A DNA stretch of 63,623 nucleotides, filler included, from Dugesia japonica (lineage: Eukaryota): assembly GCA_001938525.1 (NCBI GenBank). It is 6 parts of 6 records of this genome, joined end to end, with 100 filler letters (N's around TTAATTAATTAA, not from the genome) between each part and the next. Parts side by side here need not be neighbours in the genome. Positions count along the whole stretch, not along the records: positions 13,650 to 27,349 come from MQRL01589065.1; 5 more parts are not named here. The stretch is one strand, 5' to 3'. Below, piece by piece: positions 1-63,623 of this stretch. Below the pieces are notes generated by a model. It searched no databases. It was not told the DNA's origin and saw only the letters and a list, made by a program, of their open reading frames with translations. The translations under genes were made by a program, and so were the position numbers. Within the stretch, counting starts at the first letter, position 1. Each line of letters starts with the position of its first letter.

Positions 1-61
1 AAAAACTTCTTTATTTAATCCTTTTTGTTTGTTAACGAAAGTATAATGATTAAATATTTTT

Positions 62-108
62 AGCGGACCACTAAACGTTTTCTACGGACCACCGGTTGAG
101 AAACACTG
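62..108. mobile_element. Right end of hAT (Charlie-type) MITE
   Basis: GGTTGAGAAACACTG at 94-108 is the reverse complement of a CAGTGTTTCTCAACC hAT TIR; subterminal CGGACCAC repeats; followed by TTCTAAAG, a plausible 8-bp target site. Confidence 0.7.
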
Positions 109-565
109 TTCTAAAGTACAAATTGCAATACACTGTTTAATAAGTTTTTTGATTATTTAGAAATTCTATAATTTTTAATTTTTTTCAATGTAAATTTATT
201 TTCACTGATTTTATTAATTAATAAGTTAAAATTTTTGTTATAAAGTATCCTTATATGTCAAAGTTTTAATATTAGAAAAGAAGAAATAATTATATTTTTT
301 ACAAAATATCTTTTAACAATATGAATCTTGGGTAATAAGTTTTTATATTACTAGAATAACATTTTAAACTGTTATTATTATCTTATTCCACTACTTGGAA
401 AATTGCTGATTTGATCTGATTGAATTTGAAACTTGTGTCTAAATCCAAATTGTTTGTCAGAATTTTCCGTAGTTTGGATTTGAAATGCAAAAAGTAATTC
501 TCTATTTGGTTTAAGAATGGACTTTGGTGGTAGATGAAGAACCTTGTGATTTTCTGTTGTTGTTA

Positions 566-3500
566 GGGCAATCACGCTAGAACTGTAAATGCGGTGATAA
601 GGAAATAGCATCAACTGAAAGCAATTTTAGATGCGTTACCAAAAAAGCGCCAGAATTAATAAATTTTAACGTCAGAAAATATGATGATGCAGAGGAATCT
701 TTGAAATGATTTAAGGATTTAGAAGAGTACACTATCGTTAGCACTTTCAATTTGTTGGATATCTTTGATCTTTTATTGTCAGATGGAGTACGAATTTTTC
801 GGAAAGATTCTAAAAAGATTGAAATCACAATAGAGGAAGCCAAAAGATAGTTCACAGACACATTTATAATAAAAAAAATCGTTTTCAGAGTTGATTTTAG
901 AATCAGCAATTGCAAAAAAAGAGACTGAAGAAAGATTCGCAACATTCGAAATAAGAGTAAGAAATCTGATAGATAATGTCATGAGTTCAGAACTAAGTAA
1001 AGATGAAATAACTAATGACGTACTCTCAAAGAAGGTGAAAAATACAAAGTTGAGAGAAACATTGACAACACGTCCTAATATTAAGATCACGGAAATGAGA
1101 TCCTTAAACAAAGATTTACGAGGACAAGGAACATTTTAAACGAATCACCGAAAAGGATTAATTTTTACAATTGGATTAAAATTGGAAAACCATTTTTGTC
1201 GATGTGCAATATCAGATTAAATGGAGCATTTAATAAGGACGGAGAAAAACCATTGGGAATAGCAGAATTAAGTATACAGTGAAACAAGAAAGTCAGGCAA
1301 ATTAAAGTCATCATAGTTAAACAGATCCACCCAGAATTGATACGCGGTATTGATACAACGCAAAGTTTTGAAGTGAAATTAACAGAAATTAATAACATCG
1401 AAAATGAGAGTCTGAAGATAACACATTCTGATGAAGATAGAAAAATAACGCGTTGAAGTTTTTTAAAGGAATTGATAAAAGAAAAATGGTTCAGTTGATC
1501 CAGAATTTTGTTGAGATATTCATGGCTTCAAAGTTCGATATTGGGCATACGAAAAAAAAAGAAATAAGTAAGAAATAAAAGTTAAAGGAGATCTAATAAT
1601 ACAGCACCCTAGAAGACACCCAATGCATTTAAAAAAGAAAATTGAAGATATGATTAAAGACTTATCAAAGATTGGTGCGATCAACTAGTTTAATAGTTTT
1701 TGGAATTCCCCATTATTGATTGGGGATAAAAAGGACGGCTCAATAAGAATGTGTGTGGATTACAGACAAGTAAATTTGAGAACAAAAAAGTCTCTTTTCC
1801 AATGCAAGACATTCAGTTGTTATTAAATTGTTTATCTGGTTCAAAAGTATTTTCATCCATTGATCTGGGCCAAGCTTATTACCAAGTGGAGTTATCAGAA
1901 AAGTCAAAGGATGTACCTGCTGCTTTCAGTACAAAGAAAGGCAAATTCAGATTTAACCGAATGCCTTTTAGATTAGCTACAGCACCGGCCACTTTTCAAA
2001 AGTTAATGCATGAGTTATCAAAGGGATTAATTTTCAAAAAGGAGTTATTGTATATCTGGACAATATTCTGGTGTACGGAAAAACTTTGAAGGATCACGAC
2101 AAAAGGATAGAGACAGTCTTTTACAAGATCAGAGACTCTGGGTTAAGAATAAAGCCGGAGAAATGTAAGTTTTATCATAAAAGAAGTGTCATTCTTGGGA
2201 CATACAGTTAGTGCAAATGGTATACGTACTAATGAAGTTAAGATTCAGGAGATTAAGAATGCTATAATTTCAGAATGTTCTTCAAAACTCCATTTGTTTC
2301 ACGGACTAACAAACTACTACACGCGTTTCATAAAAGATTATGCAAAGATAGCAGCTCCTTTATCTGAAGCAGCTTCAGGTTGCAACAAACCGTTAGTTTG
2401 GACAGAAGCTTGCCAGAACAGTTTCAATACATTCAAAGACAAGTTATGTAGTGCTCCAGTATTAAAATATCCCAAAGAGCATAGGATGTTTTTTTAGACA
2501 ATGATGCTAGTTTTGTGCAGTTCTTAGTCAATGCGAAGAGTAAAAGGAAGTGATAATAGCGTATGGATCTAGACATTTGACAGCTCATGAAAAAGAATAC
2601 TGTGTGACAAGGAAAGAACAATTAACTACACACGAATTTGTACAACAATTCAAACTATATATGTATGGAAAGAGATTTATAGTAAGAACGGACCACAAAG
2701 CATTAGTGTTTTTGAACCACACAAAGAAACCAATCAGTACACAATTTGAGACACAGATGGAAAATTTGGGAGAGTATGATTTTGAACTCAAGTATTGAAA
2801 AACGCGAAGAACACAACAATGTGGATGAGTTGGCAAGGCTAAATGAGAGTTTATGTTCGCAATGTGGCATGAAACACATAGACACAAAAGAGAAAAAGCC
2901 GGAGTGAAACATATCAATTGGAATTCAACATGAGATCGATGGAATCACAATGATTCGACAGTCTCAAACAGAAGATACAGAAATACAAAGCTGTGTAGCA
3001 ATGTTGCGAGAAGATTTATAGAATAAAGTAGTGAACAAGGAAGCTACTGGAATAAACTGAAACACGAATTGAAAATAGTGAATGATTTGTTTGTAGTAGA
3101 AAGAGAAAATAAAGTTTTGTTAGTGGTTCCAACAAGCATAGTTGATAAAGTGATAAAAGAAATTCATGAAGATTTATGTCACGTGGGAAAAAAAAGTTAT
3201 TTTCATACGTGCACGATTGTTTCTTCTGGCCATGGATGTGCGAGACAATTAATAAAAGTATTGATTACTGCAAAATGTGTGTCAAAAAAACAGTACAAAG
3301 TCCTACAAAAAGAAAAAACGTATACTGTGGAGAAGCCAAAATATTTTAGAACAACTTGTAGTGAACATAGCTCATAGGGAACAGAGCAAGTCTGGACAGA
3401 AATATGTGGTGGTAATTATTGATCGTTTTAACAAACTAGTCAGCTTATCTGCAGTTTCAAAAATGGATGATGAATTGATTTTTATGATAATAACCAAAAT

Positions 3501-3726
3501 CCATTCTGACTGACAGAGGTAAAGTGTTTGAAAGTCAAGTGATGGCAAAGAAACTAGGAAAATTTGGAATTGTACAAGAATTTAGTTCCCCTTATCAACA
3601 CCAGCCAAATGGTTTGGTAAAACGGAAGATCCGAATAGTGAGAGGCATGAGTAAGATATCAATAAAAAGGAAATGTGATGAGAAAGATTCGGAGAAATTA
3701 TTACCGAGAGTAGAATTTAGTACTAA
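566..3726 (+). mobile_element. Degenerate Ty3/gypsy gag-pol (gag, protease remnant, RT, RNase H, integrase), truncated inside integrase
   Basis: RT motifs SIDLGQAYYQV, FRFNRMPFRLATAPATFQ, FLGHTVS; RNase H IAYGSR..EKEYCVT..RTDHKAL; integrase H-x3-CH and SSPYQHQPNG; many stops and frameshifts; gag 891-1139 homologous to 28986-29189. Confidence 0.93.
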
Positions 3727-4039
3727 TGTTGGGTTACTAGGCATTTGATGTTTTAGTTTTGTTTTCCTGATCTTTATTATTAATCTCTCGATCACAATTG
3801 TTTCTTCTCTTAAATATCATTTCTGCCTGAGGGATGATACCTAGTAACTACAAAGATTTGCGTTGCTTTCTCTATTCCCATATTCCCGGATTCAGCGGGA
3901 CTATGCTGTATCCCGTCTTATGTGTTCAATTTCTAATCTATCCGGCTCTCGTTATTCCATGTCATTCTTTATTACATGCTGGTGATATACGCAATAACAA
4001 CTCTTGGTAAATAAAAATTTATTTCTCAAACAACGATGA

Positions 4040-4380
4040 TTACTCATCCAGGTTGATGACTTCCTTGACCATTTCCTTTGTAATCTCTTTCTTCGGCTTT
4101 GAAACTTGTGCCAATGTTCTTACGGTGGATATCAACACCCCCTCTCTGTCAGCATAGGCCCTGATGATGTCGGCCATCCCCGACAGTACTGTGATAAGGC
4201 TAGATCTCTTTCTTTCAGCTTGACATTTGTATCCCGTAGCGACGCATTCTTTTGTTGTAGCTCCGCTATTTGGTTCTGTATTTTTTTGTAAAGAAGCCCA
4301 TTTTTCTGAATGCCCACAATTGGTGTGTCGGTCAGCTTCCTTGTATTTGACACTGCAATTATTGAGAAATTAATATTCAT
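4040..4380 (-). pseudogene. Small coiled-coil ORF (module of row 1)
   Basis: caag|ATG at 4380; heptads IQNQIAELQQKNASLRDTNVKL; continues in a shifted frame to ~4040; AATAAA at ~4020. Confidence 0.5.
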
Positions 4381-4615
4381 CTTGTATCTATATTTGTAAT
4401 AATAGTGTAATTCATAATTGAAAGCATGTTATGAAGTTTTTAAACTTAACAATATTCAAATCAACGACAAAATCTGTGTCGCATAACAACCGGGTTTAAT
4501 CGTCATCATAATTTAATTACTTTAATTCCTCGTAAAATTCTATGTTCACATTTTGTTCGACAGTAAGAAAGCAATTAAAAATAAAATATATTATAATGTA
4601 AACAGATAAGTTGGA

Positions 4616-5150
4616 TCACACAAATGTCTCAACAAAAATTTCTTCTTCATACAACGGAATCAATATTTGTTGTAATGTGGTCTCTACTTTAATAAACAAT
4701 CGATCCAACATCTTCGAATATTCTTCCGCCTCGATCTGTGTAGAACGTAACTCCTGTATTAGCTTTTGTTGCTGCTGAGCCAGTTCTGTAGAGCGAACGA
4801 GCAACGCCACTATTTCCTTTTTGCGAGCCTCTTATTCTCCTGCCAATTCTATGATTCGGTTTCGATAGGTTCGTTCCTGGGTATCTACACTTTTTTGTAG
4901 ATAATCAAGCATTGTTAACTTATGCCGAAGAGTCTCTTCCTGTCGTGAAACTTGCTCTTTCAGTTGGGTTATTTGAGCATCTTTCTGCTTGAAGCGATAT
5001 TGCACAATCCACCACGGATCCGCTTCTGTGCCCTTGGATCCAAGAAAAATCCCACAAATTCGACATACTGTTACATGGATTTGCCTGGAAGGAGCATCCT
5101 TCGGCTCCCAACGAATCTCTGGCCGTGGTATTTGTTATGTGTCGAGACAT
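4616..5150 (-). pseudogene. Frameshifted coiled-coil ORF of ~175 codons (module of row 1)
   Basis: ctag|ATG at 5150; after one frameshift reads ..WWIVQYRFKQKDAQITQLKEQVSRQEETLRHKL..*..ELAQQQQKLIQELRSTQIEAEEY, joining track ORF 4616-4810. Confidence 0.55.
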
Positions 5151-5749
5151 CTAGATAGACATAAATATATATGGATGAATAATATTAGGATATATGACAC
5201 TATAATCTATACATTGAGTTAATTTAATAATAATATAATACTTTTCGTAGGTGGATAATTTATCAGGTTATTAAGTGAACAAGCTATGGATAACTCGTCA
5301 TGATAGAAGGAGTTAGATCTTCTTCATACAGCATGGGCATTTTATAATTTATCATAAGCTGCATCTTTTCATAACTCTTCATTCGTTGGAGGTTTCATAT
5401 AAATCTTTATTCATTAGATGTTATCCCTTCAAAATCTATTTCCTCCTTCATAACGAATGGTCCTCCTGCTAGCTGCGTTATCATATTAAACTTATAAATA
5501 AAGAAGTATCAAATCATATTATAGGAATTATTAAGTTAGGTAAGAAAAATATTTATAATATTAACAGTATTAATATAAATGCATGACTAAAACAATAAGG
5601 TTCAATTATAATTGGACATCGACTTAAAATTTTCACTACAAGTACAATCCTAATAGCACAGTACAATAAGCAATTAACTAAATAACATAGAATTCAACCA
5701 CCACATATCTAATTTATTCGCATTTACTTCTTTACTTCCTCGTCTTTAA

Positions 5750-5970
5750 CCCTCATAAACTTTTACATTTCGTAACCATAATCATTTCATATTTCGTATC
5801 ACTTCATAATCATTTACTACCTCATAATCATCTCGTATCACTTCATAATCATTTAATATCTCCTAATCATTTTATATCTCGTGATAGTTAACATCTCTTA
5901 TAAGCATTAACATCTTCCATAAGCAATAACATCTTTCATCAGTATTCACATCATTCATAAACATTAACAT
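5750..5970. repeat. Degenerate ~20-bp tandem repeat
   Basis: Recurrent CATAATCATTT / CATAAGCATTAACATCT units. Confidence 0.6.
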
Positions 5971-6329
5971 GCGCTCTTTTGAATATGTAAACCATTTTAC
6001 GGTAGTCTTTTAAAAGTTCAGACTTTTTTAATATGAAGTTTTAAAAAAATGCATTTTTGCAGCAAACCATTTGAAGTTTGAAATATTATTCCTAATAATA
6101 TAGGCGATTTCCTATAACTAACAATGAAAATATTATAAAAAGCTCTTAAAACTAAGAAATTGTCTATTTTAAAAAAAGCCTATGACTTAATTGAAACAGT
6201 TTAAATACCCGGAAACTGTATTTTAAAATTATTTTAATAAATAATGTGAAGTTAAACATTTTTATACCAAGGTTTATTCATGAAATCGTTTTCAAATTAA
6301 GCTTAAGGCGCATTTAACAGTTCTGTATG

Positions 6330-7750
6330 ATTTATATACCTTATCATAGCATTTTTTTAAAGGTTTCCACAGACTCACAATGTGACTTTTTTTCATTAGC
6401 CATTCTAAACATTCTTTCTCTTATTTCTTTTGTAGGTGATTTGAACTCTTCTCTATTTATCAAACTGTTTTTGATACGAATTTCTTTAGATTTTTGGGAA
6501 ATGCTTTTTAATTTTGACCAGTCTGTGGGATTTCGAACAACAAACCAAACTGAAGACCATTCATAACTAATAAAACTATTTAGACTTTTAAGATCTTCAT
6601 TATCTACATTAAAAAGTATTTCAGCCATTAAACAATAAATAGCTTTTGAATTCCATCTGGATGAACATACATTAAACGGAATTTGTGGTATTTTAATAAG
6701 TAGTTTATCACCACTTTCTCGTAATGTCCGGATTCCTTTACAAAGTTCAAACAAATACCGATAGTCTTCTCTCCTATTTTCTAAATTAGGAAGGTCAACG
6801 CAGAATATTGGGGACAACTTTTAAACTTCTAAATATTTTTTCTGCAATTCAAACCATTTGGATTTGATTTCATTTACAAAATGGTATGTTTTATTCGGTC
6901 CAGCTGATTTTTCAGTTTCTAGAAAATAATTTATATTCTTCTTTCTCACTAAATCTGTGAGATCTATTTAAAACCATTTCGCTCTAGACTATATGGAGAT
7001 ATTAATAATTTTGATTACACCATTTCGTTTGATTATGATTGTTGTTCGCAATCAAAAAAAATAATTTCAATGTCATATCTCTGAAAAATATTCAAGAGCA
7101 ATGTTGCAATTGTACCTGCTTTTTTATTTGAAATTTCAGTCAATTCTATTAAAGACAAACACATATCATCTCTCTCTTAGAACAATAAAAATCTGATTGT
7201 GTTTAATATCTAAATACATAAATTTAACAAATCCATTGAGTGGAATAATCTTGGACAAATTAAAAGTATCCTTTCTAGTCACCACTGATAAACCACTTAT
7301 TGAAGAAGCTGATGAAAGTTCTTTTAAATATGCGGATTTTGTTTTGTAGAAGTTCATGATTGCTATCGTTTGAAAAATACCAAGATTTCCAATTTCTCTC
7401 AATTGCTCAGAAAATATAATATTTCTGTTTTTGATGCCATTGTCTATATCCATAAAATCTCTATCATAATATTCATCGTCATAAATTTCTTCAAAGCCAA
7501 TTTTCTTTTACTACTATTGCTGTTTTCAAAGAGTTTCATATCATTACTTTTTTTAATGTAAACGTCTCTTTTTTAACCGATGTATTTGCAAATCGAATAT
7601 TGTATACTAGTAATATCCACCTAATTTATACTTTTGGTTATAATAATATTGCTCATCCTCTTCAGATTTCCAAGTGTGTTTTGGTGGAAGACAATCAAAC
7701 CAAGCACCATTATTAGACAGTTACCAATCTTTTAAATTGGTGTATATGTG
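6330..7750 (-). pseudogene. Degenerate DNA transposase, probably hAT (hATm-like)
   Basis: CSSRWNSKAIYCL in ORF 6344-6817 resembles the RW..KAIY signature of hAT-type transposases; broken upstream frames 7166-7453 and ~7600-7710. Confidence 0.45.
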
Positions 7751-8089
7751 GTTGAAGTTCAAAGTTTAAAATTTTTTAAAGTTTTATTAGGTTTATTTTA
7801 TAGCCTTTCATATCTGTAACTATAACTATAAAAAAATAACCTATCTATGGAAAACTTTACTACTTATCAGTGGTGGATTCAAATCAAGCGATTGACCATT
7901 TATTTTACACTTTATTTTTAATTTTATTTCATCGGTAATTGATGATTTTTAACCATGTTTTTCTTACTCAGCGTAAAATTCTCTATCTAATAGACATGAT
8001 GATTTCATGTTACAAGGAGAAAATTTTTTTCAAAAATTTTTTATTTTTGAAAAATAATCCTAGCCGAATAACCCATCAACTGATGTTAA

Positions 8090-8420
8090 AATCTGGATAA
8101 AAAAGTTTTTCAAAAATTTTAAAAATTTCTGCTGTTCACCCTGATTACCATAACAATTTGATTTAAAAATTTAAATATTTAAACAAAATGGACTCTCCCC
8201 CGAATTTCTGTAAATTTTTTGAACTTGAAAATTTAAACAATTCACCTAAATTCTACCAAACTGACCATTGTGAGCAAATACCTTATCAAAAATAACCAAA
8301 ATGAACAATGTTAGCAAATTTTCAATTGAAATTAAGCAAATTAATCATAATCGCCCCAAACCTACAAAAATTGACAATCCCGAGGAAAATCCTTTATAAA
8401 AGTAATCAGGTTCGATTTTA
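8090..8420. repeat. Dispersed repeat with AAACTGACCA / GAGGAAA subunits, related to 40100-40800
   Basis: Shared CTGTTCACCC, ACCAAACTGACCA and CCGAGGAAA motifs. Confidence 0.5.
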
Positions 8421-8811
8421 CTGAGTAAAATTTCTTATCAAAATGAAAAAACAATGAAAGATAATGATTTACAAAAATTATTAAAAATGAAAAATAACAA
8501 AAAAAATAATTATAATTACCATAAAAAATTATTAAAAATAAAAAGTACAAAAAATATAAAAAATTATAAATTGAAAAATATGTGTGGATTTATCTATTAA
8601 GTGTGCTGAAAGGTCTATGTGTCGATTTGTTTTAGTGTCAATTTGTCTGGGTTGAATTGTCTAGTAAACATAGCTTAGATAACAAAAATTTGAATAGATA
8701 GAAGATATTTTTTATCAATATTTTTTAAATAAAAAGTGTAATTTTTTAAAATGTACTTTATATGGAAAGTTGACTGTTATTTAAAATTATTTAAAAATAA
8801 ATACCTTATAG

Positions 8812-9228
8812 CAGGTATCGGTAACCTTTTCTAGTCGTCGGGTATATTTATGATATAAAAAATTTCCGTGGGTACAAAAAAACACGAACACACACACCTT
8901 GAAAATACCGCACAAGAATACGTCGTATGATCAGCTTATTTTTCATTCTCACTATTTTTGTATACGAAATATTGATTGTGGGAAAAGAAAATATTTAGTT
9001 TAGTACATGCACAAACAGACGTTTCTAGTAGACAAAAACTTTGATTGAGTTCTTAGTCAAAATTTAATTAAAGGTTATTAACCATTTTATATAAACTGTA
9101 CAATTATTCAAATAGAGAAATTAAAATCACATTGTCCAATTTTTATTACATCTATGAATACTTACTGGTTTTTATATATTTGAATGTTGACACCAAGATG
9201 CCCAAGAGAACCACGTTGTCGATCCCTT
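8812..9228. mobile_element. hAT MITE
   Basis: Imperfect TIRs CAGGTATCGGTAAC / GTTGTCGATCCCTT; 8-bp flanks CCTTATAG / CTTTAGAG. Confidence 0.6.
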
Positions 9229-9695
9229 CTTTAGAGAATAATTATTAAAATAACTTAAAAATTTCAGGCTAATCACTAAACAAATGATAATAAACTAAAA
9301 TGTGCTATAATTAAACAGAAGTCTAAGCATTATAACATGTACAAGCATTGAAATAGTTCCTAAATCTAATTGAAATCTGCATTACTCAAAACACAAGAAT
9401 CACCATAAAATAAAATATCTGGATTGTTTAGGTATTTCGGTTGACAATATTGTTGGGGTTCCACCTGAGTTTGTGGTATAAAAACATTGCTGGGGAAAAA
9501 CAGCCTTCAGGGGACCCGTTCAAGAATTTAATCTAAAGTCCCTATTTAGATTTTTGGTATAGAGTGGTTGGCTTCCAACACTTATTTGAGGTGCACACAC
9601 GTATACATTTGTTTCGGGTTTAACATGTTTCCTTATTTGAAATTAACCAAAATCAAATAAAAAATTATTAAAACTAAGATTTATTTGGTGACATT

Positions 9696-10057
9696 CTACA
9701 TCAAATCTAGAGCCCCCGGGTCTAACCACTGGGTAGGCTCATCTACCAAATAGTTTAAGGCGGCTTCGTCGTCTTTGTCGTTCCAACGGATACACGCTTC
9801 ATTCCCTAGATGCCTGGATAAATCTGTTATGCAACGATGTAGGAAGTCAATTTTGTGCTGTAATATCTGTTTAGTCTGTTCCGCCAACTCACTCGGCTTT
9901 TTCACTATAAAATCGAGATTCTTAATTAAGCGGTTGCGTTGTGCCAAATGGCGAAATAAAGCTCGTTCTGTTTGTCTTTTAAGGTGACGCTCTACGAGAA
10001 GCTTTTGGATTAGCCGGTGGCATCTACGCAGACTGGTGGGTAATTGTATACGTGGCA
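9696..10057 (-). CDS. Module D: ATG-less basic/helical ORF of ~120 aa after a splice acceptor
   Basis: ttattatctgtttag|TG CCA CGT in frame; stop at 9696; AATAAA at 9680-9685; the track's hydrophobic N-terminus is the polypyrimidine tract. Confidence 0.6.
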
Positions 10058-10264
10058 CTAAACAGATAATAATCATTAAGATAAGAGATAAACTAAGCAT
10101 TTCAAAATTCAAATGAGATCAATAAAGATATCAATCCAGACAAAATAAATTAGTACAAATTCAAGAAGTCTTTTATTTACAAATGAACAGTAATTGCAGA
10201 ATTCAGGGCCGCGATATTTGAGTGCTCTTTTCTATCATAAGCGGCTCAAGCGGCATTCTCTTTC

Positions 10265-10560
10265 TTATTCCAGAATGACATTCAGCAGTTTATTCTCACG
10301 GTCATGGAGGGATCGAAAACTTTTTGCAATGGACTCGATTTGTGACTCCCAGAGCCTTTCTTGGGCATGGGAGGCCTCTGCTTCTTGGCGGAATGCTATG
10401 CATTTCTTTTTGTATCTCTTTACCTCACCTTCTGAAGTGGTCGTGTTGACCTCCCATCGACGTTTTGCAAGGCGATACAAGTACCATGTCATCTCAGTGT
10501 CTTCACTTGATTGACATATTTTTTTAGTGGGTGCCGAGGAGCGGTTTTAAGATAAATGCA
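10265..10560 (-). pseudogene. Module C: coiled-coil ORF of ~98 aa after a splice acceptor, one early in-frame stop
   Basis: ctaat..catcctcatctttgcag|TG CAT TTA TCT TAA AAC.. in frame with track ORF 10265-10492; TGTAAATAAA at 10172-10181. Confidence 0.55.
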
Positions 10561-10720
10561 CTGCAAAGATGAGGATGTCAATTAGTAGTTATAGAAAATT
10601 AAAAAAATCAAACAACAAATTTGATATTTAAAAGATTATTATTCCTTATAATAGCTTATGGAATTCATCAGTAACGTAAAGATACAGTGTGAATACTTTA
10701 GTAATAAAAAAAACAAATAT

Positions 10721-11145
10721 TTATAATGAAGTCTCATTGGCGGGATTCGCGTTCTCGGAATTAATGCTCTCGCCGGAATTACGGATGTTCCACAAATTAT
10801 TCTGAACGAAGGCATTCAGCTCAGAAAAAGGAGGTAAGTGTTCAGTAGACAAACTCACGATGGAAGGGCCTACCTGCTCAATCTGGACGGTTCGTGGTTC
10901 TCCATTAATATCTAACTGAGTTGTGGTAACGGCGTGGTAGACAGCACGTGTGTGATCGGGGTCCGTCCAGTTATAATAGGCCGCACGCTCGTTTGCGTCC
11001 CACTGTCTTTCATCCTCTATTTTATCGGCCGGTAAGTTTGAACGTTCTACGAGAACCCCAGCATCACGGTTATGCGGGTACTTGTAACGTTTAAAAATCG
11101 TACGCGCCGTCCTTCTATCAAGCACGATTTCCCCTTTATATTCCA
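10721..11145 (-). CDS. Module B: ATG-less 141-aa ORF after a splice acceptor, unknown product
   Basis: actaacatattttatag|TG GAA TAT in frame (branch-point-like ACTAAC); open 141 codons, relatively GC-rich. Confidence 0.65.
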
Positions 11146-11286
11146 CTATAAAATATGTTAGTTTTTTTTATCGTGTATAATTAGTGGTAAAATAATAAGA
11201 AAATGTAAGTGTAACTACTTGATTGAAATATTATTTATTTTAGTAAAAACAAAGAAGAAAATTTGTAATGAACGGCAGTCATAGTT

Positions 11287-11487
11287 TCAAGATGGCGATT
11301 GAACTTCTTCGTCCATATCCACATTAAAGTTCAATGGGAACATCTCGACGAAACACTGCAAGTCCGTTTCATCAGGATGTTCCACCAGATGAGGAAACAA
11401 GTGGTGGCCAATAAGTTGTTTGAGCCGAGCCGTCTTACGCTGCTTCCGAATCAAGCGGAGTGTATTTCTTAACTCAGCTGGAATACT
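11287..11487 (-). CDS. Module A: 66-aa ORF with no N-terminal ATG, basic N-terminal half and acidic C-terminal half (absent from ORF track)
   Basis: ttttcattacttttag|AGT ATT CCA = SIPAELRNTLRLIRKQRKTARLKQLIGHHLFPHLVEHPDETDLQCFVEMFPLNFNVDMDEEVQSPS*; AATAAA at 11234-11239. Confidence 0.55.
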   Translation of the reverse strand, partial: SIPAELRNTLRLIRKQRKTARLKQLIGHHLFPHLVEHPDETDLQCFVEMFPLNFNVDMDEEVQSPS

Positions 11488-12272
11488 CTAAAAGTAATGA
11501 AAATTTTAAAAGATTCTAGTTCATCATACTAATGACCTTCTCAAATAAAAACTAAAATAATTTAGAACTAACGAGCGCCGCTAACCTTCAGTTTTTGGTT
11601 AATGTAAACTCCTATAACAGATAATCCCCAAAGTCTGTGAGGGTAATAATGTTTATTATTATCTCAGCTAATTATTAATACACTCACAATCAATATTTTA
11701 ATAGTACTATTAAATCTTCTAGACATAGGCTAACAATCATAAAGATTCTAGTCGAGCTGGGACTAACAGTTTTTATTGCAACTATAGTACTTTTAACGAG
11801 AATAATTATTACGACATTAATAATAATATCAATGATAATAATACACTAATAGTGTGGTCTCTTAATAATAATAATGAGGTTAATATTAGTGATACTAATT
11901 TAGATGCCAATAATAATGTTAAGGATAGTAATAGCAATCATGTTAACAAAATTATTAATTTGGCCAATAATAATGGTGTGACCACCTTTAGGAATTGTCT
12001 TAATACAGAATATTGGCGATAGTTTTACTTACAATAAGTTCCAAAATAAGCTGACGGATAATAGACATCAAATTATTAATAAGAATGATCATTATAACAA
12101 CAGAATGATGGTAATAATATTTTGAATAAAATATTGATGTTTAAATTAGTAATTATCAATACATGACTAGCGACAAAACATTCGATCTTAAATCAAATAA
12201 CAGGAATAATTTGTAATATTGATTATTTACTATGATAGTGGTGGTTGCAATCGCATCTAATAGAAAAAGGAA

Positions 12273-12517
12273 CTACCGGTGCAACAAGTCATCTAGATCG
12301 GCATTACTGGTAAACTTAAATAGGCCACTAATCATTGTTATGAGAGTGAAAAACACAAGTATGTATGTAATAATATGAGTAACACTCCTGAGGCAATGGG
12401 GCAGGCCATGACAGGGTTTATAGCCAAATTCACTAAAGTCCATACACAAATCTCGTAGTGACTCAGTGCCAGAATCAATATCACACACCAATTCGCATAA
12501 TTTCTTGTGGATTCCAT
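12273..12517 (-). CDS. Small Cys-containing hydrophobic (TM-like) ORF; frame ambiguous
   Basis: 72-aa frame with IITYILVFFTLITMISGLF overlaps a 59-aa ATG frame (MESTRNYANWCVILILAL..) that is also hydrophobic. Confidence 0.3.
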
Positions 12518-12689
12518 TTTACGCCAAAAGGCTAGTCTAAGTGATCATTGCATCAAAACAGAGAAATTGAATCGGATAATAATTATACTCGTGATATTTC
12601 TCAACACAGAAATAACACTGTCAATAACTACGATTTAGACTTTTCTGACATGGTGATCGTTATAGTCGTTGTTGGAATTTCAACAATTG

Positions 12690-12846
12690 GATTTATTTTA
12701 TAATTACAATTATTGTGAGAGTAAATGTTGAACTTAACCATTGATCGCATTTGAGATTTCATTAAAATAAGAAAAAGCTTCGATCAAAATAAAATTTATT
12801 TGTTAAAAGGTTCAAATTTTCGATAATAGTCTTCTTCAGATATTGG
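12690..12846 (-). repeat. Copy of short hammerhead-bearing (Penelope pLTR-like) repeat, degenerate core
   Basis: Matches 57995-58157; minus strand CTGAAGA-agactattatc-GAAA. Confidence 0.65.
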
Positions 12847-13549
12847 CTTCTTGAGATATTCAATACAATAGATCTTTGTCACTCAATTCTTTAAATTTTA
12901 TCGAAATTTTATTGGTTTATTTTTTTTATACTTTTAATTTTAACGATTTTAATTTTTATTTTTAAATCAACTCAAAAAATTTCAAAATTTTTTTTTCATT
13001 AATACAGAAAAGTCTTTTAGATATATTATACTAAGAATTTTTTAATTTTTTTAAATTTTTGTTATTTTTTTGAAAATTTTTAAAAATTTTATTGTGTTTT
13101 TTTAATATATAATTTATGTTATTTTAAATAAATGTTATTTTTTAAAAATTTCTTTTTTAAAAATCATTCAAAAAGGAACTAATTTTACATAAAATTATAA
13201 AATTAATTTTTTTTGAATTAAAATTTTTTTTAAAAGTTAAATTCGTATTAGGACAACTAATTAATATATATAATTAATATTATTTCGTTTTTTAAATTTT
13301 TTATATAAAAAATATATCTATTTTAAACATATTATTTATAGATATTGATATAAACTTTTTTTTTAAATCAAAAATATTTTTTCAAATATTTTAATTGTTG
13401 AACACTACATTAATCTGAGGTTTATATTCTTTAATTAAAATTTGTTCATGTTTCTTTCTGTGAAGTGTAGAAATTTAGCATGTTCCTAATGTTTTCCATG
13501 TAATATGATGATTTTCTGGTAAAACATTATGTTTGTTTTGAAAGTGTTT

Positions 13550-13649
13550 NNNNNNNNNNNNNNNNNNNNNNNNNNNNNNNNNNNNNNNNNNNNTTAATTA
13601 ATTAANNNNNNNNNNNNNNNNNNNNNNNNNNNNNNNNNNNNNNNNNNNN
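13550..13649. other. Artificial scaffold spacer
   Basis: N44-TTAATTAATTAA-N44, exactly 100 nt; identical spacers at 27350-27449, 36190-36289, 45228-45327, 55257-55356. Confidence 0.97.
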
Positions 13650-16600
13650 TTTTAGCGGATGGATGGCAACCAGAAGTGTATGGCAAATTTGAAGTTGAGT
13701 ATCAGGGGAGAACAGTATCGCATGAAATGACAGTATTGAAAATGAGTGAGGATTGCATATTGGAAACGGATCTAATTCTATTATTGATGAAAAATGTAGT
13801 TTTGGATATGACCACATTGAAAATATTGAATTCCAGAGAAAATTTATATATGAAGGATAATGAAGTATATACAAACGAAAAATTGGTGATACCGAGGAGG
13901 AGTCAAGTATTTTGTATTGCGAAAACCCAAGCAAACTGTAAAGAGGATATGAATTTTGAACCACATGAAGGGTTCTCAAAGCGATATAAATTGACCGGCG
14001 AGGGAAATAGTAAAATTGTCTGACGAAGGAAAAGTGCCAGTCAACGTACTGAATATGACAGAAGAAGATATTACGATATATCCAAATTCAAAAATCGNNN
14101 NNNNNNNNNNNNNNNNNNNNNNNNNNNNNNNNNNNNNNNNNNNNNNNNNNNNNNNNNNNNNNNNNNNNNNNNNNNNNNNNNNNNNNNNNNNNNNNNNNNN
14201 NNNNNNNNNNNNNNNNNNNNNNNNNNNNNNNNNNNNNNNNNNNNNNNNNNNNNNNNNNNNNNNNNNNNNNNNNNNNNNNNNNNNNNNNNNNNNNNNNNNN
14301 NNNNNNNNNNNNNNNGCGTGGACAGACAATGAATTAGGTACGTGTGCGGTGACAAAACATTCAATAGTATTAACAGACGAAACACCAATAAAGTTGCGAA
14401 CTTACAAACAAGCCGAAGCAAACCGAAAGATCTGTGAGGATAAAATTGACGAAATGCTAAAGTGTAAAGTAATCGAGTCAAGTTGTTCACTGCGGTAATT
14501 TCCAGTGGTATTGGTGAAAAAGAAAGATGGAACCATGAGATTCTGTATCGATTACAGACAACTAAATGCNNNNNNNNNNNNNNNNNNNNNNNNNNNNCCA
14601 GACATTAACGATATGTTAACGTTATTATATAATGCAAAGATATTAACGACATATGATTTGCAGAGTGGATATTGGCAAATCAAAATAGAGGAAGCAGACA
14701 AAGAGAAAACCACATTTTTAGCAGGCAAAGATTTATATCAATTTGTGCGAATGCCNNNNNNNNNNNNNNNNNNNNNNNNNNNNNNNNNNNNNNNNNNNNN
14801 NNNNNNNNNNNNNNNNNNNNNNNNNNNNNNNNNNNNNNNNNNNNNNNNNNNNNNNNNNNNNNNNNNNNNNNNNNNNNNNNNNNNNNNNNNNNNNNNNNNN
14901 NNNNNNNNNNNNNNNNNNNNNNNNNNNNNNNNNNNNNNNNNNNNNNNNNNNNNNNGACTTATTTGGGGCATCTGATATCAGACAAAGGAAAACAACCGGA
15001 TCCGACGAATATCGAAAAAATCAAGAATTTACCTGTGTCGATAAACGTGAACTACATTCAAGTGTTACTAGGAATGGCGAATTATTATCGAAAATTTATC
15101 AAAAGATTTGCGACAATCGTGAGACCTATTCAATCACTAGTGAAACAAGACGTAAAATTCATTTGGACAGATGAGCATCAAAAAGCATTTGAAACAATTC
15201 TAGAAAAGTTAATGACGGCACTGATATTGGTACAACCAGATTTTAGGAAATCATTTAGACTTGCAACGGATGCAAGCGGTTACGCAATGGGTGCAGTATT
15301 AAGTCAATTAGATGAAGAAGGACGAGAAAGAGTGATCGGATATTTTAGTAAAACATTNNNNNNNNNNNNNNNNNNNNNNNNNNNNNNNNNNNNNNNNNNN
15401 NNNNNNNNNNNNNNNNNNNNNNNNNNNNNNNNNNNNNNNNNNNNNNNNNNNNNNNNNNNNNNNNNNNNNNNNNNNNNNNNNNNNNNNNNNNNNNNNNNNN
15501 NNNNNNNNNNNNNNNNNNNNNNNNNNNNNNNNNNNNNNNNNNNNNNNNNNNNNNNNNNNNNNNNNNNNNNNNNNNNNNNNNNNNNNNNNNNNNNNNNNNN
15601 NNNNNNNNNNNNNATTACAAGCAAATAGAATAGCCAAATGGGCGATGAAGTTACAAGAATATGCACCGCTGGTCAAATACAAAACTGGAAAAGCAAGAGC
15701 AAAATTTACAGACGAACCAGAAGAAGTGTTAGAAAATAAAGCAGCCAGGGGTGAATGGATAGACTTACAGCAATTGATGAATCGAGACATACGATCTTTA
15801 TGTATGATATTGGCAGAGAATAAAGATTTTACCGGATTAAAAAAGGATCAGTACTAGGACGAGGAAGTGAAAATAATACTAGAGTATATATCTCACTTTG
15901 ACTTGAGTAAAGTGGAGTGTAACAAAGCGATTAAAGAACACTTAAAGAAACGAGGTGGTAGATATACCATGGTAAATGAGTGGTTAATGATGAAGAAAGG
16001 TGATCAACTATTATTGGTAATACCAAAATGTAGACGAGTAAAAATACTTGAGCAGTACCAAAATGGAATTCTAGGAGGTCATATGTCAGCAAAGAAAACT
16101 GAATCAAAATTACGAGCTAAATATTATTGGCCTCANNNNNNNNNNNNNNNNNNNNNNNNNNNNNNNNNNNNNNNNNNNNNNNNNNNNNNNNNNNNNNNNN
16201 NNNNNNNNNNNNNNNNNNNNNNNNNNNNNNNNNNNNNNNNNNNNNNNNNNNNNNNNNNNNNNNNNNNNNNNNNNNNNNNNNNNNNNNNNNNNNNNNNNNN
16301 NNNNNNNNNNNNNNNNNNNNNNNNNNNNNNNNNNNNNNNNGGCATTTGCATTAAAGGATCAAAAAGCGTCGACAATCGCCAGAGTATTAGTCGATAAGTT
16401 ATTCAGTCGGTATGGACCACCGAAAACGATATTGACAGATCAAGGAAAGAACTTCATGAGTGAATTAATGAAAGAAATGACTAGTTATTTTAATATTCAT
16501 AAAGTACGGATATTGGTGTATCATCCACAAACGGATGGAATAACGGAGCAATTCAATCAGACATTGACTAGAATGTTATCGAGTTATGCGACGAAATTCC

Positions 16601-17510
16601 AGAGAGATTGGGACAAACATTTGAATTTGTGTTTANNNNNNNNNNNNNNNNNNNNNNNNNNNNNNNNNNNNNNNNNNNNNNNNNNNNNNNATGTACGGTC
16701 GAGAATGTAATATGCCAATAGATTTGGAGCATCAGCCACCGATATCGCAGTACATGGGCGAAGATGATTATGTTACTGGTATGAAAGAGAGAATGCGAGA
16801 AATATAGAAATTGGCAGCGTTAAATGCGAAATTTAATCAAGAAAGTTATAANNNNNNNNNNNNNNNNNNNNNNNNNNNNNNNNNNNNNNNNNNNNNNNNN
16901 NGAGAACATCCCGCAACAAAAGCTTCACCTTTTAAACTTATGTACGGTCGAGAATGTAATATGCCAATAGATTTGGAGCATCAGCCACCGATATCGCAGT
17001 ACATGGGCGAAGATGATTATGTTACTGGTATGAAAGAGAGAATGCGAGAAATATAGAAATTGGCAGCGTTAAATGCGAAATTTAATCAAGAAAGTTATAA
17101 GGAATTGTATGATCGAGAAACAAAGCCCCGTACGTTTAAAAAGGGTGATATGATACTGATTAATACATCAACAATTGAAATTGGAACCACAGATAAATTA
17201 AAACGACCAAACAAAGGACCGTATTTAGTGTTAAAAACAACTGCAAAAAATCTAAAAGTAAAGGAAGTTGGAAAGCCACTCAAGAAGCCAAGTATTGTTC
17301 ATGTATCGAAATGTAAACTAGCAACAACCCAAGACGACAATGATAAAGAAAGCGATGAGGAGACTGTTGAAAGAGTGAGACGAGTCAAGGTCAAGCCAAA
17401 AACGGAGGACAGTGACGAGGAGGTCAAACAAAACTTTAAAAAGACAAAAGGAGTTAGTTTCAAACCGAGATTAATTGATGAGGAGAATCGATACCCAATC
17501 AGGTCCAGAC
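13650..17510 (+). pseudogene. gypsy pol: protease end, RT, RNase H, integrase
   Basis: VLVKKKDGTMRFCIDYRQLN; DLQSGYWQI; YLGHLIS; LATDASGYAMGAVLSQ; GGHMSAKKT..YYWP; TDQGKNF..YHPQTDG; GPY motif; C-terminal RYPIRSR. Confidence 0.95.
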
Positions 17511-20500
17511 AGCAAATAATGATGATAATGGGGAAAACAATCAAAGCGGTAGACGTCAATGTGAGTACATGCAATCAGAGGAATCTAGTCTTGCGATGTA
17601 AAATATGTCACTGTACAAGTTCTATTACAGTGCCATTAAATAAAGTGCTTATGAGCAAAATATGTTTTCACTGTTTACAATCGATTTATGATAACTTAAC
17701 GTTGATGGAGAAAAGTGTCAAACGAGAATCATTACAAGAGGATAGGAAGGAACCCAATCGTTCCACATGTGAATAATGTAATGAAATAGCGTTCAAACAG
17801 AAAGTAGACTCGGACTTATATCAGCAATGGTGTAATAGTTACCTGTGTAAGGCTAAAGGAATTATTGACAATGAATTGGAGGGCTTACATGTACATATGA
17901 GAGGATCAACAGCAGCCAATTCTATTAGACGAGATATAGAATTAACTCATGACGAAATTTTACAAAAATTCAAATTAAATGATCAATTAAAAATTTATGA
18001 AAATAGACGAGATATGCTTAATCAATATTATTCTTCAGTGACGGACGACTGGAAGAAAGGAAATCGAAAATGCGACAATCCAAGATGTGGACGATATAAC
18101 ATGAAAGGACTAATTCCCCAAATTCAGACAACGATAACGGGGGAAATGGTTACGATTCACTAGAGGAAGTGGTAAAAAGCGGGATGATGGACTATTGTGA
18201 ATTAAGCGGACGACCACCGCATGCAGAGTAGGGGGATACACCAAAAATCACTAAATTAAAGGATGCTGTATGGGAGGAGTTTTTGACACAACAAAAGAAG
18301 TATGAAGCAGAGAATAGTCAGAGAGTCAAAGCTGAGGAAGACGATATATTTAACGCAGAGACGATAGCTATGATGAGAGCGTATTTTATAGATAGTGTTG
18401 ATTCCAACAGCCGTACTAGAAAAGATTAAGGCGTGCGGTGAAGGATGTTATCAAAAATGGATCCAGGAACATAAAAAGGAAGGAAAACCGAGATTACCGG
18501 AACATAAAGACAAAAAGACGCCCGGAGAGCGGCCAACGTCAAAAGAGGAGCGAAAAAGAAAGGAAAAAAATAAGGAAATAGAAACTGCAATATTATTAAC
18601 AGTAGAAAGAGTATTGCGTCGTGGAATGGACATACCTAAAGAGAAAAAGTTGGAAATGCAAGCGTATTATCAAAGGAGAAAACGCAAATGGTGTGCAGAA
18701 CGTCCAGGAGAAAAGTTTCCCACGATACGGGATGGGTATAGGATGGAGAGATGGCCGAGAGATCAAGAACTCCAAAAGTATCATGAACGAGAGTATAAGA
18801 GAATGCGGTGTGCTTTACAAAAAGCTAGAGGAATATTTAAAAATTGAGGAATCGTACAACGGAAAATCTCTTATCGAACAAGATTGCGAAGAGCGATTCA
18901 TAAGAAGTGAAGATATGGTAATTGAGTACCAGAGAATAGCAGATGTGTATCCACATCCATTGTTGGTAGAAGAGAGTGAAGCGATGAAAAAATAATACCT
19001 ACAAGCAATGCAGCGTAAAGCAAAACAAGAAAAAGAACAGGATTCGAGCAAGCGCCAAAGTCAAGTGGAGATGTGGAAATAAGAATGGGGCAAACAATTG
19101 CAAAAATGTTATGGAATCACGGAACCAGAAACGAAAACTAAAACGCTAAAGGAAGCAGAAACATTGAACTTTTGAGGGATTATTGAGGACGACACAAAAG
19201 ATAATGACAAAGTTGAGGACGAGATAGTAGTAATTGGAATGATGGACCTTAAGGGCAATGTCCTGTTTGAGATGCCTTTTACACCTGAGTTAATGAAGGA
19301 GATTAGAGCAATTCAAGAAAAACAAGAAGAAAGAAAGGTTGGAACAAGACAATATGAGTGTGGAGTGAAAAAGAATCAAATAATAGAACAAGAAATTAAC
19401 TTAGTGATGGAACAGGCAACGATTAAAGAACCGAGTCGAGGAACTCCGTTACCAGAACCACCACAAATGGAAATGACACGTCAGAAGGAAATTATGTATA
19501 CCCGATGAAGAAATCCGAATCACAGGACCCTGTTTACGAAAATGAGTCAGGAGATCTAAAGGTGGAAACAAAGAGGACATACTTCTTACCTACAATCAGA
19601 ATTCGGGATTATTCGAAGCCAACAGAGAGTGTAGTTTTTACTACTACCACTATATTCATGTGTTCTATTCTACGCGTGACCGGTATGAGCCAGTCTGGCT
19701 CGGATTCAGAGGCAAATGTCAGAAAAAACGGGCGGGGTATATCTCGCAAGTCTGGAGAATCGAACTACGGGGAGTGATGGGAATTCAATGGAACCGGTTC
19801 CCATTAGGTATATGGAGACAGCACGCCACCTTACGAAAAGAAGAGTGGCCTATGATGGATATGAAAATGCGTATAGTAGACAAAGAGATGCAGAAGTTAC
19901 GTTCCAAGGGTCACGTAGAAGAAAATGGTTTTTTCGGATTAAGCAATATCAGTCTTTAACATATTGGATGCAAGACGGGATGTTACAAGAATATAGATGG
20001 GAACGTAACCAAAACGAAATGATAATGAAGCTTAATCAAGAAAATGTGGAGTGGTTAGAATTAGAATATATATTATTAGACGAGATGCCACCGAGCAACA
20101 AGGCAATAACCGTCAAACCGACGACAAAAGGGAGAACAAAAGCGAAAACCTACTTAAAGACGGCAATGGTCAAGTCAACAACAGAGAAGTGGAGGACGAG
20201 GGTGTATTCAAAAATGACAACGACAGCGATAACAACTATCATGAAGAGAGGTACGACAGAAACCAGTGTACAAAGTAAAAGGAGGAACCATATGATGACG
20301 GGGTATGCGAAAACGACAACTGAAAGTGAATCAACGAGGAAGCCATCGAATGTATTAAATAAACANNNNNNNNNNNNNNNNNNNNNNNNNNNNNNNNNNN
20401 NNNNNNNNNNNNNNNNNNNNNNNNNNNNNNNNNNNNNNNNNNNNNNNNNNNNNNNNNNNNNNNNNNNNNNNNNNNNNNNNNNNNNNNNNNNNNNNNNNNN

Positions 20501-20714
20501 NNNNNNNNNNNGTGGTGGAGTAGCGGGCGTCATTACGATTATCATGATGACGATTATAACAATATTAATTTGTAAAGCGAAACGAGGGCAGTATTCGAGA
20601 CTGCGTTTGGAACCGGAATTAAGAGAATTGACAGCAAAATATTTGCATCCGCCAAGAGAGTTGGTGCGATCGGGAGTTCCAGAGGGAGGAACTGGGTTGC
20701 TATGGAGTTATTGA
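17511..20714 (+). pseudogene. Decayed ~1000-codon extension of pol: Cys-rich part, charged helical region, putative ectodomain, Thr-rich stalk, TM helix and short tail
   Basis: In frame with integrase; CxxC pairs (CKIC, CFHC, CE*C); 17060 and 17876 ORFs share a frame across one stop; TM GGVAGVITIIMMTIITILIC followed by KAKR. Confidence 0.6.
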
Positions 20715-20930
20715 GGAGAATAGTGAGAGTGAAGTTGTAAATAAATTTCCTGAAATTTAACAGTAAGGTACACAATTTAGTTTTGAGTAGCTCNAAATGT
20801 AAAGTAGAGCATAGCTGATTAAATTGAAATTAAAATGTGAATTAGTTGAATAAATTTGAATTTTATATGGATCACTATAAAATTTATCGTAGTATTTAGT
20901 TAGTAAAGAATGGAACAGAAACAGATAACA

Positions 20931-21425
20931 ATGAACGGACAACTAGCAGTAAATGTGGATCTAGACGACTTCGACAGAGCAATTACGGAGGAACCATGAC
21001 AAACGTATACCCAGATGCTTAATCAACTTTTAAATCCTTATTTTACAATGGAAATTTTGTGGGACGAACACTGCCGAAGCGTAATGAGAAATTCAGATAT
21101 GTTAAACGAGCAACTTCAACAGACACGACAATTAAACGCAATCCTTGTGGAGAATGTAAATTTTCATGTGTTGCAGATACATCGACTGAATAAAATAGTA
21201 GAGAATCAGAGACGACAGATTACCGAGAATCAGAATTTTTACCTACAAACTTTGAGTGGAACTAACAAAATAGTAGAGGATCTGAGACACCAAGTGGATG
21301 AGTTACAAGCCTATAATGCAGAGCTTATTCTATCCGGAATTAATCGACTACCGAGCGTATCCGCCATCCTGAACACTATCGAGACGAGCGAGAGGATGTG
21401 GTATCGAGAAGAGAGTAATGTATGA
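20931..21425 (+). CDS. Accessory coiled-coil ORF (one internal stop upstream of 21015)
   Basis: ATG at 20931 in frame with track ORF 21015-21425; heptads IVEDLRHQVDELQAYNAEL; AATAAA at 21518. Confidence 0.6.
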
Positions 21426-21588
21426 TAAAAGGTGCTAAAACGTAGAGTATTGTAAAGTATGTGTGTTAAATAGTAACTGTATTACTATTCAAAAAAAATC
21501 AAAAACAGTAAAAGTATAATAAAAGTAGAGTGGCAATTATATTTATTTAATCAGTGCGTAATCAGAATAATTCCAATTTGTATATAGA

Positions 21589-21809
21589 ATGTCTGAAGAT
21601 TTTCAAAGGCTGTGGAGTTGTGGGGTGGAGACGATCACGATAGAGAAGTCAAGTTTGGAACAGAAATCAATCGCAGAATTACAATTTCGGTATTAAATTT
21701 ACCTTGTGAGCATGTAGCAGTTTGTCAAAAATGTCACCAGAGAAACGAGTTTAAGCGATGTGAAGTGTGTAAATGTCCAATAGAGGAGTGGCATGTGGTG
21801 TATTTATGA
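21589..21809 (+). pseudogene. IAP/MDM2-type C-terminal RING finger (C3HC4_3-like), first CxxC missing
   Basis: LPCEHVAVCQKC..RCEVCKCPIEEWHVVYL*; tatag|aATG upstream but out of frame; TGTAAATAAA at 21828-21837. Confidence 0.75.
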
Positions 21810-21996
21810 GTGGAATACCCGGTAAATTGTAAATAAAAATAAAATCAGGAAACAGTACAGTAAAAGTAACAAAGGAAGCAATATTAAAACAATTGGTACA
21901 TATCAGTCTCAATTAAAAGTTGAATTATCAGTAACTCCCAATATCTTAATATGTAGATATTCCATATTATGATTTACGTATATTTCAATTAAGAGA

Positions 21997-22984
21997 ATGG
22001 CATCCAGATATCAGAAAAGTATGAGTCGACAACGAGTGCGATCAAAAGATATTTTGAGAAAAGTAATTCCATCAACAATGACAACTCCCGTCTATATTAC
22101 TAACCGAGAACACAGGAAAATAAAGCGAGTGAACAGCTACGCGGTGGCGAGTCGCCGAAATTACAGTCAAATATACTTGAAATAGAGGATCAGGTTGATT
22201 CATGTTGCAGATCAAGTTGAATCAATCCAAATCCAATCCCCAAGGTCACGATGAACCATTTGATGAAATAGAACAATCCCGAGCTCAGTGGAAACAGGCA
22301 TGTTTAGCCAAAGAAGAGAAAATACATCAACTACAACTGGAATTGTCATCCATGCAAAAAAGACATCTAGATCAGGTCAAAGAATTAGAAACGGAGATCA
22401 AGTGGCAGAGCAAGAAAATAAAAATGCTCGAGAAAACCATGGAAAATAATAACGAAATCAGAATTGTGAATCAACGAACTCCCCAAGTGAAGACGAATAA
22501 ATTGCAAGAAGAAATCGATCAATTAATAAAAGAAAGTCGAAACCAACAATCGCAAAGAGAACAAGATATGATCGAAATTCAAAACCTAGAAAATGCCGTA
22601 AAGCATCTGCGCGATGAGAATGTTCTCTTAAAGGAAACTCCTATTCGAGTAGTAATCCCTCCACGTCAAATTAAAACTACAAAGCGAGAACAGACCTTTT
22701 ATACCTATAAAATCAATGGGCGATCAGTAGCCCCACAAATCAGCTTATTAGACCAAAGAGCGAATCATAAAAGAAAAGATCAAGTGTCTCAATTTTCCCG
22801 TCAATTTCCCAATTCTCAGTCCAGTCAATCCAGCCCATCCTATCCTACGACTTGGACAAATGAACAATCGCAATGGCCATATTCAGCGTCCGAAGAGGAT
22901 CTGTTCAAAAGGTTAAAAATCTGGTTAAAAGGGAATAACTGGACTCAGAGAACTCGGAAAAAGTTCGGAAAAGAAAATTCATAA
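21997..22984 (+). pseudogene. Accessory long coiled-coil ORF with basic N-terminus and S/Q/P-rich tail (frameshift near 22185)
   Basis: aagag|aATG at 21997; heptads EEKIHQLQLELSSMQKRH..LQEEIDQLIKE..IQNLENAVKHLRDENVLL; AATAAA at 23058. Confidence 0.6.
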
Positions 22985-23196
22985 GCAGAACTAGGTCATA
23001 AATAATGACGGAGATTACATTATTGATTAACTTATTATGGTAAAAAGAAATGTTCTCAATAAAGGTTTTAAATTATTAAAAAATCGCCGAAAATTATGTT
23101 ACAACTTAATTACAAATAATTATAATCTGACTTTTTTCTTGTTAAAATGAATCAAAAATCTACATTATTTTTCGTTTTCATAATAATAATTAGTAA

Positions 23197-23620
23197 AAGA
23201 TTGGAAAGTGGTATATTGAAAAGTTAAGACGCAATTGTATTCGTCGTTCCAGATTCAATGAAGGCGTTCAACCATTAACTACGTTCAAGATCTCAATACC
23301 CACAGAAGTGAAATTTAATTCTTATGTCACTGCGGATAACAATCTCCTAGTTGCAGATATTCCATCTACTCATGACATTCTAAATCAACTACTAGCACCA
23401 AATTTAAACGATGTAAATGTTGATGATGACAACTTTATTGATGTTCTACTCGATCTGACTATTCACGACCGCATGTGAATGGTGGGCGAATCTACGACGT
23501 CTTTTGGAAACATTGAATGAAGTCCTCACAATTACCACGAAATCTAGAACTACGGAGATCACAGAGTCTGATTGCGATGAAGCCAAGGACAATGAGTCTG
23601 AGATGGAAGATCTAAATTAG
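23197..23620 (+). pseudogene. Fourth accessory ORF, acidic, decayed (absent from ORF track)
   Basis: Stop-free frame KIGKWYIEKLRRNCIRRSRFNEGVQP..DVNVDDDNFIDVLLDL to 23478; acidic tail in a shifted frame ends TAG at 23620. Confidence 0.45.
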
Positions 23621-24969
23621 TGATCCAAAGTTTACTGGTCATCTCTCTGCGTTCTCTTCTTTTTCTTCCGTAGTCGTTATGATCCACAGCTTTTAGCTGA
23701 CTAAAACAAGACAGGTTTAAACTTGGGGAGAATTTTCTAGCATGAAAGATGACTCCGTTTATCTCGGAGTATGCTTTTTATTCGATGGCCAAAGAATTCT
23801 CACTTAATAATGTTAAATAAACGAAAATCAAGAAAATTTATTTAAGTCTCAAATGTTTTGACATTTAAATTTGACAAAAATTCCAAATCGAGTTATTCGA
23901 TATTTGGCGTGTGAATGGTTCATTTCTTGGAGTGATTAATTATGATAATAAGACTATTGTAAAAAGATAGAAAATCTTAACTAGAAAGAAAAAAGACAGA
24001 AATCTACTGAGATGTATTTCGATATTTCTTTATTCCACAATAGAAGTTAATAGAATATTTTGAAATGAAAAACAAAAAGAAATATTGTTATGAAAATTAA
24101 AAAATAATTAATTAAATACATAATTGTGACACACAATATAGAAACTAAGCTAGATAATATTCATTATTCCATCGAAAACCTGTGGATTCATCAAATCTAA
24201 TATACAATCAACTATTCGTAATTCCAAACCGCGGCTTTCCGAGACATTACTATTCGATTTCAAATCTACAAACATTGTATAAATAGATCAACAACTACAA
24301 AACTACATTGAAAATTATCGACTGTCCTTTGTAACACGATTTGCATTGATCCGATCACTTTAGAACATACAGCCTGTAGAAGAATATATACAGAACTATT
24401 AATTATCAATAAAAGAACTTTCTCTTTGATTTAAATCAATAAATACAAAACATTCTAATTTTTGAAGATGAATTATAGTTAGAAATTTATGTTACAAATC
24501 AATCAAGCATATCATTCAATTAAATCTGAAGAAATAACTTTACTTTCACATAAAAATAATAGTTCTAAAAGAAATTTACTGTAAATTCAACAGAAAAGTA
24601 TTTAATTTTTGTTTTTACCGAATTTTCGACAATAGCTTTCACTATACAATAAGTTTTGAGAGATGCAGAATTGATTTCAACAAAGGAGCGATTGTGTTGA
24701 TAATCAATAAGCTTGTCAAACACGCATGGTATTAAGTTAATTCTATTAAAATGAATATTTTTATTCATCAATTCAATTATTAGATATTTTGCAAAAGCGT
24801 TTCATTTTCTCTTGGAAAAATTGAACAGATGTTGCTTATTGATTACACAAAAACTTCTTCAAAAAAGATAGTTATATATCATTCAAAAAATGTACATAAT
24901 TTTAAAAATATTGCTCACTAGGATTTTAAATTTTTTTTAATTAAATCTTTATAAATCTATACGATAAAT

Positions 24970-25248
24970 CAGTGGTTCTTAACCTTTTTAGTGGTCAGCA
25001 CCCCCTTGAATATGAAAATAAGCTCTCGCAACCCCTAAAAATGTGTTTATATATTTTATTTAAGAAGCATTTATTGCATAAGAAAATGAATACATTTACA
25101 ATATAAATTAATATATAACTGATGACAAGCGCGATGTGCTGAGAGACGCTAGACAGTGTACAAGTAGGGCTGTCACGTTGATGGGTATCAAGGTTCGTTT
25201 TCTTTTAATTTTTGAAATTTTTCTCGCACCCCAGATAAAGAACCACTG
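24970..25248. mobile_element. hAT MITE
   Basis: TIRs CAGTGGTTCTT / AAGAACCACTG; TSD CGATAAAT / CGATAGAT. Confidence 0.85.
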
Positions 25249-25334
25249 CGATAGATAAAAAGATTTTTTAAGAAAAATTGCAAATGTACACCACAGAGTA
25301 AGACAAATATAAACACAGAATGTATACCATATAT

Positions 25335-25570
25335 CAGTGCCCCGCAATCGGTGTGCCGTGAGACAATTGTATTACTGACACAGCAAAACTTCTAATTTCA
25401 GTAATATTAATGTTGTAATCCTTTAATTATATGTGAAGTATTTAAATAAATGTGATTTCTGTTTAATAATATTAAAATGTTTTATTCTTTGTATATTTGA
25501 TTTTGCTGTGCCATATGACTCTGGAAACAGCTTTAGTGTGCCATGAATGAGAAAAACTTGCGAAGCACTG
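25335..25570. mobile_element. hAT MITE
   Basis: TIRs CAGTGCCCGCAA / TTGCGAAGCACTG; TSD CCATATAT / CTATATAT; GTGTGCC subterminal motifs. Confidence 0.8.
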
Positions 25571-26019
25571 CTATATATTAAAAAAACCGGAGTAAAATTT
25601 AGAGTAGCGTATTTTCGAATTGATAACACGCGGATTATCTACATAAAAGAAAAATAAAGAGTCCTTGAAAACATTTATCTATTATAAAAAAGTGCAAGAT
25701 CTGAGAATTTTAAATCCTTTCAATTTGTTCANNNNNNNNNNNNNNNNNNNNNNNNNNNNNNNNNNNNNNNNNNNNNNNNNNNNNNNNNNNNNNNNNNNNN
25801 NNNNNNNNNNNNNNNNNNNNNNNNNNNNNNNNNNNNNNNNNNNNNNNNNNNNNNNNNNNNNNNNNNNNNNNNNNNNNNNNNNNNNNNNNNNNNNNNNNNN
25901 NNNNNNNNNNNNNNNNNNNNNNNNNNNNNNNNNNNNNNNNNNNNNNNNNNNNNNNNNNNNNNNNNNNNNNNNNNNNNNNNNNNNNNNNNNNNNNNNNTAA
26001 ATTTAATTTATATGCTTAA

Positions 26020-26651
26020 GATTTTCCAGTAATTTTAGCATTCTCTATGACTATTAATAAGACCCAAGACCAATTATTTGATATAGTTGGCGTGTATTTG
26101 CTTGAATCAGTTTTCGCTTATGACCAAGTCCACGTTGCACTTACTCGGTGTAGAAATCATGAAAATCGTAGAATGTTTATCAACGAACCACTTAATCAAG
26201 TAAAAATTCTTAATGATCATCGCACTTTCACAAAAAACCTTTATAATATAAACATCCAATTCGCTCACTGACTCACTCTGGAACGCTCGCACACAGGTAA
26301 AAAAATCAATGATAATTTATATAAGTGCGTTGGAATTAGCAAACTAATATACCATAACGGTTAACGGATATTTGAATTAGTTTGGGTGAAAAAGCAGACC
26401 TGATTAACCGTCAACTTTTGTATGAATTACAAGGACCGTTATTAAAAAATGCAAGACAATTTACTTGCAATGTTGTGTATGCCGAAATAATTCAGCAAAT
26501 AAATACTAACGCTTCATTGTATGAACAATAAATTTTACTGCTCTTTTTTTAATTCAAACCAAAAATATTTGCAAAATATTCTCATTTTCAGATTGAAAAT
26601 TAAAAATAAATTCAAAAATTACGAGCGCACAGGCGCCTTAGAGTAAACTAG
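26020..26651 (+). mobile_element. Helitron 3' end (PIF1 helicase C-terminus, hairpin, CTAG)
   Basis: FPVILAFSMTINKTQDQ..VGVYL..VFAYDQVHVALTR; hairpin GCGCacagGCGC then CTAG|T at 26648-26652. Confidence 0.85.
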
Positions 26652-27926
26652 TAAATAATTTCTTCACCAAAATGAAATTCATCAAATTCTGGACATAAAC
26701 AAGGCTACATTCTAAAGGAAATCATTTTACATTAACTATAAAAAAGGTTATTTGAAAAATTAATTATTATGCCTATTTTATAAATTATGATCAATGGAGT
26801 TACATATTAAAATTCTGATTTTGTAATCAATTATGTAGTTACCTTATTAAAAACTGAAAGTGATTATAAATATCCAATGAAGATTTACGAAGACCAACGT
26901 GAATGTGAATTTCTATAATCCCTAAAATTTCAGCGGAAAAACTTTAATTTACAAGTAACATTATGATCAGAAATATTACTTGCAAAGATGACAAGAAGTC
27001 TCTTCAAAATACGTGACATTTCAAAAATTACAATAAAATTTATAAATAAAAGCGGATACAATTTATGTTAACATTTTGAAAAATGTCGACATAATTTTAA
27101 AGTTTGGAAAATAAACTCAATAATTACAGATTTGACACAAGCTAAATGTAAATATTAGCAGAAAGTAGAAAATGAACAGAATTCATCTGGTACTTCATGA
27201 TTTCAATGAATTTCAATATCGGTACTTATGAACGCATCGTAGTTCACATTGATGATTATAACATTCGGTTAGATAAGAATCTTCAAATAATTTTATGCTT
27301 GTTTGTTTTTATGGATCCTACTTATCGGTTACAGACGATTTTTTTTTAANNNNNNNNNNNNNNNNNNNNNNNNNNNNNNNNNNNNNNNNNNNNTTAATTA
27401 ATTAANNNNNNNNNNNNNNNNNNNNNNNNNNNNNNNNNNNNNNNNNNNNTAATAACAGATAATTATTTTCTTTAAATTTTCGAATTATTTAAAATAAAGA
27501 TTTAATCTAAAATATTAAATTTACTAGAAAATAATTTCCAATGGAAGCATGGGTTTTAATTTGTTTGAATTAAAAAAAGGATTGTTTGTGAATAAATTTT
27601 GCTATGGAATCGAGTTTTGATATTAATGATCAGATGAGTTCTCTAAACTCATCTAACAGTAATTATATTTCGTTGGAATAATAACTAAAAATTTATTATT
27701 GAACTCCTGAAATTCTAGATTTTTAATCATCCCATGATTGTATAATAAATTATCATGATAGAAAAAAATTGCTTTTTAAAAGAAAATCAGTACATACTAG
27801 TACATCCGTGGAATGGGAGAAAAAAAATAGTATTTTAATCTCAATATAATCAGGTTGTATTAATAATGCTAGTAGAAATTCAAATATTTAGTTAAAAGTA
27901 TCAGTTACAATATCCCTGTCCTCTTT

Positions 27927-29631
27927 CATATTTGAAGAACAACTAAGTGATTAGAATATAAGTGATTAAAAATAAATATAACGTTAATTCGTATTATTAA
28001 AACAACAATATTTCGAATTTCCAAAACTCTCCCCTCCTTTAAAACGTTTTTCATCTTTTTAACCATTCTTTTCTTCTGGTTTTCAAACCATTTGGAAACT
28101 TGATTTCTACTTGATGTGCTGATACAAACCTCACTATTTGGTATTACTTCATATAGCAAACCGTTTTTCTTTTGTTTGTGTGGTTCTACTCGGACTAATA
28201 CCCACTTTTCAATTTTCTAGGCATTCTTCTCCAAATTCTGTCGCACTATCTCTTTTCTGCCTGTTCTTCTGTTTAAGAGCGTTTCCTCTTAGGTATGCAG
28301 ATTTATCTTTCTATCAAATACGATTTTGAAAGGAGAGAATTTTGCTGACTCTTGTATTGTAGCATTAATACTAAATACTACTCTCAGTAAAGTGTCTCCC
28401 AATCTTTTTCATTACATTTCCTTTTTATTCATATCTTAATCATGTCCCTTCACTGTTCGGATCGTTTCTTCTTTTTTTCTGTCTGAGCCGGTTGAATCAT
28501 TGTAATTATATCGGTTGAATTCCATTGATACGTTTTACTCTGACTTTTTCTCATTTTGAGTCTATGTGTTTCATGCTATATTGTGAACATAAACTCTCCT
28601 TTAAAAAGATCTAAAATTATGGCCAGACTTGCCATAAATTAAAAATCTGTCTTCTAATGAGCATTGATTTTGTTTATACCCACATTCTCAACAGCAGTAA
28701 CATTTACCCACTTGGAGTTTATCTTCACGAGATTCTAGAAATTCACTATGTCTGTTAAATAACATCTTGCAAAATATTTCATCAATACTGCCGGTTTTGG
28801 CCTCATCACCTGAGTTTTATCTTCCATCATCACTGGTTGGGTGCTCCTCTCATATACTCTTTTTAATGGCAAAACATTAACACGTATTTTATGTTTATCC
28901 TCTTCAACTCTATTTATGTATAGTTTCACTACATTTGTATAACTCATCTTTTTTGTATCATACAGATATCTTTAATTTCAGTGATTCATTGATAATTTCC
29001 TTGTTCTCGTGTTGTCAATGTTTCTTTCAACTTTGTATTTTTCACCTTCTTAGAGAGTACGTCATTAATTATTTCATCTTTACTTAGTTCTGAATTCATG
29101 ATATCATCTAACCGATTTCTTACTCTGATTTTGAATGTTGCGAATCTTCCTTCATTCTCATGTTTTGCCGTTGCTAATTCTAAAATCATATCTGAAAACG
29201 ATTTTATTTATCATATATGTGACTGTGAATCGTCTTTTGGCTTCCTCTGTTATGATATCAATTTTTTAAAAATCTTTTAAAAAAATTCCTGCTTTGTCTA
29301 ACAATAGCAAATCAAAGATATCCAAAAAATTAAAATCGTTAACGATAGTCCCACCTACGTTGAAGCTTCTTCTGCAGCTTTTTCATCATATTTTCTGACG
29401 TTAAAATTTTTTAATTCTTGCGTTTTTTTATAAAGCATCTAAAAACAAATTTCCGTTGATGCTGTTATTTTGTCAGCGCATTCACAGTTCTGGTGTGGTT
29501 GCCATTTACAATATTCTTGTCATCATATTTGATCATATTTGAAGAACAACTAAGTGATTAGAAAATTTATTAAAAATAATTTATAACGTTAATTCGTATT
29601 ATTCAAACAACATTATTTCGAATTCCCATAC
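27927..29631 (-). mobile_element. Internally deleted gypsy element with ~100-bp LTR-like direct repeats (same family as 566-3726)
   Basis: Direct repeats 27927-28026 and 29533-29631; PPT AAAGGAGGGGAGAG at 28040-28027; gag from ATG ~29514 with decayed zinc knuckles ~28620-28710; RNaseH-IN linker and IN end; RT deleted. Confidence 0.88.
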
Positions 29632-30149
29632 CTGTATCATTTATCTTTATGTAATTGNCACGGTGTACATGACACATAGAATGTCAGGCGTATGAATTCT
29701 TAATAATAGTGATTTTAGACAGTAATATGTTGAAACCGAAATAAACTTGTTGTAGAACCACTCTGTAAACTTACAATTGCAAGAATTCTGAATTTATGGA
29801 ACTAAATTTATCTGCCTCGGATTATCAGATAAAGATCTGTTTAGAGGAATTGACTTGAAATCTAATTAAAATTTACCTTATTAATAAAAAGAATCTTTAC
29901 TAATTTTTATTGATTTCACAATAAACATACAACTTTACTTTTTTGGTAATACTGCGAAACTTAATAAAACTTCAACGTATTTATATAGTGCTTGATGGAT
30001 ATACACAGAACTCAACTTCAAATAAAATATCAAAAAAATGATTCAGCAATAATTAGATCACATTCGCTGTACGTCAACTTTAATTTTTTGTTACCAACAG
30101 AGGGTTTGGGATCAAATCACTAATCTTTAATAAAAACTCAATTTTTAAC

Positions 30150-31110
30150 TCAATTTTTCATAACATTGTCTGAGTTATCTTTTTCCTCCAACTTGTCCAA
30201 TAAACGCAATGTTTCCTTAATATTTTCGACCTTCTCTATTTTGAGTAGAAGTACCTCTTCCTTAGCTCTTCTACTTCCCGGACCTTTGACCAAAAGCTTT
30301 GCTAACAACTTTTCTTTCGTAAATTCTTTATTTGTGAATAACCTTTCTACCGGCTCTTCCATTTTCCTTTTATATAAATCAATATCTTCCGCCTGTCTTT
30401 TATATTCCAGCATTTTTTGTAGATCTTTAACAACATCCCTTTCTTTACTAAATGTTTTCCGCAATCGACTGGAAACCCTCTGTTTCTCCAAATGTGTCTA
30501 CATATTTCCCCAGTCTCTCTTGTTCTTTTTTGTTTGCAATCCCCTTTACTTCGAAATATATTTAGCATTTTCGAATGAATTTCTCAATGTCGTCATTGTC
30601 TTTTGAATATCTATGGCATGAATCGGTCCGTAAAGAAGTCCGTTTTGATCGCTGCCACCATGTTAGGGAATAATGGCCTTTCTAACATTTCCTATAGGAC
30701 AGATTAATATTAATAATAATAACAGTATTTATCAATCGCTTAGTTTATAAAATTCTTTACTAATAGTAGAATGAATATAATTAATGTATTAGTTTATTTA
30801 GTTAGTATAATTACTATTAACTAAGTATTACGATAATAAAGTTTATTCGTAAAATTTATTAATTAAGAAAACACAACTACAAACCTTAAAAACAAAGTAA
30901 GATATAAAAATAAAACAACAACAAAATACTACTCACAGAATAAATCGTAACAGTGAATCACAAATGTTCGTCGTCTAAATATTACCTTCTTAAATCAAAT
31001 GTAATCAACTCTGTTAGAATAACGATAATAATTTTCTAATTAGTAATTATAACTTTAATAATCTACGGTAATTTATTAATCTTATTTTTTGAATATTAAC
31101 AGTTCCTTAC
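30150..31110 (-). mobile_element. gypsy 5' end: LTR (~30661-31110), tRNA-Leu PBS, gag fragment
   Basis: ...CCCTAACA|TGGTGGCAGCG; gag-like ORF 30150-30491, related to decayed 44920-45227. Confidence 0.75.
30650..30660 (-). promoter_or_regulatory. Primer-binding site complementary to the tRNA-Leu 3' end
   Basis: TGGTGGCAGCG immediately after LTR-terminal AACA. Confidence 0.8.
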
Positions 31111-31139
31111 TAATGTTCTTATTATTAATCTTTCCATTA

Positions 31140-34100
31140 AGATGTCAAGGAATTATGGCAAGAAACGAAAACAAACGAGGATTTCAATTCAAATGAAAAG
31201 TGCGAAAGTTGGTTTCGATCAACATTTATTAAAGATAAATCGCTGGTTGAAAAATTACAAATCTATCATCAGTTAAACAAAAGGTTGTTGAAAAATATCG
31301 AAATTTCAAGATAAGAGTAAAAAACTTGTCCACGATATATTTGAAAGCAAAAGATCACAAGAGGAAATATGAAAAGTTTTATTCCGAATGGATTAAGAAG
31401 TGAAAAATTAAAAGAATNNNNNNNNNNNNNNNNNNNNNNNAATGATGAAAATGTCGAGAATTGGCTGCAAACCTTGATAAATTTTTAGCAAAAAGTAATG
31501 TTGTCAACGAAAGCTATGTAAGTGCAGTTAAGAAATCAGCTTTTAAACTAAAATATAATAAATTGAGAAGAGATTGAGAAGAAAACCAACAAACTATTCA
31601 AGAATTGGTAATAATATGCTACAATTAAGAGATTTAAATAAAGACCAAGNAAGAGAATTTCAAAGTATTCTCTGAAATATGTAGCAACAAAAATTTATAA
31701 TAGATATCATGGTAAAGCTCCCCCAAAAGTAGAATTCCTACAGCATGGTGCTTGATTTTGCTGTGGAAAAACAAACCATAGAAGAAGAAGTATTTAATAT
31801 GAATTTAATATGAAGGCCACGCTTTCAGAAATTGTGCAGGCACAATAAAGAGGACACAATAATCGAATAATATTATTAATAACAGTAAAATAGAGGGAAG
31901 AATCTATAAATGAATGTGAATCATAAATTGATTTTTAACATGATGCAATAAAAACTTTAAAATATAATGAAAAAATGCCCAACAACCCGTTGTATTTATT
32001 TCGTCAGTGAGGATGCATTTAAGAGTTTTAAAGAGAAAAATCGAGATATTGAAAGAAAACCTGATGTTAAACTGATGTATCAAAAACTTGATGGTAGAAA
32101 TTGGAGCAGTGTAAATTGTAATGGAATCAGTGTAGAGATTTTATGGGATTTATGAGCGTCTGTCTCAGTGATGAGTGAAGAAATATGGAAGAAGATTGGT
32201 TCACCAAAAATTCAATTTTCAAATGTAATGCTAGCTGAAGTATTTTCTGAGAAAAGTGAAAAATGCATAGGAAAAGCCATAATTAAATTATTTTAGAATA
32301 AAAAAGCATATATAGAGAGAAATAATTATTGTTAAAAACATTTATCCAAATTTTATTGGTGGTATCGATTAGAAGCGTTCGATTTCATAGATTAAAAAGA
32401 TGTTATATGCAAAGATAATAAACATTGTGATAAAAAATTGAATATACTCAAGTTAAATGCCAGCAATAGAATAATTGAATTAGTTGATAAATATGACCAC
32501 ACATTTATGAATTCCAAATTTGATGTAGATTTAACAAATATGACAATGTATAACATAAAAACTAAAGGAGAACCCGTATTGATAAATCCAAGAAGAAAAC
32601 ATATGTATTTAGAAGGCAAGATATACAAATTAATACAAAATCTATTATCAGAAAATATTATAAACCTTGTCGAAATCCATGGAATTCTCCATTAGTGATT
32701 GCTCCAAAAAAGATGGTTCTCTCAGAATGTGCCTTGAGTTTAAGAAATTGAATTCGGTAACTGAAAAATATTTATTTCCTGTTCCAGATATAAATATGCT
32801 ATTGGATACACTAAGTTTTTCACATCAATCGATCTAGGACAGGCGTATTGCCAAATTGAACTAACTGAGAAGTCAAAATTAAAAACAGCTTTCACCACAA
32901 AAATGGGGAAATTTGTTTCAATCGCATACCATTCGGATTATGCACCGCTCCTGCAACGTTTCAAGAATTAATGCATAAAATTTTCAACAAGATCTTATTT
33001 ACTACAGTGTTAGTTTATCTTGATGAAATTTTAATTTTGGGTCAGACACAAGACATTCATGATAAATTTTTTACAAAATGTGTTGAAACTAATTGAGCAA
33101 TCTGGTCTAAAAATTAATCCTGAAAAATTTATATTTAGTTTATCAAAACTCAAATTTCTTTGTCATACAATCAGTTCTAAAGGTGTTGAAACAAATGATG
33201 ACATTATTAATAAAGTAAAATAAGCTGTTATTCCAAAATGAGCAACCCAAATGTGAACCTTCTTAGAATTGACAAATTACTACCGTAGGTTTATTTAAGA
33301 TTACGCAAAATAGCCTGTCCATTAATACAACACTACATCGATCACAAAAAGTTGAATAGTGGACTGAAGAATGTGACAGCAGCTTTAAACTACTGAAAGA
33401 AAAATTATGTTATTCTACAATGTTGGCATTTCCAAATCCTCAANGCAAAATGATAAGCAAAAGCTTCTATGCAATTGTTGCTGTTTTGAGTCAATTATCA
33501 AGAGATGGCCTGGAAACTGTTACTGCTTATGCATCTCGTAATTTGAATGACCATGAAAAGAGTTTTTGTGTAACCAGAAAAGAACTATTGGAATTCCACG
33601 AAATTATGATTCATTTCATTATTTTTACAGAAAAAAGTTCACAGCAAAAAAAGCATTAGTGTTTATGAAGAAAACAAATAAACCAATTCCAGACGTGGAT
33701 TGCAAATCTAGCAGAATTGGATTTTGCTTTTCAATTTCGTAAAAGCATTGACCATGGGAATGCTGAATGGATTATCAAGAATATGATAAAGTTTATGCGC
33801 CCAATGTTTAACGACTCATCACAATGGAAAAGGTGAAAAATCTAGAATTAGAAGAATAAATATCGTAGAAAGCTCAAATTATAATTAAAAAAGTATCATA
33901 AAAATTCAAAATAATGATCAAATTACCAGATATAATTGAATATATTACAGATAAACGTTTCCAAGTTAATAAAAATTTAAATAATTGTATACACTTCAGA
34001 GATATTGATAAATTCGCCATGGAAGAAGATTTATTGATGTTTGTTGATTAAAATACGAAGAGGATTATTTTAGCAGGTAAATCAGTGGTTGGTTTAATAA

Positions 34101-34500
34101 ATTATGTCATGTGGAAATAAAGAAATTAGCTGAATATATTCTAATAACTTATTTTTGCCCAGATATGTTCAAAACAATTGACCATAAGCTTAAATAAATA
34201 CTTAATTTGCAATCAACGAAAAATATTTACAGGCAAAACAAAAGAATTTTTACTACCTCGAAACGAATTTGGATAGTTAGAACAGATTTTCATTAATATA
34301 GCTCCCTTTGATGAATCAAAATCAAAGAAGAAATATGTTTTAGTCATGATAGAACGATACAGAAAACTTGTTAGCCTGTCANTCATGGTAAACAAAAAGA
34401 AAAATCTGTAGTTGAATCATTAAAAGAGAATTGGATATAAAGATTCAACAAATCCAAATTCATACTGACAAATAGAGGCAGGACATTTGCAGGAAAATTG
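31140..34500 (+). mobile_element. Heavily decayed gypsy gag-pol
   Basis: Zinc-knuckle remnant ~31750; protease VEILWD; RT SIDLGQAY, PFGLCTAPATFQ, VYLDEI; RNase H AYASRNLNDHEKSFCVTRKELL; integrase remnant to LTNRGRTF. Confidence 0.9.
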
Positions 34501-35641
34501 ATTATATATGTTTACTTATAATGTGACTTATGAGACATATTTAAAAACAACACGAACTTTTTGGTTAATGATATAATTTTTTTATTTTTAATTTATTTTA
34601 ATTATTGCACAACATAATGACAAAACATCGAACATGGTATCAGAAAATTTTAAAAAACTAGTTTTCAAATTAAAGCGAACAATATAGATTCATTTAAAAT
34701 AAATGTAATTTACTCATTATGGAAAATTCCAATTTACTTTACAATATATGACAATGACGTAGCATGTCAATATATTCACTGGAATGAATACATCTCATGA
34801 ACTTCTATGTATCAATTGAAGAAACGATATAATAATGAGTAATAAAGTAAATAAGCTTGAAACTTCAACAAGTACAAATAATCAGGATGACCTGTTATGA
34901 CAGGAAATTCATCTAGTGTATAATCTGTTGCAAATTATGACTGAACAGTAAAAGAACGTGGAGTCATTGAAACAGGTTTAAAATGGTGATTCTTGGATAG
35001 ATATGCCATTTGAATTTATGATAGGGTTATCAAACTCGTGAAATAATCAACATGAAAAAAATATACTTCTTGTATATTTCTTATAACTTTGCTCTTAAGA
35101 TACATATATAATTTCAAGGAAAACAGTCCACACGTACGGCACTGGGGAAATAACAAGATTGGTTGAAGAATAATATCAGGACAAATGTGAAATCGATACA
35201 AAATTTCAAAGTTACGAAAAATTCATATTAATATGAAATTTCGATGATATTATTATATATAAACCGCAAAATCAATTAAAATATTTTAGAAAAATCAGTA
35301 ACCAATTAAAAGCACTATCATCAGGTCTTAAAAATATCTTAAGATTTGATTAACAACGCNNNNNNNNNNNNNNNNNNNNNNNNNNNNNNNNNNNNNNNNN
35401 NNNNNNNNNNNNNNNNNNNNNNNNNNNNNNNNNNNNNNNNNNNNNNNNNNNNNNNNNNNNNNNNNNNNNNNNNNNNNNNTTAGTTTAATAATTTTTTTAA
35501 TTGACCTTAAAAAATTATTAATAATTTAGTTATGTTGATTTTATAGATTTGTAAATTCTGTATCATTTTTATTGAAATTGAACTCACTTCTATAATCAAA
35601 AGGATTTTATTTAACATTGAAAAATGATAAAATATTATTAC

Positions 35642-35809
35642 CAATTATTATTAAACCCCTTTTTGCTCGAGTTAAAGCAACATTAACTTGATTTTCATCT
35701 GTTATGAAACCTAAGTACTTTTTTTCCCATCCAATTGAAGCATGTTTTGGAATATTTCTATTATGTAGAGATCGAACAGTTGAGAAAATGACATAATCAC
35801 TTTCTGATC
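35642..35809 (-). CDS. Host exon: SF1 (UPF1-like) helicase motifs V-VI, HELZ2-like
   Basis: gattag|(G)SESDYVIFSTVRSLHNRNIPKHASIGWEKKYLGFITDENQVNVALTRAKRGLIII|gtaata. Confidence 0.85.
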
Positions 35810-35852
35810 CTAATCAAAGTTAAATTAAATAATTTAATTATCATTATTAAAC

Positions 35853-36024
35853 CTTGACTACAAATAACTGTTTTCACAATTGGTGTCATTTCAAATTTGT
35901 TTTTCTTAAGAATTTCGTTGCATTTTTTCTCCAGTAAAGTTTGTTGTAATTTGTACTGAGTAAGTACAGTGACAGAATTAGGATCCAAACAATTTTTACT
36001 AATTAATTTCTCATAAATGTATCC
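35853..36024 (-). CDS. Host exon: SF1 helicase motifs IV-V, HELZ2-like
   Basis: tattag|GYIYEKLISKNCLDPNSVTVLTQYKLQ..IVKTVICSQ(G)|gtttaa; the 43-nt intron 35810-35852 restores SQGSE.DYVI. Confidence 0.85.
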
Positions 36025-36289
36025 CTAATAAATGAAAGAAAAATAAATGTATTTAAAAAATAAATTTAATTAGCAAATATAAAGAAACAAGTTTATTTTG
36101 AGGCGCCCGTAATTTTTTAATTTTCCATCTGAAAATGAGAATAATTAGAGTAAAAAGAAGAGTAAAATTTAATGTTCATACAATGAAGCNNNNNNNNNNN
36201 NNNNNNNNNNNNNNNNNNNNNNNNNNNNNNNNNTTAATTAATTAANNNNNNNNNNNNNNNNNNNNNNNNNNNNNNNNNNNNNNNNNNNN

Positions 36290-37610
36290 CTTTATGATCT
36301 GTTCTTAGGATAAATCACTTTCCATATAATTAATGTTGGAAATAAATACAAAAGTAGTAAATTGAGAGCAATTCTTTCCGCATAGTACAATATTCTTTTT
36401 CATGTCATTGTGTGTAACCCATATCCAATTACTCTTTCTTGCCCATTGTTGTCCTTTTGAGATAGTACTACATCAATAGTATCGAAACTCGCAACCGTGT
36501 CCAAAATAAATCCTCTATTTATGTCTGGAAAATATAATATTGGAGACATCATTAGTGCTTCTTTCATTTCATACTAAAACTTCTTCTTATTCATTCACCC
36601 ATTCAATTTTTTTGTTACCTGGTCCACTGTACAGTTGTTCAAGCAATCTAGCTTTTTTCGAATAATCTTTAATAACTTGTGATAGTAATTGCAAATTCCC
36701 AAAAAACTTCTCATCTTTTTAACGCATTTTGGTTTACTAAAGTTCTTAATTGCTTCTATTTTAGTTGGATCTGTTTTGACACCTTCTTTACTAATAACGT
36801 GTCCCAAACTTTTAATCTCCTTTCGCACGAATTAAGATTTCTTCGGATTAACTCTTAGAGCAGCTTTCTTAATTTCTGGTAATACTTTATTGATTATTTC
36901 ATAGTGTTGCTCTTTGGTTTCGGTAAATATGAGAATATCATCTAAGCAATCGCTGCTTTTATTTTTCCGACTACATTATTCATCATTTCCTGGAACGTAC
37001 CTGGTGCTGCTGCAATTCCAAAAGGCATTCTATCGAAACAAAATTGTCCTTTTTTGGTTGAAAAAGCCGTCTTTTCTTGAGACTCTTCACTGATTTCCAC
37101 TTGATAGTATGCATTTTTCAAGTTTTTTGAGCTAAAATACTGCTTATTTTCCAAGGCATCTAACATTTCATCCACATTTGGCATATGAAAAGCTTGCCTT
37201 TTTTTTATTGCATTGAGCGGTCTAAAGTCTAAGCATAATTGTATATCCTTTTTTTCCATTTTTTTAAAACGCAGATTAATGGCGTATTCCATTGCAAATT
37301 ACACTTACCGATGATACCATTATCATATAGATTCTTGATGGCCTCTTCAATATTCTCCTTTAGATTCATTGGTTGGTTTTATGTTGATTGGTCCTCCTTT
37401 AGTGATTATTCGATGCTTCGTTAAGTGTGTGCATCTAATGTCTCATTTATCCGCCATAAATATATCCTCTTTATTCTGAATAATCGCAGTCAATCTATGA
37501 TCTTTGTTAATTTCTAGAATCTCGATTCCATGTCTCAATTGTTCACCAGTTTGTACCTGCCTTCCAAATTTTGCCTCGATATTGCAAACAAATTTTTCTC
37601 GATGATTATT
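36290..37610 (-). mobile_element. Decayed gypsy RT-RNase H fragment
   Basis: LCLDFRPLN, AYYQVEISEESQEKTAF, RMPFGIAAAPGTFQ, LGHVISKEGVKTDP, RSFLGICNYY. Confidence 0.92.
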
Positions 37611-37638
37611 GATGTTTACCCTGATGTTTAAGATTCTG

Positions 37639-37639
<1 letters not shown>

Positions 37640-37703
<64 letters not shown>

Positions 37704-37821
37704 NNNNNNNNNNNNNNNNNNNNNNNNNNNNNNNNNNNNNNNNNNNNNNNNNNNNNNNNNNNNNNNNNNNNNNNNNNNNNNNNNNNNNNNNNNNNNNNNN
37801 NNNNNNNNNNNNNNNNNNNNN

Positions 37822-37882
<61 letters not shown>

Positions 37883-37890
37883 TAATAATA
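37640..37890. repeat. (AAT)n microsatellite spanning a gap
   Basis: Direct reading. Confidence 0.97.
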
Positions 37891-38689
37891 AAATTGTATT
37901 TTGTGTTTTGTTGACAGAACTATCCAAATATGTAAATGTGTTATTTATTTAAAAAAATTTGAAGTTAGCTGAAAAATTTGGATTATTTTTAGACTTAGTA
38001 ATTTTGTTTTTAAATCAAATAGAATTGTATAAAAATGTTTGTGAAAATATTATAAGTTCTCTTTGGCATTTAAAATGAAGATTTTACTGATAATCTTTTA
38101 AAAATAAGTAGAGTAGAAGAAATATCTTAAATAATATTTTTAAAAGTATGATAATGTAGATTACATTTATTGATGAAAACATTTGTAAAAGTCAAAAAAA
38201 AAAATGAAATTAACATTAAGTACATCAAAGATTGTGAATCTTATCATCTTCCAAGCCTTTCAATTTCCATATAATAGATTTACAGATTTAATCGATTTAA
38301 TTCTTAGCTTGATTTAATTATAAAAAAAAAATTATTGTAAATTCAAAATATAAAAATAATGAAAAAAAAAATTTATCTGCGTGATCGACAATTATTAAAG
38401 ACCACTTCAAATGGTATTAGAAATTCTAAAAATACATGCATCTACCAGTTCTTCAATCACCTACTGTGAAACTCAAATTCATCATGAAATTAGTATTTTA
38501 AAGAAAACATTAAAAAATAAAAAAATTAATTTTGTTCATTTAACTGATATTTTTTTNAAAAAATGTACAGAATTATTATGCGGATATTCATTGAAATATC
38601 GGAGATAAACAAATTGTAATCATATAATTACAGACCTAATACCCATTAATTATAGAAATTATTTGTAAAATATTAATTTTATCCTTATT

Positions 38690-38720
38690 ATTATTCTTAG
38701 TATTATTATTATTAGTATTA

Positions 38721-38770
<50 letters not shown>

Positions 38771-38925
38771 NNNNNNNNNNNNNNNNNNNNNNNNNNNNNN
38801 NNNNNNNNNNNNNNNNNNNNTATTATTATTATTATTATTATTATTATGATTATTATGATTATTATTATTATTAATATTATTATTATTATTATTACTATTA
38901 TTATTATTATTATATTATCATTATA
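38690..38925. repeat. (ATT)n microsatellite spanning a gap
   Basis: Direct reading. Confidence 0.95.
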
Positions 38926-39036
38926 TAGTATTAATTATTTATTACTGTAATTTATTATAATTATTATTTTTAATATTATATTTTAATTATTAAGTAATAT
39001 TTATTTAAAATTACGTTAAATTATTTTTATTTTTAG

Positions 39037-39113
39037 GAAAAAATATTTGGATATTGTTTTTCCAATATGGGGAGAATTATTCACAATGGTGGAACTGTAG
39101 AAATACCAATTAA
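39037..39113 (+). CDS. Possible isolated host exon
   Basis: ttttattttttag| 77 nt (EKIFGYCFSNMGRIIHNGGTVEIPI) |gtatat; no homology recognised. Confidence 0.3.
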
Positions 39114-39369
39114 GTATATATTTAATTAATTAATTACTTTATTATCAACTGTTATTTCTTTGTGTGTTTGGAAATTTTCAGAAAAATTAAAATCAGTAAC
39201 CAAAACATCCCATAATTTGGGAATTTTTCTTTGCAGATGTTTCTACATCTATATTGGGTGCTGATGTTTTCACGTATCACGATCTTAATATAAACTGCAA
39301 TAGAAGAAGTACATCATTATTATCTTTGGCTGTACTATACCTAAACATTCTGTACAGTATGAAATAATA

Positions 39370-39859
39370 TATAAGTATAATATACACATAAATTTTAACA
39401 CAAAAGATAATCCAGTTGCACAGAAGTCTAGACGATTATTTGGAGAAAGTTTTGATGTAATACAAAGGGAATTCGATCGTCTTCTGAAAGTTGGAATAAT
39501 TGTCTCTAGAAACCACAAGTGGGCATCGCCATTGGTTGTCGTTAAAAAACAAGATGGGTCGTGGATGCCTTGTTGGGATTACAGACAAATTAAATGAACA
39601 AACCATACCAAACAAACAGCCTTTAACTAGAATCCAAGATCTATTGGATAATATTAGGGGCTCACCATTTTCAGCAAAGTAGACCTTCAAAAAGCATTTC
39701 ACCAGATACCGATAGCAAAAAAGGACATTCATAAAACTGTGGTTATTACTCTATTGGGTTTATATGAATACTGCAAAATGCTATTTGGATTGAAGAGCTG
39801 CTCAGCTATTTTTGAAAGATTTATGGATATAATTCTGAGAGAATATGATAACTTTGAGA
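39370..39859 (+). mobile_element. Decayed gypsy RT fragment (different family)
   Basis: WASPLVVVKKQDGSW, DYRQ, SKVDLQKAFHQIPI, GLYEYCKMLFGLK. Confidence 0.88.
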
Positions 39860-40099
39860 NNNNNNNNNNNNNNNNNNNNNNNNNNNNNNNNNNNNNNNNN
39901 NNNNNNNNNNNNNNNNNNNNNNNNNNNNNNNNNNNNNNNNNNNNNNNNNNNNNNNNNNNNNNNNNNNNNNNNNNNNNNNNNNNNNNNNNNNNNNNNNNNN
40001 NNNNNNNNNNNNNNNNNNNNNNNNNNNNNNNNNNNNNNNNNNNNNNNNNNNNATGTTAAAATCTTTATAAAAATCTTTCAAAAGATTTTGAAATTTGGG

Positions 40100-40800
40100 A
40101 TGTTCACCTGGATTACATAAAGATTTGATTTAAAAATTTTAAATTTTCATATTATTTCAACAACATAGGCTGTTCATCCGAATGTTTGTTAAAACACAAA
40201 CTGACCAAACTGAGGAAATTCCCGATAAAAAATAAGCCAAAAGTATCTTAAATTAGCCAAAAAAAGCCAAAAACATATCTAAACTGACCAGTCCGAGGAA
40301 ATTCATGACCAAATCATCCTAAAATTTCCACAAATTCGAGAAACCGATAAACTAATTGGCCGAATGACCCAAAAATCATTCAAACGTCGACCAACCCGAG
40401 GAAAAATTTCACTAAATCATTCAAAAATTATCCAAACTGACCAGTCCCAGAAGATTCTGGAAGAAAACAAACCAAAAGTATCTAAAATCACAAAAAAACA
40501 AGTGAAAAGTCCTCAAAACCTGACCAGCTCTAGAGAATGTCTTAACAAATAACTCAACAAGAAATAATTGACCAAATCAAACAAAAATGACACAAAACTG
40601 CCCATAATAGACTTCATTCAACCAAAAAACAAATTATTAACCAATTTCACCTAAAAATCCTCCAAAATTTACCAAATTCGACCACCTCGTAGAGAATTGT
40701 GACCGAATCGTCTAAAACCGAGGAAAAATTGGAGCAATTTGACAATCTCGTGGAAAATAAAATTGGTCTGTTCACCCGTATTCTATAAAAAATCCCATAA
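40100..40800. repeat. Degenerate ~55-bp tandem array (AAACTGACCA..GAGGAAATT)
   Basis: Recurrent subunits; related to 8090-8420. Confidence 0.6.
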
Positions 40801-42924
40801 AAAATTTTACCAACTAAATACACAGGAAAAAATAGTCTTTCTTACTTAATATTACTTAATGTGATATCATTTTTAAATTCTCAATTAAAAACACAGAGAT
40901 TAAGTTTCACTACATCACTATTCCTGGAGAGTTGTTTGTGTGCAGAGGTTGTCCGTTATATTATATTGTTCAAATTTTTTGAAATTTTTAATCTATAATA
41001 AATTTTCAANNNNNNNNNNNNNNNNNNNNNNNNNNNGTTTTGATGTTTAAAACTTTAATTTTGAGGATTTCTTTCAAAATGTATTTTTATTCTCATTTTT
41101 TAAATTATTTGCTTTCATAATTTACTTTGTTCTTTTAAAAAATAATTTTAATTGAAAGATTTAAAATTTTCATTAAAATTTTTAAAATTATCTCAATTGA
41201 AATCAACAATTTTTGAATTACTTTTGTTGGTCATTTTCTAAACTATTTATTTTCATTAATTGGCCAATTAAACAAATTCAATTTCGAGATTAGAAATAAA
41301 CAGGATGTTTTATAAGTTTCTCCTTAATTAAATTTGTCAACAACTCACATAAAACAAAAAGTACGGAAAAATAATGACACGTTTTATGTAATGTATTTAG
41401 TAAAATTGTCAGGATTTTCCTTCAGATTTCACATATTTCTTCNNNNNNNNNNNNNNNNNNNNNNNNNNNNNNNNNNNNNNNNNNNNNNNNNNNNNNNNNN
41501 NNNNNNNNNNNNNNNNNNNNNNNNNNNNNNNNNNNNAATCTTGTAAGGAAAGCAATGGAACTCTTCTTTTAAAATAGTAGAATAAATTTAGATATCGAAA
41601 ATGCCACTAATGTTAGTTGTTCATAGAAGCCGATTTGATCATTAAATAACATTTTCTATATTCTATAGAGTAACAGTAAAATTTAACTAATAATGTTGTT
41701 TTCATTAAATAAGGAGAATGACTAGATAACAGATAAATGGAAAATATATTGAGAAGATAAAGTAAAACATTTGGAACTTATCTATAACATCTCAATTCAA
41801 TAGAAATAAAAACAAAATTACAAAATCTATTTGAAAATTGAAAATAAAATTCACGCCTGAAAATGGTTCTAATAATCGTAGAATGATAAAATAAGATTTA
41901 GATATGAACTCTTCAAAGGAATTTGATCAAATTAATTATAGATATTTAATAAAAAGGTCGAAAAGAATTAGAATATTCTTTTGTATACCAGTCAAATAAG
42001 ATCATATAAAGTGAAACCAAAGCAAAGGATAAAGATAATCATTCAATTTTTGAAAGTTTGTCAACGATTCTTTTTAAAAAATATGTTTAGAAACCGTTGA
42101 GCAGTGGTTTCCAAACTTGCTATGCCTCCCATTAAAAAAATCTAATCTTGGCGCCTTTCTCCTTTATTTTGTTAGATAACTTGTTTTTACATGGTGAAAG
42201 ATGTATTTAAAAAAGTACAGAATGAAAAAGTACAAATAAATGAAGCACTGATTCAGGAGAAGGGAAATCTTCTTGTCTTATAAGCATTGTATTAATTAAT
42301 TTAATTAATTAAAATTTATTGTATTGTATTAATTAATGTTGCATCGAATTGTGCTAATATTGTTGTTAGGAGAAACATTCGTCGATATTTGTTTATTAAA
42401 ATCAGAACAACCTAGTAAATCCTAATTAAAATTTATTCAAGTCCAATATTATTATCAATAAAAAAACCAAATAAGGTTTGGTTTAAAATTATTTAAACAA
42501 TTGAAAATCTTTATTTTAATTTAAATGTTCTGTTCTTTCTTGTAAGAAAATTTCCAACCTTCCCATAATAGTATCAGTTAATATTGAATTAGTCACATTT
42601 TGCGTGAAACCTTACGCTACCTATAATTTAATTTGCATTCTGATCTATTTCCAAATTTGAATTTTAATCAATAATAATAAGTTAAGTATATCATTAATCG
42701 ATACAGTCATAGATTCACACGTACTCATACATTATTCAACATGTGAATGGCAATAATACTTTATAAATTGAAATACAAGTCAATATTGTAGCAATTGTAA
42801 TTCTTTATATAAATTAAGATAGGATTTTAATTGCCTAATTTAATAATATTTTTGTAGAGTAGAAGGTAATGAACCAAACAACGCAAAGAATAAACCAATA
42901 TTTATCGGTAAGATTATTCTTCAT

Positions 42925-42978
42925 AATANNNNNNNNNNNNNNNNNNNNNNNNNNNNNNNNNNNNNNNNNNNNNNNNNN

Positions 42979-43041
<63 letters not shown>

Positions 43042-43045
43042 TATA
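42925..43045. repeat. (AAT)n microsatellite
   Basis: Direct reading. Confidence 0.95.
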
Positions 43046-43390
43046 ATAGTGAGGAAATGAATAATTAAGAAAAGTTTGTATTGTTTTAATTGTTGGATTT
43101 ATGTTTCAACAAGTTTCCGAATTTAGAAAGTGGAAAATTCAAATTAGCAGCATTTAATTTTATTCAATCATTACATTTTTTATCATCTGTAAATTAATAT
43201 GAGTTAATATGAGAAATTAAATAGACTTTATGCATATAATATGTGAAATTAAATGGAAATAAAAATTGGATAATTAATTTATAATACATTTTTTATTTTA
43301 TCTTTATCTTAAATATTGGTTTTAAAGTGTCTTTTAAGCAACTAATAATTTTATTAACTTCAATAAATAATTTTTAGGGAATATTTTTTT

Positions 43391-44480
43391 TACTCTGCTG
43401 TCCGAAAAGTTCTTGGCTTATTTAAGAAAGAAAAATAAAATCATAGAAACCTATTTATTTTATTCAACGTAAAATTCTTGTAGCTCAATGCAACGATTCT
43501 AGCGATTTTCAAGTTTCTTGATGCCTTCTAAAAAAATTCTTTGACTGTAACTCTCTATTATGCTTCTATTTCTTGTTTCTCTTCCTCATTGGAATTGAAT
43601 GTCTTGCCAGAAAGAAATCCTTTGAAATTAGAGAATACAAAGAAGTCACAGGTTGCCAAATGCGGAGAATATGGAAATTGAGAAAGTATTTTGAAGTTGA
43701 ATTTGTGTAATTTTGCTTAAGCAATAATCGATCTGTGAGAGCTTTTGTTGTCATGATGAAATATCACTTTTGTTTTGTTAAATGTGGTAAGCTGCTCTTG
43801 TTTTCATTTTTCAAACTATCAAGCAACGCTACTCAATGAGGACATGTTATAGTTTTTCCTTTCTCAAGGTAGTCTATAAATAATATATCTTTGGCATCTC
43901 AGAAAATCGTTGCCATAACCTTGATTTCTTTGGTGCACTTTCTCAAAGTAAAATACACTGTTGCGATAGTTGAGTTGACTCTGGAGTGCAATCCATGTTT
44001 CATAGTAGGTGATGTATCGACACAAAAATTAGTTTGGAGTTTTTTNNNNNNNNNNNNNNNNNNNNNNNNNNNNNNNNNNNNNNNNNNNNNNNNNNNNNNN
44101 NNNNNNNNNNNNNNNNNNNNNNNNTTTGTCATATTATGTGTATTATACGCAATGTACTATCTTTTGATATTTTAACAATCTCCTTGACCTGTCGTACCTA
44201 CACTTTTCGAACTTCCATTATCCTTTTGTGTGTTATCCTGGTATTTTAATTAGTTGTTGCCTCAATTAGATTACCACTACAACAACCATCTTCAGTGCAT
44301 GTGCAACCACGTTTGAATTCCGAAAACCAATTTTTAATGGTGGGATACAATGTTACTAATTCACTATAATGCTTCTCCAATTTTGATTTCGGTTTGTGCA
44401 GCGTTTTTCCGTTGATAAATTAATTCTTGATTACTATCTGAAATTCATATTTTCCAATTTTTAAAAATGCTATTATTACA
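43391..44480 (-). mobile_element. Decayed mariner transposon
   Basis: PYSPHLATCDFFVF (YSPDLAPxD motif), FHHDN, ITYYETWI, C-terminal NRCIELQEFYVE; TA at the terminus. Confidence 0.85.
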
Positions 44481-44879
44481 AATAATCAATAATAATTTTG
44501 TTTATTAAACATTGAAATATTTGTAAATTCAAATAAAGAAAAACAAATTAATAAATGTAATAATTGATAAACGTTTTATGGATAAGTTTGAGAATATTGT
44601 TTCTTTAACTAATTTTGATAATAACTAATAGGAATGATTATATATTATGGGTACAGATAAATAATGCAGATTTAGTTTATAATCAATTAACTAAAATATG
44701 GTTATGAGGAAATATTTATTATTTAATAATTTGAGCCAAAATAAATTGAGTTAATTAGGGATAAAGATTTTTAAGCTACTATTCAATTATCGTTTCTCTT
44801 ATTAAATTTAGAGTTGGAGTAGAAAAAAAAATAATGTCTAAAAATATTACTTCTGATTTGAATAACCAATTACCAATTG

Positions 44880-45227
44880 AAGATTTATCTAACATGGTAG
44901 CAGCGGTAAATACTAAATTNTATTACAGAGACGTTATCGCCAAAACTGCTCTGCAGAGGAGATGATATTGAGAAATTTATCAAAAGGTGTGAATTGTATT
45001 TTACAGCCAAAAACATCACCCATGTAAAACAACAGGAGAGATTAGTCTATTGTTTGTTATGTGAAGATTTGTTGGGTAAATATGCCAAGACGTTTAAAAA
45101 GGTTGAAAGTTTTTAGGCTCGTTTACGTATGGCATTTGAGAAAGAGAAAGATATTATCAAAGATTTAAATATTTTGATTAACTACAGGCGTGGGAATGAA
45201 GAGATTCAAGTTTATTTTAAAAATGTA
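44880..45227 (+). mobile_element. gypsy 5' end: LTR terminus, tRNA-Leu PBS and decayed gag
   Basis: TCTAACA|TGGTAGCAGCGGT at 44895-44907; AFEKEKDIIKDLNILINYRR resembles TFSKERDVVKDLQKMLEYKR at ~30420. Confidence 0.7.
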
Positions 45228-45677
45228 NNNNNNNNNNNNNNNNNNNNNNNNNNNNNNNNNNNNNNNNNNNNTTAATTAATTAANNNNNNNNNNNNNNNNN
45301 NNNNNNNNNNNNNNNNNNNNNNNNNNNTTCCGTTGAAGTTAAACTCAGCTTTATAGTTGTAGATATCGTTCCTGAAATATGCGTTCAGATTTAGTTAAGA
45401 ACAGGATTGCAGACAGCTCAAAACAGACACATATCGTATCGAATGCTAAATGTATCAAATGCAAAAGCACTGGTGGTTGAGGATACACTTCAGACACCAC
45501 TGGGAGAGTTTACGACGCTCCCGGTGCATACCAGCTAATCATGATGGTGCCGAGGGAGCCTCGTTTGTCTCCGTCCCAACAATTTAAAACTTTGCTTCCC
45601 CCTAAAATTAATTCTGCGGTCGCCCATAGCTTTGTACGAATAATTTTAAATTGAAAAATTAATTATGTAAAATATAC

Positions 45678-46102
45678 TTTTTTCTTATATTATCGGTTAT
45701 ATCCGTCTCATCAGGAATCCATCCATACCTATCGCCAATAAGACCCAAAAAGAAATTCATATCATTACATTCATGTCTGCCTTTCTCGATTTCATCAAAA
45801 CAAATCATAAGTGTTTGTTCTCCAGTCGAATCGGCTGGAATACCCCATCGTAAGTCACATTCAACTAAATGTAATCCGTGATTTGCGCACCATTCACGTA
45901 ATCTTGGAAAGACTTTTGTTACTAGAATATTTCTTTCATTATGAAAATCTCGAAAAGTTGATGAAATAAAAATTCTAACAGTCTTTTGTTTATAATTAAT
46001 ATTCTCTTGTGAATTTTCACTGAGTCTAGTTTCTTTAGCTTTCTTGTATTCAAAAGAAAGAGAATTCATTATCGACCCATTAAGATTTAGAGATGACAAC
46101 AT
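45678..46102 (-). CDS. Host exon encoding a DUF4062 domain (TEP1/NWD/TPR-NACHT-type protein N-terminus)
   Basis: KTVRIFISSTFRDFHNERNIL..FPRLREWC..ECDLRWGI..FFLGLIGDRYGWIP; intact frame; donor AA|gtatat at 45677. Confidence 0.88.
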
Positions 46103-46995
46103 TGATTGATTCTTTAATTTAAAACTAATTTAAAATAAGAAATGGTTAAAATGTCAAATTTTATTCAGATTTTCGACAAAATGTACTCTGATATAACAGC
46201 ATGTTAACAATGGAATTTGTTCCGTCATTAAGTACCAAATTGATATCTTTGTAACACATTGGAGTGCTTATAGATTATAGTTGGTTATAAAAGTAATTAA
46301 TGTTGGAATTTTTCTTATCTTGGTCTTAGTTAATTTAATCACATAAAAATTTGATTTAATATGAACTATTAGCAATATCCAAAAATTATGCATAACAGTA
46401 AATATTGGGTAAATAAGAGAAAATTAAACCACATTAATTCCAACGCTTCATCATATTTTCTCTATTCTGACACTACTTCCAGATCAAATACTTAAAAAGT
46501 TTATTAAAGATTTTCTAAAATTAAAATTTTTTATTTTAAAATAAACCAACTTTAAAAATATTATAAGAACGACATGCTAATTTTATAAAATCATGTGATG
46601 AGGCAGACACTCCAAAACTGACAATCAAGGAGAAATTGATGAGTAGGTCAACAAAAGGAAAATCAGATGAATAACCGGGATTAGATGTATAAAAAAAGAG
46701 TAATCTAAGGAGTATCTACGTACAAATGGAAGTCAACTGAGAACAACTATTAATAGACGGGAGTGAAGAAAGTAAGAATAGAGGAAAGATACAGATATAC
46801 AGATGAAAAAGGGCAAGCTAAGAACGGGAACAAAAACTGAGAGAATATAACAAAGGATAAAAACGACAGAATGAGCATATAAAGAAACAGCAAGTAAGGA
46901 ATATACACAATAATTCATTGAATAAAACTAAGAACGAAAATGCTGAACTAATTTAATTATTAGTAACAGAAGAAATAAATATGAATTATTTACGA

Positions 46996-47187
46996 CAGCG
47001 GTTCCAAAACTTTTCAAATCAGGGTACACTTCGCCAAAATAATAATTCTGGAGGAAAATCTTTTTTTCTAAACGGGATAAAATTTTTTATTTCTCCAAAT
47101 AATTGGTATTTATTATTTTTTTAAAGAACACTTTTTGATCTTCAACAGAACACTGATGTTCCGAGAAACATTATTTGAAAACCACTG
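46996..47187. mobile_element. hAT MITE
   Basis: TIRs CAGCGGTTCCAAAA / TTTGAAAACCACTG; flanks ATTTACGA / GTTTATGA. Confidence 0.75.
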
Positions 47188-49829
47188 GTTTATGAAATGG
47201 AAAGCTATTTTTATATTTAGTTAAGAATAATAGATTATAATCCAATTAATAAATTAAATAAGAAGAAAATAAATAAAATAAATAACTTTTATAAAATAAG
47301 ATAAATCATTCAAATTAAAATNATTTATTATAAAAACAGAATAAATTCAATAAGAAAATTAAAACAGAAGGAAAGGACAGTTTTCCTTTTATGAAAAATT
47401 TTCAAATAAAAATATTATGAATAGAACAAATTCGTGGATTCCAACAATCCAAGCTAAAAAGTTTTAGCTCAACTAGAAAGAAAGTTACAGTGGTTTTAAC
47501 GACTGCCAATTGGATTCCATCAATTTGAATTTCATTCAAATCCCACGAATTAAACAATCGTTACACTTGCAAAGCTACCAACATAGTCTTCCATCTTGGC
47601 TTGTATCCTGAAATAAAAAAGTAAATTAAAGCTATCTGCGGCCTTAGATCTACAATTTTAAATGCTTATCTTTATATTTTTCTGCGTTTAGATGGACATG
47701 AATTAATTTCTATTTGATTAGATAATGCCAATCAAATTATTGTCCTCCCATTCAAGAATTTCGACAACGAGAACAATGAGACCAGCACAGAAACAAATGA
47801 AGTCAATTAACGAATCTTGAAAATACTCTCAACTCAAGTTGGCGAGAAAATATCTCTACTTTTGAATTGGTAAAATCCCAAACAACATCTCCCACCTCGA
47901 GAAAGAATGCAAGATAAACATCAGATTTATCATCAATGAAAACAGAATATACCGCAAGGTAAACTCCAAATTTTCAAACAAACTGTTCACAAAACTACAC
48001 AAAAAGGTTAACTGTTACCAACTACACTATCTTTCGCACATGAATTAATTTCTAGTTCTTCCGGACAAATCAGGGAAGATCAATGACCAACGGTAATATA
48101 AAAAGAATCTTTATCCTAATAAATTTCTTCTGGGGAAGTAATTATTGCTTAATTGATATTCATCCATACACAAACACTTTTCGGTGAAAAGCAAATTTAA
48201 AAAAATGTAAGCATAAAAATTTTCATGTCATTCTACTATTAAAATTCAAAGCCATCTGCTGTGCCATTATCCATGCAACAAAGTTCTGATCACAAAAAGC
48301 ACAATAGAATCTTAGAAATTCTGTTCACAGCTATCCATTTTCAATATTCTTACAGAAATAATTTCAAAGATAAATGCTGGACTTAATCAGCTATATAATT
48401 AAAAATCGATCTTTAAATCGACTTAATGTCAAAAAATCAATTTTGTCTTGTCGACGTAAAGATTTCATACGATAAACTTCAATTCTAAAACTTACAAACA
48501 AACTGAATCTGGAAAAACATTAAGTTCTTTGCAAAGATTTCAAAGCAAGATTTCTCAATACAAAATTATACTAAAATCTTCATAGTTGGCTTTCTAGGTG
48601 CCTGAATAAAATCTAGGCCTCAATAAGAAACAAATCCACTCCATAAAAATCCAATTTATAAAATCAAACATTAGATGTAACTCGCTAAGATGGAGATCGT
48701 ACAACACCAGCGTTACTTTAGATAAACTCNNNNNNNNNNNNNNNNNNNNNNNNNNNNNNNNNNTCATGAAATAGCGAAACGATTACTTTAACTTAAATCC
48801 TCCTTATCATTCATTTGACTCCGATGAAAACATCAGCAGCAAGTTAATGTCAACAAACAAATCTCCAGATTAAGATGAATGATATCGGACCTGTAAAAAG
48901 AACACTATTTTGTATTGTAAATATTTTTTATTTAATTCCACAATCTCTTTTGCTATTTTGCTTTCTCATCTTTCATTTTTGATCAAAAAGCGCTCTAGTC
49001 TACCGATAGACCAATTTGTAAATCATTGAAATATTAAAATAAATTTTTTGTGCATAGTTATACAAGTTACTGTAGTCAAAAGGGCAGCCGAGTGGAAACG
49101 CCACGCCATATAACTTAAACTCTTGTAACTAAATAGTGCTTGTATATTATTATTATAATACTTGGTGATCTAACATATTTTAGGTACTACTCAATACTAC
49201 CGAACGAGGCTGACTATGATACAAATTCACGAGAACCAAGACGACATAATGTGCGTATGGAAGTTACAATAGAAAAATAGAGAAGCTATAATCTTCACGC
49301 GTACTGCACCACATTGGTACAGTATGATTTATGTGCTTATACGAATCCTTGTGAATGATATCGTATAGCATTGTATGGCAAAATGCTGTTGTTTAAAATA
49401 GTGTAGTTGAAATCATTGTAATTAAAACCTTAACAAACCTTTTAAACCCTGATTGAATATCTTTTATTTCTTTAAAACAATTAACCATTGTACACCCGTT
49501 TTTTGAGAAATCGACCAAATCGTATCGATTTTTTTATTGCATTTTAATTATCCATGGATTATTTAAAAACATATTAATCTTTTTATTAATTATGTATTGT
49601 AAAACAATTAAAAACAAAAATTTTAAAAATGAACAAAATACGATAATTTAAAAGTATAGGGAATTAAATAATTGTTAAAAGTGTTGTTTATTTATAGCAA
49701 TATTGAATAATGACTCTAAAGATGCAATACAATGCAGACCAATTCCTTTGATTTTTAATTACTCTGAAGAAAGAAAATATTTTTATGTTAATATTTAAAA
49801 TAATAAAATTACTATTGGAATTATTACCT

Positions 49830-50330
49830 ATTTTTCTGTATGGCGGAGACCAAAAAAAGTTTCAGCACATAATGCTACATTGTATTTAAGGCAATAATAT
49901 TTGGTCAATTGCCATTTCTTTGTTCCAGTGACGAGTATTTTTGGCACATACACAGCACGCCTTCCATAGAAATGTCTACTTTTCGGTGAATGCTATATAA
50001 ACTGGATGATCTTCTTGTGCCTATTTTTGTTTTCTTTCAAGTAATGGCCTTCCATGGGGCATATATTCAATATTTGAAAATTCTTTTATTTANNNNNNNN
50101 NCTATTAGCTCCATCTGATAATAAAAATTTGTCAAAGAACCACCATTTTTTGTGTAATACAAATGAGTTTGAAAGAAATAGTTAGAAAAGATGGAAAAAT
50201 CTTTATAATATTTTCTGGGTACTAGAGAATCTGTCATATGTTGGTCAACTCGATCTACATCTTATTGTTCCGTTATAATCTACAACAACAATTAATCTTT
50301 TTGAACTTTTTTCATTTCGTTTTTGTGTAT
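49830..50330 (-). mobile_element. Decayed piggyBac transposase C-terminus
   Basis: VVDYN..DVDRVDQ; Cys-rich domain RRACCVC..TKYYCLKYNVALCAETFF..H across frameshifts. Confidence 0.7.
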
Positions 50331-51849
50331 AGTTCATCATAAATTAACCAGCTGTTTATCTATACGAAAAAATAAATTGGCAAAAGGTGCAACTGTTGCA
50401 TATGAAAGGGATTCTATTATTATGGATGTATATATTGTTTACAAATTGTCGAAAATATATAATAATATAAATAGATTGTAAATTTGTTTCTTTTATCTTA
50501 AAGCTGGACGTTAATTAATCATTGGCATAAATTTTATCGCAAAATAATCTTGACTAAACCCTCAAAAATACAATATTTTGAACCATTACCGAATTTTTGT
50601 CGTCATATACTACACAAAATAGCTGAAAATATGCAACAACGGAATATGTATGCAAAACGTATAAAAACAATTTTATATACCATAAATTAATTTTTTAAAA
50701 GTTCCGCATAATCACATGCCACTCAAAGTATCATAATTAAGACTACTCGTAAGATTATTTGTCCCGATATAAGTTAGGCGTATTGTTTTAATGATCTGTA
50801 TAACGTATTTAAAATGTCCGATCTTTCCTTATTGCTTGAAATAATTTCCTTAAAAATAATCTGTAAACTAAGCACGCATTACTTTAGATGGTTTAGAATC
50901 CTGCAAATACATTATCAGCAAAACATTGTAAAAGCATCATTGAAAAACAAGCTGTACTTTGTTTTTTCTTTAGACTTATTGAATAGAAAGTATTTCCAAT
51001 CACATGATTTTTGTTGTGAAATTATGTTTTCAAATTCGTTCATTTCTAGGGGCAAAAAATACTAATTTATAGGATAAAACTAGATAAAGAGATTAAGACC
51101 ATAACAATTATTTATGATGCACAAACGAAGTTAGGAGTTCACAGTAAGTGGAGACACAGATTTTGTATTTAAAACCCAAATAAAGGCTTATCAAACTATC
51201 AACAGAATCTAGAAAAGCAAAATTAAAATCTTGAAGCTTCAAACAGAGATATGGTTTCTAAAAAACCGAATTTTTAGAAACCACAGTTTTCACTTTAAAT
51301 AACAGCAAGTCTCTATTACAGTTTGATCTCCGATTTTAATTTTCAATTGTAATTTGATCTTTTTTTGAATAAATTAAAAGAAAAGTTCTTTTGATTTTTG
51401 TACTTAAACATATTTTTAAACGTTTCCGAAATGTAGAAAATGAAATTAAAATAAATTCAGTGAACTTCTTCTCAAACCTAAAATAACACCTAAACGTTCG
51501 TTTTATTTTAGATGTAGGTATTAATGTATGACTATGTATGCAAGATTGCTAGTTCTGTTCAATTAAAAAATAGCAAATAATTCTGAAAATGATCACTAAT
51601 TTACGTGTACAATTAGATAAAATCAAAAGTTTCTTTTACATTATTTGAATCTGTTAACTTTTATAGATTCACATGAAGCATATATCATAAAATGAATAAT
51701 TTATACCTTCTGTCGTTGGTAGCTTTTGATGGTAAAGACGAAACCAAAATTAATAACATATCTTTAGAACAATTTTCTACTAAATATATGTAAATTTAGT
51801 AGAGAAAAATATACTATATTTCCACATTAATTTTATAGAATTCATTTAA

Positions 51850-52025
51850 TAAAATTCCTGACGAAGACAAGGTCAAAATATCGATTTGTTATCCAATATA
51901 AATAATTAAAACCTAAATTTTGATCTAAGCTTTTATATTAAATGAATTCTATAAAACGATCAATGGTTAAGTCCAACAATTATTCTCGCAATGATTGCAA
52001 TTGTAAAATTAATTTTATAGTTTAT
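51850..52025 (+). repeat. Copy of hammerhead-bearing short repeat (core G12 mutated)
   Basis: aattc-CTGACGA-a-gac-aag-gtc-AAAA-ta-TC-gatttg plus the same downstream body as 57995-58120. Confidence 0.8.
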
Positions 52026-55000
52026 TAAGAATTTTATATTGAACTAAGTGTGATGGATAAACATAATTACCTTTGCCTAATAATGTAAGCCTGGGTATAC
52101 TTATTCGTGATCTCGTCTCATAGCAATATTTGTATTATTTAGATTATAACGATGATTTGTTTTGATGCTAGTAATTAGTATAAATATTATTTCACANAAA
52201 TAAGTTGTTTCAAATGGTAGAAGAACTTTATTTGCTAATTCAAAAAGTTGAAAATAATCAGTTTAAACTCTAAACTAAAACGAATTCAATGTTTGTTTGC
52301 AATAATTGGTTTCCATTTTTGTATCACAAGTAATTAAGACAAACTATTCTAAAATAATTATCTTATTTTCCAATTCTATTTGTCACTTAAAAAATCCGAC
52401 GATTTGGTATGCAATAAAATATTATTTGTAATCCAGTTTCATATTCTTACATAAATTTGTAAACAAGCTTCTGATATTTATAATATTTATAGCGTTATAT
52501 AAAACAGCGTTAAGATCTGCTGATACTTTTTTAAAAACCTATTCAGTGATTTCAAAACTGTGAGATGTGTCTCCATAAAGAGTAACGGACTCTTTCAAAG
52601 AGAGGCGTGAGATTTTTAAATAGAAATGTAATCTGTACATCTAAAAAGATTCCATCACATAACATTCAATTTTATATATCGTGCACATATGTAAATATTT
52701 TAAAGAATTTACAGGCACGAAAAGTCATACATTAGCATGAATCATATTCGGGGTGACCATTTTTATTGGAACACAATGCGGGACAAAGAGCGTCTATCAA
52801 CTGACAACTACACTTGCAANNNNNNNNNNNNNNNNNNNNNNNNNNNNNNNNNNNNNNNNNNNNNNNNNNTGTGCATGTGTATATGTGATTGTGATGACTG
52901 ATTCTGATTCTGATAATCTGTATGTAGTGACTGTAAACATAAGCATGTGCGTAGATGAGTGAATGCGTTCATATAGTCATGTACACAGAGACGCGTGAAA
53001 AAANATAATCGAATATTATAATACTCACATGATATGACAAATTATCTAATTTGAGACATTTTTCCGGGACATATTAATACGGAACACCGGGCTTTAATTC
53101 AAAGTTGTAACAAAAATTCATATTACAATTCATTAATTTTTAGTGTTTACATTACACCTTTCTCGTACTTTCTCCAATAATACGTTTTCCATAATTTAAA
53201 AACATGCATTACTTTATTAAATATATGATGGAAATTTCCAAAATCAGAAACATTTTGAATTGAAGATGTAGGGACATAAATTTGGAAACCATTTAACACA
53301 TACTTCTTTATAGATGAAACAAGAAGTAAAAAAATTTTTCTATGTAATAGACATAGATTTAACTTTCGTCTAAAAGCCAAAGTAGTATTACTTTATTGGT
53401 ACCGCATCTTCACTATTGTCATTTTAATTCTTCTCCCAAAAAAATTAACTTGTAAAAAATACATTCGTTTGTAATAAGACCTTGCATTGATTCAAAAAAT
53501 AATTATTTTTTATTATATTAGTTTGATGTCTATCAATCACTAACATTTTACCATTCATCACTCTGAAAAGCTAAGTTTAGTCATTTTTGATTCTTTGAAA
53601 AAGGTAACGAAAATGTTTTTTCCATTTATTCAGCGAAATTCTTTTTTTCTACGATTTGTACTGTATTAGAAAAAAATAGACCTTCACCATTTGTATTTGG
53701 ATTTTAGCCATTTGATATAAATTATTATATTTGGTAAGACTCTAAAAGACGTGTAAGAGTTATTTTCTAACAAACATTTGTTTTTATTTGATGAGCTTAA
53801 TAAAATTTGAAAACATTAGATAGGGTTTTATGATTAAACAGTATGCTTTATGTTGAAATGTTTGAGCAATTTTGAAGATATATTTTTTATTCACCAAATT
53901 TCCATAACATAACAAGCGAGTGACAAAAGAATTGTGCTTCACTTAATTCTTTAGTTTTATTTGCATAATAGCTTGAATAGTAGTCTGTGATAGCCCCAAT
54001 AATCTCTTTTCAGCTGTTTCATTATTAATCTTTTGGCGCTTGACTTCTCTATCATGTTGAGCTTAGCNNNNNNNNNNNNNNNNNNNNNNNNNNNNNNNNN
54101 NNNNNNNNNNNNNNNNNNNNNNNNNNNNNNNNNNNNNNNNNNNNNNNNNNNNNNNNNNNNNNNNNNNNNNNNNNNTTTACATTAATCACAACAAATATAC
54201 TCACTTAACATTGATTAAACAATTTTTAATAATGAATGACTTTGAATTTAAGGTGAAAAGTAAAAATTGAATAAATTTGTGGAAGAGTTATTTTTTAAAA
54301 AACAATATTTATATTCAAATTCAAAATATCTTAAAATAAGAATTATTTACTGAGATGATAAATTATCAGTCTTATAACCAGCTCAGATTATTGAATTTTA
54401 GGCGCAGAAAAATTGTAAATTTCTAAATTACGTTATTTATTATTTTCTTAAAGTTTCCGAAATAAAATTTTTAACTATTCTTAACTTACATTAATTCACT
54501 TACAAAAAACAAAGAAAATTATTTCTTTTTAAAAGTGAATTCAAATATTAAATCATAGTAATTAAATTTTCTGAAACCTCTTAAAAAATTTAGAAAACCA
54601 CTAACTTTAAGAATCACTAGTTTAAAATAAAAAAGATTTTCTGGATATTCGAAATAATTTTAACTTAAAATTGCGCACTTTTCTTCAAAAGTAATTTAAA
54701 ATATAATTGCAGTTTGTTTAAATAGTGAAATTCTATAGTAACATAAGGTTATCAAAAAAACGTTTTTTGAATATTTAAGTTAATAAAAAATAATAATAAA
54801 TCACTTGATAAACACACATTTCTTTGCTAGCTTACATTAAATTACTCTTTAATTTTTAGTTAACAATGTCAAATAGTTGGCTCGAACATAATGAGGGGTT
54901 AAGAAGGGAATACATTTTGCAAAAACAATCGTATTTCGTTTTAAATAAAAAAGTTAATTTTTATTTTANNNNNNNNNNNNNNNNNNNNNNNNNNNNNNNN

Positions 55001-55424
55001 NNNNNNNNNNNNNNNNNNNNNNNNNNNNNNNNNNNNNNNNNNNNNNNNNNNNNNNNNGAGAAATGAATTGAAAATGTTAGTTTTCGGTTTATAAATATAA
55101 TATTTATAATCATGAAAAAAAGATAATTTTTACGTATGAAGTATAAAATTCAAAATGAATCGTTTCAAATAGGTATAGGTGTAAAGTTTATTTTGTAAAT
55201 TGTTGAACATCTTTAGAGTTATGAAAAGTGTTTCTTAATCGCTTTTTTTTAAAACTNNNNNNNNNNNNNNNNNNNNNNNNNNNNNNNNNNNNNNNNNNNN
55301 TTAATTAATTAANNNNNNNNNNNNNNNNNNNNNNNNNNNNNNNNNNNNNNNNNNNNTACATATATAAATATAAATACATATATTATTTAAATTAATTAGT
55401 TAATTAATTATATCCCTAATAAGA

Positions 55425-55545
55425 ATTATTATCAAAAACAAAATAAAAATTTGATTGAAGCTTTTATTTTAATGAATTCTGAATAACGATCAATGGTTAC
55501 GTCCACCAATTATTCTCGCAATAATTCTAATTGTAAAGCAATAGT
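55425..55545 (+). repeat. Truncated copy of the same short repeat (no hammerhead core)
   Basis: AAGCTTTTATTTTAATGAATTCT..ACGATCAATGGTTA.GTCCA.CAATTATTCTCGCAAT. Confidence 0.8.
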
Positions 55546-57682
55546 CTACTTATTTATCCAGATAATAAAGCTAGTAATTTCAATGTCGAGTTTCAAAATC
55601 CCATTAATTTGATTAGACAATGGGAAGTAGGCATGTTGGATTTCATTTTTGTATATTCCAAATTTTCATTTTATAGTATATCAAAGATTGAATATGGTAA
55701 AAATGGATGGATAACGCTGTATGAATGTCCGGGATTCAGTGATTGTTAAAATGGAGACGGTACGAAAATAAATATTTAGCCATATACGAATTGTTTTACT
55801 TTGAAAGTTTTGTATTAGAGGGTGATGTATATTTCATAAATTTCTCGTTGAATCTTTAAATTGAAATGTTTTTGATTAACGAGCCAATTATAGGTGAGTA
55901 TGAGATTCATAATAAAAACACTATATTATCCATAAACTAACGTTCATAATCAAAGTTAACGAATGATTTTATTTATTTCTGTAAAATGTCTAATGAATCT
56001 CACATGTTAATTCAGAAGCGTCGATTTTAAAATTATGTGTTAATGATAAAATTGACGATTAACTAATAAAAATAAATTAGTGTCGAACTCTCAAAGGCAG
56101 TGTAGTTACCAACAAAGATATACTGGGTACCGTAAATAAATAGAAGTCAATTGTAAGTAGAAAATATAAATTTCCCAACTTAAAGAATGATTGACTAAAT
56201 CGGAAACGTGNNNNNNNNNNNNNNNNNNNNNNNNNNNNNNNNNNNNNNNNNNNNNNNNNNNNNNNNNNNNNNNNNNNNNNNNNNNNNNNNNNNNNNNNNN
56301 NNNNNNNNNNNNNNNNNNNNNNNNNNNNNNTAGGTATGCTCCTAGACTGTTGAAGTAATAAAATATATGAGAATGAAAATAAATCGAAGCGGTGAATTTA
56401 ATACCAAAATGCCTAGAATTCCAACATTATTATTATGTATTAATAGTATTATTATCATTTATTATTATTATTTTATCTTTCAAAAACGTGTAAAATGCGT
56501 ACAATCAAATTCGATACCAAGATCCATTAACAATAACATGTTTGTTATAGTTGAAATTAAAATTCAACATTAAAATTTTGTAGTTGTAGTATAAAAATAT
56601 ATATTTTTTTTAACCAAAAATCATGTTTTTAATTAATTTGTTGTTAATTACTATTGTTAATTACCAATGTAGCTAATGTGCAACCAATAAACAAAAATTT
56701 GTTTATTACAGACAGAAATTTTTTTCTAAATTTTATTTACTAAAAATTTTAAAAAAAAGCGTAAAAATTATACTTCTTTAATATTTCATTTTCTTCTTCC
56801 TCTTCGTCTTCTTTTTTTTCCTCTTATTCTTATATTACTTCATCATCAGATTTGTGTGGAGCTTTTAATTTATTGGTTTAGATTGAAATTAATTTTTTAG
56901 AAATTTGCGCGCGACTTTTAAATCAAGTTTTGGTTTAAATTTTGTAGGGCGATTTAAAAAATAAAGCATAACAAATTAAATAAAATATAGTTGCAAATGG
57001 AGAAATTGTTTAACATTTTTAGAATTTCAAAGTAAATTTATTTGGATTAGAAATATTGAAAATAACTATATAGTTTTAATTATAAATTGTTTTTTCGGTT
57101 GAAAAATATTATTAAAATGACAAATAATTTTCAATTAATTTACAAAACGTTTATAATTTATACCGATTGGAGATTTTCCTTCGTAAAATGTACATTTCGT
57201 AGCAGACTCAAAGTGAAATCTAACACAAATTTAAGTAATGATAGAAATTCTAAAAATTAAAGATACGCTGATTTGGTTTTCCTGTAAATAAAAATGTTTC
57301 AATTTAAATTCGTACCTTTTATAAAGCATAAGACAATAATAAAAACATAAACCCATCGTCATATTTAGAAGTACTCACTATTCATAAGCTGAATATTTAT
57401 CATTGACATGAGAAGGATTAGTTTTAATTTATCCTTCTTTAATTTAATTTATTTAGGCAATAAAAGAACGTTAACCAGAAAAATACTACAGCAGGAATTC
57501 TTAAACGTCTCAGTTCCAAAAATATTTGACAAACAAGTAAAATAATCGAAATACGAATAAATAATTTCGATGAATAACCGTCTACTTTAAATAGTAAATA
57601 AAATAAATAATTAATAAAACGAGATTTATCAACTTAATAAATAAATAAATAATTGAACACCATTTTTTTAAATATTTATTTG

Positions 57683-57723
57683 TTGCGAACAATTTCGACG
57701 GAATAACCGTCATCATCAGGCAA
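57683..57723 (-). ncRNA. Minimal type I hammerhead ribozyme in the PLE terminal repeat
   Basis: UUGC-CUGAUGA-u-GACGG-uuauu-CCGUC-GAAA-uug-UUC-GCAA: stem I UUGC/GCAA, 5-bp stem II, intact core. Confidence 0.8.
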
Positions 57724-57993
57724 TTAAAGAATATTAAAAAAAAATTTTTACAAAGTTTAAATGATTATATAATTTCAATTGTGCAATCTCAATAAAAAAA
57801 ATCAAAAAAATAATTTTAAGAGCGATGTTGAATCCGTCAACTGAACATTAATTTTAGGACTTAATGCCCTTATCAACAAAGCTTCACACATCACTCTCTC
57901 CCAATAACTATTAAATCCGCTGCACAAGATTTTAAAATCAGAACACCCTATTGATTTTATACATTTTCTCCGATGCTCAACAATATTACTATT

Positions 57994-58265
57994 GTTTTAC
58001 AATTGCAATTATTGTAAGAATAATTGTTGGACATAACCATTGATCGTTTTACAGAGTTCATTTAAAATAAAAGCTTCGATCAAAATTGTTTTTTTGCTTT
58101 TTTTTATTGATATTTGATAACAATTCGATATTTCGATCTTGTCTTCGTCAGAAATTGAATTTTTTTCAAGTCAATTCCTGACAAAGACAAGGTCAAAATA
58201 TCGAATTTTTATCAAATATCAATAAAAAAACAAAAAAAAATTTTGATTGAAGCTTTTTTTAAATG
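57994..58265. mobile_element. Short hammerhead-bearing element with inverted arms, inserted in the PLE endonuclease
   Basis: Flanked by AATATTAC(T)ATT duplication (57982 and 58266); ~100-bp arms inverted about ~58164. Confidence 0.8.
58121..58157 (-). ncRNA. Minimal type I hammerhead ribozyme (second family)
   Basis: CAAUUU-CUGACGA-a-GAC-aag-AUC-GAAA-u-AUC-GAAUUG; mirrored, core-mutated copy on + strand 58172-58208. Confidence 0.75.
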
Positions 58266-60184
58266 AATATTACATTACCACTATATCGACTATGCTCTTG
58301 AATTCTGGTGCAGATATGACGGGAAGTATCTCTAATGTATGTGGCGTTACACCAATTACATTTAAATTGATAGACCAGATCAGAGCACAAGTCTAAAAGG
58401 GTTATAGATGTATTATTGAACATATTTATAACCTTATGAAATTGAGATACAACTTTTATATTTAAAATATTCTTAAGAGCATTTTCAATCGAAAGTTTGA
58501 ATTTTTTAGGCCTTCAGAATAAGGTAAAGATAAAACCATTTTAGGTTCTGTTTCTACAACCTCAGATACATTAACACGAGACAAGTCACTATTAAGTTTA
58601 TTCAAAGTTTCATAAACTAATTTATCCGTAAACAATTTAGAATACCCATCATTATGAAGTAAGTCAGTTAATTTTTTAGACTCTTGTCTGCTTTGATAAA
58701 AGTAGGAAAGAGACCAATAACGATGAATTAGTCCTTTAATCATATTACTTTTATATTTTATGTCACAAAAACTTGCGGGATTTGTAAACAAACCAGTATC
58801 AGTTTTCTTTCTATATATATCTGTTTCAAATGAAGTATTCTTTCTTTTAATAAGCAAATCAAGAAAAGGAATAGTTAAATTGATCTCATCTTCAACTGTA
58901 AAACCTATACTTGGATGCAAGCTATTAATATACTCCAAAAACTTGAGTGATTTTCAAAAACAAGGAAAACGTCATCGACATAACGTTTATAAACTAAAGG
59001 TTTAAAAAAAGAATAATCATTAATCTTAATCTCTAATTTAGACAAGAAAATAGAAGCTAATGTTGAAGCTAATGGGGATCCCATCACCACACCATCAATC
59101 TGTCTATAATATTCATCATTAAAAAGAAATTGAACATTCGATGTTACAAAAGTTAAAAGATCATAATCATCCTGTTTTATCCATGATAAAAGCAGCTCAA
59201 TATAAGGTTGCCAAACTGTTGGATGAGCTTATTAAGCCTTTACATAAATCTGAATTTGAGTGCCAAGAAAGTTTTGAATTTTCTTTTATTTCTCAGTATC
59301 CATTGGCTAGTAATGATTGCTTTATCGTCTCATTTGATGTAACAAGTTTATTTACTAATGTTCCATTAAAAGAAACTATAGATTTATGTTGTGAAATATA
59401 GAGTGATTTTAATCCTAATAAATCTTCTGTAGGTGATATAGCGTTTCATGATCTTTTATCTTTTGCAACATCGAATGTTCAATTTGTTTTTAATGATTTT
59501 AATTGGCGGGAAATTTAAAAAAAATTTTTGGTTTGAAATTTAAATTATTTTTTTTGTCGGTAAATTTGAAAAAAACTTTTCTTTATCTTTTTCGATTAAT
59601 TAATTAATTATTTAATTAGTTTAAATTATAATTAATTATTTTCATGCATTGTTTCAGAAAGTCTTTTTTTCCCTCCATACCATAGCATTACCTCCTCCGC
59701 CATACAACAGTCCAACAGAACGAATCCATTAAGTTCAGATAGCACACAATCGAGTCCGTTCATAATTGAATTTATCGACCAGCTTGCGCAGTTCTGACTA
59801 AGCTAAGCTCGATTTACAGTATGTGCATCTCCGGTAGCAGTGTTTCTATTCGTTTACATTCGAACATAAATTGAACCACGCAACAATTGTTTAAAAACAA
59901 TTATCGACTAGACGTAAAGTGGTAAAGAATTATATCGCAACTGTTACTTATTCAATGCATGTCATATTTATATATTATTTCGCACATATTAGACATCTTT
60001 GTCTCATTTATTTTGACCATATTAATGGAAACTTTTATCATCATAGACGTATTACTATGGAACTTTCAAAACATCATAGACTATATTACCTTGGAACCTT
60101 TAAACATCATAGACCATATTACTATGGAACCTTGAAATAGCACTTACCTAAATTTCAAATTATATTAAACTAACTTAAAAAATT

Positions 60185-60367
60185 ACATAAAATATTTAAC
60201 AGAAAAAAAATAAATAAACCCACCATTTTTAATTTCTAATACAATTATGGTATTTTGAAATAAAAAATCAATAATTATATTGATTTTTTAAATTTCATAA
60301 TACCATAATTGCAATTAAAATAAAAAATGGTAGGTTTATTTTTTTAACAATGTTAAATATTTTATGT
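60185..60367. repeat. ~180-bp AT-rich palindrome
   Basis: ACATAAAATATTTAACA..AATTATGGTATT..AAAAAATCAATA mirrored about ~60276. Confidence 0.8.
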
Positions 60368-60517
60368 GTCATAAATATTTTATGTCAAGATAATATTTTA
60401 ATTTCATAATACCATAAATGCATTTGAAATTAAAAATATAAAATACTAATTTATATTACCATAATTGTAATAATTACAATTATGGTAAGATGAAATTAAA
60501 CAATCAATATACATACA

Positions 60518-62296
60518 AATTCCCTTTTAAAAATCATAAAAGCATGGAACTTTTCCATAAAAAACATATTAGCTAGGAACTTTATTAGCTAGCAAAATAT
60601 TAAAAGCCTAGAATTTTTCTCAGCAAAATTATAAAAGCACAGAACTTTTTCATAAAAAATTCATTAAGCGGAGAACTTTGTCATACATAACTTAAAATCA
60701 CTGTATAAATAAGTCATAAGCCTATATATAAAAAACACATAAGTAAATATTTTTATAAATTTTTAGGGTTATTGAGTGTATTGTTTACATCGCAACCGTG
60801 TATTTTTTTACAGAGCAACCATGTATTAAGGGTTTCTGAGTGTATTATTTACATTAGGGTTTCTTATTTCTCGAAATATTTTAATTCTCGAGAATTGCAA
60901 AATTATAAATAATAAAAGTTTTCAATTTTAAAATAAATACAAGTCAATTTGTTTGAATATTTTTAAATATTTTATTTCTTAAAATGATATTTCAATCAAA
61001 ACATAATATATTTGCTAATTTATCCGATAAACGAGTTCGAAGTTTCATAATAAACCAAAAATGAAGTATATGTTCGATGATCAATTATGTTTGCTGAGCT
61101 CTTCCACAGCAAGCTTAACAGGTTCCAACGCATTTACTATTTCTTTATAAACTTTTGTATATTATTTTTTCCACAGACATGATAACTTCATTTCATTTAA
61201 AGCTTTAATGATAAGTTCTTCAAGCTTCAAAAATCGGACAACCATATTTATTAAGCTATTCCAGCGAGTCTTACAATCGAGAATTAAATGCAGTTCTCTT
61301 TTTTCAACAGCAACAGCTTCTCTTTGAAGTATAGAATTTCTCACTGGTGAGTTTTTGAATAATTTTACAATTTTCCGGACAGCATCAATAGTTTTTCAAT
61401 ATTATATTTTGATTTTTATACTCCAATTTAACTTTCTCGTAATATGCAAAAATTAATTCCATTTTTACGGATTTTAAGGAAGGCTAAAATCTTTGTCGTT
61501 CATGCTTAGAATTTATAAATTGAAAATTTCTCGAGAAGAAACTCTAATTTACCTAGCAGCCGTGTAATATGTGGTCATCATGTAAATGCATGCTCGTGTC
61601 ATGCAAAATGCATGCTCACGTTATGTTCATGAATATATAGGAATTTATTATAAAAATATAACATGTCCTGTTTATAATTCAGATAACAACCAATCATATA
61701 AGTTTAAATTAATAATATCCATTCATTTCCTTTAAAATATTTATGCGAGAATGCATTTACATGATGACCACATATTACACGGTTACTATGCAAATAATAC
61801 CCTCATAAACTAAATATTACACGGTTGCTATGTAAATAGTACACGCATAAACACAACATTACGCGGTTGCTTTGCAAATAATACCATATATAACAAGGTT
61901 TCTATGTAAATAATACACTCATAAACTATATATTACAGGGTTACTATGTAAATAATACACTCATAAACCCTATATTACTCGGTTGCTATGTTAATAATAA
62001 AAGCTAACTATGCAAATAATGCACTCATTAACCCTATACACTCATGAATTCTAAAGATTTATAAAAATATTTACTTATGGGTTTTTTATATAGGCTTATA
62101 TGGTATTTATACAGTAATTTTAAGTTATATAAGAAAAAGTTCCCCGCTTAATGATTTATTTATGAAAAAGTTCTTTGCTTTTATCATTTTGCTGAAAAAA
62201 ATTCTAGGCTTTTAATATTTTCCTAAGAAAAGTTCCTAGCTAATATGTTTTTTATGGAAAAGTTCTATGCCTTTATGATTTTTCAAAAGGAATTTT
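60518..62296. mobile_element. Foldback/long-TIR non-autonomous element with internal ~37-bp repeats
   Basis: ~250-bp inverted arms 60518-60766 and 62050-62296; TATTACACGGTTGCTATGTAAATAATACACTCATAAAC units at 61770-62040, inverted at 60770-60854. Confidence 0.85.
60855..61546 (-). mobile_element. Internally deleted hAT element nested in the foldback element
   Basis: TIRs TAGGGTTTCTT / AAGAAACTCTA; TSD ATTTACAT / ATTTACCT; transposase LILDCKTRWNSLINMVVRFL. Confidence 0.9.
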
Positions 62297-62373
62297 TATG
62301 AAAAAGTTCCCTGCTTAATGAATTACTTTTTAAAAAGTTCTAAACTTATGAATTAATTTTTAAAAATTTATAT

Positions 62374-62765
62374 TATTGAGTTGAGTAAAAAGTCTTTTCG
62401 TATTTTTGTATTGAATCAAATAAGCACAATATTGAAAGTCTAATTCATTTAAAACAATAAAAATATATATTTGTTTTAATATTCAAACTAGCGCACTCAT
62501 TGTAAGTACCTTCGTCTTTAAAAAAATTATTCTTATGAGTTGAAATTATAGGAAAAACATGGAAGACAAGATTCAATATTTTCGTTGTTTGCTGTTCTTT
62601 TATTTCCGTAAAGGAAAAATTGTAATGCAAACCAAAAAGAAAATTTGTGTGGTGAATGGGGAAAGTGCCGTGAGTGAACGCGTATGTCAGAACTGGTTTC
62701 AAAAGTTTCGTGCCGGTGATACAACATGTGAAGATACTGAACGCTCAGATAAACCATTGGTGACA
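62374..62765 (+). mobile_element. Mariner 5' fragment (TIR and HTH domain)
   Basis: TATTGAGTTGAGTAAAAAGT TIR; FRCLLFFYFRKGK..ICVVNGESAVSERVCQNWFQKFRAGD..EDTERSDKP. Confidence 0.9.
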
Positions 62766-62796
62766 GAGAGTGAATTGGCTATAGTGAATTAAACAT

Positions 62797-62811
62797 TAAT
62801 AATAATAATAT

Positions 62812-62845
<34 letters not shown>
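62797..62845. repeat. (AAT)n microsatellite
   Basis: Direct reading. Confidence 0.95.
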
Positions 62846-62848
<3 letters not shown>

Positions 62849-63623
62849 TTCTGTGTAATTACTTAAAAAAGGTACTTGTAGTTTAGTTCAAAATTTAAGT
62901 AACTATCTATCAATTACAATACTTTTTGAAAATTAAATAATACTTAACAAATACTTACATCAAAACATCTTTTTTTCTTCTAAGACCTTCTATCCTGAAT
63001 TATATGAAAATATAATTATGGAATATTTTAAACCTTACTTTTCTTCTTTCTTCTTCAATTTTTCTTGGAAGCTGCAATAGCACAAAAATATAAACATTAA
63101 ATGTAAAATGATAACTACAAGAATTTTGTTTAAATATTAAAAACTTTTAATTAACCATAATATTTATTAAATAACAGAATCAAAAATATGGGGAATATAA
63201 GAGTAGATAGATAGGTGCACACTGACACAAACCATTTCTTCGGAGTAGAAAATTATTTGTGGCAGAAATCTGATAGGTTGAAATTTTTTGGTGCGTAATT
63301 ACAACACTAACACTGCATTTTTATTGGTAAAAAATTATGCATGTATTGATTACATAATAATTGTGTAATCATGACCATATAATGGATGTAATATTTATTT
63401 TTTTGTTTTACTTGATGGTTTTTATGATTTGTTATTTAAATGATGTCGAGTTTTTTTGTTTCAATTAAGTGAAATTATTGATTGTTTAAATTAGTGAAAT
63501 CAACTATTTTTGTTTAAATTACGACAAATTATTGATTTTTTAAGCTAACTTACCTTAAAGGAATATTAACTTCATTCGCCAGTAGTGGGATACGTCAGCA
63601 CTGGCACGATGACCCCCCCCCCC

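Follow-up and report, generated by a model that had tools for sequence, protein, structure and literature searches.

A row of splice-acceptor-led reading frames within a possible solo LTR of a Ty3/gypsy element in Dugesia japonica

Results and discussion

Four minus-strand frames in line

The window analysed here, which is the whole stretch of 63,623 nucleotides (filler included) from Dugesia japonica assembly GCA_001938525.1, has a GC content of 29% and contains broken Ty3/gypsy pol pieces throughout, as revealed by a Pfam scan. Four minus-strand frames of 66-140 codons that belong to no known family (M1-M4, referred to as row 2; Table 1) lie in line in the region 9451-12685, each preceded by a T-rich acceptor-like site. 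GC content is 44-47% in these modules versus 17-31% in the spacers, and the spacers between M1 and M4 are 141, 160, and 207 bases long (21-31% GC). Two minus-strand stop-free runs of at least 110 codons were matched by none of 300 local shuffles, and M1-M4 can be taken as real modules. In the case of M4, in-frame ATGs are also present upstream, within the T-rich spacer.

Table 1. Coordinates of row 2, its proposed ends, and the features compared with it
Feature	Position	Strand	Description
5' part	11488..12685	-	30% GC; AAT-rich stretch; hydrophobic frames of 68 and 81 codons near 12270-12545
M1	11287..11487	-	66 open codons from the first base past the acceptor (phase 0); AATAAA at 11239
M2	10721..11145	-	CTAAC at 11161, T-rich acceptor, AG/TG, then 140 open codons without Met
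M3	10265..10560	-	opens AG/TG; 97 codons, one in-frame stop at 10547-10549; AATAAA at 10177
M4	9696..10057	-	opens AG/TG; 119 open codons, the sole Met being the last; AATAAA at 9685
Tail	9451..9631	-	acceptor-led at 9631, short frame only; likely R/U5, its ATTAAA at 9532 being 81 bases short of the end
Left terminus	9451..9462	-	minus-strand reading ends CCCAACA; likely U5 end of an LTR
Proposed right terminus	12674..12685	-	TGTTGAA on the minus strand; doubtful: half of a hairpin, short repeat adjoining
Short dispersed repeat	12694..12863	.	flanking, outside the element; four aligned copies and one further partial copy (nhmmer)
Row 1	3727..5490	-	gene row of like build; starts with TGTTGGG at a cut in an integrase gene
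Row 3	20910..23735	+	acceptor-led layout as in row 2, downstream of pol and upstream of PPT-like GGGGAGA (23725)

Database searches returned only sub-threshold Pfam rows for the row-2 frames, with no family over the cut-off when cut-offs were applied to three long frames, the four modules, and the six frames of 11487-12757. No relatives were detected for M1 (homologue search and viral contig scan), for M2 (homologue search, metagenome scan, and Atlas), or for M4 (a 116-residue part against 1.84 billion representatives, and a metagenome scan), and M3 was searched against Pfam only. The acceptor-led gene row is real and unassigned, and none of the tested proteins has a detectable relative. M1 holds the pattern H-x7-EHxDETDxxC-x3-MxPL, which is its sole match in the six frames of the window. 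The structural model of M4 contains three predicted helices (pLDDT 57.5), and its fold search gave generic helical matches only and nothing at E<=0.001; the model of M2 (pLDDT 36) is unusable. The N-terminal similarity between M1 and M4 was equalled in 23 of 20,000 shuffles and is the best of 87 pairs, because of which paralogy of the two modules is suggestive only. Upstream of M1, no Pfam match was obtained in the six frames of 11487-12757, and the idea that the 5' part is a membrane gene in decay was rejected, its stop counts being no lower than those of shuffles (235 of 500).

Ends of the candidate element

The initial annotation had described imperfect terminal inverted repeats that enclose the modules, with neither gag nor pol inside and with no target site duplication (TSD), and these observations were all borne out. 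The termini TGTTGGGGTTCC (starting at 9451) and GGAATTTCAACA (ending at 12685) are present and complementary at 9 of 12 positions; Pfam scans gave no gag or pol signal between them; and there is no TSD because the flanks, AATAT and ATTGG, agree at only 2/4, 2/5, and 0/6 bases. The perfect part of the inverted match is 5 bases. At least 3,508 TG...CA pairs with a perfect 5-base core, at least 9/12 complementary positions, and a spacing of 1-8 kb occur in the window. Among the other TGTTG 12-mers, 11 of 165 (the right end being one of these 11) pair with the left end at 9/12 or better. Five CAACA ends lie in range, which gives the left end a probability of about 0.29 of having a partner. By itself, the inverted match is therefore not above chance level. 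A DNA transposon was rejected, as the termini pair perfectly over no more than 5 bases and a TSD is absent.

The integrase-site consensus given for LTRs of animal Metaviridae is TGTTRNR...YNYAACA (PMC3601003), and the ends at 9451 and 12685 both conform to it; 7-mers fitting this consensus have a frequency of 1.6e-3 per base here. The specific heptamer at the left end, TGTTGGG, occurs six times in the window (5e-5 per base), where 3.3 occurrences would be expected, and two of the six copies close gene rows, 245 bases past the last stop in row 2 and 313 bases past it in row 1. On the gene strand, a poly(A)-type hexamer is located 81 bases from the TGTTGGG end in row 2 and 51 bases from it in row 1, and it is because both rows carry such a hexamer 51-81 bases from that end that the minus strand is likely to be the sense strand and 9451 the U5 end.

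Other hallmarks of a retrotransposon were searched for. Neither the element nor the sequence close to it contains the PPT-like motif GGGGAG, no PPT motif was detected at the flanks, and a single weak PBS-like match was found, overlapping the left end. No second copy of the element was observed in the window, in metagenome contigs (M2 and M4 scans), or in viral contigs (M1 scan). Two features of the left flank were also recorded. The segment 9440-9456, TTGACA-ATAT-TGTTGG, is a near palindrome that resembles two element ends meeting across 4 bases. Further out, the region 9140-9235 (minus strand) contains a purine run followed by TATATAAAAA and AATAAA 30 bases apart, and could be a separate short LTR.

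The right end is less convincing. It forms one half of a local hairpin (12670-12685), and the short dispersed repeat begins only about 8 bases from it. The octamer TCAACAAT at the right end, which has 7 occurrences in 121,170 positions, also precedes another copy of the repeat (at 57977-57984) in nearly the same place, and because so rare an octamer precedes a second copy, the right-end CAACA may belong to the flanking repeat, as part of its tail, or to its target. The repeat may also have disturbed the right-end target site of the element. No TSD was found around the copy at 12694-12863, and a search for a hammerhead in it gave no Rfam match. As regards other copies of the repeat, that at 51850-52011 has a 13-base direct repeat on both sides, likely a TSD, and a hammerhead-like core by eye, and two copies are arranged in inverted orientation at 57988-58268.

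Comparison with rows 1 and 3

The TGTTGGG of row 1 lies no more than 2 bases from the point where an integrase gene breaks off sharply: when the junction was compared with an uncut integrase copy, 87 of 100 aligned bases were identical before position 3728 and 48 of 91 past it, where the alignment has 18 gaps, the TG at the junction being common to the cut integrase gene. For row 1, searches recovered neither a far end nor the remainder of the integrase. Since the 7-mer is all that rows 1 and 2 share at the DNA level near the end (z -1.0) and their proteins are not clearly similar, row 1 is considered to be an analogue rather than a copy of row 2. The frames of row 1 are coiled-coil-like and contain stops and frameshifts; one of them opens AG/TG (4352) and another AG/ATG (5150).

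Row 3 is located on the plus strand, and the presence of this row between pol and a PPT-like motif implies that the acceptor-led layout occurs outside LTRs too. It contains a RING finger at 21591-21809 (E 5.5e-6 in the Pfam scan). The larger region past pol (19689-23735, plus strand) consists of a Thr-rich frame and a membrane-like stretch, and then acceptor-led coiled-coil frames together with the RING finger. A GGGGAG also follows an integrase copy, at 28034.

The nearest pol to row 2 on its right (approximately 14.5-16.7 kb) lies on the far side of a linker at 13550. N-flanked linkers are present at 13550, 27350, 36190, 45228, and 55257 of the window and likely represent joins between separate scaffold pieces. 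Linkage of the 9451-12685 element to the pol past 13650 was therefore rejected as an interpretation: with such a linker intervening, that pol offers no evidence of linkage, and this copy has no internal region joined to it.

A solo LTR or another part of a Ty3/gypsy element

Among four explanations of row 2 that bear on the LTR question, the best is that 9451-12685 is a solo LTR of a large Ty3/gypsy element with the minus strand as sense and the genes in U3, a reading to which we give about even chances. The proposal in the initial annotation that the enclosed region might be an LTR has indirect support from the consensus-type ends, the row-1 junction sharing the 7-base end, and the terminal poly(A)-type signal, and is weakened by the absent TSD, the doubtful right end, and the failure to find a second copy or a PBS/PPT-flanked pair in the sequences scanned. 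As an LTR, this region would be atypical: its 3,235 bases hold four frames, whereas the canonical LTRs of Metaviridae are described as non-coding, with a U3 of 200-1200 bases (PMC7879559).

A less probable possibility is that the genes are accessory ones from the internal 3' region of a minus-strand Ty3/gypsy element and have been severed from its pol, in which case only the last stretch (e.g., 9625-9451, 175 bases) would be an LTR and the right end would be a matter of chance. Row 3, past pol and before its PPT-like motif, has this very layout, the right end at 12685 is itself doubtful, and an att-like TGTTAAA at 9625, which would allow such a short LTR of 175 bases, comes after a purine-rich run. 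Long regions with extra ORFs between pol and the 3' LTR are also known from the plant Ty3/gypsy lineage Retand, which carries some 3-6.5 kb of additional coding DNA toward its 3' end and could serve as a model; however, the Retand ORFs, as that source presents them, are antisense to pol, outside the LTR, and mostly TRP28, and no such domain is present here (PMC11963269). In addition, the run before 9625 is A-rich and without the GGGGAG seen at 28034 and 23725, the tail of row 1, as we read it, is without an att-consensus site, and the 5' part matches no row-3 frame, one row-3 piece having been compared off-frame. If this explanation were true, the locus would be more ordinary, yet it would still represent an undescribed accessory region.

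It is also conceivable, although unlikely, that 9451 marks a genuine LTR end with the genes inside that LTR, but that this copy was cut short at the flanking repeat, the other end not being 12685. All left-end evidence applies equally to such a truncated copy, the missing TSD would be due to the truncation at the repeat, and the 8-base match before the second repeat copy is consistent with it. Nevertheless, 12685 conforms to the att consensus, and a chance partner within about 8 bases of the repeat would itself be unlikely. When this version is counted together with the solo LTR, an LTR with genes inside becomes moderately probable.

Finally, it is highly unlikely that the left end is a worn tRNA-Gln PBS on the plus strand, with the genes antisense in a 5' leader and a 5' LTR ending near 9446: with two mismatches, 9453-9464 agrees with the complement of the 3' 12-mer given for tRNA-Gln (PMC13524379), and TTGACA lies 6 bases upstream, but the window has five equal matches (two of them within M1 and M2), one mismatch falls in the CCA-pairing TGG, the listed tRNA ends number well over 100, no gag is present downstream, and the TGTTGGG at row 1 would be left unexplained.

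Candidate splice acceptors and a proposed origin of start codons

In all four modules, the top-scoring T-rich YAG is located at the frame start. An acceptor followed in phase by TG, where an upstream A would complete ATG, was found in three of the four (M2-M4) as compared with 23 of 392 T-rich YAG sites in the background; the acceptor score used for this comparison is self-devised and was fixed after the sites were seen, and the AG/TG pattern was looked for on purpose. On this arrangement, M2-M4 would gain the first letter of their start codons only by splicing to an exon ending in A. For M1, phase 0 is the only open one, and an A-ending leader does not suit this module.

We also examined whether a leader exon is present inside the element. 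TATAAA occurs three times, including at 12422, and, of 13 donor-like sites, four are preceded by an A (12433, 12307, 12230, and 11529). Based on the counts of donors and TATAAA, no candidate leader within the element is above chance; the TATAAA at 12422 and the donors at 12307 and 12230 could form a leader, at a level that is likewise not above chance. AATAAA hexamers, such as those listed behind the modules, are common in spacers of 17-31% GC.

A rival mechanism, which is separate from the LTR question, is that row 2 is an operon resolved by spliced-leader trans-splicing, the terminal AUG of the leader serving as start codon. The spacers of 141, 160, and 207 bases are shorter than the 300 bases used as an operon threshold, an AUG terminates the leaders in those parasitic flatworms that were surveyed, trans-splicing has been reported for S. 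mediterranea, and leader pieces have been found in LTR and LINE loci (PMC12582326). M1 is open for 66 codons in the leader-AUG phase. However, M2, M3, and M4 close after 32, 23, and 15 codons in that phase, so that this mechanism suits only one module of the four (M1), and we consider it quite unlikely.

Similarities to and differences from known systems

A coding frame inside an LTR has a precedent in MMTV, in which the sag/naf ORF lies within U3 and is thus duplicated with the LTR, and in which a U3-internal promoter, P2, can drive this ORF. The MMTV case as described involves one ORF region of a vertebrate retrovirus, whereas row 2 comprises four unrelated-looking frames with their own acceptors in an invertebrate element, without any sequence match (PMC9412291). 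Building of a start codon by splicing within Ty3/gypsy is known for env in the springer subclade of Drosophila errantiviruses. There, an AU is spliced to a single env outside the LTR and was mapped experimentally, whereas a single A is proposed for three small genes here (bioRxiv 10.1101/2023.08.03.551782). The giant planarian Ty3/gypsy elements Burro/GYPSM1 resemble the proposed element in being large, in having accessory ORFs, and in likely belonging to the same host group. Their giant gag-env-pol polyprotein includes domains such as BIR, MATH, and BCL2, and the extra domains reside in this huge polyprotein and an upstream accessory ORF rather than in genes inside the LTR (PMC6431247). Pfam scans detected no Burro-type domains in the row-2 frames. 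We found no published title on multi-gene arrays inside invertebrate LTRs, which does not establish absence from print, and the original Burro paper may describe LTR-borne ORFs.

How such an element might work

If 9451-12685 is a solo LTR as preferred above, its U5 would end at 9451 and its U3 would start, with less certainty, at 12685. A short leader exon with a terminal A might, in the full element, be spliced to one acceptor at a time, thereby building a start codon; as one leader would be joined to one acceptor at a time, each spliced RNA would make one small protein. Each such RNA would presumably end at the poly(A) signal behind the stop of its module, and the unspliced genomic RNA would read through to the last signal at 9532. 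Coupling of the acceptor and the poly(A) site in terminal exons would permit such read-through. M1 would need a different first exon. It is possible that the proteins, of which M4 is predicted to be helical, are accessory regulators of the element.

The annotation had further suggested that the genes would be duplicated with the LTR and left behind as solo-LTR gene cassettes. Against this idea, M2-M4 need an upstream exon, no leader is above chance, and M3 contains a stop. Judged from these sequence features, the solo copy as a cassette left behind appears weaker still than the LTR reading, and this copy would likely be silent unless U3 has its own promoter and leader.

Taken as a whole, the existence of an invertebrate Ty3/gypsy lineage with an accessory-gene array inside its LTR, in which the last A of one leader exon completes each start codon, is a tentative proposal that we regard as doubtful. 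If it were true, splice choice would act as the on-switch for each protein, and working multi-gene cassettes would be spread across the genome by those solo LTRs that have an inner promoter. A multi-gene LTR would represent an accessory set like that of complex retroviruses, with its dose doubled per insertion, and this set would stay in place once the two LTRs had recombined. Such an LTR could further account for the failure of LTR finders at the ends of some planarian elements. In the table of an errantivirus survey that used a 3-kb flank for its LTR search, six of six rows for S. mediterranea are without LTR and PBS, and two of three other flatworm rows are without LTR (PMC13524379); LTRs may be missing from the S. 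mediterranea rows because long LTRs would outrun such a flank.

Other features of the window

No tRNA was found in the whole window, and an Rfam search gave a single sub-threshold miRNA row. An exact 161-base duplicate (16691-16851 and 16940-17100) is present on both sides of an N gap and is likely an assembly artefact. Between rows 1 and 2, the minus strand of 6344-7507 carries broken frames of 158 and 113 codons without a Pfam match, which, judging by resemblance, may be a transposase relic. In addition, a DUF4062 frame (E 3.2e-10) with a weak NPHP3 match was detected on the minus strand at 45659-46129.

Follow-up and report, generated by a model that had tools for sequence, protein, structure and literature searches.

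A row of acceptor-led small reading frames with putative start codons split at predicted splice sites in Dugesia japonica

We describe a row of four small minus-strand reading frames in Dugesia japonica, at least two of which would receive their start codon by splicing. The window, the whole stretch analysed here (63,623 nucleotides with filler, from assembly GCA_001938525.1), is AT-rich animal DNA and rich in decayed gypsy and other transposon pieces. The row, called Row 2 below, consists of four cassettes in series, each made of an acceptor-like site, a GC-rich ORF, a stop and an AT-rich spacer (Table 1). In modules B and D the reading frame begins directly behind the acceptor with TG, giving the arrangement AG/TG, where the slash marks the predicted splice junction, so that one A from an upstream exon would complete an AUG. 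The cassette design is real and probably functional, and the present copy is partly decayed. Start codons built by splicing are already known; a multi-gene row with split starts would be the new side.

Layout of the row

A YAG acceptor was found immediately 5' of each of positions 11487, 11145, 10560 and 10057 on the minus strand, as the original prediction had stated for B, C and D, and its reading that these three modules open with TG is borne out. Module A, predicted to be in phase 0 without an N-terminal ATG, opens with AGT and has methionines only at residues 49 and 58 of 66. Each module has its own stop (A at 11287, B at 10721, C at 10265 and D at 9696), and an AATAAA stands behind A (at 11239), C (at 10177) and D (at 9685) but not behind B, all as predicted. 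The spacers had been given as 140, 159 and 206 nt; recounting yields 141, 160 and 207 nt, each one nucleotide longer. The modules are supported as separate small genes rather than internal exons of one protein.

The GC content of windows within the spacers is 0.15-0.25 and rises to values mostly of 0.4-0.5 within the ORFs, with the step at or just past the acceptors. T-rich tracts lie ahead of B, C and D, and their branch-like motifs stand at -16 (B), -21 and -25 (C) and -22 (D) from the exon; within 50 nt 5' of the acceptor of module A no branch-like motif is present. Having AATAAA behind at least three of four stops has a probability of P = 0.012 in shuffles. A further AATAAA is located at 10294 (minus strand), within the coding end of module C. 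All four frames have a coding-like bias at codon positions 1 and 2; at position 2 the share of A is 0.36-0.39 and that of G 0.12-0.18.

Table 1. Features of Row 2 and its surroundings, listed in the direction of the minus strand
Feature	Position	Strand	Basis
TGTTATAGG, possible LTR 5' end	11611..11619	-	putative
Module A, phase-0 ORF, 66 aa, N-terminal Met absent	11287..11487	-	frame reading
AATAAA behind module A	11234..11239	-	motif scan
A-B spacer, 141 nt, 21% GC, CTAAC branch-like motif, acceptor TAG	11146..11286	-	
Module B, AG/TG and 140 Met-free open codons; Met of homologue P0001 aligns at the split codon	10721..11145	-	
B-C spacer, 160 nt, 23% GC, without AATAAA, CTAAT/TTGAC branch-like motifs, acceptor CAG	10561..10720	-	
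Module C, AG/TG, TAA as codon 5, then 93-aa body ORF with Met 19	10265..10560	-	
C-D spacer, 207 nt, AATAAA at 10177, TTAAT branch-like motif, acceptor TAG	10058..10264	-	
Module D, AG/TG and 119 open codons, Met solely at the last	9696..10057	-	
AATAAA behind module D	9680..9685	-	motif scan
Candidate leader donor ...AAAACCA/GTAAGT, ending in A, intron from 9165; lead only	9160..9185	-	

Putative start codons at the acceptors

Modules B and D are ORFs without an AUG of their own, and the open frame of each starts with an incomplete codon immediately behind the acceptor. Module C fails this description in the present copy and module A is in phase 0. The prediction of an in-frame AG/TG three times over thus holds for B and D but not for C, where a TAA at 10549-10547 shuts the A/TG frame after four residues. 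The body ORF of C (10546-10265) lies in the same frame as the A/TG. Among the indels listed is one in another copy that shifts the frame between the C acceptor and this body, with 59 further indel rows beside those listed; C may be broken in the present copy or be of another phase. B and D, which have no usable Met of their own, accordingly fit a splice-completed AUG, which in the present copy is not supported for C. The original prediction claimed too much for C and for how far the four modules form one system.

The N-terminus of module B is marked by a homologue. A HMMER pass with B over 1.84 billion protein representatives returned two matches, P0001 and P0002. P0001 is a protein of 94 aa from a single 512-bp ENA contig, and it is 50% identical to residues 1-62 of B (E 1.3e-11 over all 1.84 billion representatives). 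It aligns again near the C-terminus of B, with about 30 internal residues missing. Its called Met falls exactly at the X/TG of B, and may be the gene caller's reading of either GTG or ATG. The Met at the split codon together with the second alignment near the C-terminus suggests that B is likely a complete small protein that begins at the split codon. P0002 is a BACON-repeat protein and was judged spurious as a relative of B.

Searches of other collections gave little. The ESM Atlas held no usable match to B, word-index searches found no homologues of B, D or A, and no Pfam family matched modules A-D above the cut-off. PHROGs gave a single weak match, for D (E 0.01), the PDB search with the modules gave nothing below E 0.1, metagenome and viral contigs contained no matching locus, and Rfam had no match over 3600-13549.

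The position of the P0001 start would be equally expected from a GTG or ATG call, which bears on a start that needs no splicing. Here B and D would begin at the genomic GTG that AG/TG always forms in frame, or intact copies would have an ATG there, and the AT-rich spacers would account for the acceptor-like appearance; contigs of sequencing run X7, which is probably DNA, also cross the A and C acceptors unspliced. We regard this reading as quite unlikely. It has to explain the branch-like motifs at -16 to -25 and the T-rich tracts ahead of B, C and D, as well as spacers of 141-207 nt in which no promoter is evident, and GUG initiation is weak in animals.

Kinship between the modules

The similarity of A and D over 35 residues has a score that was reached by 4 of 2000 shuffles, and A is likely a paralogue of the N-terminal part of D, judging from the alignment. 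This resemblance suggests that the bank grew by cassette duplication. Between B and D kinship is undetectable, since 177 of 500 shuffles reach the score. A homology of C with a Row 1 module at 4352, plausible around a DRE motif, was rejected as 190 of 2000 shuffles reached its score. One synonymous and two non-synonymous substitutions are visible in B and C together, too few for an inference on selection.

Paralogy of A and D would also fit a model in which all modules shared an upstream coding exon, ending in phase 1 for B and D or phase 0 for A. The split codon would then encode Leu, Val or Met inside a longer protein, and TG would recur by cassette duplication. A phase-0 module requires such an exon or a spliced leader (SL), and in the ZAM, Beagle and idefix subclades splicing joins env to short peptides encoded upstream (bioRxiv 10.1101/2023.08.03.551782, excerpt). 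We nevertheless hold a coding first exon to be rather unlikely: with B and D not detectably related, recent duplication fails to explain their common TG, and a start-type codon is still there in the 50%-diverged homologue of B.

How far chance explains the pattern

TG comes right behind 35 of the 483 acceptor-like sites in the window, a background of 7.2%. The combination of an acceptor, a GC step and at least 60 open codons occurs at eight sites. Rows 1 and 2 account for five of them, of which three start with TG with a long frame behind (11145, 10057 and 4352). When N-free stop-to-stop ORFs of at least 90 codons were considered, an in-frame YAG/TG within the first 25 codons was present in 4 out of 45, namely in B, in D and in two ORFs of retroelements. 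The latter sites, at 3079 and 18396, were rejected as modules and counted as background. Block shuffles produced two such starts in 0 of 5000 cases and one start in 24 of 5000, a procedure that also destroys ORFs. The filters were fixed after the modules had been seen, and a stricter acceptor/GC filter failed to pick up B. The pattern exceeds chance, resting on two clean cases and one in Row 1.

The small number of clean cases and the thresholds set after the fact would suit decayed gene fragments whose pattern is partly coincidence and carries no regulatory meaning, as would the broken module C and the decayed gypsy debris in the adjoining DNA. Such an origin is improbable in our estimate, as the frames of B and D are open throughout, a whole-length homologue of B exists and the cassette anatomy is repeated four times over.

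Copies and RNA coverage

Reads or contigs from 4 of the 24 listed runs were mapped to 3700-13549. For run X7 the RNA label is a guess; it covers 30 of 30 bins and is probably DNA. One X7 contig is identical to module A, and others are diverged by 10-14% (29 of 219 letters over D, 36 of 355 over C and 31 of 229 over B), with one contig running across the spacer upstream of C and C itself into the C-D spacer. The diverged copies indicate that the row belongs to a repeat family, and dispersed copies that differ by this much are what a Ty3/gypsy-type element would show.

Read depth in X7 is 305-461 in the bins adjoining Row 2 versus 21-88 over B-D, where depth is summed over contigs and does not give a copy number. 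Row 1 likewise has flanks deeper than its core. Deeper flanks around the cores would fit conserved element ends that enclose variable cargo.

Of each of three raw RNA runs, made from poly(A) RNA or cDNA, 6-25% was read, and the B-D depth was at most 0.54 per direction in all three. Junctions were counted from three reads up; 40 joints and 1006 loose ends came in addition to those listed, crowded by a high-copy repeat. Among the loose ends listed none was at any of the acceptors, and at a B-D depth of at most 0.54 a lack of junction reads speaks neither for nor against splicing. The repeat at 12583-13549 has a very high copy number and dominates the read depth; it is also found near 51900, 55450 and 58000.

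Element type and candidate leader donor

The row is likely an accessory-gene bank of a decayed LTR-type mobile element. The core GTTATAGGA of the putative terminus at 11611..11619 recurs only at 6118, upstream of Row 1. No same-strand gag-pol linked to the row was found, the nearest pol (about 1700-3750) being on the opposite strand about 6 kb off, and a solitary LTR would likewise lack a linked gag-pol. Neither a paired LTR nor a second copy of the row was found in the window, and no convincing target duplication; of the TG/CA/TSD pairings, 19 passed a loose filter and none stands out. Between Row 1 and Row 2, at 6347-7700 on the minus strand, are decayed ORFs of 158 and 113 aa (6347-7507), which are repeated in the genome, have some X12 RNA reads and match no Pfam or PHROG family.

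A candidate donor for a leader ending in A begins its intron at 9165. The string A/GTAAGT occurs five times when both strands of the 60,585 non-N bases are counted, and joining the 9165 donor to B would give the strong context ACC-AUG-G. A donor downstream of the row is plausible only on the view that the row is the U3 of an LTR and the leader comes from the R/U5 of the other LTR. Directly before the donor is a TATA-like TATATAAA, in which case the donor would lie upstream of a start site. It could also open an ordinary short intron belonging to another unit, with an AG 69 nt beyond it as the acceptor. On the upstream side the sole donor ending in A is a weak A/GTATGA at 11529; it was rejected for its weak consensus, for lying 42 nt before A and because it would not start A.

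Proposed mechanism

We infer a single short leader ending in A that would be spliced in cis to alternative terminal exons, completing the AUG of B and D, with a separate poly(A) signal terminating each mRNA, and we give this reading an even chance. The leader would donate the A, and the AG/TG acceptor of B or D would supply UG. Each cassette would act as an alternative 3'-terminal exon, and use of its acceptor would switch on the poly(A) signal behind that cassette, so that one gene would be expressed per mRNA. Unspliced RNA would read GTG at these starts and be poorly translated, so that splicing would control expression. Whole cassettes were probably copied as the bank grew, in which case the repeated AG/TG need not mean independent inventions. 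If the row is an LTR U3, the leader would come from the R/U5 of the 5' LTR, which in a lone LTR lies downstream, and the 9165 donor would fit. Module A and perhaps C, being phase 0, would need another donor or have decayed in the present copy.

A wider version of this proposal is more doubtful. It holds that the element possesses a bank of accessory micro-genes in which a single donor ending in A builds each AUG, that none of them is translatable from genomic RNA, that splice-site choice alone selects the protein, and that cassettes are added by duplication of the acceptor-ORF-poly(A) unit. If true, start codons built by splicing, so far a matter of single viral genes, would also serve a modular system of several genes in a retroelement of an invertebrate, with accessory-gene control resembling that of complex retroviruses. 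Split-start genes would furthermore be invisible to ATG-based annotation, so that whole families of transposon micro-proteins may be missed, B having one homologue among the 1.84 billion representatives.

Comparison with known systems

The adenovirus major late unit joins a single leader to alternative acceptors and has alternative poly(A) sites as well, as is proposed for the row, and retroviral accessory genes such as MMTV sag and HIV nef are encoded by the U3 of the LTR. Unlike B and D, the adenovirus major late genes, sag and nef each have their own AUG.

In errantiviruses of the springer subclade, the AUG of env is built by splicing to an AU dinucleotide (AU/G), which like the row puts the AUG of a downstream ORF across a splice junction, and the host of env is a Ty3/gypsy element (bioRxiv 10.1101/2023.08.03.551782, excerpt). 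The springer case is AU/G, concerns one gene and is mapped by RNA, whereas the row has a predicted A/UG in at least two small genes of four, with separate poly(A)-like signals. In the EBV EBNA-LP, alternative splicing decides on the existence of the AUG and there are several poly(A) sites, much like in our proposal; unlike the row, it is a herpesvirus system in which one protein's AUG is made in this way and the other genes have their own starts (bioRxiv 10.1101/2025.04.23.648900, excerpt).

Small accessory ORFs with a poly(A) site between them are also known as sORF1 and sORF2 of the MDG1 group, which differ from the row in lying upstream of gag and in having transcripts without splicing (PMC11952523, excerpt). 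The giant planarian gypsy elements Burro/GYPSM1 share with the row accessory ORFs, tandem repeats and an AT-rich flatworm genome, but their cargo is mainly domains of one huge polyprotein, and the excerpt of PMC6431247 does not mention split starts. In the window no link of the row to a Burro gag-pol was found.

Flatworm operons have spacings of at most 300 bp, with an intercistronic median of 99 bp and mean of 233 bp in S. mansoni, and flatworm SLs end in ATG (PMC12582326, excerpt). In Macrostomum the intercistronic spacing peaks at about 100 bp (PMC8629364, excerpt). SL-resolved operons resemble the row in their short AT-rich spacers and in a leader that can donate an AUG, whereas a whole AUG suits only the phase-0 module A and misfits AG/TG (PMC12582326 and PMC8629364, excerpts). 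The row could accordingly be one pre-mRNA cleaved behind each gene, with an SL-borne AUG for A and perhaps C, and B and D served by another route, for example with TG as a tandem acceptor 2 nt downstream. The same-strand spacing of the modules is within 300 bp and matches that of flatworm operons (PMC12582326, excerpt), and AATAAA stands behind three of the four and is followed by an acceptor. TG can be used as an alternative 3' splice site, although such acceptors were reported for 36 human genes only (PMC2374985). We consider an SL-resolved operon unlikely: an SL-type AUG is in frame for A, and placed on AG/TG it gives the wrong frame in B (32 codons) and D (15 codons), so that an SL can explain the phase-0 modules only.

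Our literature search, whose coverage stopped short of the original Burro description and the supplementary mapped env junctions, found no description of a multi-gene split-start bank, and the excerpts of PMC13524379 and PMC11410931 hold nothing on such banks.

Row 1 and other features of the window

Row 1 (4043-5500, minus strand) consists of GC-rich, acceptor-led, coiled-coil-like ORFs that are broken by stops and frameshifts. It has an AG/ATG at 5150 and an AG/TG at 4352, which opens a frame of 72 codons. Row 1 adjoins the truncated integrase of a gypsy element (about 570-3750) in opposite orientation, and its end at about 3732 reads CCTAGTAAC, which resembles an inverted TGTTA(C)TAGG terminus. 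The flanks of Row 1 and Row 2 have no similarity at the DNA level (189 of 200 and 51 of 200 shuffles reach the score). Upstream of Row 2, at 12276-12518 on the minus strand, is an ORF of 81 aa with cysteines and a hydrophobic stretch and without a Pfam match.

A large decayed gypsy-like element occupies 13600-23500 on the plus strand, with pieces of pol and extra ORFs behind the integrase. Among its parts is a Thr-rich ORF at 19689-20711 (plus strand) whose C-terminal segment is hydrophobic, and at 20931-23478 (plus strand) there are several small sense ORFs, mostly with their own ATG; no Pfam family was found above the cut-off. The minus-strand ORF at 45659-46129 is, we presume, similar to the DUF4062-type domain of TEP1/NWD proteins and probably a host exon. 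From their translations, we take the stretches at 58259-59401 and 61165-61395 to be Penelope-like RT/GIY-YIG fragments together with a hAT-like transposase fragment.

Follow-up and report, generated by a model that had tools for sequence, protein, structure and literature searches.

A 63,623-nucleotide stretch of Dugesia japonica DNA (the window) contains a gypsy-type pol followed by a run of further reading frames, which raises the question of whether these frames belong to the element and, if they do, what kind of element carries them. A preliminary description took the locus for a giant gypsy element with a 3' gene set like that of a complex retrovirus. The gene order, the linkage of pol to a RING ORF across the family and the same plan in relatives are observed here. 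The locus probably represents a decayed Ty3/gypsy element of high copy, likely Burro-like, of which the 3' two-thirds are present and in which pol likely continued in frame into a stalked membrane protein and was followed by accessory genes.

The first base of the contig, 13650, already falls within the protease; an unstranded artificial linker (13550–13649: N44, a 12-nt stop linker, N44) precedes it, and gag, any env and the 5' LTR of the element are outside the window. No LTR was found in the visible part, the 5' half being off the contig; past 23300 there is no repeat or high-copy stretch, and purine runs are candidates only. The size that had been called giant is therefore not visible. From this point (all features hereafter are on the plus strand), the C-terminal half of the protease, RT, RNase H and integrase follow in gypsy order at 13652–17335 (Pfam RVT_1, RT_RNaseH_2, Integrase_H2C2, rve). 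The retropepsin piece (13652–14096; E 1e-10 against a profile of relatives) contains one frame change and an ~85-aa insert between protease and RT, which the relatives have in common, as judged from the alignment and their profile. This insert resembles a dUTPase at just E 0.053 in one of six rows, and a PDB search with it gave no match. RT, connection and RNase H occupy 14316–15355 (RVT_1 E 8e-4; RT_RNaseH_2 E 6e-21), with N gaps and a stop, and RT/RNase H is 45–51% identical to that of six long relatives (P0004–P0009). The end of RNase H, the integrase zinc-binding domain and the integrase core, also with N gaps, lie at 15615–16635 (Integrase_H2C2 E 1e-7; rve E 3e-6), and the C-terminal part of integrase lies at 16904–17335 (best matches 42–52% identity; MLVIN_C E 0.045). 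Against RT/RNase H, Ty3-type enzymes scored E 8e-19 and 1.5e-17, MLV 3e-11 and foamy virus 1e-7. Judged by domain order and by this greater nearness to Ty3-type than to retroviral enzymes, the element classifies as Ty3/gypsy (Metaviridae). A retroviral origin was rejected on the same scores, and a Penelope or DNA-transposon origin on domain order.

Within the integrase region, 16691–16851 is an exact 161-nt duplicate of 16940–17100, flanked by two N gaps. This repeat is an assembly artefact: in contigs of all four DNA runs, just 16 letters separate 16635 from 16902. A proven artefact in a contig with many N gaps lends some weight to the view that a nested insertion or an assembly chimera has put a different repeat 3' of an ordinary gypsy pol. 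However, 16902–20365 is gap-free and holds both the integrase end and the extension that follows it, and the integrase frame continues for 275 codons beyond the domain with a single stop.

Plus-strand coding DNA 3' of integrase exceeds chance by far. Stop-free frames of at least 100 aa cover 86% of 17340–20365 (300 shuffles: mean 2%, maximum 14%; reverse strand 0%) and 42% of 20715–23620 (shuffles maximum 27%); they cover 0% of the flank at 23900–25700. The preliminary description had put this DNA at more than 6 kb of co-oriented coding sequence; the co-orientation stands, but the span is 6285 nt, of which ~5467 nt is coding. This copy is decayed and dead, with all its parts broken: three or more frame changes and several stops lie from 17057 to 20714, and the RING ORF, the second coiled-coil ORF and the acidic ORF each contain a break. 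A dead, half-assembled copy makes a poor specimen.

The first unit after integrase is a pol extension (17336–19634; reading frames, Pfam and depth) with Cys-rich and charged stretches and no known domain. It shares the integrase frame to 18160 with one stop and is broken beyond, and its RYPIRS motif at 17489–17506 resembles a RYPLR motif found after integrase in relatives. Next is a hydrophobic segment (19635–19676) that may act as a signal peptide, as relatives have a signal-like segment in the same position; it shares its frame with the membrane protein, although stops separate the two. The predicted type I membrane protein (19689–20714) comprises an ectodomain, a Thr-rich stalk (Thr is 22% of the last 100 readable residues), an N gap, a TM helix downstream of the stalk (20517–20573; hydropathy 2.57 over 19 aa) and a cytoplasmic tail with a YSRL motif; more than 270 residues precede the TM helix. 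Both the long pol extension and the membrane-anchored domain of the preliminary description are seen, but the frame from integrase to the TM helix is broken in this copy, which counts against in-frame continuity and the explanation built on it.

Searches with these parts returned little. No homologue of the membrane protein was found at E 0.001 in a length-limited search, the ESM Atlas gave no usable match to the ectodomain, and Pfam and PHROGs detected no fusion-protein signature in the membrane protein. One predicted model was unusable (pLDDT 37), such that a fold search with it carries no meaning, and another structure prediction reached pLDDT 38. The ectodomain repeat of the relatives, which we take to be FN3-like although Pfam did not confirm this, gave a profile with no match in the window ectodomain. 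When integrase end and extension were compared as one query with 1.84 billion representatives, the best stretches among the 150 matches listed were all in the integrase part, and none of those listed passed query residue 212 of 419. Rfam and PHROGs searches produced nothing useful.

Four small ORFs follow, as had been described. Accessory ORF 1 (20910–21425) is Gln/Asn-rich and helical with one stop, and accessory ORF 2 (21589–21809) is a C3HC4-type RING with a frame change inside; both have AG immediately 5' of the ATG. Accessory ORF 3 (21997–22984) is coiled-coil-like and broken near its start, with no homologue at E 0.001 in a length-limited search, and the acidic ORF (23197–23620) consists of two pieces with no in-frame ATG. 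Of the types first assigned to them (coiled coil, RING, coiled coil and acidic), the coiled coils are weakly supported: 33 of 200 shuffles reach the simple heptad score of the first coiled-coil ORF and 8 of 200 that of the second, and Pfam coiled-coil families match sub-threshold only. The RING piece, which is without the first Cys pair in the matched frame, scores slightly below the 27-bit cut-off (zf-C3HC4_3, 26.7 bits, E 4.8e-6). A PDB search with the RING gave nothing useful. In the visible 3' pieces, RING is the only one of the Pfam domains sought, with no match to BIR, MATH, BCL2 or ankyrin, which may be encoded in the absent 5' half.

Linkage of these parts to pol was assessed from contig depth summed in four DNA runs at 80% identity, which is not a copy number and in which low values may reflect divergence past 80% instead of absence. 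Pol stands at ~200–1000x the flank in all four runs, and the family is of very high copy. In the same runs, extension and membrane protein reach 0.49–0.75 of pol depth and the first two accessory bins 0.61–0.79, and depth stays pol-like as far as 21689. Accessory ORF 3 falls to 0.06–0.09 and is a minority module, while the acidic ORF and flank fall to 0.001–0.005; a single 649-nt contig, identical in sequence and of single-copy depth, represents the acidic region, which at 80% identity is close to private to this copy. Other copies contain deletion joints from 16508 to 18018 (three of four DNA runs), 16596 to 17708 and 20275 to 21681 (one run each), although no contig spanning pol to RING in another copy occurs among the assembled DNA-run contigs. 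A check of whether the 3' region accompanies this pol in other copies thus succeeds to the RING ORF, by depth and joints, but not for the minority and near-private ORFs beyond it, and the four-ORF gene set dissolves as a single unit into two family-level ORFs, one minority module and one near-private ORF.

The tenfold drop in depth near 21700, with another near 23300, is in keeping with an insertion or chimera, and because of these drops the distal ORFs could be foreign. Pol-like depth to 21689, the joints in other copies and relatives with the same plan all speak against a nested insertion or chimera for the 3' region, which we consider very improbable. A wholesale chimera was rejected on the pol-like depth and the joints tying integrase to the 3' region. 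Given its near-private depth, membership of the acidic ORF in the family is unproven, and this ORF alone may be a foreign or chimeric insertion.

The modular expression layout of the preliminary description is a candidate reading. AATAAA occurs in all five spacers, where its chance probability is 27–70% per spacer and hence not above chance, and the 415 RNA reads on the element in four runs (35, 281, 39 and 60) contain no splice joint inside it; this low cover is no evidence of silence across all tissues. AG immediately precedes three of four accessory start codons, compared with 34 of 225 ATGs (~p 0.01 by hand, for an interval picked post hoc), and one of two such ORFs in relative L013.

We placed the element among its relatives in two trees, both quick searches whose rows took in no Burro reference sequence. 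In the integrase tree of 86 rows, the window falls on a long branch in a 13-row clade (SH-aLRT 96); RT/RNase H joins it to the same clade at only 82. An in-frame hydrophobic tail of 329–1148 aa with signal and TM is found in seven of the 12 other clade members and in two of 73 rows outside; it is absent from five of the 12, some of which contig ends may have cut. L013, the sole close relative among 80 loci in a metagenome search, encodes integrase, signal, ectodomain and TM, followed with no change of strand by a RING ORF of 445 aa and a further ORF of 717 aa. A search of viral contigs yielded 12 loci, distant gypsy elements only (26–38%), and one of genome contigs yielded no relatives; ORFs were read in six of 92 loci. 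P0008 and P0009 encode a Monjiviricetes_fusion (gB-type) domain before the protease (E 3e-95 and 2e-84), the other four long relatives starting in or just before the protease, and the tail of P0005 carries ankyrin repeats. The P0009 fusion domain aligns by eye over its length with the Smed_errantivirus_1 Env row (PMC13524379, supplement 3).

These relatives bear on two further alternatives. The extras may be captured host gene fragments, cargo that rides along neutrally and contributes nothing to the life cycle: extension, ectodomain and accessory ORFs show no sequence conservation across the clade, the RING types of the window and L013 differ, and RNA is near silent. However, the signal–ectodomain–TM layout is in frame in seven divergent relatives, the core cassette reaches family-level depth under two organism labels, and its short spacers end in AG-ATG, making cargo quite improbable. 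Alternatively, a fusion protein may have been lost from the family or never have been part of it, leaving the post-integrase protein as sole surface protein in cell-to-cell spread, as proposed for FAST-like sORF2. The window shows no env, its branch is long, its ectodomain is unlike that of relatives, and both Lepidoptera (bioRxiv 10.1101/2025.03.14.642691) and rotifers (PMC5408684) are described as having small TM proteins 3' of pol. FAST-like proteins, though, have 63–107 aa with a ~30-aa ectodomain, in contrast to the residues preceding TM and the long stalk in the window, and both relatives reaching far upstream have the gB-type domain; we judge a family without fusion protein rather unlikely.

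The common plan of the closest relatives instead suggests a second surface protein in use beside a fusion protein, a partner that we infer from kin because no gag, env or LTR is visible in the window. On the favoured explanation, a decayed Burro-like element, pol likely ran on in frame into this second, stalked membrane protein, as a single polyprotein that the element's own protease, together with signal peptidase, may have cleaved. Its C-terminal product, the type I membrane protein, could then partner a gB-type fusion protein, whose coding region lies 5' of the protease, in attachment or membrane sorting. A core accessory pair and a variable accessory set would follow pol; the small ORFs may be expressed from separately processed RNAs, via acceptors at start codons, and may tune host pathways, with the RING as a ubiquitin-ligase module, and the distal ORFs may be swapped between sub-families.

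To our knowledge, env-bearing gypsy elements have been described with one surface protein. We raise, as a tentative extension, that an invertebrate Ty3/gypsy clade comprises two-glycoprotein enveloped retroelements, pairing a gB-type fusion protein with an exchangeable post-integrase attachment protein and a spliced, swappable host-modulating cassette. The putative attachment heads are repeat domains in most relatives, and in the window an unrelated head on a mucin-like stalk. If this is correct, a herpes- or paramyxovirus-like split of entry labour and a complex-virus layout would have arisen independently inside Metaviridae, a testable case of retrotransposons gaining virus-like complexity and moving from cell to cell in animals that keep stem cells as adults.

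Complex retroviruses (lenti-, delta- and foamy viruses) have several small co-oriented 3' genes, likely expressed from processed RNAs. The resemblance first proposed is confined to this layout; the window differs in its Ty3/gypsy-type pol, in having no SU/TM env or fusion signature after pol and in accessory genes without homology, and the relatives' fusion protein precedes the protease. Rotifer LTR elements with a captured ORF3 (PMC5408684) and the lepidopteran FAST-like sORF2 elements (bioRxiv 10.1101/2025.03.14.642691) are Ty3/gypsy elements that likewise have extra ORFs 3' of pol, some of them with TM domains. However, each has one short separate ORF, the FAST-like one N-terminally myristoylated, where the window has a long pol tail, a stalked membrane protein and up to four ORFs; identity with FAST-like sORF2 was rejected on the more than 270 residues before TM.

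Burro (GYPSM1) is a planarian element of more than 30 kb with a dUTPase-like protease–RT insert, RING, BIR, MATH, BCL2 and ankyrin cargo and, in section 7 of the same paper, an env-like fusion domain before the protease (PMC6431247). The window shares with it a gypsy pol, a protease–RT insert, very high copy, RING and accessory ORFs, and relatives add the pre-protease fusion domain (P0008, P0009) and ankyrin repeats (P0005 tail), such that a tie to Burro-like elements is supported indirectly, through P0008 and P0009. Unlike the window, section 7 names no post-integrase membrane protein, and the one accessory ORF whose position it gives lies upstream; the 3' pieces here are without BIR, MATH, BCL2 and ankyrin. 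The Platyhelminthes GAG-ENV-POL errantiviruses of HSV/gB type (Chary and Hayashi, PMC13524379), whose fusion protein (Env) precedes the protease, match P0008 and P0009 in ORF order and gB-type Env, and six Schmidtea entries of ~14.5–18 kb from gag to pol end leave room for a long pol tail. The text of that paper, as seen in part, mentions no post-integrase membrane protein, RING, accessory ORFs or splicing. Such a membrane protein did not appear in the literature searched, although Grohme 2018, its figures and Repbase entries may show it; the portions seen of the Troyka paper, PMC8532177, PMC11410931 and PMC13238120 added no structural detail. Judged from sequence, the plan is that of Burro and GAG-ENV-POL elements, a general kind already known, and not that of a retrovirus; the stalked ectodomain that differs from the relatives' repeat and the core-plus-variable cassette appear to be the new features here.

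The element lies on the contig spanning 13650-27349, whose 5' start falls inside the retropepsin, and its pol follows the Ty3/gypsy order of a protease C-terminal half, an 85-residue insert, RT, RNase H, and integrase. The RT/RNase H gives its top scores against Ty3-type enzymes, with MLV and foamy virus lower. The copy is dead, its pol broken by stops, frame changes, and N gaps. An exact 161-nt repeat within the integrase is an artefact, as contigs from all four DNA runs join across the region, bridging it with 16 letters.

Identical N44-linker-N44 joints occur at 13550-13649, 27350-27449, 36190-36289, 45228-45327, and 55257-55356; the window comprises six unrelated contigs with artificial N-linkers, so neighbours across joints carry no meaning. 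Four further decayed gypsy pol fragments (1584-3721, 32447-33773, and 39400-39852, plus strand; 36291-37559, minus strand) represent other families, based on 25-54% identity per segment to proteins of the integrase clade described below. A 342-nt repeat, 86% alike, is found at 731-1072 and 29008-29349 on two contigs and overlaps an 88-aa frame, perhaps gag, just 5' of the first of these fragments. RT fragments at 58262-59398, on both strands and facing each other (minus-strand RVT_1, E 1e-5), are presumably Penelope-like by their motifs. By the same kind of evidence, we take 61165-61395 (minus strand) to be hAT-like and 26020-26268 (plus strand) to be helitron-helicase-like, neither with a Pfam match. 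There is also a Mariner HTH fragment (62544-62789, plus strand; Pfam HTH_48) and a host-like exon (45662-46129, minus strand) with DUF4062 (E 3e-10), a domain also seen in NACHT/WD-repeat proteins. Two GC-richer minus-strand stretches (9699-11167 and 4043-5134) may be accessory modules belonging to other elements; each has several co-oriented frames of 90-150 aa, none assigned to a Pfam family.

About 5467 of the 6285 nt following the integrase (17336-23620) are coding. Long plus-strand frames occupy 86% of 17340-20365, compared to a maximum of 14% in 300 shuffles and 0% on the opposite strand. The integrase frame continues to 18160 with one stop, and at least three frame changes precede a hydrophobic, signal-like segment (19635-19676, plus strand). 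On the same strand, this segment leads into an ectodomain and a stalk rich in Thr. A TM helix at 20517-20573 comes after the stalk, and the short tail, which contains a YxxL that we take to be a sorting-like motif, ends at 20714. Four small plus-strand ORFs, all broken and separated by spacers of 160-270 nt, come next: a helical one from 20910, a RING from 21589 (Pfam E 4.8e-6, slightly below cut-off), a coiled-coil-like one from 21997, and an acidic one in two pieces up to 23620. Apart from the RING, these ORFs lack homologues in Pfam, PHROGs, and two direct homologue searches. The heptad signal is weak, being equalled by 33 of 200 shuffles for the first coiled coil and 8 of 200 for the second.

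The preliminary description proposes a giant gypsy retroelement with a complex-virus-like 3' gene set; the giant size and the virus-like expression are candidate traits, and the description depends on the 3' region not being a chimera. Contigs from the four DNA runs, which represent three studies and two organism labels, were aligned at 80% identity to 13650-25700. Taking pol as 1, the median summed depth, which is not copy number and may be lowered by divergence, is 0.49-0.75 for the extension and membrane protein, 0.61-0.79 for 20886-21689, 0.06-0.09 for 21690-23297, and 0.001-0.005 for 23298-24905. Other, deleted copies join integrase to extension (16508 to 18018 in three of the four runs; 16596 to 17708 in one) and stalk to RING (20275 to 21681, one run); no contig among the four runs covers pol to RING entire. 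Depth and joints indicate a core from pol to RING, then the second coiled coil as a minority module, and an end that is near-private. The post-integrase architecture is real and family-wide: linkage to pol holds through the RING ORF and weakly for the next one, and does not hold for the acidic ORF. No LTR was found, as beyond 23300 nothing is high-copy or repeated within the window.

Reads from four RNA runs match the element (35, 281, 39, and 60), with no joint within it. AG immediately precedes the ATG in three of four accessory ORFs, compared to 34 of the element's 225 ATGs, in a tight window picked post hoc, and in one of two ORFs of L013, a related metagenome locus. A looser rule (AG 0-10 nt before ATG) is useless here, since 146 of 233 ATGs satisfy it, and AATAAA in the accessory spacers is at chance level. 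On these results, processed accessory RNAs are likely, though putative. RNA reads also match 22993-23080, in the spacer downstream of the second coiled-coil ORF, and their upstream part is different; this hints at exchangeable ORFs backed by a conserved cis-element, and the same spacer holds, at 23042, a purine run with TG after it. Reads from all four runs at 24137-24374 show a joint of 45 nt, and they have one loose end in common (X11, single strand only), so they derive from a related transcribed locus elsewhere.

An integrase-end search returned 2552 representatives, the best 150 of which were considered. In a quick-search integrase tree (86 rows), the element falls in a 13-row clade (SH-aLRT 96). 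Seven of its 12 other members (P0004-P0009 and L013) have in-frame tails, 329-1148 residues long, that contain a signal-like segment and, at the C-terminus, a hydrophobic helix (weaker in P0009); the other five, some perhaps cut short, lack such a tail, which occurs in two of 73 rows outside the clade. In the RT/RNase H tree (50 rows), the element and P0151 adjoin P0004-P0009 with a support of only 82. These relatives are metagenome proteins, one of them labelled as bacterial and probably a contaminant. P0008 and P0009 contain a Monjiviricetes-type fusion glycoprotein N-terminal to the protease. Extra aspartic-protease domains lie C-terminal to the integrase in P0003, P0005, and P0010 (Pfam) and P0009 (by eye), and the P0005 tail combines a second protease-like domain with ankyrin repeats. 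The pol-fused tail of the protein P0104 resembles an F-type env by eye. L013 encodes, on one strand, integrase, signal, ectodomain, and TM, followed by ORFs of 445 aa (RING) and 717 aa (L013:3723-5873), the latter with no family match. A Cys-bearing repeat is common to the relatives' ectodomains, with weak pairwise scores (best E 1e-9, set of eight); its profile has no match in the window, so the element's head domain is different or too diverged.

From the observed order, linkage, and common plan, we infer a polyprotein, an entry step, and effects on the host. One gag-env-pol-tail polyprotein would cross the membrane twice, and protease and signal peptidase would free a fusion protein of gB type along with a second, type I protein. 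The stalk of the latter would raise its head domain off the membrane, with the tail bearing the YxxL; this protein may bind or sort, leaving fusion to the gB-type protein. Processed RNAs would serve to express the small 3' genes, whose products would modulate host pathways, and the distal genes may turn over among sub-families. We regard the proposed identity and architecture as probable; an entry role for the second membrane protein is a tentative suggestion.

Burro/GYPSM1 elements of planarians reach thousands of copies, with decaying fragments in a third planarian. Their env-like domain, located between gag and the protease, has matches to mononegaviral fusion proteins; they also encode accessory ORFs, a dUTPase-like insert, and RING, BIR, MATH, and ankyrin cargo (PMC6431247). 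Flatworm GAG-ENV-POL elements of gB type are catalogued in PMC13524379, and by eye the Env of Smed_errantivirus_1 from that work aligns with the Env of P0009. The portions seen of both accounts name no membrane protein after the integrase. The element is a likely but putative member of Burro, and it is a variant of an already known kind of retroelement.

What the first reader, a model, noticed from the sequence alone, without database searches (positions are those of the whole stretch)
19505..20714. Env-position type I membrane protein: possible MAM-like ectodomain, mucin stalk and TM
Seen: Thr-rich stretch (KPTT, KSTT, MTTTAITT, KTTTES), a 20-aa hydrophobic helix, KAKR stop-transfer and a tail with YSRL (YxxL). 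The 19660-19959 frame (QVWRIELRGVMGIQWNRFPLGI...GFFGLSNISL) loosely resembles the C-terminal half of a MAM domain. I see no clear fusion-peptide layout. Inference: a captured adhesion or receptor-like surface protein rather than a classic fusogen. An N gap lies between stalk and TM.
Basis: partly seen in the sequence, partly recalled or inferred. Interest (0 to 1): 0.7.

Follow-up and report, generated by a model that had tools for sequence, protein, structure and literature searches.

The report
Retrotransposon's broken stalked membrane protein
A decayed copy of a very abundant gypsy-type jumping gene carries, far behind its integrase, a broken gene for a membrane-anchored protein with a threonine-rich stalk, which likely served as a surface attachment protein rather than a fusion protein; the proposed MAM domain found no support.

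Summary
The Thr-rich stalk (22 Thr in 86 aa), the 20-aa helix, KAKR and YSRL are all present, and 0 of 5000 shuffles match either feature. They lie in a decayed, high-copy Ty3/gypsy element. The gene follows about 800 post-integrase codons and precedes two coiled-coil ORFs and a RING ORF. The helix-tail segment recruits 3.5-4.2 times the contig depth of the ectodomain, as a better-conserved anchor would. No MAM match appeared in Pfam, PDB sequences or the ESM Atlas, and both folds were too poor to test it. F-type and gB-type envelope features are not seen. No homologue was found. The link between stalk and helix is unproven, because N-gap lengths here are estimates. Best reading (0.55): an accessory, non-fusogenic single-pass surface protein, likely for attachment, possibly beside a separate fusogen in the missing 5' half. 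It is a new variant of a known kind (accessory transmembrane ORFs of gypsy elements). This copy is broken.

The parts
13650..17773 (+). Ty3/gypsy pol in pieces between N gaps: RT, RNase H, integrase and its C-terminal part. The scaffold piece begins at 13650, so gag and anything upstream of pol are missing
   Evidence: Pfam RVT_1 8.4e-4, RT_RNaseH_2 6e-21, rve 3.4e-6, Integrase_H2C2 1.3e-7; best PDB matches 4ol8 (7.9e-19) and Ty3 Gag-Pol 7q5b (1.5e-17); 44N-12bp-44N linker at 13550-13649
17057..19508 (+). Long coding extension after integrase (about 816 codons), no known domain, broken by point stops and by frame changes near 18130, 18400 and 18810; last frame ends at TGA 19506-19508
   Evidence: Translations; frame model; no significant Pfam match beyond MLVIN_C 0.045
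19505..19777 (+). First piece of the finding: ATG 19505 overlaps the stop of the extension (ATGA); 90 codons; hydrophilic start
   Evidence: frame undecided at 19520-19700
19631..19680 (+).
   Evidence: role as internal signal is inferred
19546..19959 (+).
   Evidence: Favoured at 19720-19920; a contig of depth 371.7 aligns 19576-19860 with 38 substitutions and 0 gaps; strands predicted only at low confidence
19960..20105 (+). Third piece, predicted beta-rich, directly before the stalk
   Evidence: Frame posterior 0.99-1.0; three strands in a pLDDT-35 model
20106..20365 (+). Thr-rich, basic stalk (22 Thr in 86 aa)
20366..20511 (.). Assembly gap of 146 N (length an estimate)
20514..20573 (+). 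Predicted transmembrane helix
   Evidence: KD19 up to 2.57; 0 of 5000 shuffles
20574..20714 (+). 46-aa tail: KAKR basic patch, YSRL, stop
   Evidence: bin 20492-20720 has 3.5-4.2 times the depth of the three ectodomain bins in 3 of 3 contig runs
20922..21425 (+). Coiled-coil ORF, one internal stop
   Evidence: only weak coiled-coil-type Pfam matches; high depth
21597..21809 (+). C-terminal RING finger ORF
   Evidence: Pfam zf-C3HC4_3 E 5e-6, 26.7 bits against a cut-off of 27; no PDB match at E 0.01
22199..22984 (+). Stop-free 261-codon coiled-coil ORF, at lower repeat depth; whether it belongs to the same element is inferred
   Evidence: depth 370-1910
23000..23470 (.). Right edge of the repeat; no LTR could be delimited
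   Evidence: Depth falls from 500-840 (23011-23239) to 46-72 and then 9-14; no internal LTR-like repeat in the self-comparison

Best explanation
This is a broken copy of an accessory gene of a high-copy Ty3/gypsy retrotransposon that likely encoded a single-pass surface protein, predicted to hold a compact head on a threonine-rich stalk and likely to act in attachment rather than fusion. SHOWN: the element context, the stalk composition, the helix, the basic patch, YSRL, the repeat status and the breaks. INFERRED, step by step: (1) The protein was made either as the C-terminal end of the long pol polyprotein or by re-initiation at the ATG that overlaps the stop. (2) The hydrophobic stretch at 19631-19680 would act as an internal signal and send about 140 aa of head and about 135 aa of stalk into the secretory pathway. 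(3) The stalk would be O-glycosylated and act as a spacer. (4) KAKR would fix N-out/C-in topology, and YSRL would sort the protein through endosomal adaptors (established YxxPhi biology, recalled). (5) On particles or on the producing cell, the head would bind a neighbouring cell. Fusion, if any, would be done by a separate envelope protein upstream of pol, as in published flatworm GAG-ENV-POL and Burro elements. That part of this element is not in the window.
For: Element identity. Repeat family: ectodomain depth about 250-560 times and helix-tail depth about 1070-2190 times that of the flank in 3 of 3 contig runs (summed depth is not a copy number). Contigs 13-14% diverged align across the helix and tail, one with 0 gaps over 20512-20780 (records 10, 20, 21). 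Helix and stalk exceed chance. The coding-frame model (77 of 89 held-out windows right) treats 19720-20360 as coding. No R-x-K/R-R site in 4 of 4 pieces, no Cys in 19848-20363, and a total of about 403 codons argue against F- and gB-type envelopes. Precedent: small TM ORF3s without env homology in rotifer elements (PMC5408684, passages); fusogen upstream of pol in flatworm elements (PMC13524379 section 5 part 1; PMC6431247 section 7).
Against: No homologue or fold supports any function. The join of head, stalk and helix into one protein is not shown: there is one frame change at 19920-19960 and an unread gap. Both other frames stay open over long parts of that frame (1 of 20,000 codon shuffles), which a plain single gene does not explain. 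The stalk is basic and Pro-poor. The higher depth at helix and tail could reflect more copies holding that segment rather than selection. No upstream fusogen is visible, and the host group comes only from unchecked earlier notes. In the one RNA run laid, 0 of 219 reads were 95% alike or more.
Confidence: 0.55

Rival explanations
1. The region is an array of small, partly overlapping ORFs, not one gene: a 90-aa ORF (19505-19777), a 60-aa ORF starting at the TGATG overlap (19777-19959), and a short stalk-plus-helix protein without signal peptide starting near 19960.
For: ATGA at 19505 and TGATG at 19775 link stop to start in successive frames. The long double-open frames are rare under one gene. 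The gap-free high-depth contig over 19576-19860 fits fixed frames. Earlier unchecked notes report micro-gene arrays in elements of this genome (e1-9268182, e1-9389716).
Against: ATGA occurs 8 times in 19300-20100, so such overlaps are cheap. The pol extension has three similar frame changes within 700 bp that look like lesions. The frame model favours the second frame already at 19720, upstream of its ATG.
Confidence: 0.17
2. The head is a captured and decayed MAM or related jelly-roll adhesion domain, giving a receptor-like protein with MAM, stalk and helix.
For: Beta-rich, aromatic sequence in the favoured frame. From the Cys at 19630 to 20090 is 153 codons, close to the 158 positions of PF00629. 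A CxF start and a YILLDE end before the stalk resemble MAM ends as I recall them; that is a lead, not a test. Base composition at 19505-19960 differs from pol (A 0.33 against 0.40).
Against: No MAM match in Pfam, PDB sequences or the Atlas (recognition 1867 and 1286, below 2300). A recalled C-[LIVM]-x-F-x-hydrophobic MAM motif is absent. Only 2 Cys lie in the favoured frames. The stretch 19850-19910 is predicted helical.
Confidence: 0.12
3. It is itself a divergent fusogen, either an unrecognised envelope or a FAST/sORF2-like cell-cell fusion protein.
For: It lies downstream of pol. It has a helix followed by a basic patch and a nearby Tyr, features listed for sORF2/FAST-like proteins (PMC11952523, passages).
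Against: sORF2/FAST-like proteins are 63-107 aa with ectodomains of about 30 aa; the stalk alone here is 86 aa or more. There is no furin-type site, no second strongly hydrophobic segment in the head, few Cys, and no envelope match in Pfam.
Confidence: 0.08
4. The scaffold joins pieces of different copies at the 146-N gap, so stalk and helix come from different subfamilies or are further apart than shown.
For: The assembly is gappy inside this repeat, with a duplicated 161-bp block and frame loss at 3 of 4 RT-integrase gaps. No listed piece spans the stretch.
Against: Both sides belong to a high-depth repeat in collinear order, and stalk-then-helix is the order a type I protein needs.
Confidence: 0.08

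Closest known systems
Non-env transmembrane ORF3s of bdelloid rotifer LTR retrotransposons (Vesta4, Vesta6c; PMC5408684, abstract and passages read)
   Same: Extra ORF after pol with predicted membrane segments and no clear homology to known env; the paper warns that TM, glycosylation and cleavage motifs do not make an env
   Different: Those are 210-230 aa; Vesta4 has two hydrophobic regions, Cys, RXXR and a coiled coil. This one is about 400 codons with a Thr-rich stalk, no R-x-K/R-R site, and RING and coiled-coil ORFs behind it
Burro/GYPSM1 giant gypsy elements of planarians (PMC6431247, section 7 read whole)
   Same: Abundant gypsy-type element with much extra coding sequence, ubiquitination-type domains, and accessory ORFs that may be separate or part of the polyprotein
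   Different: The review names no stalked membrane protein; whether its domains include anything behind integrase is not stated in the text read (figure not held). Burro's env, BIR, BCL2 and MATH domains are not in this window; kinship was not tested
Platyhelminthes GAG-ENV-POL HSV/gB-type errantiviruses (PMC13524379; abstract, section 5 part 1 of 2, passages and supplement rows read)
   Same: Multi-copy Ty3/gypsy elements in which the fusogen lies upstream of pol, which would leave the post-pol place free for another surface protein
   Different: No gB-type gene is visible here (5' half missing), and the passages read describe no post-integrase surface protein
sORF2/FAST-like proteins of MDG1-group elements (PMC11952523, passages read)
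   Same: Accessory membrane protein with a juxtamembrane basic patch and Tyr; sometimes downstream of pol
   Different: Far smaller, with an ectodomain of about 30 aa and often a myristoylation motif; no stalk

Membership tests
Ty3/gypsy (Metaviridae) LTR retrotransposon | RT, RNase H, integrase in that order, closest to Ty3-type enzymes | tested here: met
Ty3/gypsy (Metaviridae) LTR retrotransposon | gag, two LTRs, primer site | tested here: inconclusive
   Scaffold piece starts inside pol; no LTR pair in the self-comparison
MAM domain (PF00629) | Profile match to PF00629 | tested here: not met
   No match listed in the 12 finding-frame pieces scanned (4, 3, 3, 2). HMMER filters drop most matches above E 0.1, and the pieces were scanned apart
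MAM domain (PF00629) | Jelly-roll beta-sandwich fold | tested here: inconclusive
   Single-sequence models at pLDDT 35 and 45; no Foldseek match at E 0.001; best VIA Z 4.5 (rmsd 4.1, 84 aligned), none at 5 or above
MAM domain (PF00629) | Four Cys and the C-hydrophobic-x-F-x-hydrophobic motif (recalled) | tested here: not met
   Motif absent; Cys at 19630 and 19717 only within the favoured frames
F-type envelope of errantiviruses | Furin site followed by a hydrophobic fusion peptide | tested here: not met
   No R-x-K/R-R in 4 of 4 pieces; no second strongly hydrophobic segment; the gap is unread
F-type envelope of errantiviruses | About 600 aa with conserved Cys | tested here: not met
   About 403 codons, a third of them stalk; no Cys in 19848-20363
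HSV/gB-type envelope | Five-domain ectodomain with conserved Cys bridges | tested here: not met
   Head of about 140-155 codons with 2 Cys in the favoured frames; no profile match
sORF2/FAST-like fusogen | 63-107 aa, ectodomain about 30 aa | tested here: not met
   At least 130 stop-free codons precede the gap in the stalk frame, if stalk and helix are one ORF
sORF2/FAST-like fusogen | Helix followed by basic patch and Tyr | tested here: met
   KAKR and Tyr 20592; not specific
Type I membrane protein | C-terminal helix with positive-inside flank | tested here: met
Type I membrane protein | Signal sequence in frame with the ectodomain | tested here: inconclusive
   Candidate at 19631-19680 lies in another frame than the favoured head frame; no signal predictor was available
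Mucin-like stalk | Thr/Ser/Pro-rich, O-glycosylated | tested here: inconclusive
   Thr 26%, Ser 8%, Pro 2%, Lys/Arg 23%; glycosylation cannot be tested with these tools
Burro / flatworm GAG-ENV-POL elements | Envelope gene between gag and pol; pol phylogeny | not testable with these tools
   5' half absent, no genome held, no reference pol sequences obtained

The most novel reading that the evidence does not exclude
An invertebrate retrotransposon has a two-component entry system like a complex virus: a fusogen upstream of pol, plus a separate captured attachment glycoprotein (MAM- or lectin-like head on a mucin-like stalk) at the end of the pol polyprotein, with its own RING ligase behind it. 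Together with the FN3-type case noted elsewhere in this genome, different lineages would have put different adhesion domains into the same slot.
Probability: 0.15. Interest if true: 0.72.

Novelty: new variant of a known kind. Interest (0 to 1): 0.4.

Why it matters
How envelope-carrying retrotransposons outside Drosophila pass between cells is open (PMC13524379, passage). A dedicated attachment protein next to the fusogen would give a testable route to cell tropism and would show an exchangeable adhesion slot behind integrase. As it stands, the evidence shows a real, homologue-less accessory membrane gene in a broken copy, with no fold or function established.

Tried and rejected
Homologue searches: word search with the stalk frame, longer and near lengths (0 of 462 and 0 of 767 candidates), and with the post-integrase frame (0 of 624). 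Viral contigs: 0 loci in 3 scans. Metagenomes: 0 loci with the stalk frame; 1 locus with the helix-tail, L002, rejected as a chance 9-residue match in 50% GC DNA. PHROGs: nothing better than E 0.002. Atlas: three unnamed clusters at 0.84-0.86 for one piece and no usable hit for the other. AlphaFold without alignment was unusable. Fold searches found nothing above background, and MAM was not among the rows shown. An attempt to obtain real MAM sequences for a local profile failed: 0 of 1 and 0 of 93 genomes, controls silent. No paralogue of the post-pol frames lies elsewhere in the window. A single frame from pol to the helix with point stops only was rejected: 4 stops in 60 codons after the first, P about 1e-4 at this copy's rate of 7 in 1716. 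No RNA holder listed. The one RNA run laid gave 219 reads, all under 95% alike, 59% running on unlike, so it says nothing on this copy. A second, finer laying of reads was not obtained, which leaves the gap length and the exact break positions open. Earlier findings: no look-alike by sequence and none for RING. Literature: searches listed no paper on a MAM- or mucin-stalk protein in an LTR retrotransposon (listings only). The primary Burro paper was not held, so its supplements may describe such an ORF. PMC8532177 (passages) added nothing.

Full report
Context. The window is AT-rich eukaryotic DNA made of scaffold pieces joined by 44N-12bp-44N linkers; the finding lies in the piece 13650-27349. 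No genome is held. The piece opens inside a pol gene: RVT_1, RT_RNaseH_2, rve and Integrase_H2C2 match in that order, and the closest solved relatives are Ty3 proteins. After integrase, coding sequence runs on for about 816 codons with no known domain, to TGA 19506-19508. A frame model trained on the element's own frames shows frame changes near 18130, 18400 and 18810. Behind the finding lie a coiled-coil ORF (20922-21425), a RING finger ORF (21597-21809; zf-C3HC4_3, E 5e-6, just under the cut-off) and a stop-free 261-codon coiled-coil ORF (22199-22984). Contigs of three public runs give summed depths in the thousands over most of 17057-21636, hundreds to about 2800 up to 23239, and 9-14 at 23469-23697. 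So the whole array is a high-copy repeat. No LTR could be delimited. Unchecked earlier notes on this genome call the host a probable flatworm; I did not test this.

Observation. The stalk motifs share one stop-free frame: 22 Thr in 86 aa against 6% elsewhere, with 0 of 5000 shuffles reaching that count. The stalk is also basic (20 Lys/Arg) and has 2 Pro, unlike a typical mucin. The helix 20514-20573 is by far the most hydrophobic segment of the element (2.57; next 1.68), and 0 of 5000 shuffles gave its like. KAKR, YSRL and a 46-aa tail follow. Stalk and helix agree in frame across 146 N. This is weak evidence, since frame is kept across only 1 of 4 gaps inside RT-integrase and another gap is flanked by a 161-bp duplicate.

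Frames. The ORF is in three pieces. The frame model got 77 of 89 held-out 90-nt windows right (order 2; 73 of 89 at order 3). That frame has no signal-like stretch; the only candidate (19631-19680) is hydrophobic in the two other frames. These three facts do not fit one simple model and remain unexplained. Since the extension has three similar frame changes, the change at about 19500 may be a lesion too. The membrane protein would then be the end of the polyprotein and not a separate ORF.

Conservation. The helix-tail bin has 3.5, 3.9 and 4.2 times the mean depth of the three ectodomain bins in the three contig runs. Contigs about 86% alike align across it, one without gaps. This fits a conserved anchor under a faster-changing ectodomain, but summed depth is not a copy number, and dN/dS was not measured.

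MAM test. Twelve pieces of the finding's frames, some with X at stops, gave no PF00629 match. PDB sequence searches at E up to 10 listed no MAM protein. The Atlas gave only unnamed clusters at 0.84-0.86 for one piece and nothing for the other, with recognition below its threshold. A recalled MAM motif is absent. Models without alignment reached pLDDT 35 and 45, and fold searches were at background, so the fold is untested. In favour remain the aromatic beta-rich character, a span of 153 codons from the Cys at 19630 to the stalk against 158 positions in the profile, and a lower A content than pol. I give MAM or a related jelly roll 0.12. No homologue was found in any collection.

Fusogen test. 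F-type envelopes have a furin site, a fusion peptide, conserved Cys and about 600 aa (PMC5408684, passages; PMC13524379, passages). gB-type envelopes have five domains with Cys bridges. Here there are about 403 codons, a third of them stalk, no R-x-K/R-R site in 4 of 4 pieces and no Cys in 19848-20363; the gap is unread. sORF2/FAST-like proteins are 63-107 aa (PMC11952523, passages). None fits.

Mechanism. The most likely reading (0.55) is an accessory single-pass surface protein with internal signal, compact head, glycosylated spacer, anchor and sorting motif, acting in attachment, with fusion left to a separate gene. Published flatworm elements place that gene upstream of pol (PMC13524379 section 5 part 1; PMC6431247 section 7), which is the part missing here. 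Every functional step is inferred. Rivals: an array of small ORFs (0.17), captured MAM (0.12), a divergent fusogen (0.08), a chimeric join (0.08).

Expression. In the one RNA run laid (about a quarter read), 219 reads lay on 17057-23900, none 95% alike or more. This says nothing on this copy.

Verdict. The feature is real and element-borne, broken in this copy, and without a named relative. Accessory transmembrane ORFs of gypsy elements are known. The combination of stalked membrane protein, coiled coils and RING behind a long pol extension was not found in six literature searches (listings only; the primary Burro paper was not held). New variant of a known kind; interest 0.4.

Noticed in passing
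window 21597-21809 (+): C-terminal RING finger (zf-C3HC4_3, E 5e-6) inside the repeat, behind the membrane gene; may be an element-borne ubiquitin ligase or the last exon of one, flanked by AT-rich spacers
   Followed up: partly
window 17057-19508 (+): About 816 codons of unknown coding sequence after integrase, including a Cys-rich stretch (CxxC motifs near 17600-17670) and no homologue
   Followed up: partly
window 19546-19956 (+): Both alternative frames stay open for 76 and 89 codons (1 of 20,000 shuffles); possible overlapping coding
   Followed up: partly
window 22199-22984 (+): Stop-free 261-codon coiled-coil ORF at about ten-fold lower repeat depth than the rest of the element: subfamily-specific part or a second element
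   Followed up: partly
window 19529-19543 (+): VYENE in the ATG frame resembles a tyrosine-phosphorylation site (recalled, untested)
   Followed up: no
window 16691-16851 and 16940-17100: Exact 161-bp duplicate around a 50-N gap, most likely an unmerged assembly overlap
   Followed up: yes
window 45662-46129 (-): DUF4062 match (E 3.2e-10) with a weak NPHP3 match, probably an exon of a host gene
   Followed up: no
window 1730-2494 (+), 36945-37298 (-), 39658-39858 (+), 58465-59228 (-): Further decayed reverse transcriptase fragments; the last looks Penelope-like by eye (recalled, untested)
   Followed up: partly
window 731-1072 and 29008-29349: Two 86% alike copies, in opposite orientation, of a repeat with open frames on the minus or plus strand and no Pfam match
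   Followed up: no
window 9699-11167 (-) and 6347-7507 (-): Protein-like open frames of 93-158 codons with no significant Pfam match
   Followed up: no

Follow-up and report, generated by a model that had tools for sequence, protein, structure and literature searches.

A 3' accessory-gene row in a decayed Ty3/Gypsy retrotransposon of Dugesia japonica and candidate leaky 3'-end signals between its genes

Burro and GYPSM1 are giant Gypsy-like LTR elements of planarians, and the available text of the report on them does not treat the expression of their accessory ORFs (PMC6431247). Both internal promoters (Tor) and an SL-spliced Gypsy mRNA (Cer1) are already known. In Tor3b and Tor4b of Oikopleura dioica, an internal promoter, located in pol or in the intergenic space, drives an unspliced RNA from which the gene after pol (env) is expressed (PMC4402516). 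Cer1 of Caenorhabditis elegans, a Gypsy element, makes an mRNA trans-spliced to SL1, and its full-length RNA has to bypass the splice and SL sites; it is a precedent for the use of host trans-splicing by an element, but the addition of SL1 takes place close to the 5' end of a cis-spliced mRNA and does not resolve a row of 3' genes (PMC3315495). In flatworm SL operons, which are defined by SL junction reads, co-oriented genes lie about 100–200 nt from one another, and a poly(A) signal precedes the next gene (PMC12582326, PMC8629364); the operon distance has a median of 99 bp in S. mansoni (PMC12582326) and a peak at about 100 bp in Macrostomum (PMC8629364). For the Ty1-Copia LTR element EVADE, too, a subgenomic mRNA is described in addition to the full-length RNA, although that mRNA encodes gag, needs a mapped intron, and belongs to another superfamily (PMC12786077). 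We found no account, in the literature searched, of accessory-row expression in giant invertebrate LTR elements, and the figures or supplements of the primary Burro paper may cover it.

Judged from its sequence, the region 20715-23140 of the window (the whole 63,623-nt stretch of Dugesia japonica DNA that was analysed) represents the accessory genes in the 3' part of a Ty3/Gypsy retrotransposon that is decayed and multi-copy (Table 1). Pfam matches place reverse transcriptase (RVT_1, 6e-06), RNase H (RT_RNaseH_2, 6e-21), and integrase (Integrase_H2C2, 1e-07; rve, 1e-05) in the order typical of Ty3/Gypsy. The row encodes, in order, a likely membrane protein, a coiled coil, a RING finger, and a second coiled coil. 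The element resembles Burro and GYPSM1 in its Gypsy pol, its many copies in an AT-rich animal genome, its long extra coding region, and its accessory ORFs with coiled-coil and RING proteins (PMC6431247). It differs in that its 5' half and LTRs are missing, so that an env within the polyprotein and giant LTRs are not visible, and among the window ORFs scanned with Pfam there was the RING finger but no hit to BIR, ankyrin, MATH, or BCL2, unlike the cargo of Burro and GYPSM1. The 5' part is lost at an N run and sequence upstream of 13650 is absent; the pieces at 13652-14096, a region cut by N, gave no relevant Pfam hit for the dUTPase-like domain that Burro and GYPSM1 have between protease and RT. 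The copy in the window is broken, and many related copies appear in the RNA and contig data; no related loci were found in metagenome or viral contigs. A host exon had matches only to distantly related invertebrate proteins, at 46-56% identity. The protein atlas returned unnamed clusters only (0.87-0.90, low recognition).

The post-integrase region lacks a long AT-rich spacer, and its ORFs gave no Pfam hits. ORF-A, which ends with TGA at 20712-20714, combines a Thr/Ser-rich part, a hydrophobic stretch, and a short basic tail, and its product is likely a membrane protein. ORF-B has stand-alone homologues of 150-159 aa, namely P0026 (157 aa, 40% identity over 117 aa), P0027, P0030, and P0031; P0025 is a repeat protein and was dropped as a chance match. 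No homologue of ORF-D was found among proteins of 143-455 aa. By depth tables and loose ends, similarity to the multi-copy family ends at about 23105-23140. Beyond about 23140 the DNA is near single-copy (contig depth falls from 951 to 8), and the fifth unit of the preliminary description (~23195-23816) appears to be outside the family. No 3' LTR was found where family similarity ends, nor did self-BLAST find a long direct repeat in the whole window. The TGT at 20736 was rejected as a 3' LTR start, as X3 depth is level across it (11427, 11808) and the motif recurs in spacers 2 and 3. Rfam returned one sub-threshold miRNA match in 8500-25000.

Table 1. Features of the element, its spacers, and the minus-strand cassette (positions in the window)
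Feature	Position	Strand	Details
Cassette of four small ORFs	9696..11490	-	T-rich spacers, YAG acceptors; holds TGTAAATAAA at 10172-10181
Ty3/Gypsy pol, decayed	13650..17776	+	RT, RNase H, integrase; stops, frameshifts, N runs
Post-integrase coding region, broken	17777..20714	+	Ends in ORF-A; GC mostly 0.35-0.49
Spacer 1	20715..20909	+	GC 0.25; TTGTAAATAAA 20735, ACAGTAA 20760, AATAAA 20849, TATAAAA 20876, TTAG 20896-20903, AG 20907-20908
ORF-B, putative coiled-coil protein	20910..21425	+	In-frame stop 20997-20999; second ATG 20931
Spacer 2	21426..21588	+	GC 0.24; TTGTAAA 21450, A-run ~21491-21505, ACAGTAAAAGTA 21505, AATAAA 21518, TATAG 21583-21587
ORF-C, frameshifted, C-terminal C3HC4 RING finger	21589..21809	+	Pfam zf-C3HC4_3, E 2e-06
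Spacer 3	21810..21996	+	GC 0.26; TTGTAAATAAA 21827, AATAAA 21838, ACAGTAAAAGTA 21857; short upstream ATGs 21951, 21969; AGs ending 21993, 21995
ORF-D, broken, putative coiled-coil protein	21997..22984	+	From reading frames
Spacer 4	22985..23140	+	AATAAA 23058; family similarity ends inside
ORF-like remnant, near single-copy	23147..23821	+	AATAAA 23816; contig depth 7-37 vs 300-11800 upstream

The spacers are built in two parts, the 5' half being rich in A and the 3' half richer in T. A preliminary description had reported AATAAA at 20740, 21518, 21832, 23058, and 23816, TGTAAATAAA at 20736, 21828, and (minus strand) 10172-10181, and AG/aATG starts with G at 21587 and 21995. All of these are present, the ATGs lying at 21589 and 21997, and TGTAAATAAA also occurs at 57283, one of four in the whole window. 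The gaps, given there as about 160-215 nt from stop to acceptor, approximate the stop-to-next-ATG distances of 196 (217 to the second ATG), 164, 188, and 163 nt. Spacers 1-3 have the 7-mers TTGTAAA, AACAGTA, and ACAGTAA in common, TTGTAAA lying about 20-25 nt after the stop in each. By eye, the motifs are kept in spacers 2-4 of the loose ends of related copies while their flanks differ.

How far these motifs exceed base composition was assessed against dinucleotide shuffles. On the plus strand of 17000-24500, AATAAA occurs 16 times (7 in 5237 coding nt versus 6 in 707 spacer nt). Its presence in the first 110 nt of a spacer has P values of 0.27, 0.52, 0.44, and 0.43 (product 0.03), and its presence anywhere in a spacer has P 0.46-0.69 (product 0.12). 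An AG within the last 10 nt has P 0.44-0.61, and a poly(A) signal that precedes an AG by about 100 nt (here by 64-163 nt) is expected in about half of the shuffles. AATAAA alone is near chance in these A-rich spacers, which agrees with the earlier caveat that it is common in AT-rich DNA. The motif TGTAAATAAA, chosen after the fact, has P 0.006 in spacer 1 and 0.008 in spacer 3. The three common 7-mers have P 0.145 by count alone and 0.039 and 0.011 when G/C content is required, and the same tests against triples of real window DNA give P 0.12, 0.014, and 0.004. As such, the TTGTAAA/ACAGTAA/AATAAA cluster is modestly above chance. TCAGT and TTAGT are at chance level in the spacers, and TGTAAATA, which also fits a Pumilio element, has 3 of its 18 window matches in the spacers of the row. 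The UGUA overlapping the signal, which had been noted earlier, is a weak argument for a planarian host, since the published 3P-seq text reports no UGUA upstream of planarian poly(A) signals (PMC5068929); its reading as a CFIm site was rejected on the same ground. Duplication of one module was rejected as the origin of the spacers (mean column identity of the alignment only 56%).

The reading that we prefer, at a probability of roughly 0.4, is that the row gives rise to separate unspliced mRNAs that start internally and end at leaky internal signals. Each spacer would hold a leaky poly(A) signal cluster for the preceding gene, with cleavage at AATAAA/AGTAAA clusters, and the next gene would be read from unspliced RNA starting at an internal promoter. 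The AGA before the ATG would then serve as context of the start codon, with its purine at -3, rather than as a splice site, and full-length RNA could be made simply by leakage of the signals, with no special suppression. Leaky 3'-end signals in the spacers are likely real because the motif cluster modestly exceeds chance, persists in related copies, and coincides with a fall in RNA depth at spacer 2, which offers the best hint of cleavage. Sense depth there drops from 6.8 to 1.6 (X6), 6.6 to 1.3 (X7), and 7.0 to 0.3 (X5), compared with a fall of about 3-fold in the DNA-like X3 contigs; in X1, contig depth drops from 8871 to 182, which is a hint only. The peak at spacer 2 may reflect internal oligo-dT priming, as it adjoins the A-run on its 5' side. 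The single contig that ends in an A-run does so behind 20823, about 80 nt past AATAAA 20740. Strong cleavage at 20740 is disfavored by the level depth over spacer 1, where the bin 20804-20904 (sense depth 7.2 and 6.5) is as deep as its flanks.

With regard to the starts of such mRNAs, no promoter motif common to the spacers was found. TATAAAA lies near a start in one of the four spacers (spacer 1) and differs in related copies, and a putative planarian initiator core (PMC10558129 table S3) occurs on the sense strand of none of the four; most planarian promoters have neither a TATA-type nor an initiator motif, according to the same text. An unspliced leader would also contain the short upstream ATGs that spacers 1 and 3 have 20-75 nt ahead of the starts. 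The unspliced env mRNA of Tor3b/4b offers a precedent for an internal promoter, but it concerns one downstream gene with 5' ends mapped by RACE, while the element here has several ORFs with a poly(A)-like cluster after each (PMC4402516).

The raw RNA reads number 521, from five runs, at a depth below about 10 and derived from other copies; almost all reads are less than 95% alike to the window sequence, and none shows the window copy itself expressed. Antisense RNA makes up 27-40% of the depth which, together with the low likeness, suggests that a large share of the RNA may stem from host transcription that reads through old copies. Rather doubtful is the explanation that the spacers are inert A-rich linkers in which base composition produces AATAAA and AG, any reading of the ORFs then relying on long read-through RNA. 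It would account for the shuffle results on AATAAA and on AG near ATG, the 7-mer result by count alone, the even depth of spacer 1, the plentiful antisense RNA, and the finding that no start or end piles were mapped in the read alignments. It would not account for TTGTAAA lying equally far from three stops, for the motifs kept in diverged copies, or for TGTAAATAAA following an ORF in the unrelated minus-strand cassette as well. Moreover, a single eukaryotic mRNA does not readily yield protein from four successive ORFs.

It is also conceivable, though unlikely, that a 5' LTR leader is cis-spliced to the AG before each ORF, with the mRNA ending at the next internal poly(A) signal and the upstream signals skipped since they lie inside the intron. 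Splicing is usual for extra ORFs of LTR elements in the texts available (PMC5408684; Tor3a, PMC4402516), and here it would eliminate the upstream ATGs. Each start has an AG at a distance of 1-7 nt on its 5' side, and a TAG shortly ahead of the ORF-B start, by a few bases, is retained in related copies. The acceptors themselves look like chance and are unsupported. Of those proposed earlier, 20928 has no AG (the nearest to ATG 20931 is at 20924, and the first in-frame ATG of ORF-B, 20910, is itself AG/aATG), while ~23195 has an AG without an ATG within 58 nt. For upstream pyrimidines, the AGs next to starts fall in the 45th-82nd percentile of all window AGs, with no pyrimidine tract, and a strict CTRAY branch site is absent from all 10 plus-strand positions scored, on a generic rule that may not be the host's. 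A conserved AGA/ATG acceptor at 3/3 starts (P 0.001-0.004) was rejected as well, related contigs having no AG before 20910 and homologues fitting the 20931 start better by eye. Junction reads would be expected at about the local depth, yet none was found among the matches listed at spacers 1 and 3, which reads cross unspliced, although unlisted junction piles of up to 4-5 reads are possible. In spacer 3, one indel at 21979, upstream of the AGs, is common to 9 of the 10 X6 reads there, and past 22037 the sequence continues in 8 X6 reads.

The preliminary description had suggested host trans-splicing or alternative splicing; its poly(A)-signal half receives modest support, whereas its acceptor half does not, given ordinary pyrimidines, no strict branch site, and no junctions among the matches listed. 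An operon in which the precursor is cut at each poly(A) signal and a host SL is trans-spliced to the next AG is improbable. Its signal-to-AG distances of 64-163 nt fit flatworm operons, SL1-spliced Gypsy mRNA exists in Cer1 (PMC3315495), and SL reads, at about 0.001-0.1% of ordinary RNA-seq in the S. mansoni text (PMC12582326), could be missed. However, signal-to-AG RNA, which an operon discards, is at full depth in spacer 1 of oligo-dT libraries, unlike in described flatworm operons, and reads cross the AGs of spacer 3, with spacer 2 too low in depth to judge and all reads from other copies. The earlier proposal to search for SL or leader junctions yielded no splice joint and no leader-like loose end at any acceptor among the matches listed (depth below about 10), and none of the 40 loose ends listed (of 527) lies at an acceptor with a leader-like end. 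In addition, joined at AG/aATG, a flatworm leader would place its terminal AUG out of frame in 3/3 cases, while other AGs of spacers 1 and 3 preserve the frame. SL trans-splicing stays compatible with the data because depth is low, SL reads are rare, and the reads come from other copies; borrowing of host trans-splicing by the element is possible but unsupported. Equally improbable is the stronger proposal that the 3' half of a giant retrotransposon is a virus-borne SL operon, in which an operon/read-through switch decides between accessory-protein synthesis and genome packaging. The spacers are not introns of one gene, as each upstream ORF has a stop before its spacer.

The case for internal starts and leaky ends is modest, given the broken copy, the weak motif statistics, and the lack of junction reads among those listed. 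If internal poly(A) signals do follow each gene, full-length RNA would have to pass several end signals, and the element would thereby carry a simple brake on its own copying. A retroelement with an internal SL operon would be a step further than Cer1. The short gag mRNA of EVADE reportedly also has an early 3' end. The minus-strand TGTAAATAAA belongs to a cassette other than the plus-strand row, and this cassette, with a strict CTRAY branch site at 2 of the 4 positions scored, is the better test case for splicing.

The accessory row of the decayed Ty3/Gypsy element lies in AT-rich animal DNA packed with decayed mobile elements, and three further ORFs, all on the same (+) strand, follow the stop codon ending at 20714. 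The host is probably a planarian-like flatworm, judging from the type of element. The C-terminal part of the ORF with that stop looks like a membrane protein. ORF-B has stand-alone homologues of 150-159 aa and two candidate starts, the first ATG at 20910 (AG|aATG) and the second at 20931, which by eye agrees better with these homologues. One related contig holds ~300 extra bases inside ORF-C at 21684, so the RING gene of the present copy may be internally deleted. A search of proteins of 143-455 aa found no homologue of ORF-D. The four spacers that follow the ORFs (spacers 1-4) are 162-195 nt long with a GC content of 0.23-0.26. Two identical 161-nt stretches (16691-16851 and 16940-17100) flank an N run in the integrase and are likely an assembly artefact.

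Features of the element and of the minus-strand cassette, in window positions
Feature	Position	Strand	Remark
Broken Ty3/Gypsy pol	13650 to ~17770	+	Order RT, RNase H, integrase; Pfam matches
Coding-like region after integrase	~17770 to stop 20712-20714	+	Without long AT-rich spacer
ORF-B, coiled coil	20910-21425	+	One internal stop
ORF-C, frameshifted	21589-21809	+	C3HC4 RING finger at end, Pfam E 2e-06
ORF-D, broken coiled coil	21997-22984	+	
Cassette of four small ORFs	9696-11490	-	T-rich spacers, YAG acceptors

We favor, with a probability of about 0.4, a row of separately ended small genes, as this reading fits most of the data. A leaky poly(A) cluster in the 5' half of each spacer would end the RNA of the preceding gene, and each following ORF would be expressed from an unspliced mRNA begun at an internal start. 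All five AATAAA sites, all three TGTAAATAAA occurrences, and both AG|aATG starts named in the preliminary description are present, and the gaps, placed there at ~160-215 nt, measure 163-217 nt. That the spacers are inert DNA is less likely. AATAAA taken alone is weak evidence, because shuffled spacers hold one in their first 110 nt with P of 0.27-0.52 each (product 0.03); for an AG within the final 10 nt of a shuffled spacer, P is 0.44-0.61. The pattern shared by spacers 1-3 is a little stronger: TTGTAAA lies ~20-25 nt past each stop codon, and each of them has one ACAGTAA trailed by purines and GTA, a combination with no other occurrence in the window. With motif choice allowed for, P for such shared 7-mers is 0.145 by count, 0.039 and 0.011 under a G/C-content requirement, and 0.12, 0.014, and 0.004 in comparison with real DNA of the window. 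A ACAGTAAAAGTA unit in spacer 2 reads as a variant poly(A) signal, since a tandem copy of the unit contains AATAAA. By eye, the motifs of spacers 2-4 are kept in loose ends of related copies whose flanks have diverged. UGUA is not among the known elements of planarian 3' ends in the accessible part of PMC5068929.

Eight of 24 sequencing runs (coded X1-X8) were examined, five as raw reads and three as contigs. The raw reads (n=521; ~6-26% of each raw run sampled) comprise 30, 165, and 28 on 19600-24400 (X4, X5, and X8) and 160 and 138 on 20400-23400 (X6 and X7). X5 is stranded, as shown by one-sided depth at 24108-24400; strandedness of X6 and X7, both from one study, is assumed. Only 3 of the 298 X6 and X7 reads are at least 95% alike, and thus these reads derive from other copies of the element; antisense RNA makes up 40% (X6) and 27% (X7) of depth. 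Sense depth declines across spacer 2 from 6.8 to 1.6 (X6), 6.6 to 1.3 (X7), and 7.0 to 0.3 (X5), compared with ~3-fold in the DNA-like contigs of X3, which favors a 3' end there. Contig depth falls from 8871 to 182 in X1 and from 1635 to 166 in X2, runs taken as RNA by a guess and whose contigs cannot show RNA ends or levels. An A-run at ~21491-21505 in spacer 2 is a possible oligo-dT priming site. No pile of read starts or ends was found in the raw runs. The loose ends listed are 40 of 527 (at most six per run), and the others may include piles as large as 4-5 reads. An A-run behind 20823 terminates one X1 contig, but the distance to the signal at 20740 is too great for this to be its cleavage site. 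Four X1 contigs open with a T-run ~15 nt before the ORF-B start (~20895-20909), which would be an antisense RNA tail or a priming artefact.

The internal starts of the separately ended genes are inferred by elimination and precedent. TATAAAA occurs near a start in spacer 1 only and differs in related copies, TCAGT-type motifs are at chance level in the spacers, and none of the four has the core of the putative planarian initiator on its sense strand. Most planarian promoters lack TATA-type and initiator motifs (PMC10558129, in excerpt). In Tor3b/4b, an internal promoter drives the gene after pol, while Tor3a uses leader splicing (PMC4402516, in excerpt).

Leader cis-splicing with alternative polyadenylation is improbable, although the accessible text of PMC5408684 describes splicing as typical of messages for extra ORFs. 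The proposed 3'-end signals are in part supported, whereas the proposed splice acceptors are not: AGs adjoining the starts fall between the 45th and 82nd percentiles for upstream pyrimidines (n=5451 window AGs), and a strict CTRAY branch site occurs at none of ten scored plus-strand positions, compared with two of four acceptors in the minus-strand cassette and 229 of the 5451 window AGs. There is no AG at 20928, one of the claimed acceptors. The AGA common to three starts (P 0.001-0.004) can be explained by a purine at -3, with no splicing required. Related-copy contigs (six in X3, four in X1) have no AG before 20910 and keep a TAG a few bases upstream. The predicted SL or leader junction reads did not appear at the acceptors among the raw-read joints listed (521 reads, five runs), where the only joint within the element is a 3-read back-jump in spacer 1; of the 40 loose ends listed out of 527, none from raw reads lies at an acceptor. 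Sense depth at 20804-20904, from the first signal to the ORF-B start, is 7.2 (X6) and 6.5 (X7), like the flanks; of ten X6 reads at 21979, a position ahead of the AGs of spacer 3, nine have one indel in common, and eight X6 reads continue past 22037. This depth and these reads speak against splicing as the main route.

An SL operon is the least probable reading of the row. The signal spacing is compatible with flatworm operons, and SL reads are too scarce for their absence at the present depth to count. Flatworm spliced leaders end in AUG (PMC12582326, in excerpt, also for the spacing), and such a leader joined at AG|aATG would be out of frame in all three cases; since spacers 1 and 3 also offer in-frame alternative AGs, this argument is indecisive. 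The Gypsy element Cer1 carries SL1 on its mRNA, and its full-length RNA skips that site (PMC3315495, in excerpt). The minus-strand cassette outranks the plus-strand row as a place for leader or SL splicing, and is the better test case because its ORFs come after strong acceptors and two of them need a spliced-on start. ORF 1 (11487-11290, 66 aa) continues in phase 0 directly after TTTTAG, has no ATG, and contains an EHxDETDxxCxxxMxPL motif; ORF 2 (140 aa) likewise lacks an in-frame ATG and requires phase 1.

Accessory ORFs of giant planarian Gypsy elements are already published (PMC6431247, in excerpt). Membership in Burro is not established for the present element, whose 5' half and LTRs are missing; no LTR was found within the window. 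Our literature search, with the primary Burro and planarian SL3 papers outside it, found no described element with a poly(A) signal per accessory ORF. The accessible part of PMC13524379 makes no mention of splicing, and those of PMC11410931 and PMC7346339 hold nothing bearing on accessory-ORF expression.

Summed X3 contig depth, which is not copy number, is 300-11800 over 19600-23141 and 7-37 from 23142 onward, and therefore the multi-copy family ends at ~23141. The fifth unit of the preliminary description (~23195 to 23816) has its AATAAA at 23816 but lies beyond this end, leaving its membership unsupported. Spacer 4 (22993-23126) is common to reads or contigs with differing upstream sequence in X2, X4, X5, and X7, and its RNA is mainly antisense in X5-X7. 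A different repeat or transcript occupies 24100-24400. Its RNA in X5 is strand-specific (depth 18-23 for one mate direction and 0 for the opposite one), and three runs show a non-canonical skip of 45 nt at 24265-24311. Further decayed elements, which from translations only we take to be Gypsy pol pieces, non-LTR (Penelope-like) RT, and DNA transposase fragments, lie at 567-3745, 28363-29503, 32396-33656, 36598-37298, 58262-59398, 61165-61395, and 62544-62789. An exon of a host gene of the DUF4062/NACHT (TEP1-like) type lies at 45659-46129 (-), and its best matches are distant invertebrate proteins (46-56% identity).

Follow-up and report, generated by a model that had tools for sequence, protein, structure and literature searches.

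The question raised by this locus is whether a retroelement in the genome of Dugesia japonica carries a working ubiquitin-ligase gene of its own, or only what is left of one. The window, which here means the whole 63,623-nucleotide stretch of DNA that was analysed, consists of six pieces joined by five contig spacers and is AT-rich, with a GC content mostly of 0.2-0.35. The original prediction had described the interval 21589-21809 as a retroelement-borne RING mini-gene of the IAP/MDM2 type. This interval is not one ORF, as the frame opened by its ATG stops at 21696 and the frame that encodes the RING has no ATG. Our best explanation, which we consider probable, is that 21681-21809 represents what remains of a small accessory E3-ligase gene without a BIR, a gene which has lost its front and which lies in a decayed Ty3/gypsy element. 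The copy in the window is likely to make no working protein.

The RING reading frame

On the + strand the frame 21597-21809 reads ...LNLPCEH-VAV-CQKC-x8-CEVC-K...WHVVYL*, with six of the eight zinc ligands in IAP-like spacing and without any CxxC ahead of the PC. The recognisable sequence, comprising the C-terminal portion of a C3HC4 RING of the IAP type and the stop codon, was delimited by Pfam, by a profile of relatives and by a table of residue registers to 21681-21809 (+). The 42 residues encoded there include ligands 3-8 (at 21705, 21711, 21723, 21732, 21759 and 21768), a Lys at the linchpin place and, at C8+11, the Tyr of a hydrophobic VYL* tail, which falls in the register of cIAP1 Phe616. 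The ligand count, the missing first CxxC and the dimerisation-class tail had all been read correctly in the original prediction. The PCEH-x3-CQKC-x8-CEVC motif did not arise by chance in any of 100 Markov-resampled windows, whether the pattern was applied in its strict or its loose form. The Pfam check that had been proposed, against zf-C3HC4_3 (PF13920), came out with a match that spans model positions 13-48 of 49 (E 5e-6), and with 26.7 bits it narrowly missed the gathering score of 27. Comparison of the frame with the Atlas returned RING clusters at 0.89-0.93.

The RING frame is open for 28 codons upstream of the point where homology starts (21597-21680, +), and this front has no likeness to the relatives and is of low confidence in the structural model; no ATG was found in the frame downstream of its bounding stop (21594-96). 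It is a different frame, of 35 codons (21589-21696, +), that starts with the ATG at 21589. By eye the peptide of this ATG frame had resembled the start of the relative P0027, and this candidate was rejected: the BLASTP E value was 0.42, equal or higher scores were obtained in 781 of 2000 shuffles and with 3430 of 24399 window peptides, and comparison with 14 relatives gave no significant likeness. The predicted model of the 70-residue RING frame is of low confidence (mean pLDDT 51; residues 1-29 below 50). The best Foldseek matches obtained with this model were RINGs over ~41 columns, and IDOL was the top match in both fold searches, with no match reaching E <= 0.001.

A BIR domain, whose absence had been noted at the outset, was found neither by Pfam in three frames each of 17057-20365 and 20796-23152 (read through with X) nor by a motif scan of 13650-23150, the 5' part of the element being outside the contig. 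The nearest upstream CxxC is a lone CKVC at 21451-21462 (+), in another frame than the RING and with an in-frame stop 15 nt before it. An A-rich 37-nt direct repeat (21491-21527 and 21832-21868; 73% alike, 341 nt apart) has one unit following the lone CKVC and the other following the RING stop. The RING tail also has a weak tblastn match (E 11) at 21492-21548, a hint that an old tandem duplication may have taken place.

Relatives of the fragment and the class of its RING

A phmmer search of 1.84 billion representatives gave 12 matches, five of which were RING proteins, and P0001, P0002, P0004, P0006, P0008, P0009 and P0011 were dropped as unrelated repeat proteins; a profile search added seven further clusters (10 matches among 191 candidates). 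The relatives amount to 35 of 42 collected proteins in 12 clusters, with a motif-screened set of 33. They are small unnamed proteins of about 70-179 residues without a BIR motif, and most have a helical front; the AF2 model of P0027 has a mean pLDDT of 83.6. In all 33 screened relatives, which stand for 12 clusters and not for 33 independent cases, the first CxxC lies 9-10 residues before the PCxH. A UBA domain in the front of the relatives was not borne out; the likeness to the cIAP1 UBA was weak and non-significant (6.7 bits).

A profile of 11 relatives, from which the window was left out, matched the six window frames at 21681-21806 only (44 bits, E 6e-13), and the likeness begins abruptly at 21681. 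No match to the front part of the relatives was seen upstream of this position in any frame, and a profile of their pre-RING part gave nothing in 20800-21720 (best 1.4 bits). The closest relatives are P0003, P0027 and P0007, which are identical to the fragment at 21, 20 and 19 of 42 residues and have the EWHxxY tail in common with it. The Tyr at C8+11 is present in the window and in all 11 tabulated relatives, and six of these 11 agree with the window in having Lys as the linchpin residue. The group formed by P0003, P0007, P0010 and P0027-P0033 (70-176 aa, from Logan and ENA contigs), with identities of up to 21/42 and the same tail, differs from the fragment in that all of its screened members have kept the first CxxC and the start codon. 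Word-index searches among proteins of 38-123 and of 124-2000 residues found no close match to the 70-aa RING frame, and none of P0010, P0027 and P0029 was found in viral contigs. A context search with the relatives also led to two loci in metagenome contigs, of which L001 was rejected as bacterial and unrelated; on this bacterial contig, 852-1907 and 4450-6366 are eukaryote-like RING-containing ORFs without relation to the RING fragment.

When the relatives' profile was compared with the PDB, the top 10 of the 21 matches were cIAP2, cIAP1, XIAP and BIRC7, followed by IDOL, MGRN1, CGRRF1 and MUL1, and the last three were MDM4. The E values were 2.5e-12 for the IAPs, 5e-7 and worse for the IDOL/MUL1 type and 0.007-0.008 for MDM4. 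The RINGs of IDOL/MYLIP, MUL1, MGRN1 and CGRRF1 are of the same Pfam family and RING class as the fragment, and are weaker than the IAPs by sequence profile; an IAP origin of the RING, rather than one from the IDOL/MUL1 type, appears likely from these profiles. MDM2 and MDM4 RINGs have the ligand pattern C2H2C4, and the fragment, with its PCEH, is C3HC4. The IAP half of the predicted label is upheld by the PDB ranking, and the MDM2 half finds no support in the ligand pattern or in the rank of MDM4.

The RINGs of cIAP1, cIAP2, XIAP and BIRC7 (PDB 3eb5, 6hpr, 4ic2, 4auq) resemble the fragment in their PCxH-x3-CxxC...CxxC spacing and in the aromatic residue at C8+11; the fragment differs from these proteins in having no BIR, no first CxxC and no pre-RING helix, in its Lys linchpin and in a Glu in place of the loop-2 Pro. 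According to the excerpted text of PMC6349121, cIAP1 contacts its E2 mainly through Val573 and Met575, two residues within or directly behind the first CxxC, its linchpin is Arg606, its dimer is formed by the RING, the tail and the helix before the RING, and Phe616 of the partner tail, at C8+11 (counted from C605), props the donor ubiquitin in trans. By register the residues equivalent to Val573 and Met575 are missing from the RING fragment. The first CxxC and the helix are absent, and the fragment looks like the rear of an IAP-type ligase but in its present form belongs neither to the RING E3s nor to the IAPs. At least one BIR domain is what defines the IAP family; none is present in the visible part of the element, while the Phe/Tyr tail that acts in trans is.

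The surrounding element and its other copies

The fragment lies 3' of a decayed Ty3/gypsy pol on the same strand, which bears out its prediction as retroelement-borne. This pol (13650-17400, +; Pfam and translations) comprises a protease-like stretch, seen by eye, followed by reverse transcriptase, RNase H and integrase (RT_RNaseH_2, E 1.5e-20; Integrase_H2C2, 2.3e-7; rve, 1.4e-5), in the order typical of Ty3/gypsy. In-frame stops and N runs occur within it and its 5' side ends at a contig spacer; the contig holds no 5' end of the element, with gag, any env and the 5' LTR lying outside. An exact 161-nt duplication around a gap (16691-16851 and 16940-17100) is likely an assembly overlap. Elsewhere in the window there are two more reverse-transcriptase remnants, at 1730-2497 and 39658-40059, the first with RNase H, as well as palindromic repeats at 58057-58267, 60185-60367 and 60276-60511, with partial copies at 12691-12790, 51853-52013 and 55434-55545; no tRNA genes were found in the window.

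The integrase is followed by ~6 kb of broken coding sequence on the same strand, and the RING fragment sits within a row of small ORFs. The first part is a broken coding extension with Cys-rich and charged stretches and no Pfam family (17400-19660, +), and the second is an ORF whose translation shows, by eye, a Thr-rich stalk and a C-terminal hydrophobic segment (19689-20714, +; no Pfam match), and whose product is likely a single-pass membrane protein. Over 17400-20714 as a whole, the ~1100 broken codons after the integrase contain Cys-rich motifs and match no Pfam family in any + frame; no RNA data set was listed as containing 17000-20360, which has no bearing on expression. Next come a small coiled-coil-like ORF with one in-frame stop and the deepest coverage (20911-21425, +), for which the Atlas gave no named family, and, downstream of the RING, a broken coiled-coil-like ORF (21990-22984, +). 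Shortly after the RING stop, repeat comparison identified a motif containing AATAAA (21824-21845, +), probably a 3'-end signal, which has 13 of 14 nt in common with 20732-20745, after the membrane-protein ORF; its 11-mer core occurs twice on the + strand and once on the - strand of the window. The probable 3' end of the element is TGTTACA at 23097-23103 (+), as suggested by the drop in depth from about 2200 to 21, a single-copy level, across the surrounding bins in run X1. Neither a second LTR copy nor a clear PPT was seen within the window.

Other copies were addressed by aligning public contigs from four runs of three studies to 20800-23200 at 80% likeness. The RING core is repeated and multi-copy in the four runs, and is much rarer than its flanks at this likeness. 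In run X1 the summed contig depth, which is not copy number, was 14,000-51,000 on 20881-21609, 930-1,470 on the RING core 21610-21771, 10,355 on 21772-21852 and 21 beyond 23149, and the other runs had the same shape. The region 20881-21609 is covered 10- to 50-fold deeper than both the RING core and the bin just upstream, and could belong to a long LTR that is present in many solo copies. Joints within contigs connect 21669 to 21685 in three of the four runs, 21683 to 21785 in two and 21596 to 21783 in two; these are single contigs at low depth among the 32 listed of 6337 pieces, and the joints are defined by their positions alone. The start of homology and these joints together place a probable break zone at 21669-21685 (no strand assigned). 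This pattern is consistent with copies that diverge from the window at the point where the RING homology starts, and the truncation may be common to a sublineage and not private to the window copy. In the neighbouring ORF, the 14 listed near-fixed differences, a small and selected sample, are split 4/4/6 on codon positions 1/2/3.

Origin and possible role of the RING gene

Loss of the front from an accessory ligase gene, the reading preferred here, is supported by the coincidence of the contig joints with the start of homology, and the window copy is decayed throughout, with in-frame stops in pol and in the flanking ORFs. Loss to decay, which had been offered as one fate of the first CxxC, is the likeliest one. 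The intact ancestor would have been a protein of ~110-180 residues with a helical front and a complete RING, like the relatives, and may have been expressed from a short transcript of its own, to judge from the second occurrence of the post-stop motif behind the membrane-protein ORF. Such a protein would be expected to dimerise through its RING and tail and to hold E2~ubiquitin closed in the manner of cIAP1. It could have ubiquitinated host proteins, most likely regulators of cell death or defence, by which the host cell of the element would be kept alive; without a BIR, its targets would have been reached through the helical front or through pairing with a host IAP RING. In the cross-brace scheme of RING domains, zinc site 1 is formed by ligands 1, 2, 5 and 6 and site 2 by ligands 3, 4, 7 and 8. 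The window copy would accordingly have site 2 whole and site 1 half gone and, even if translated, could presumably not recruit an E2. Several points weigh against this explanation: no intact copy of the element family was present among the proteins searched and no trace of the missing front came to light; the relatives are candidates and not proven retroelement cargo, with none of P0010, P0027 and P0029 found in viral contigs; the joints come from single contigs at low depth; the truncation may belong to a sublineage; and the linchpin is a Lys instead of an Arg.

A fragment that was dead on arrival, template switching having brought in no more than the 3'-terminal part of either an IAP-type mRNA or a gene from another element, would also have a sharp 5' edge and no remnant of a front part. 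The much lower depth of the RING core compared with the upstream ORF and the contigs that jump from 21596 to 21783 in two of the four runs would suit such an origin. We nevertheless regard it as unlikely, since the deeply covered copies (21772-21852 in run X1) have the final codons and the 3' motif as well, and a second ORF of the element is also followed by the post-stop motif; the shared 3' flank and the recurring motif suggest a resident gene that diverged and not a late insert.

The original prediction had also allowed for a first CxxC supplied by an upstream exon, in which case the spliced mRNA would encode a whole RING. The CKVC at 21451-21462 is an apparent candidate, being the word that opens the cIAP RING and lying ~240 nt upstream on the same strand, and one of 20 frame-compatible GT-AG pairings does yield a loop of 9-10 residues; one canonical loop is, however, what would be expected by chance from 20 pairings over loops of 9 to 48 residues. 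The splice acceptors are purine-rich, the stop ahead of the CKVC closes its frame, most of the depth in run X1 (22186 of 25186) has a 2-nt gap relative to the window inside the CKVC-frame stretch, and all of the collected relatives are single ORFs, all of which makes a spliced gene improbable.

A selected half-RING decoy, produced by a truncated sublineage from a non-AUG start or by slippage, would pair through its tail with host IAP RINGs and poison or retune them. The 42 codons that remain unbroken in an otherwise decayed copy, the retained tail Tyr and the 28 open codons upstream of the homology would agree with this, although 42 stop-free codons are unremarkable. Similarly, none of the 40 listed differences (of 465) falls in 21610-21809 and one run X8 contig spans 21690-21888 with two other letters, but the list favours deeply covered places. 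With no in-frame ATG, with zinc site 1 half absent and the helix ahead of the RING, by which cIAP1 dimerises, missing as well, and with a structural model of low confidence, the working dominant-negative decoy that had been predicted is in our judgement quite improbable. Finally, an assembly error which joined two copies near 21680, so that the truncation would not be real in the genome, is very improbable: the five contig spacers, the 161-nt duplication beside a gap in the element and the want of any contig among the 32 listed pieces that bridges 21680 in the window's own form would allow it, but all bins are covered in three of the four runs (29 of 30 in the fourth) and there is no N near the break.

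The remnant of an accessory ligase gene finds its nearest parallel in the planarian Burro elements, which carry BIR, RING-type and BCL2-like motifs (PMC6431247). Giant Burro elements are characterised by a gag-(BIR, BCL2-like, env)-pol polyprotein and by a length above 30 kb; the contig studied here begins inside pol. In the excerpted text of PMC13465017, a second-hand account, the BIR plus RING region of Burro1 (B-IAP) is reported to guard stem cells against death driven by caspases. Burro1/GYPSM1 and the element described here are both of the Ty3/gypsy type, contain a large amount of additional coding sequence, carry an IAP-type RING among it and reside in an AT-rich animal-like genome; in B-IAP, however, BIR and RING are in one gene, whereas here the RING is cut, startless and BIR-less and is found 3' of pol among small ORFs. 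Any effect on apoptosis or defence would be argued from homology and from the analogy with Burro1. Gypsy-type LTR retrotransposons of bdelloid rotifers have likewise acquired ORFs downstream of pol, and coiled coils or membrane segments occur in some of these; in the excerpted text of that work (PMC5408684) RING, ubiquitin and apoptosis have no whole-word occurrence. The excerpted text of PMC13524379 mentions no RING and those of PMC13238120 and PMC8532177 contain nothing on RING cargo; across literature listings and abstract openings no BIR-less RING ORF in an LTR element was found, although the primary Burro papers may describe one.

A broader and rather speculative proposal, which we consider unlikely, is that of a gypsy family with a row of 3' micro-genes, perhaps in a long LTR, that includes a BIR-less RING gene in whole and truncated sublineages; those forms that are expressed would associate with host IAPs by means of the conserved tail and adjust cell death in the cells in which the element is active, a second and minimal route to a host-element bargain of the Burro1 type. 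IAP cargo in a gypsy element has already been reported for Burro1; the present case differs in that the BIR is lacking and in that the RING lies 3' of pol. If true, a BIR-less version 3' of pol would mean that such elements keep the ligase half alone, and would offer a small test of RING-only action on host IAPs. Being broken, the copy in the window is of value less for new biology than as a pointer to a gene family that deserves to be catalogued. P0003, P0007, P0010 and P0027-P0042, all on short public contigs, form a family of small BIR-less proteins in which a helical front is combined with an IAP-type RING (ILYLPCGH...Y tail).
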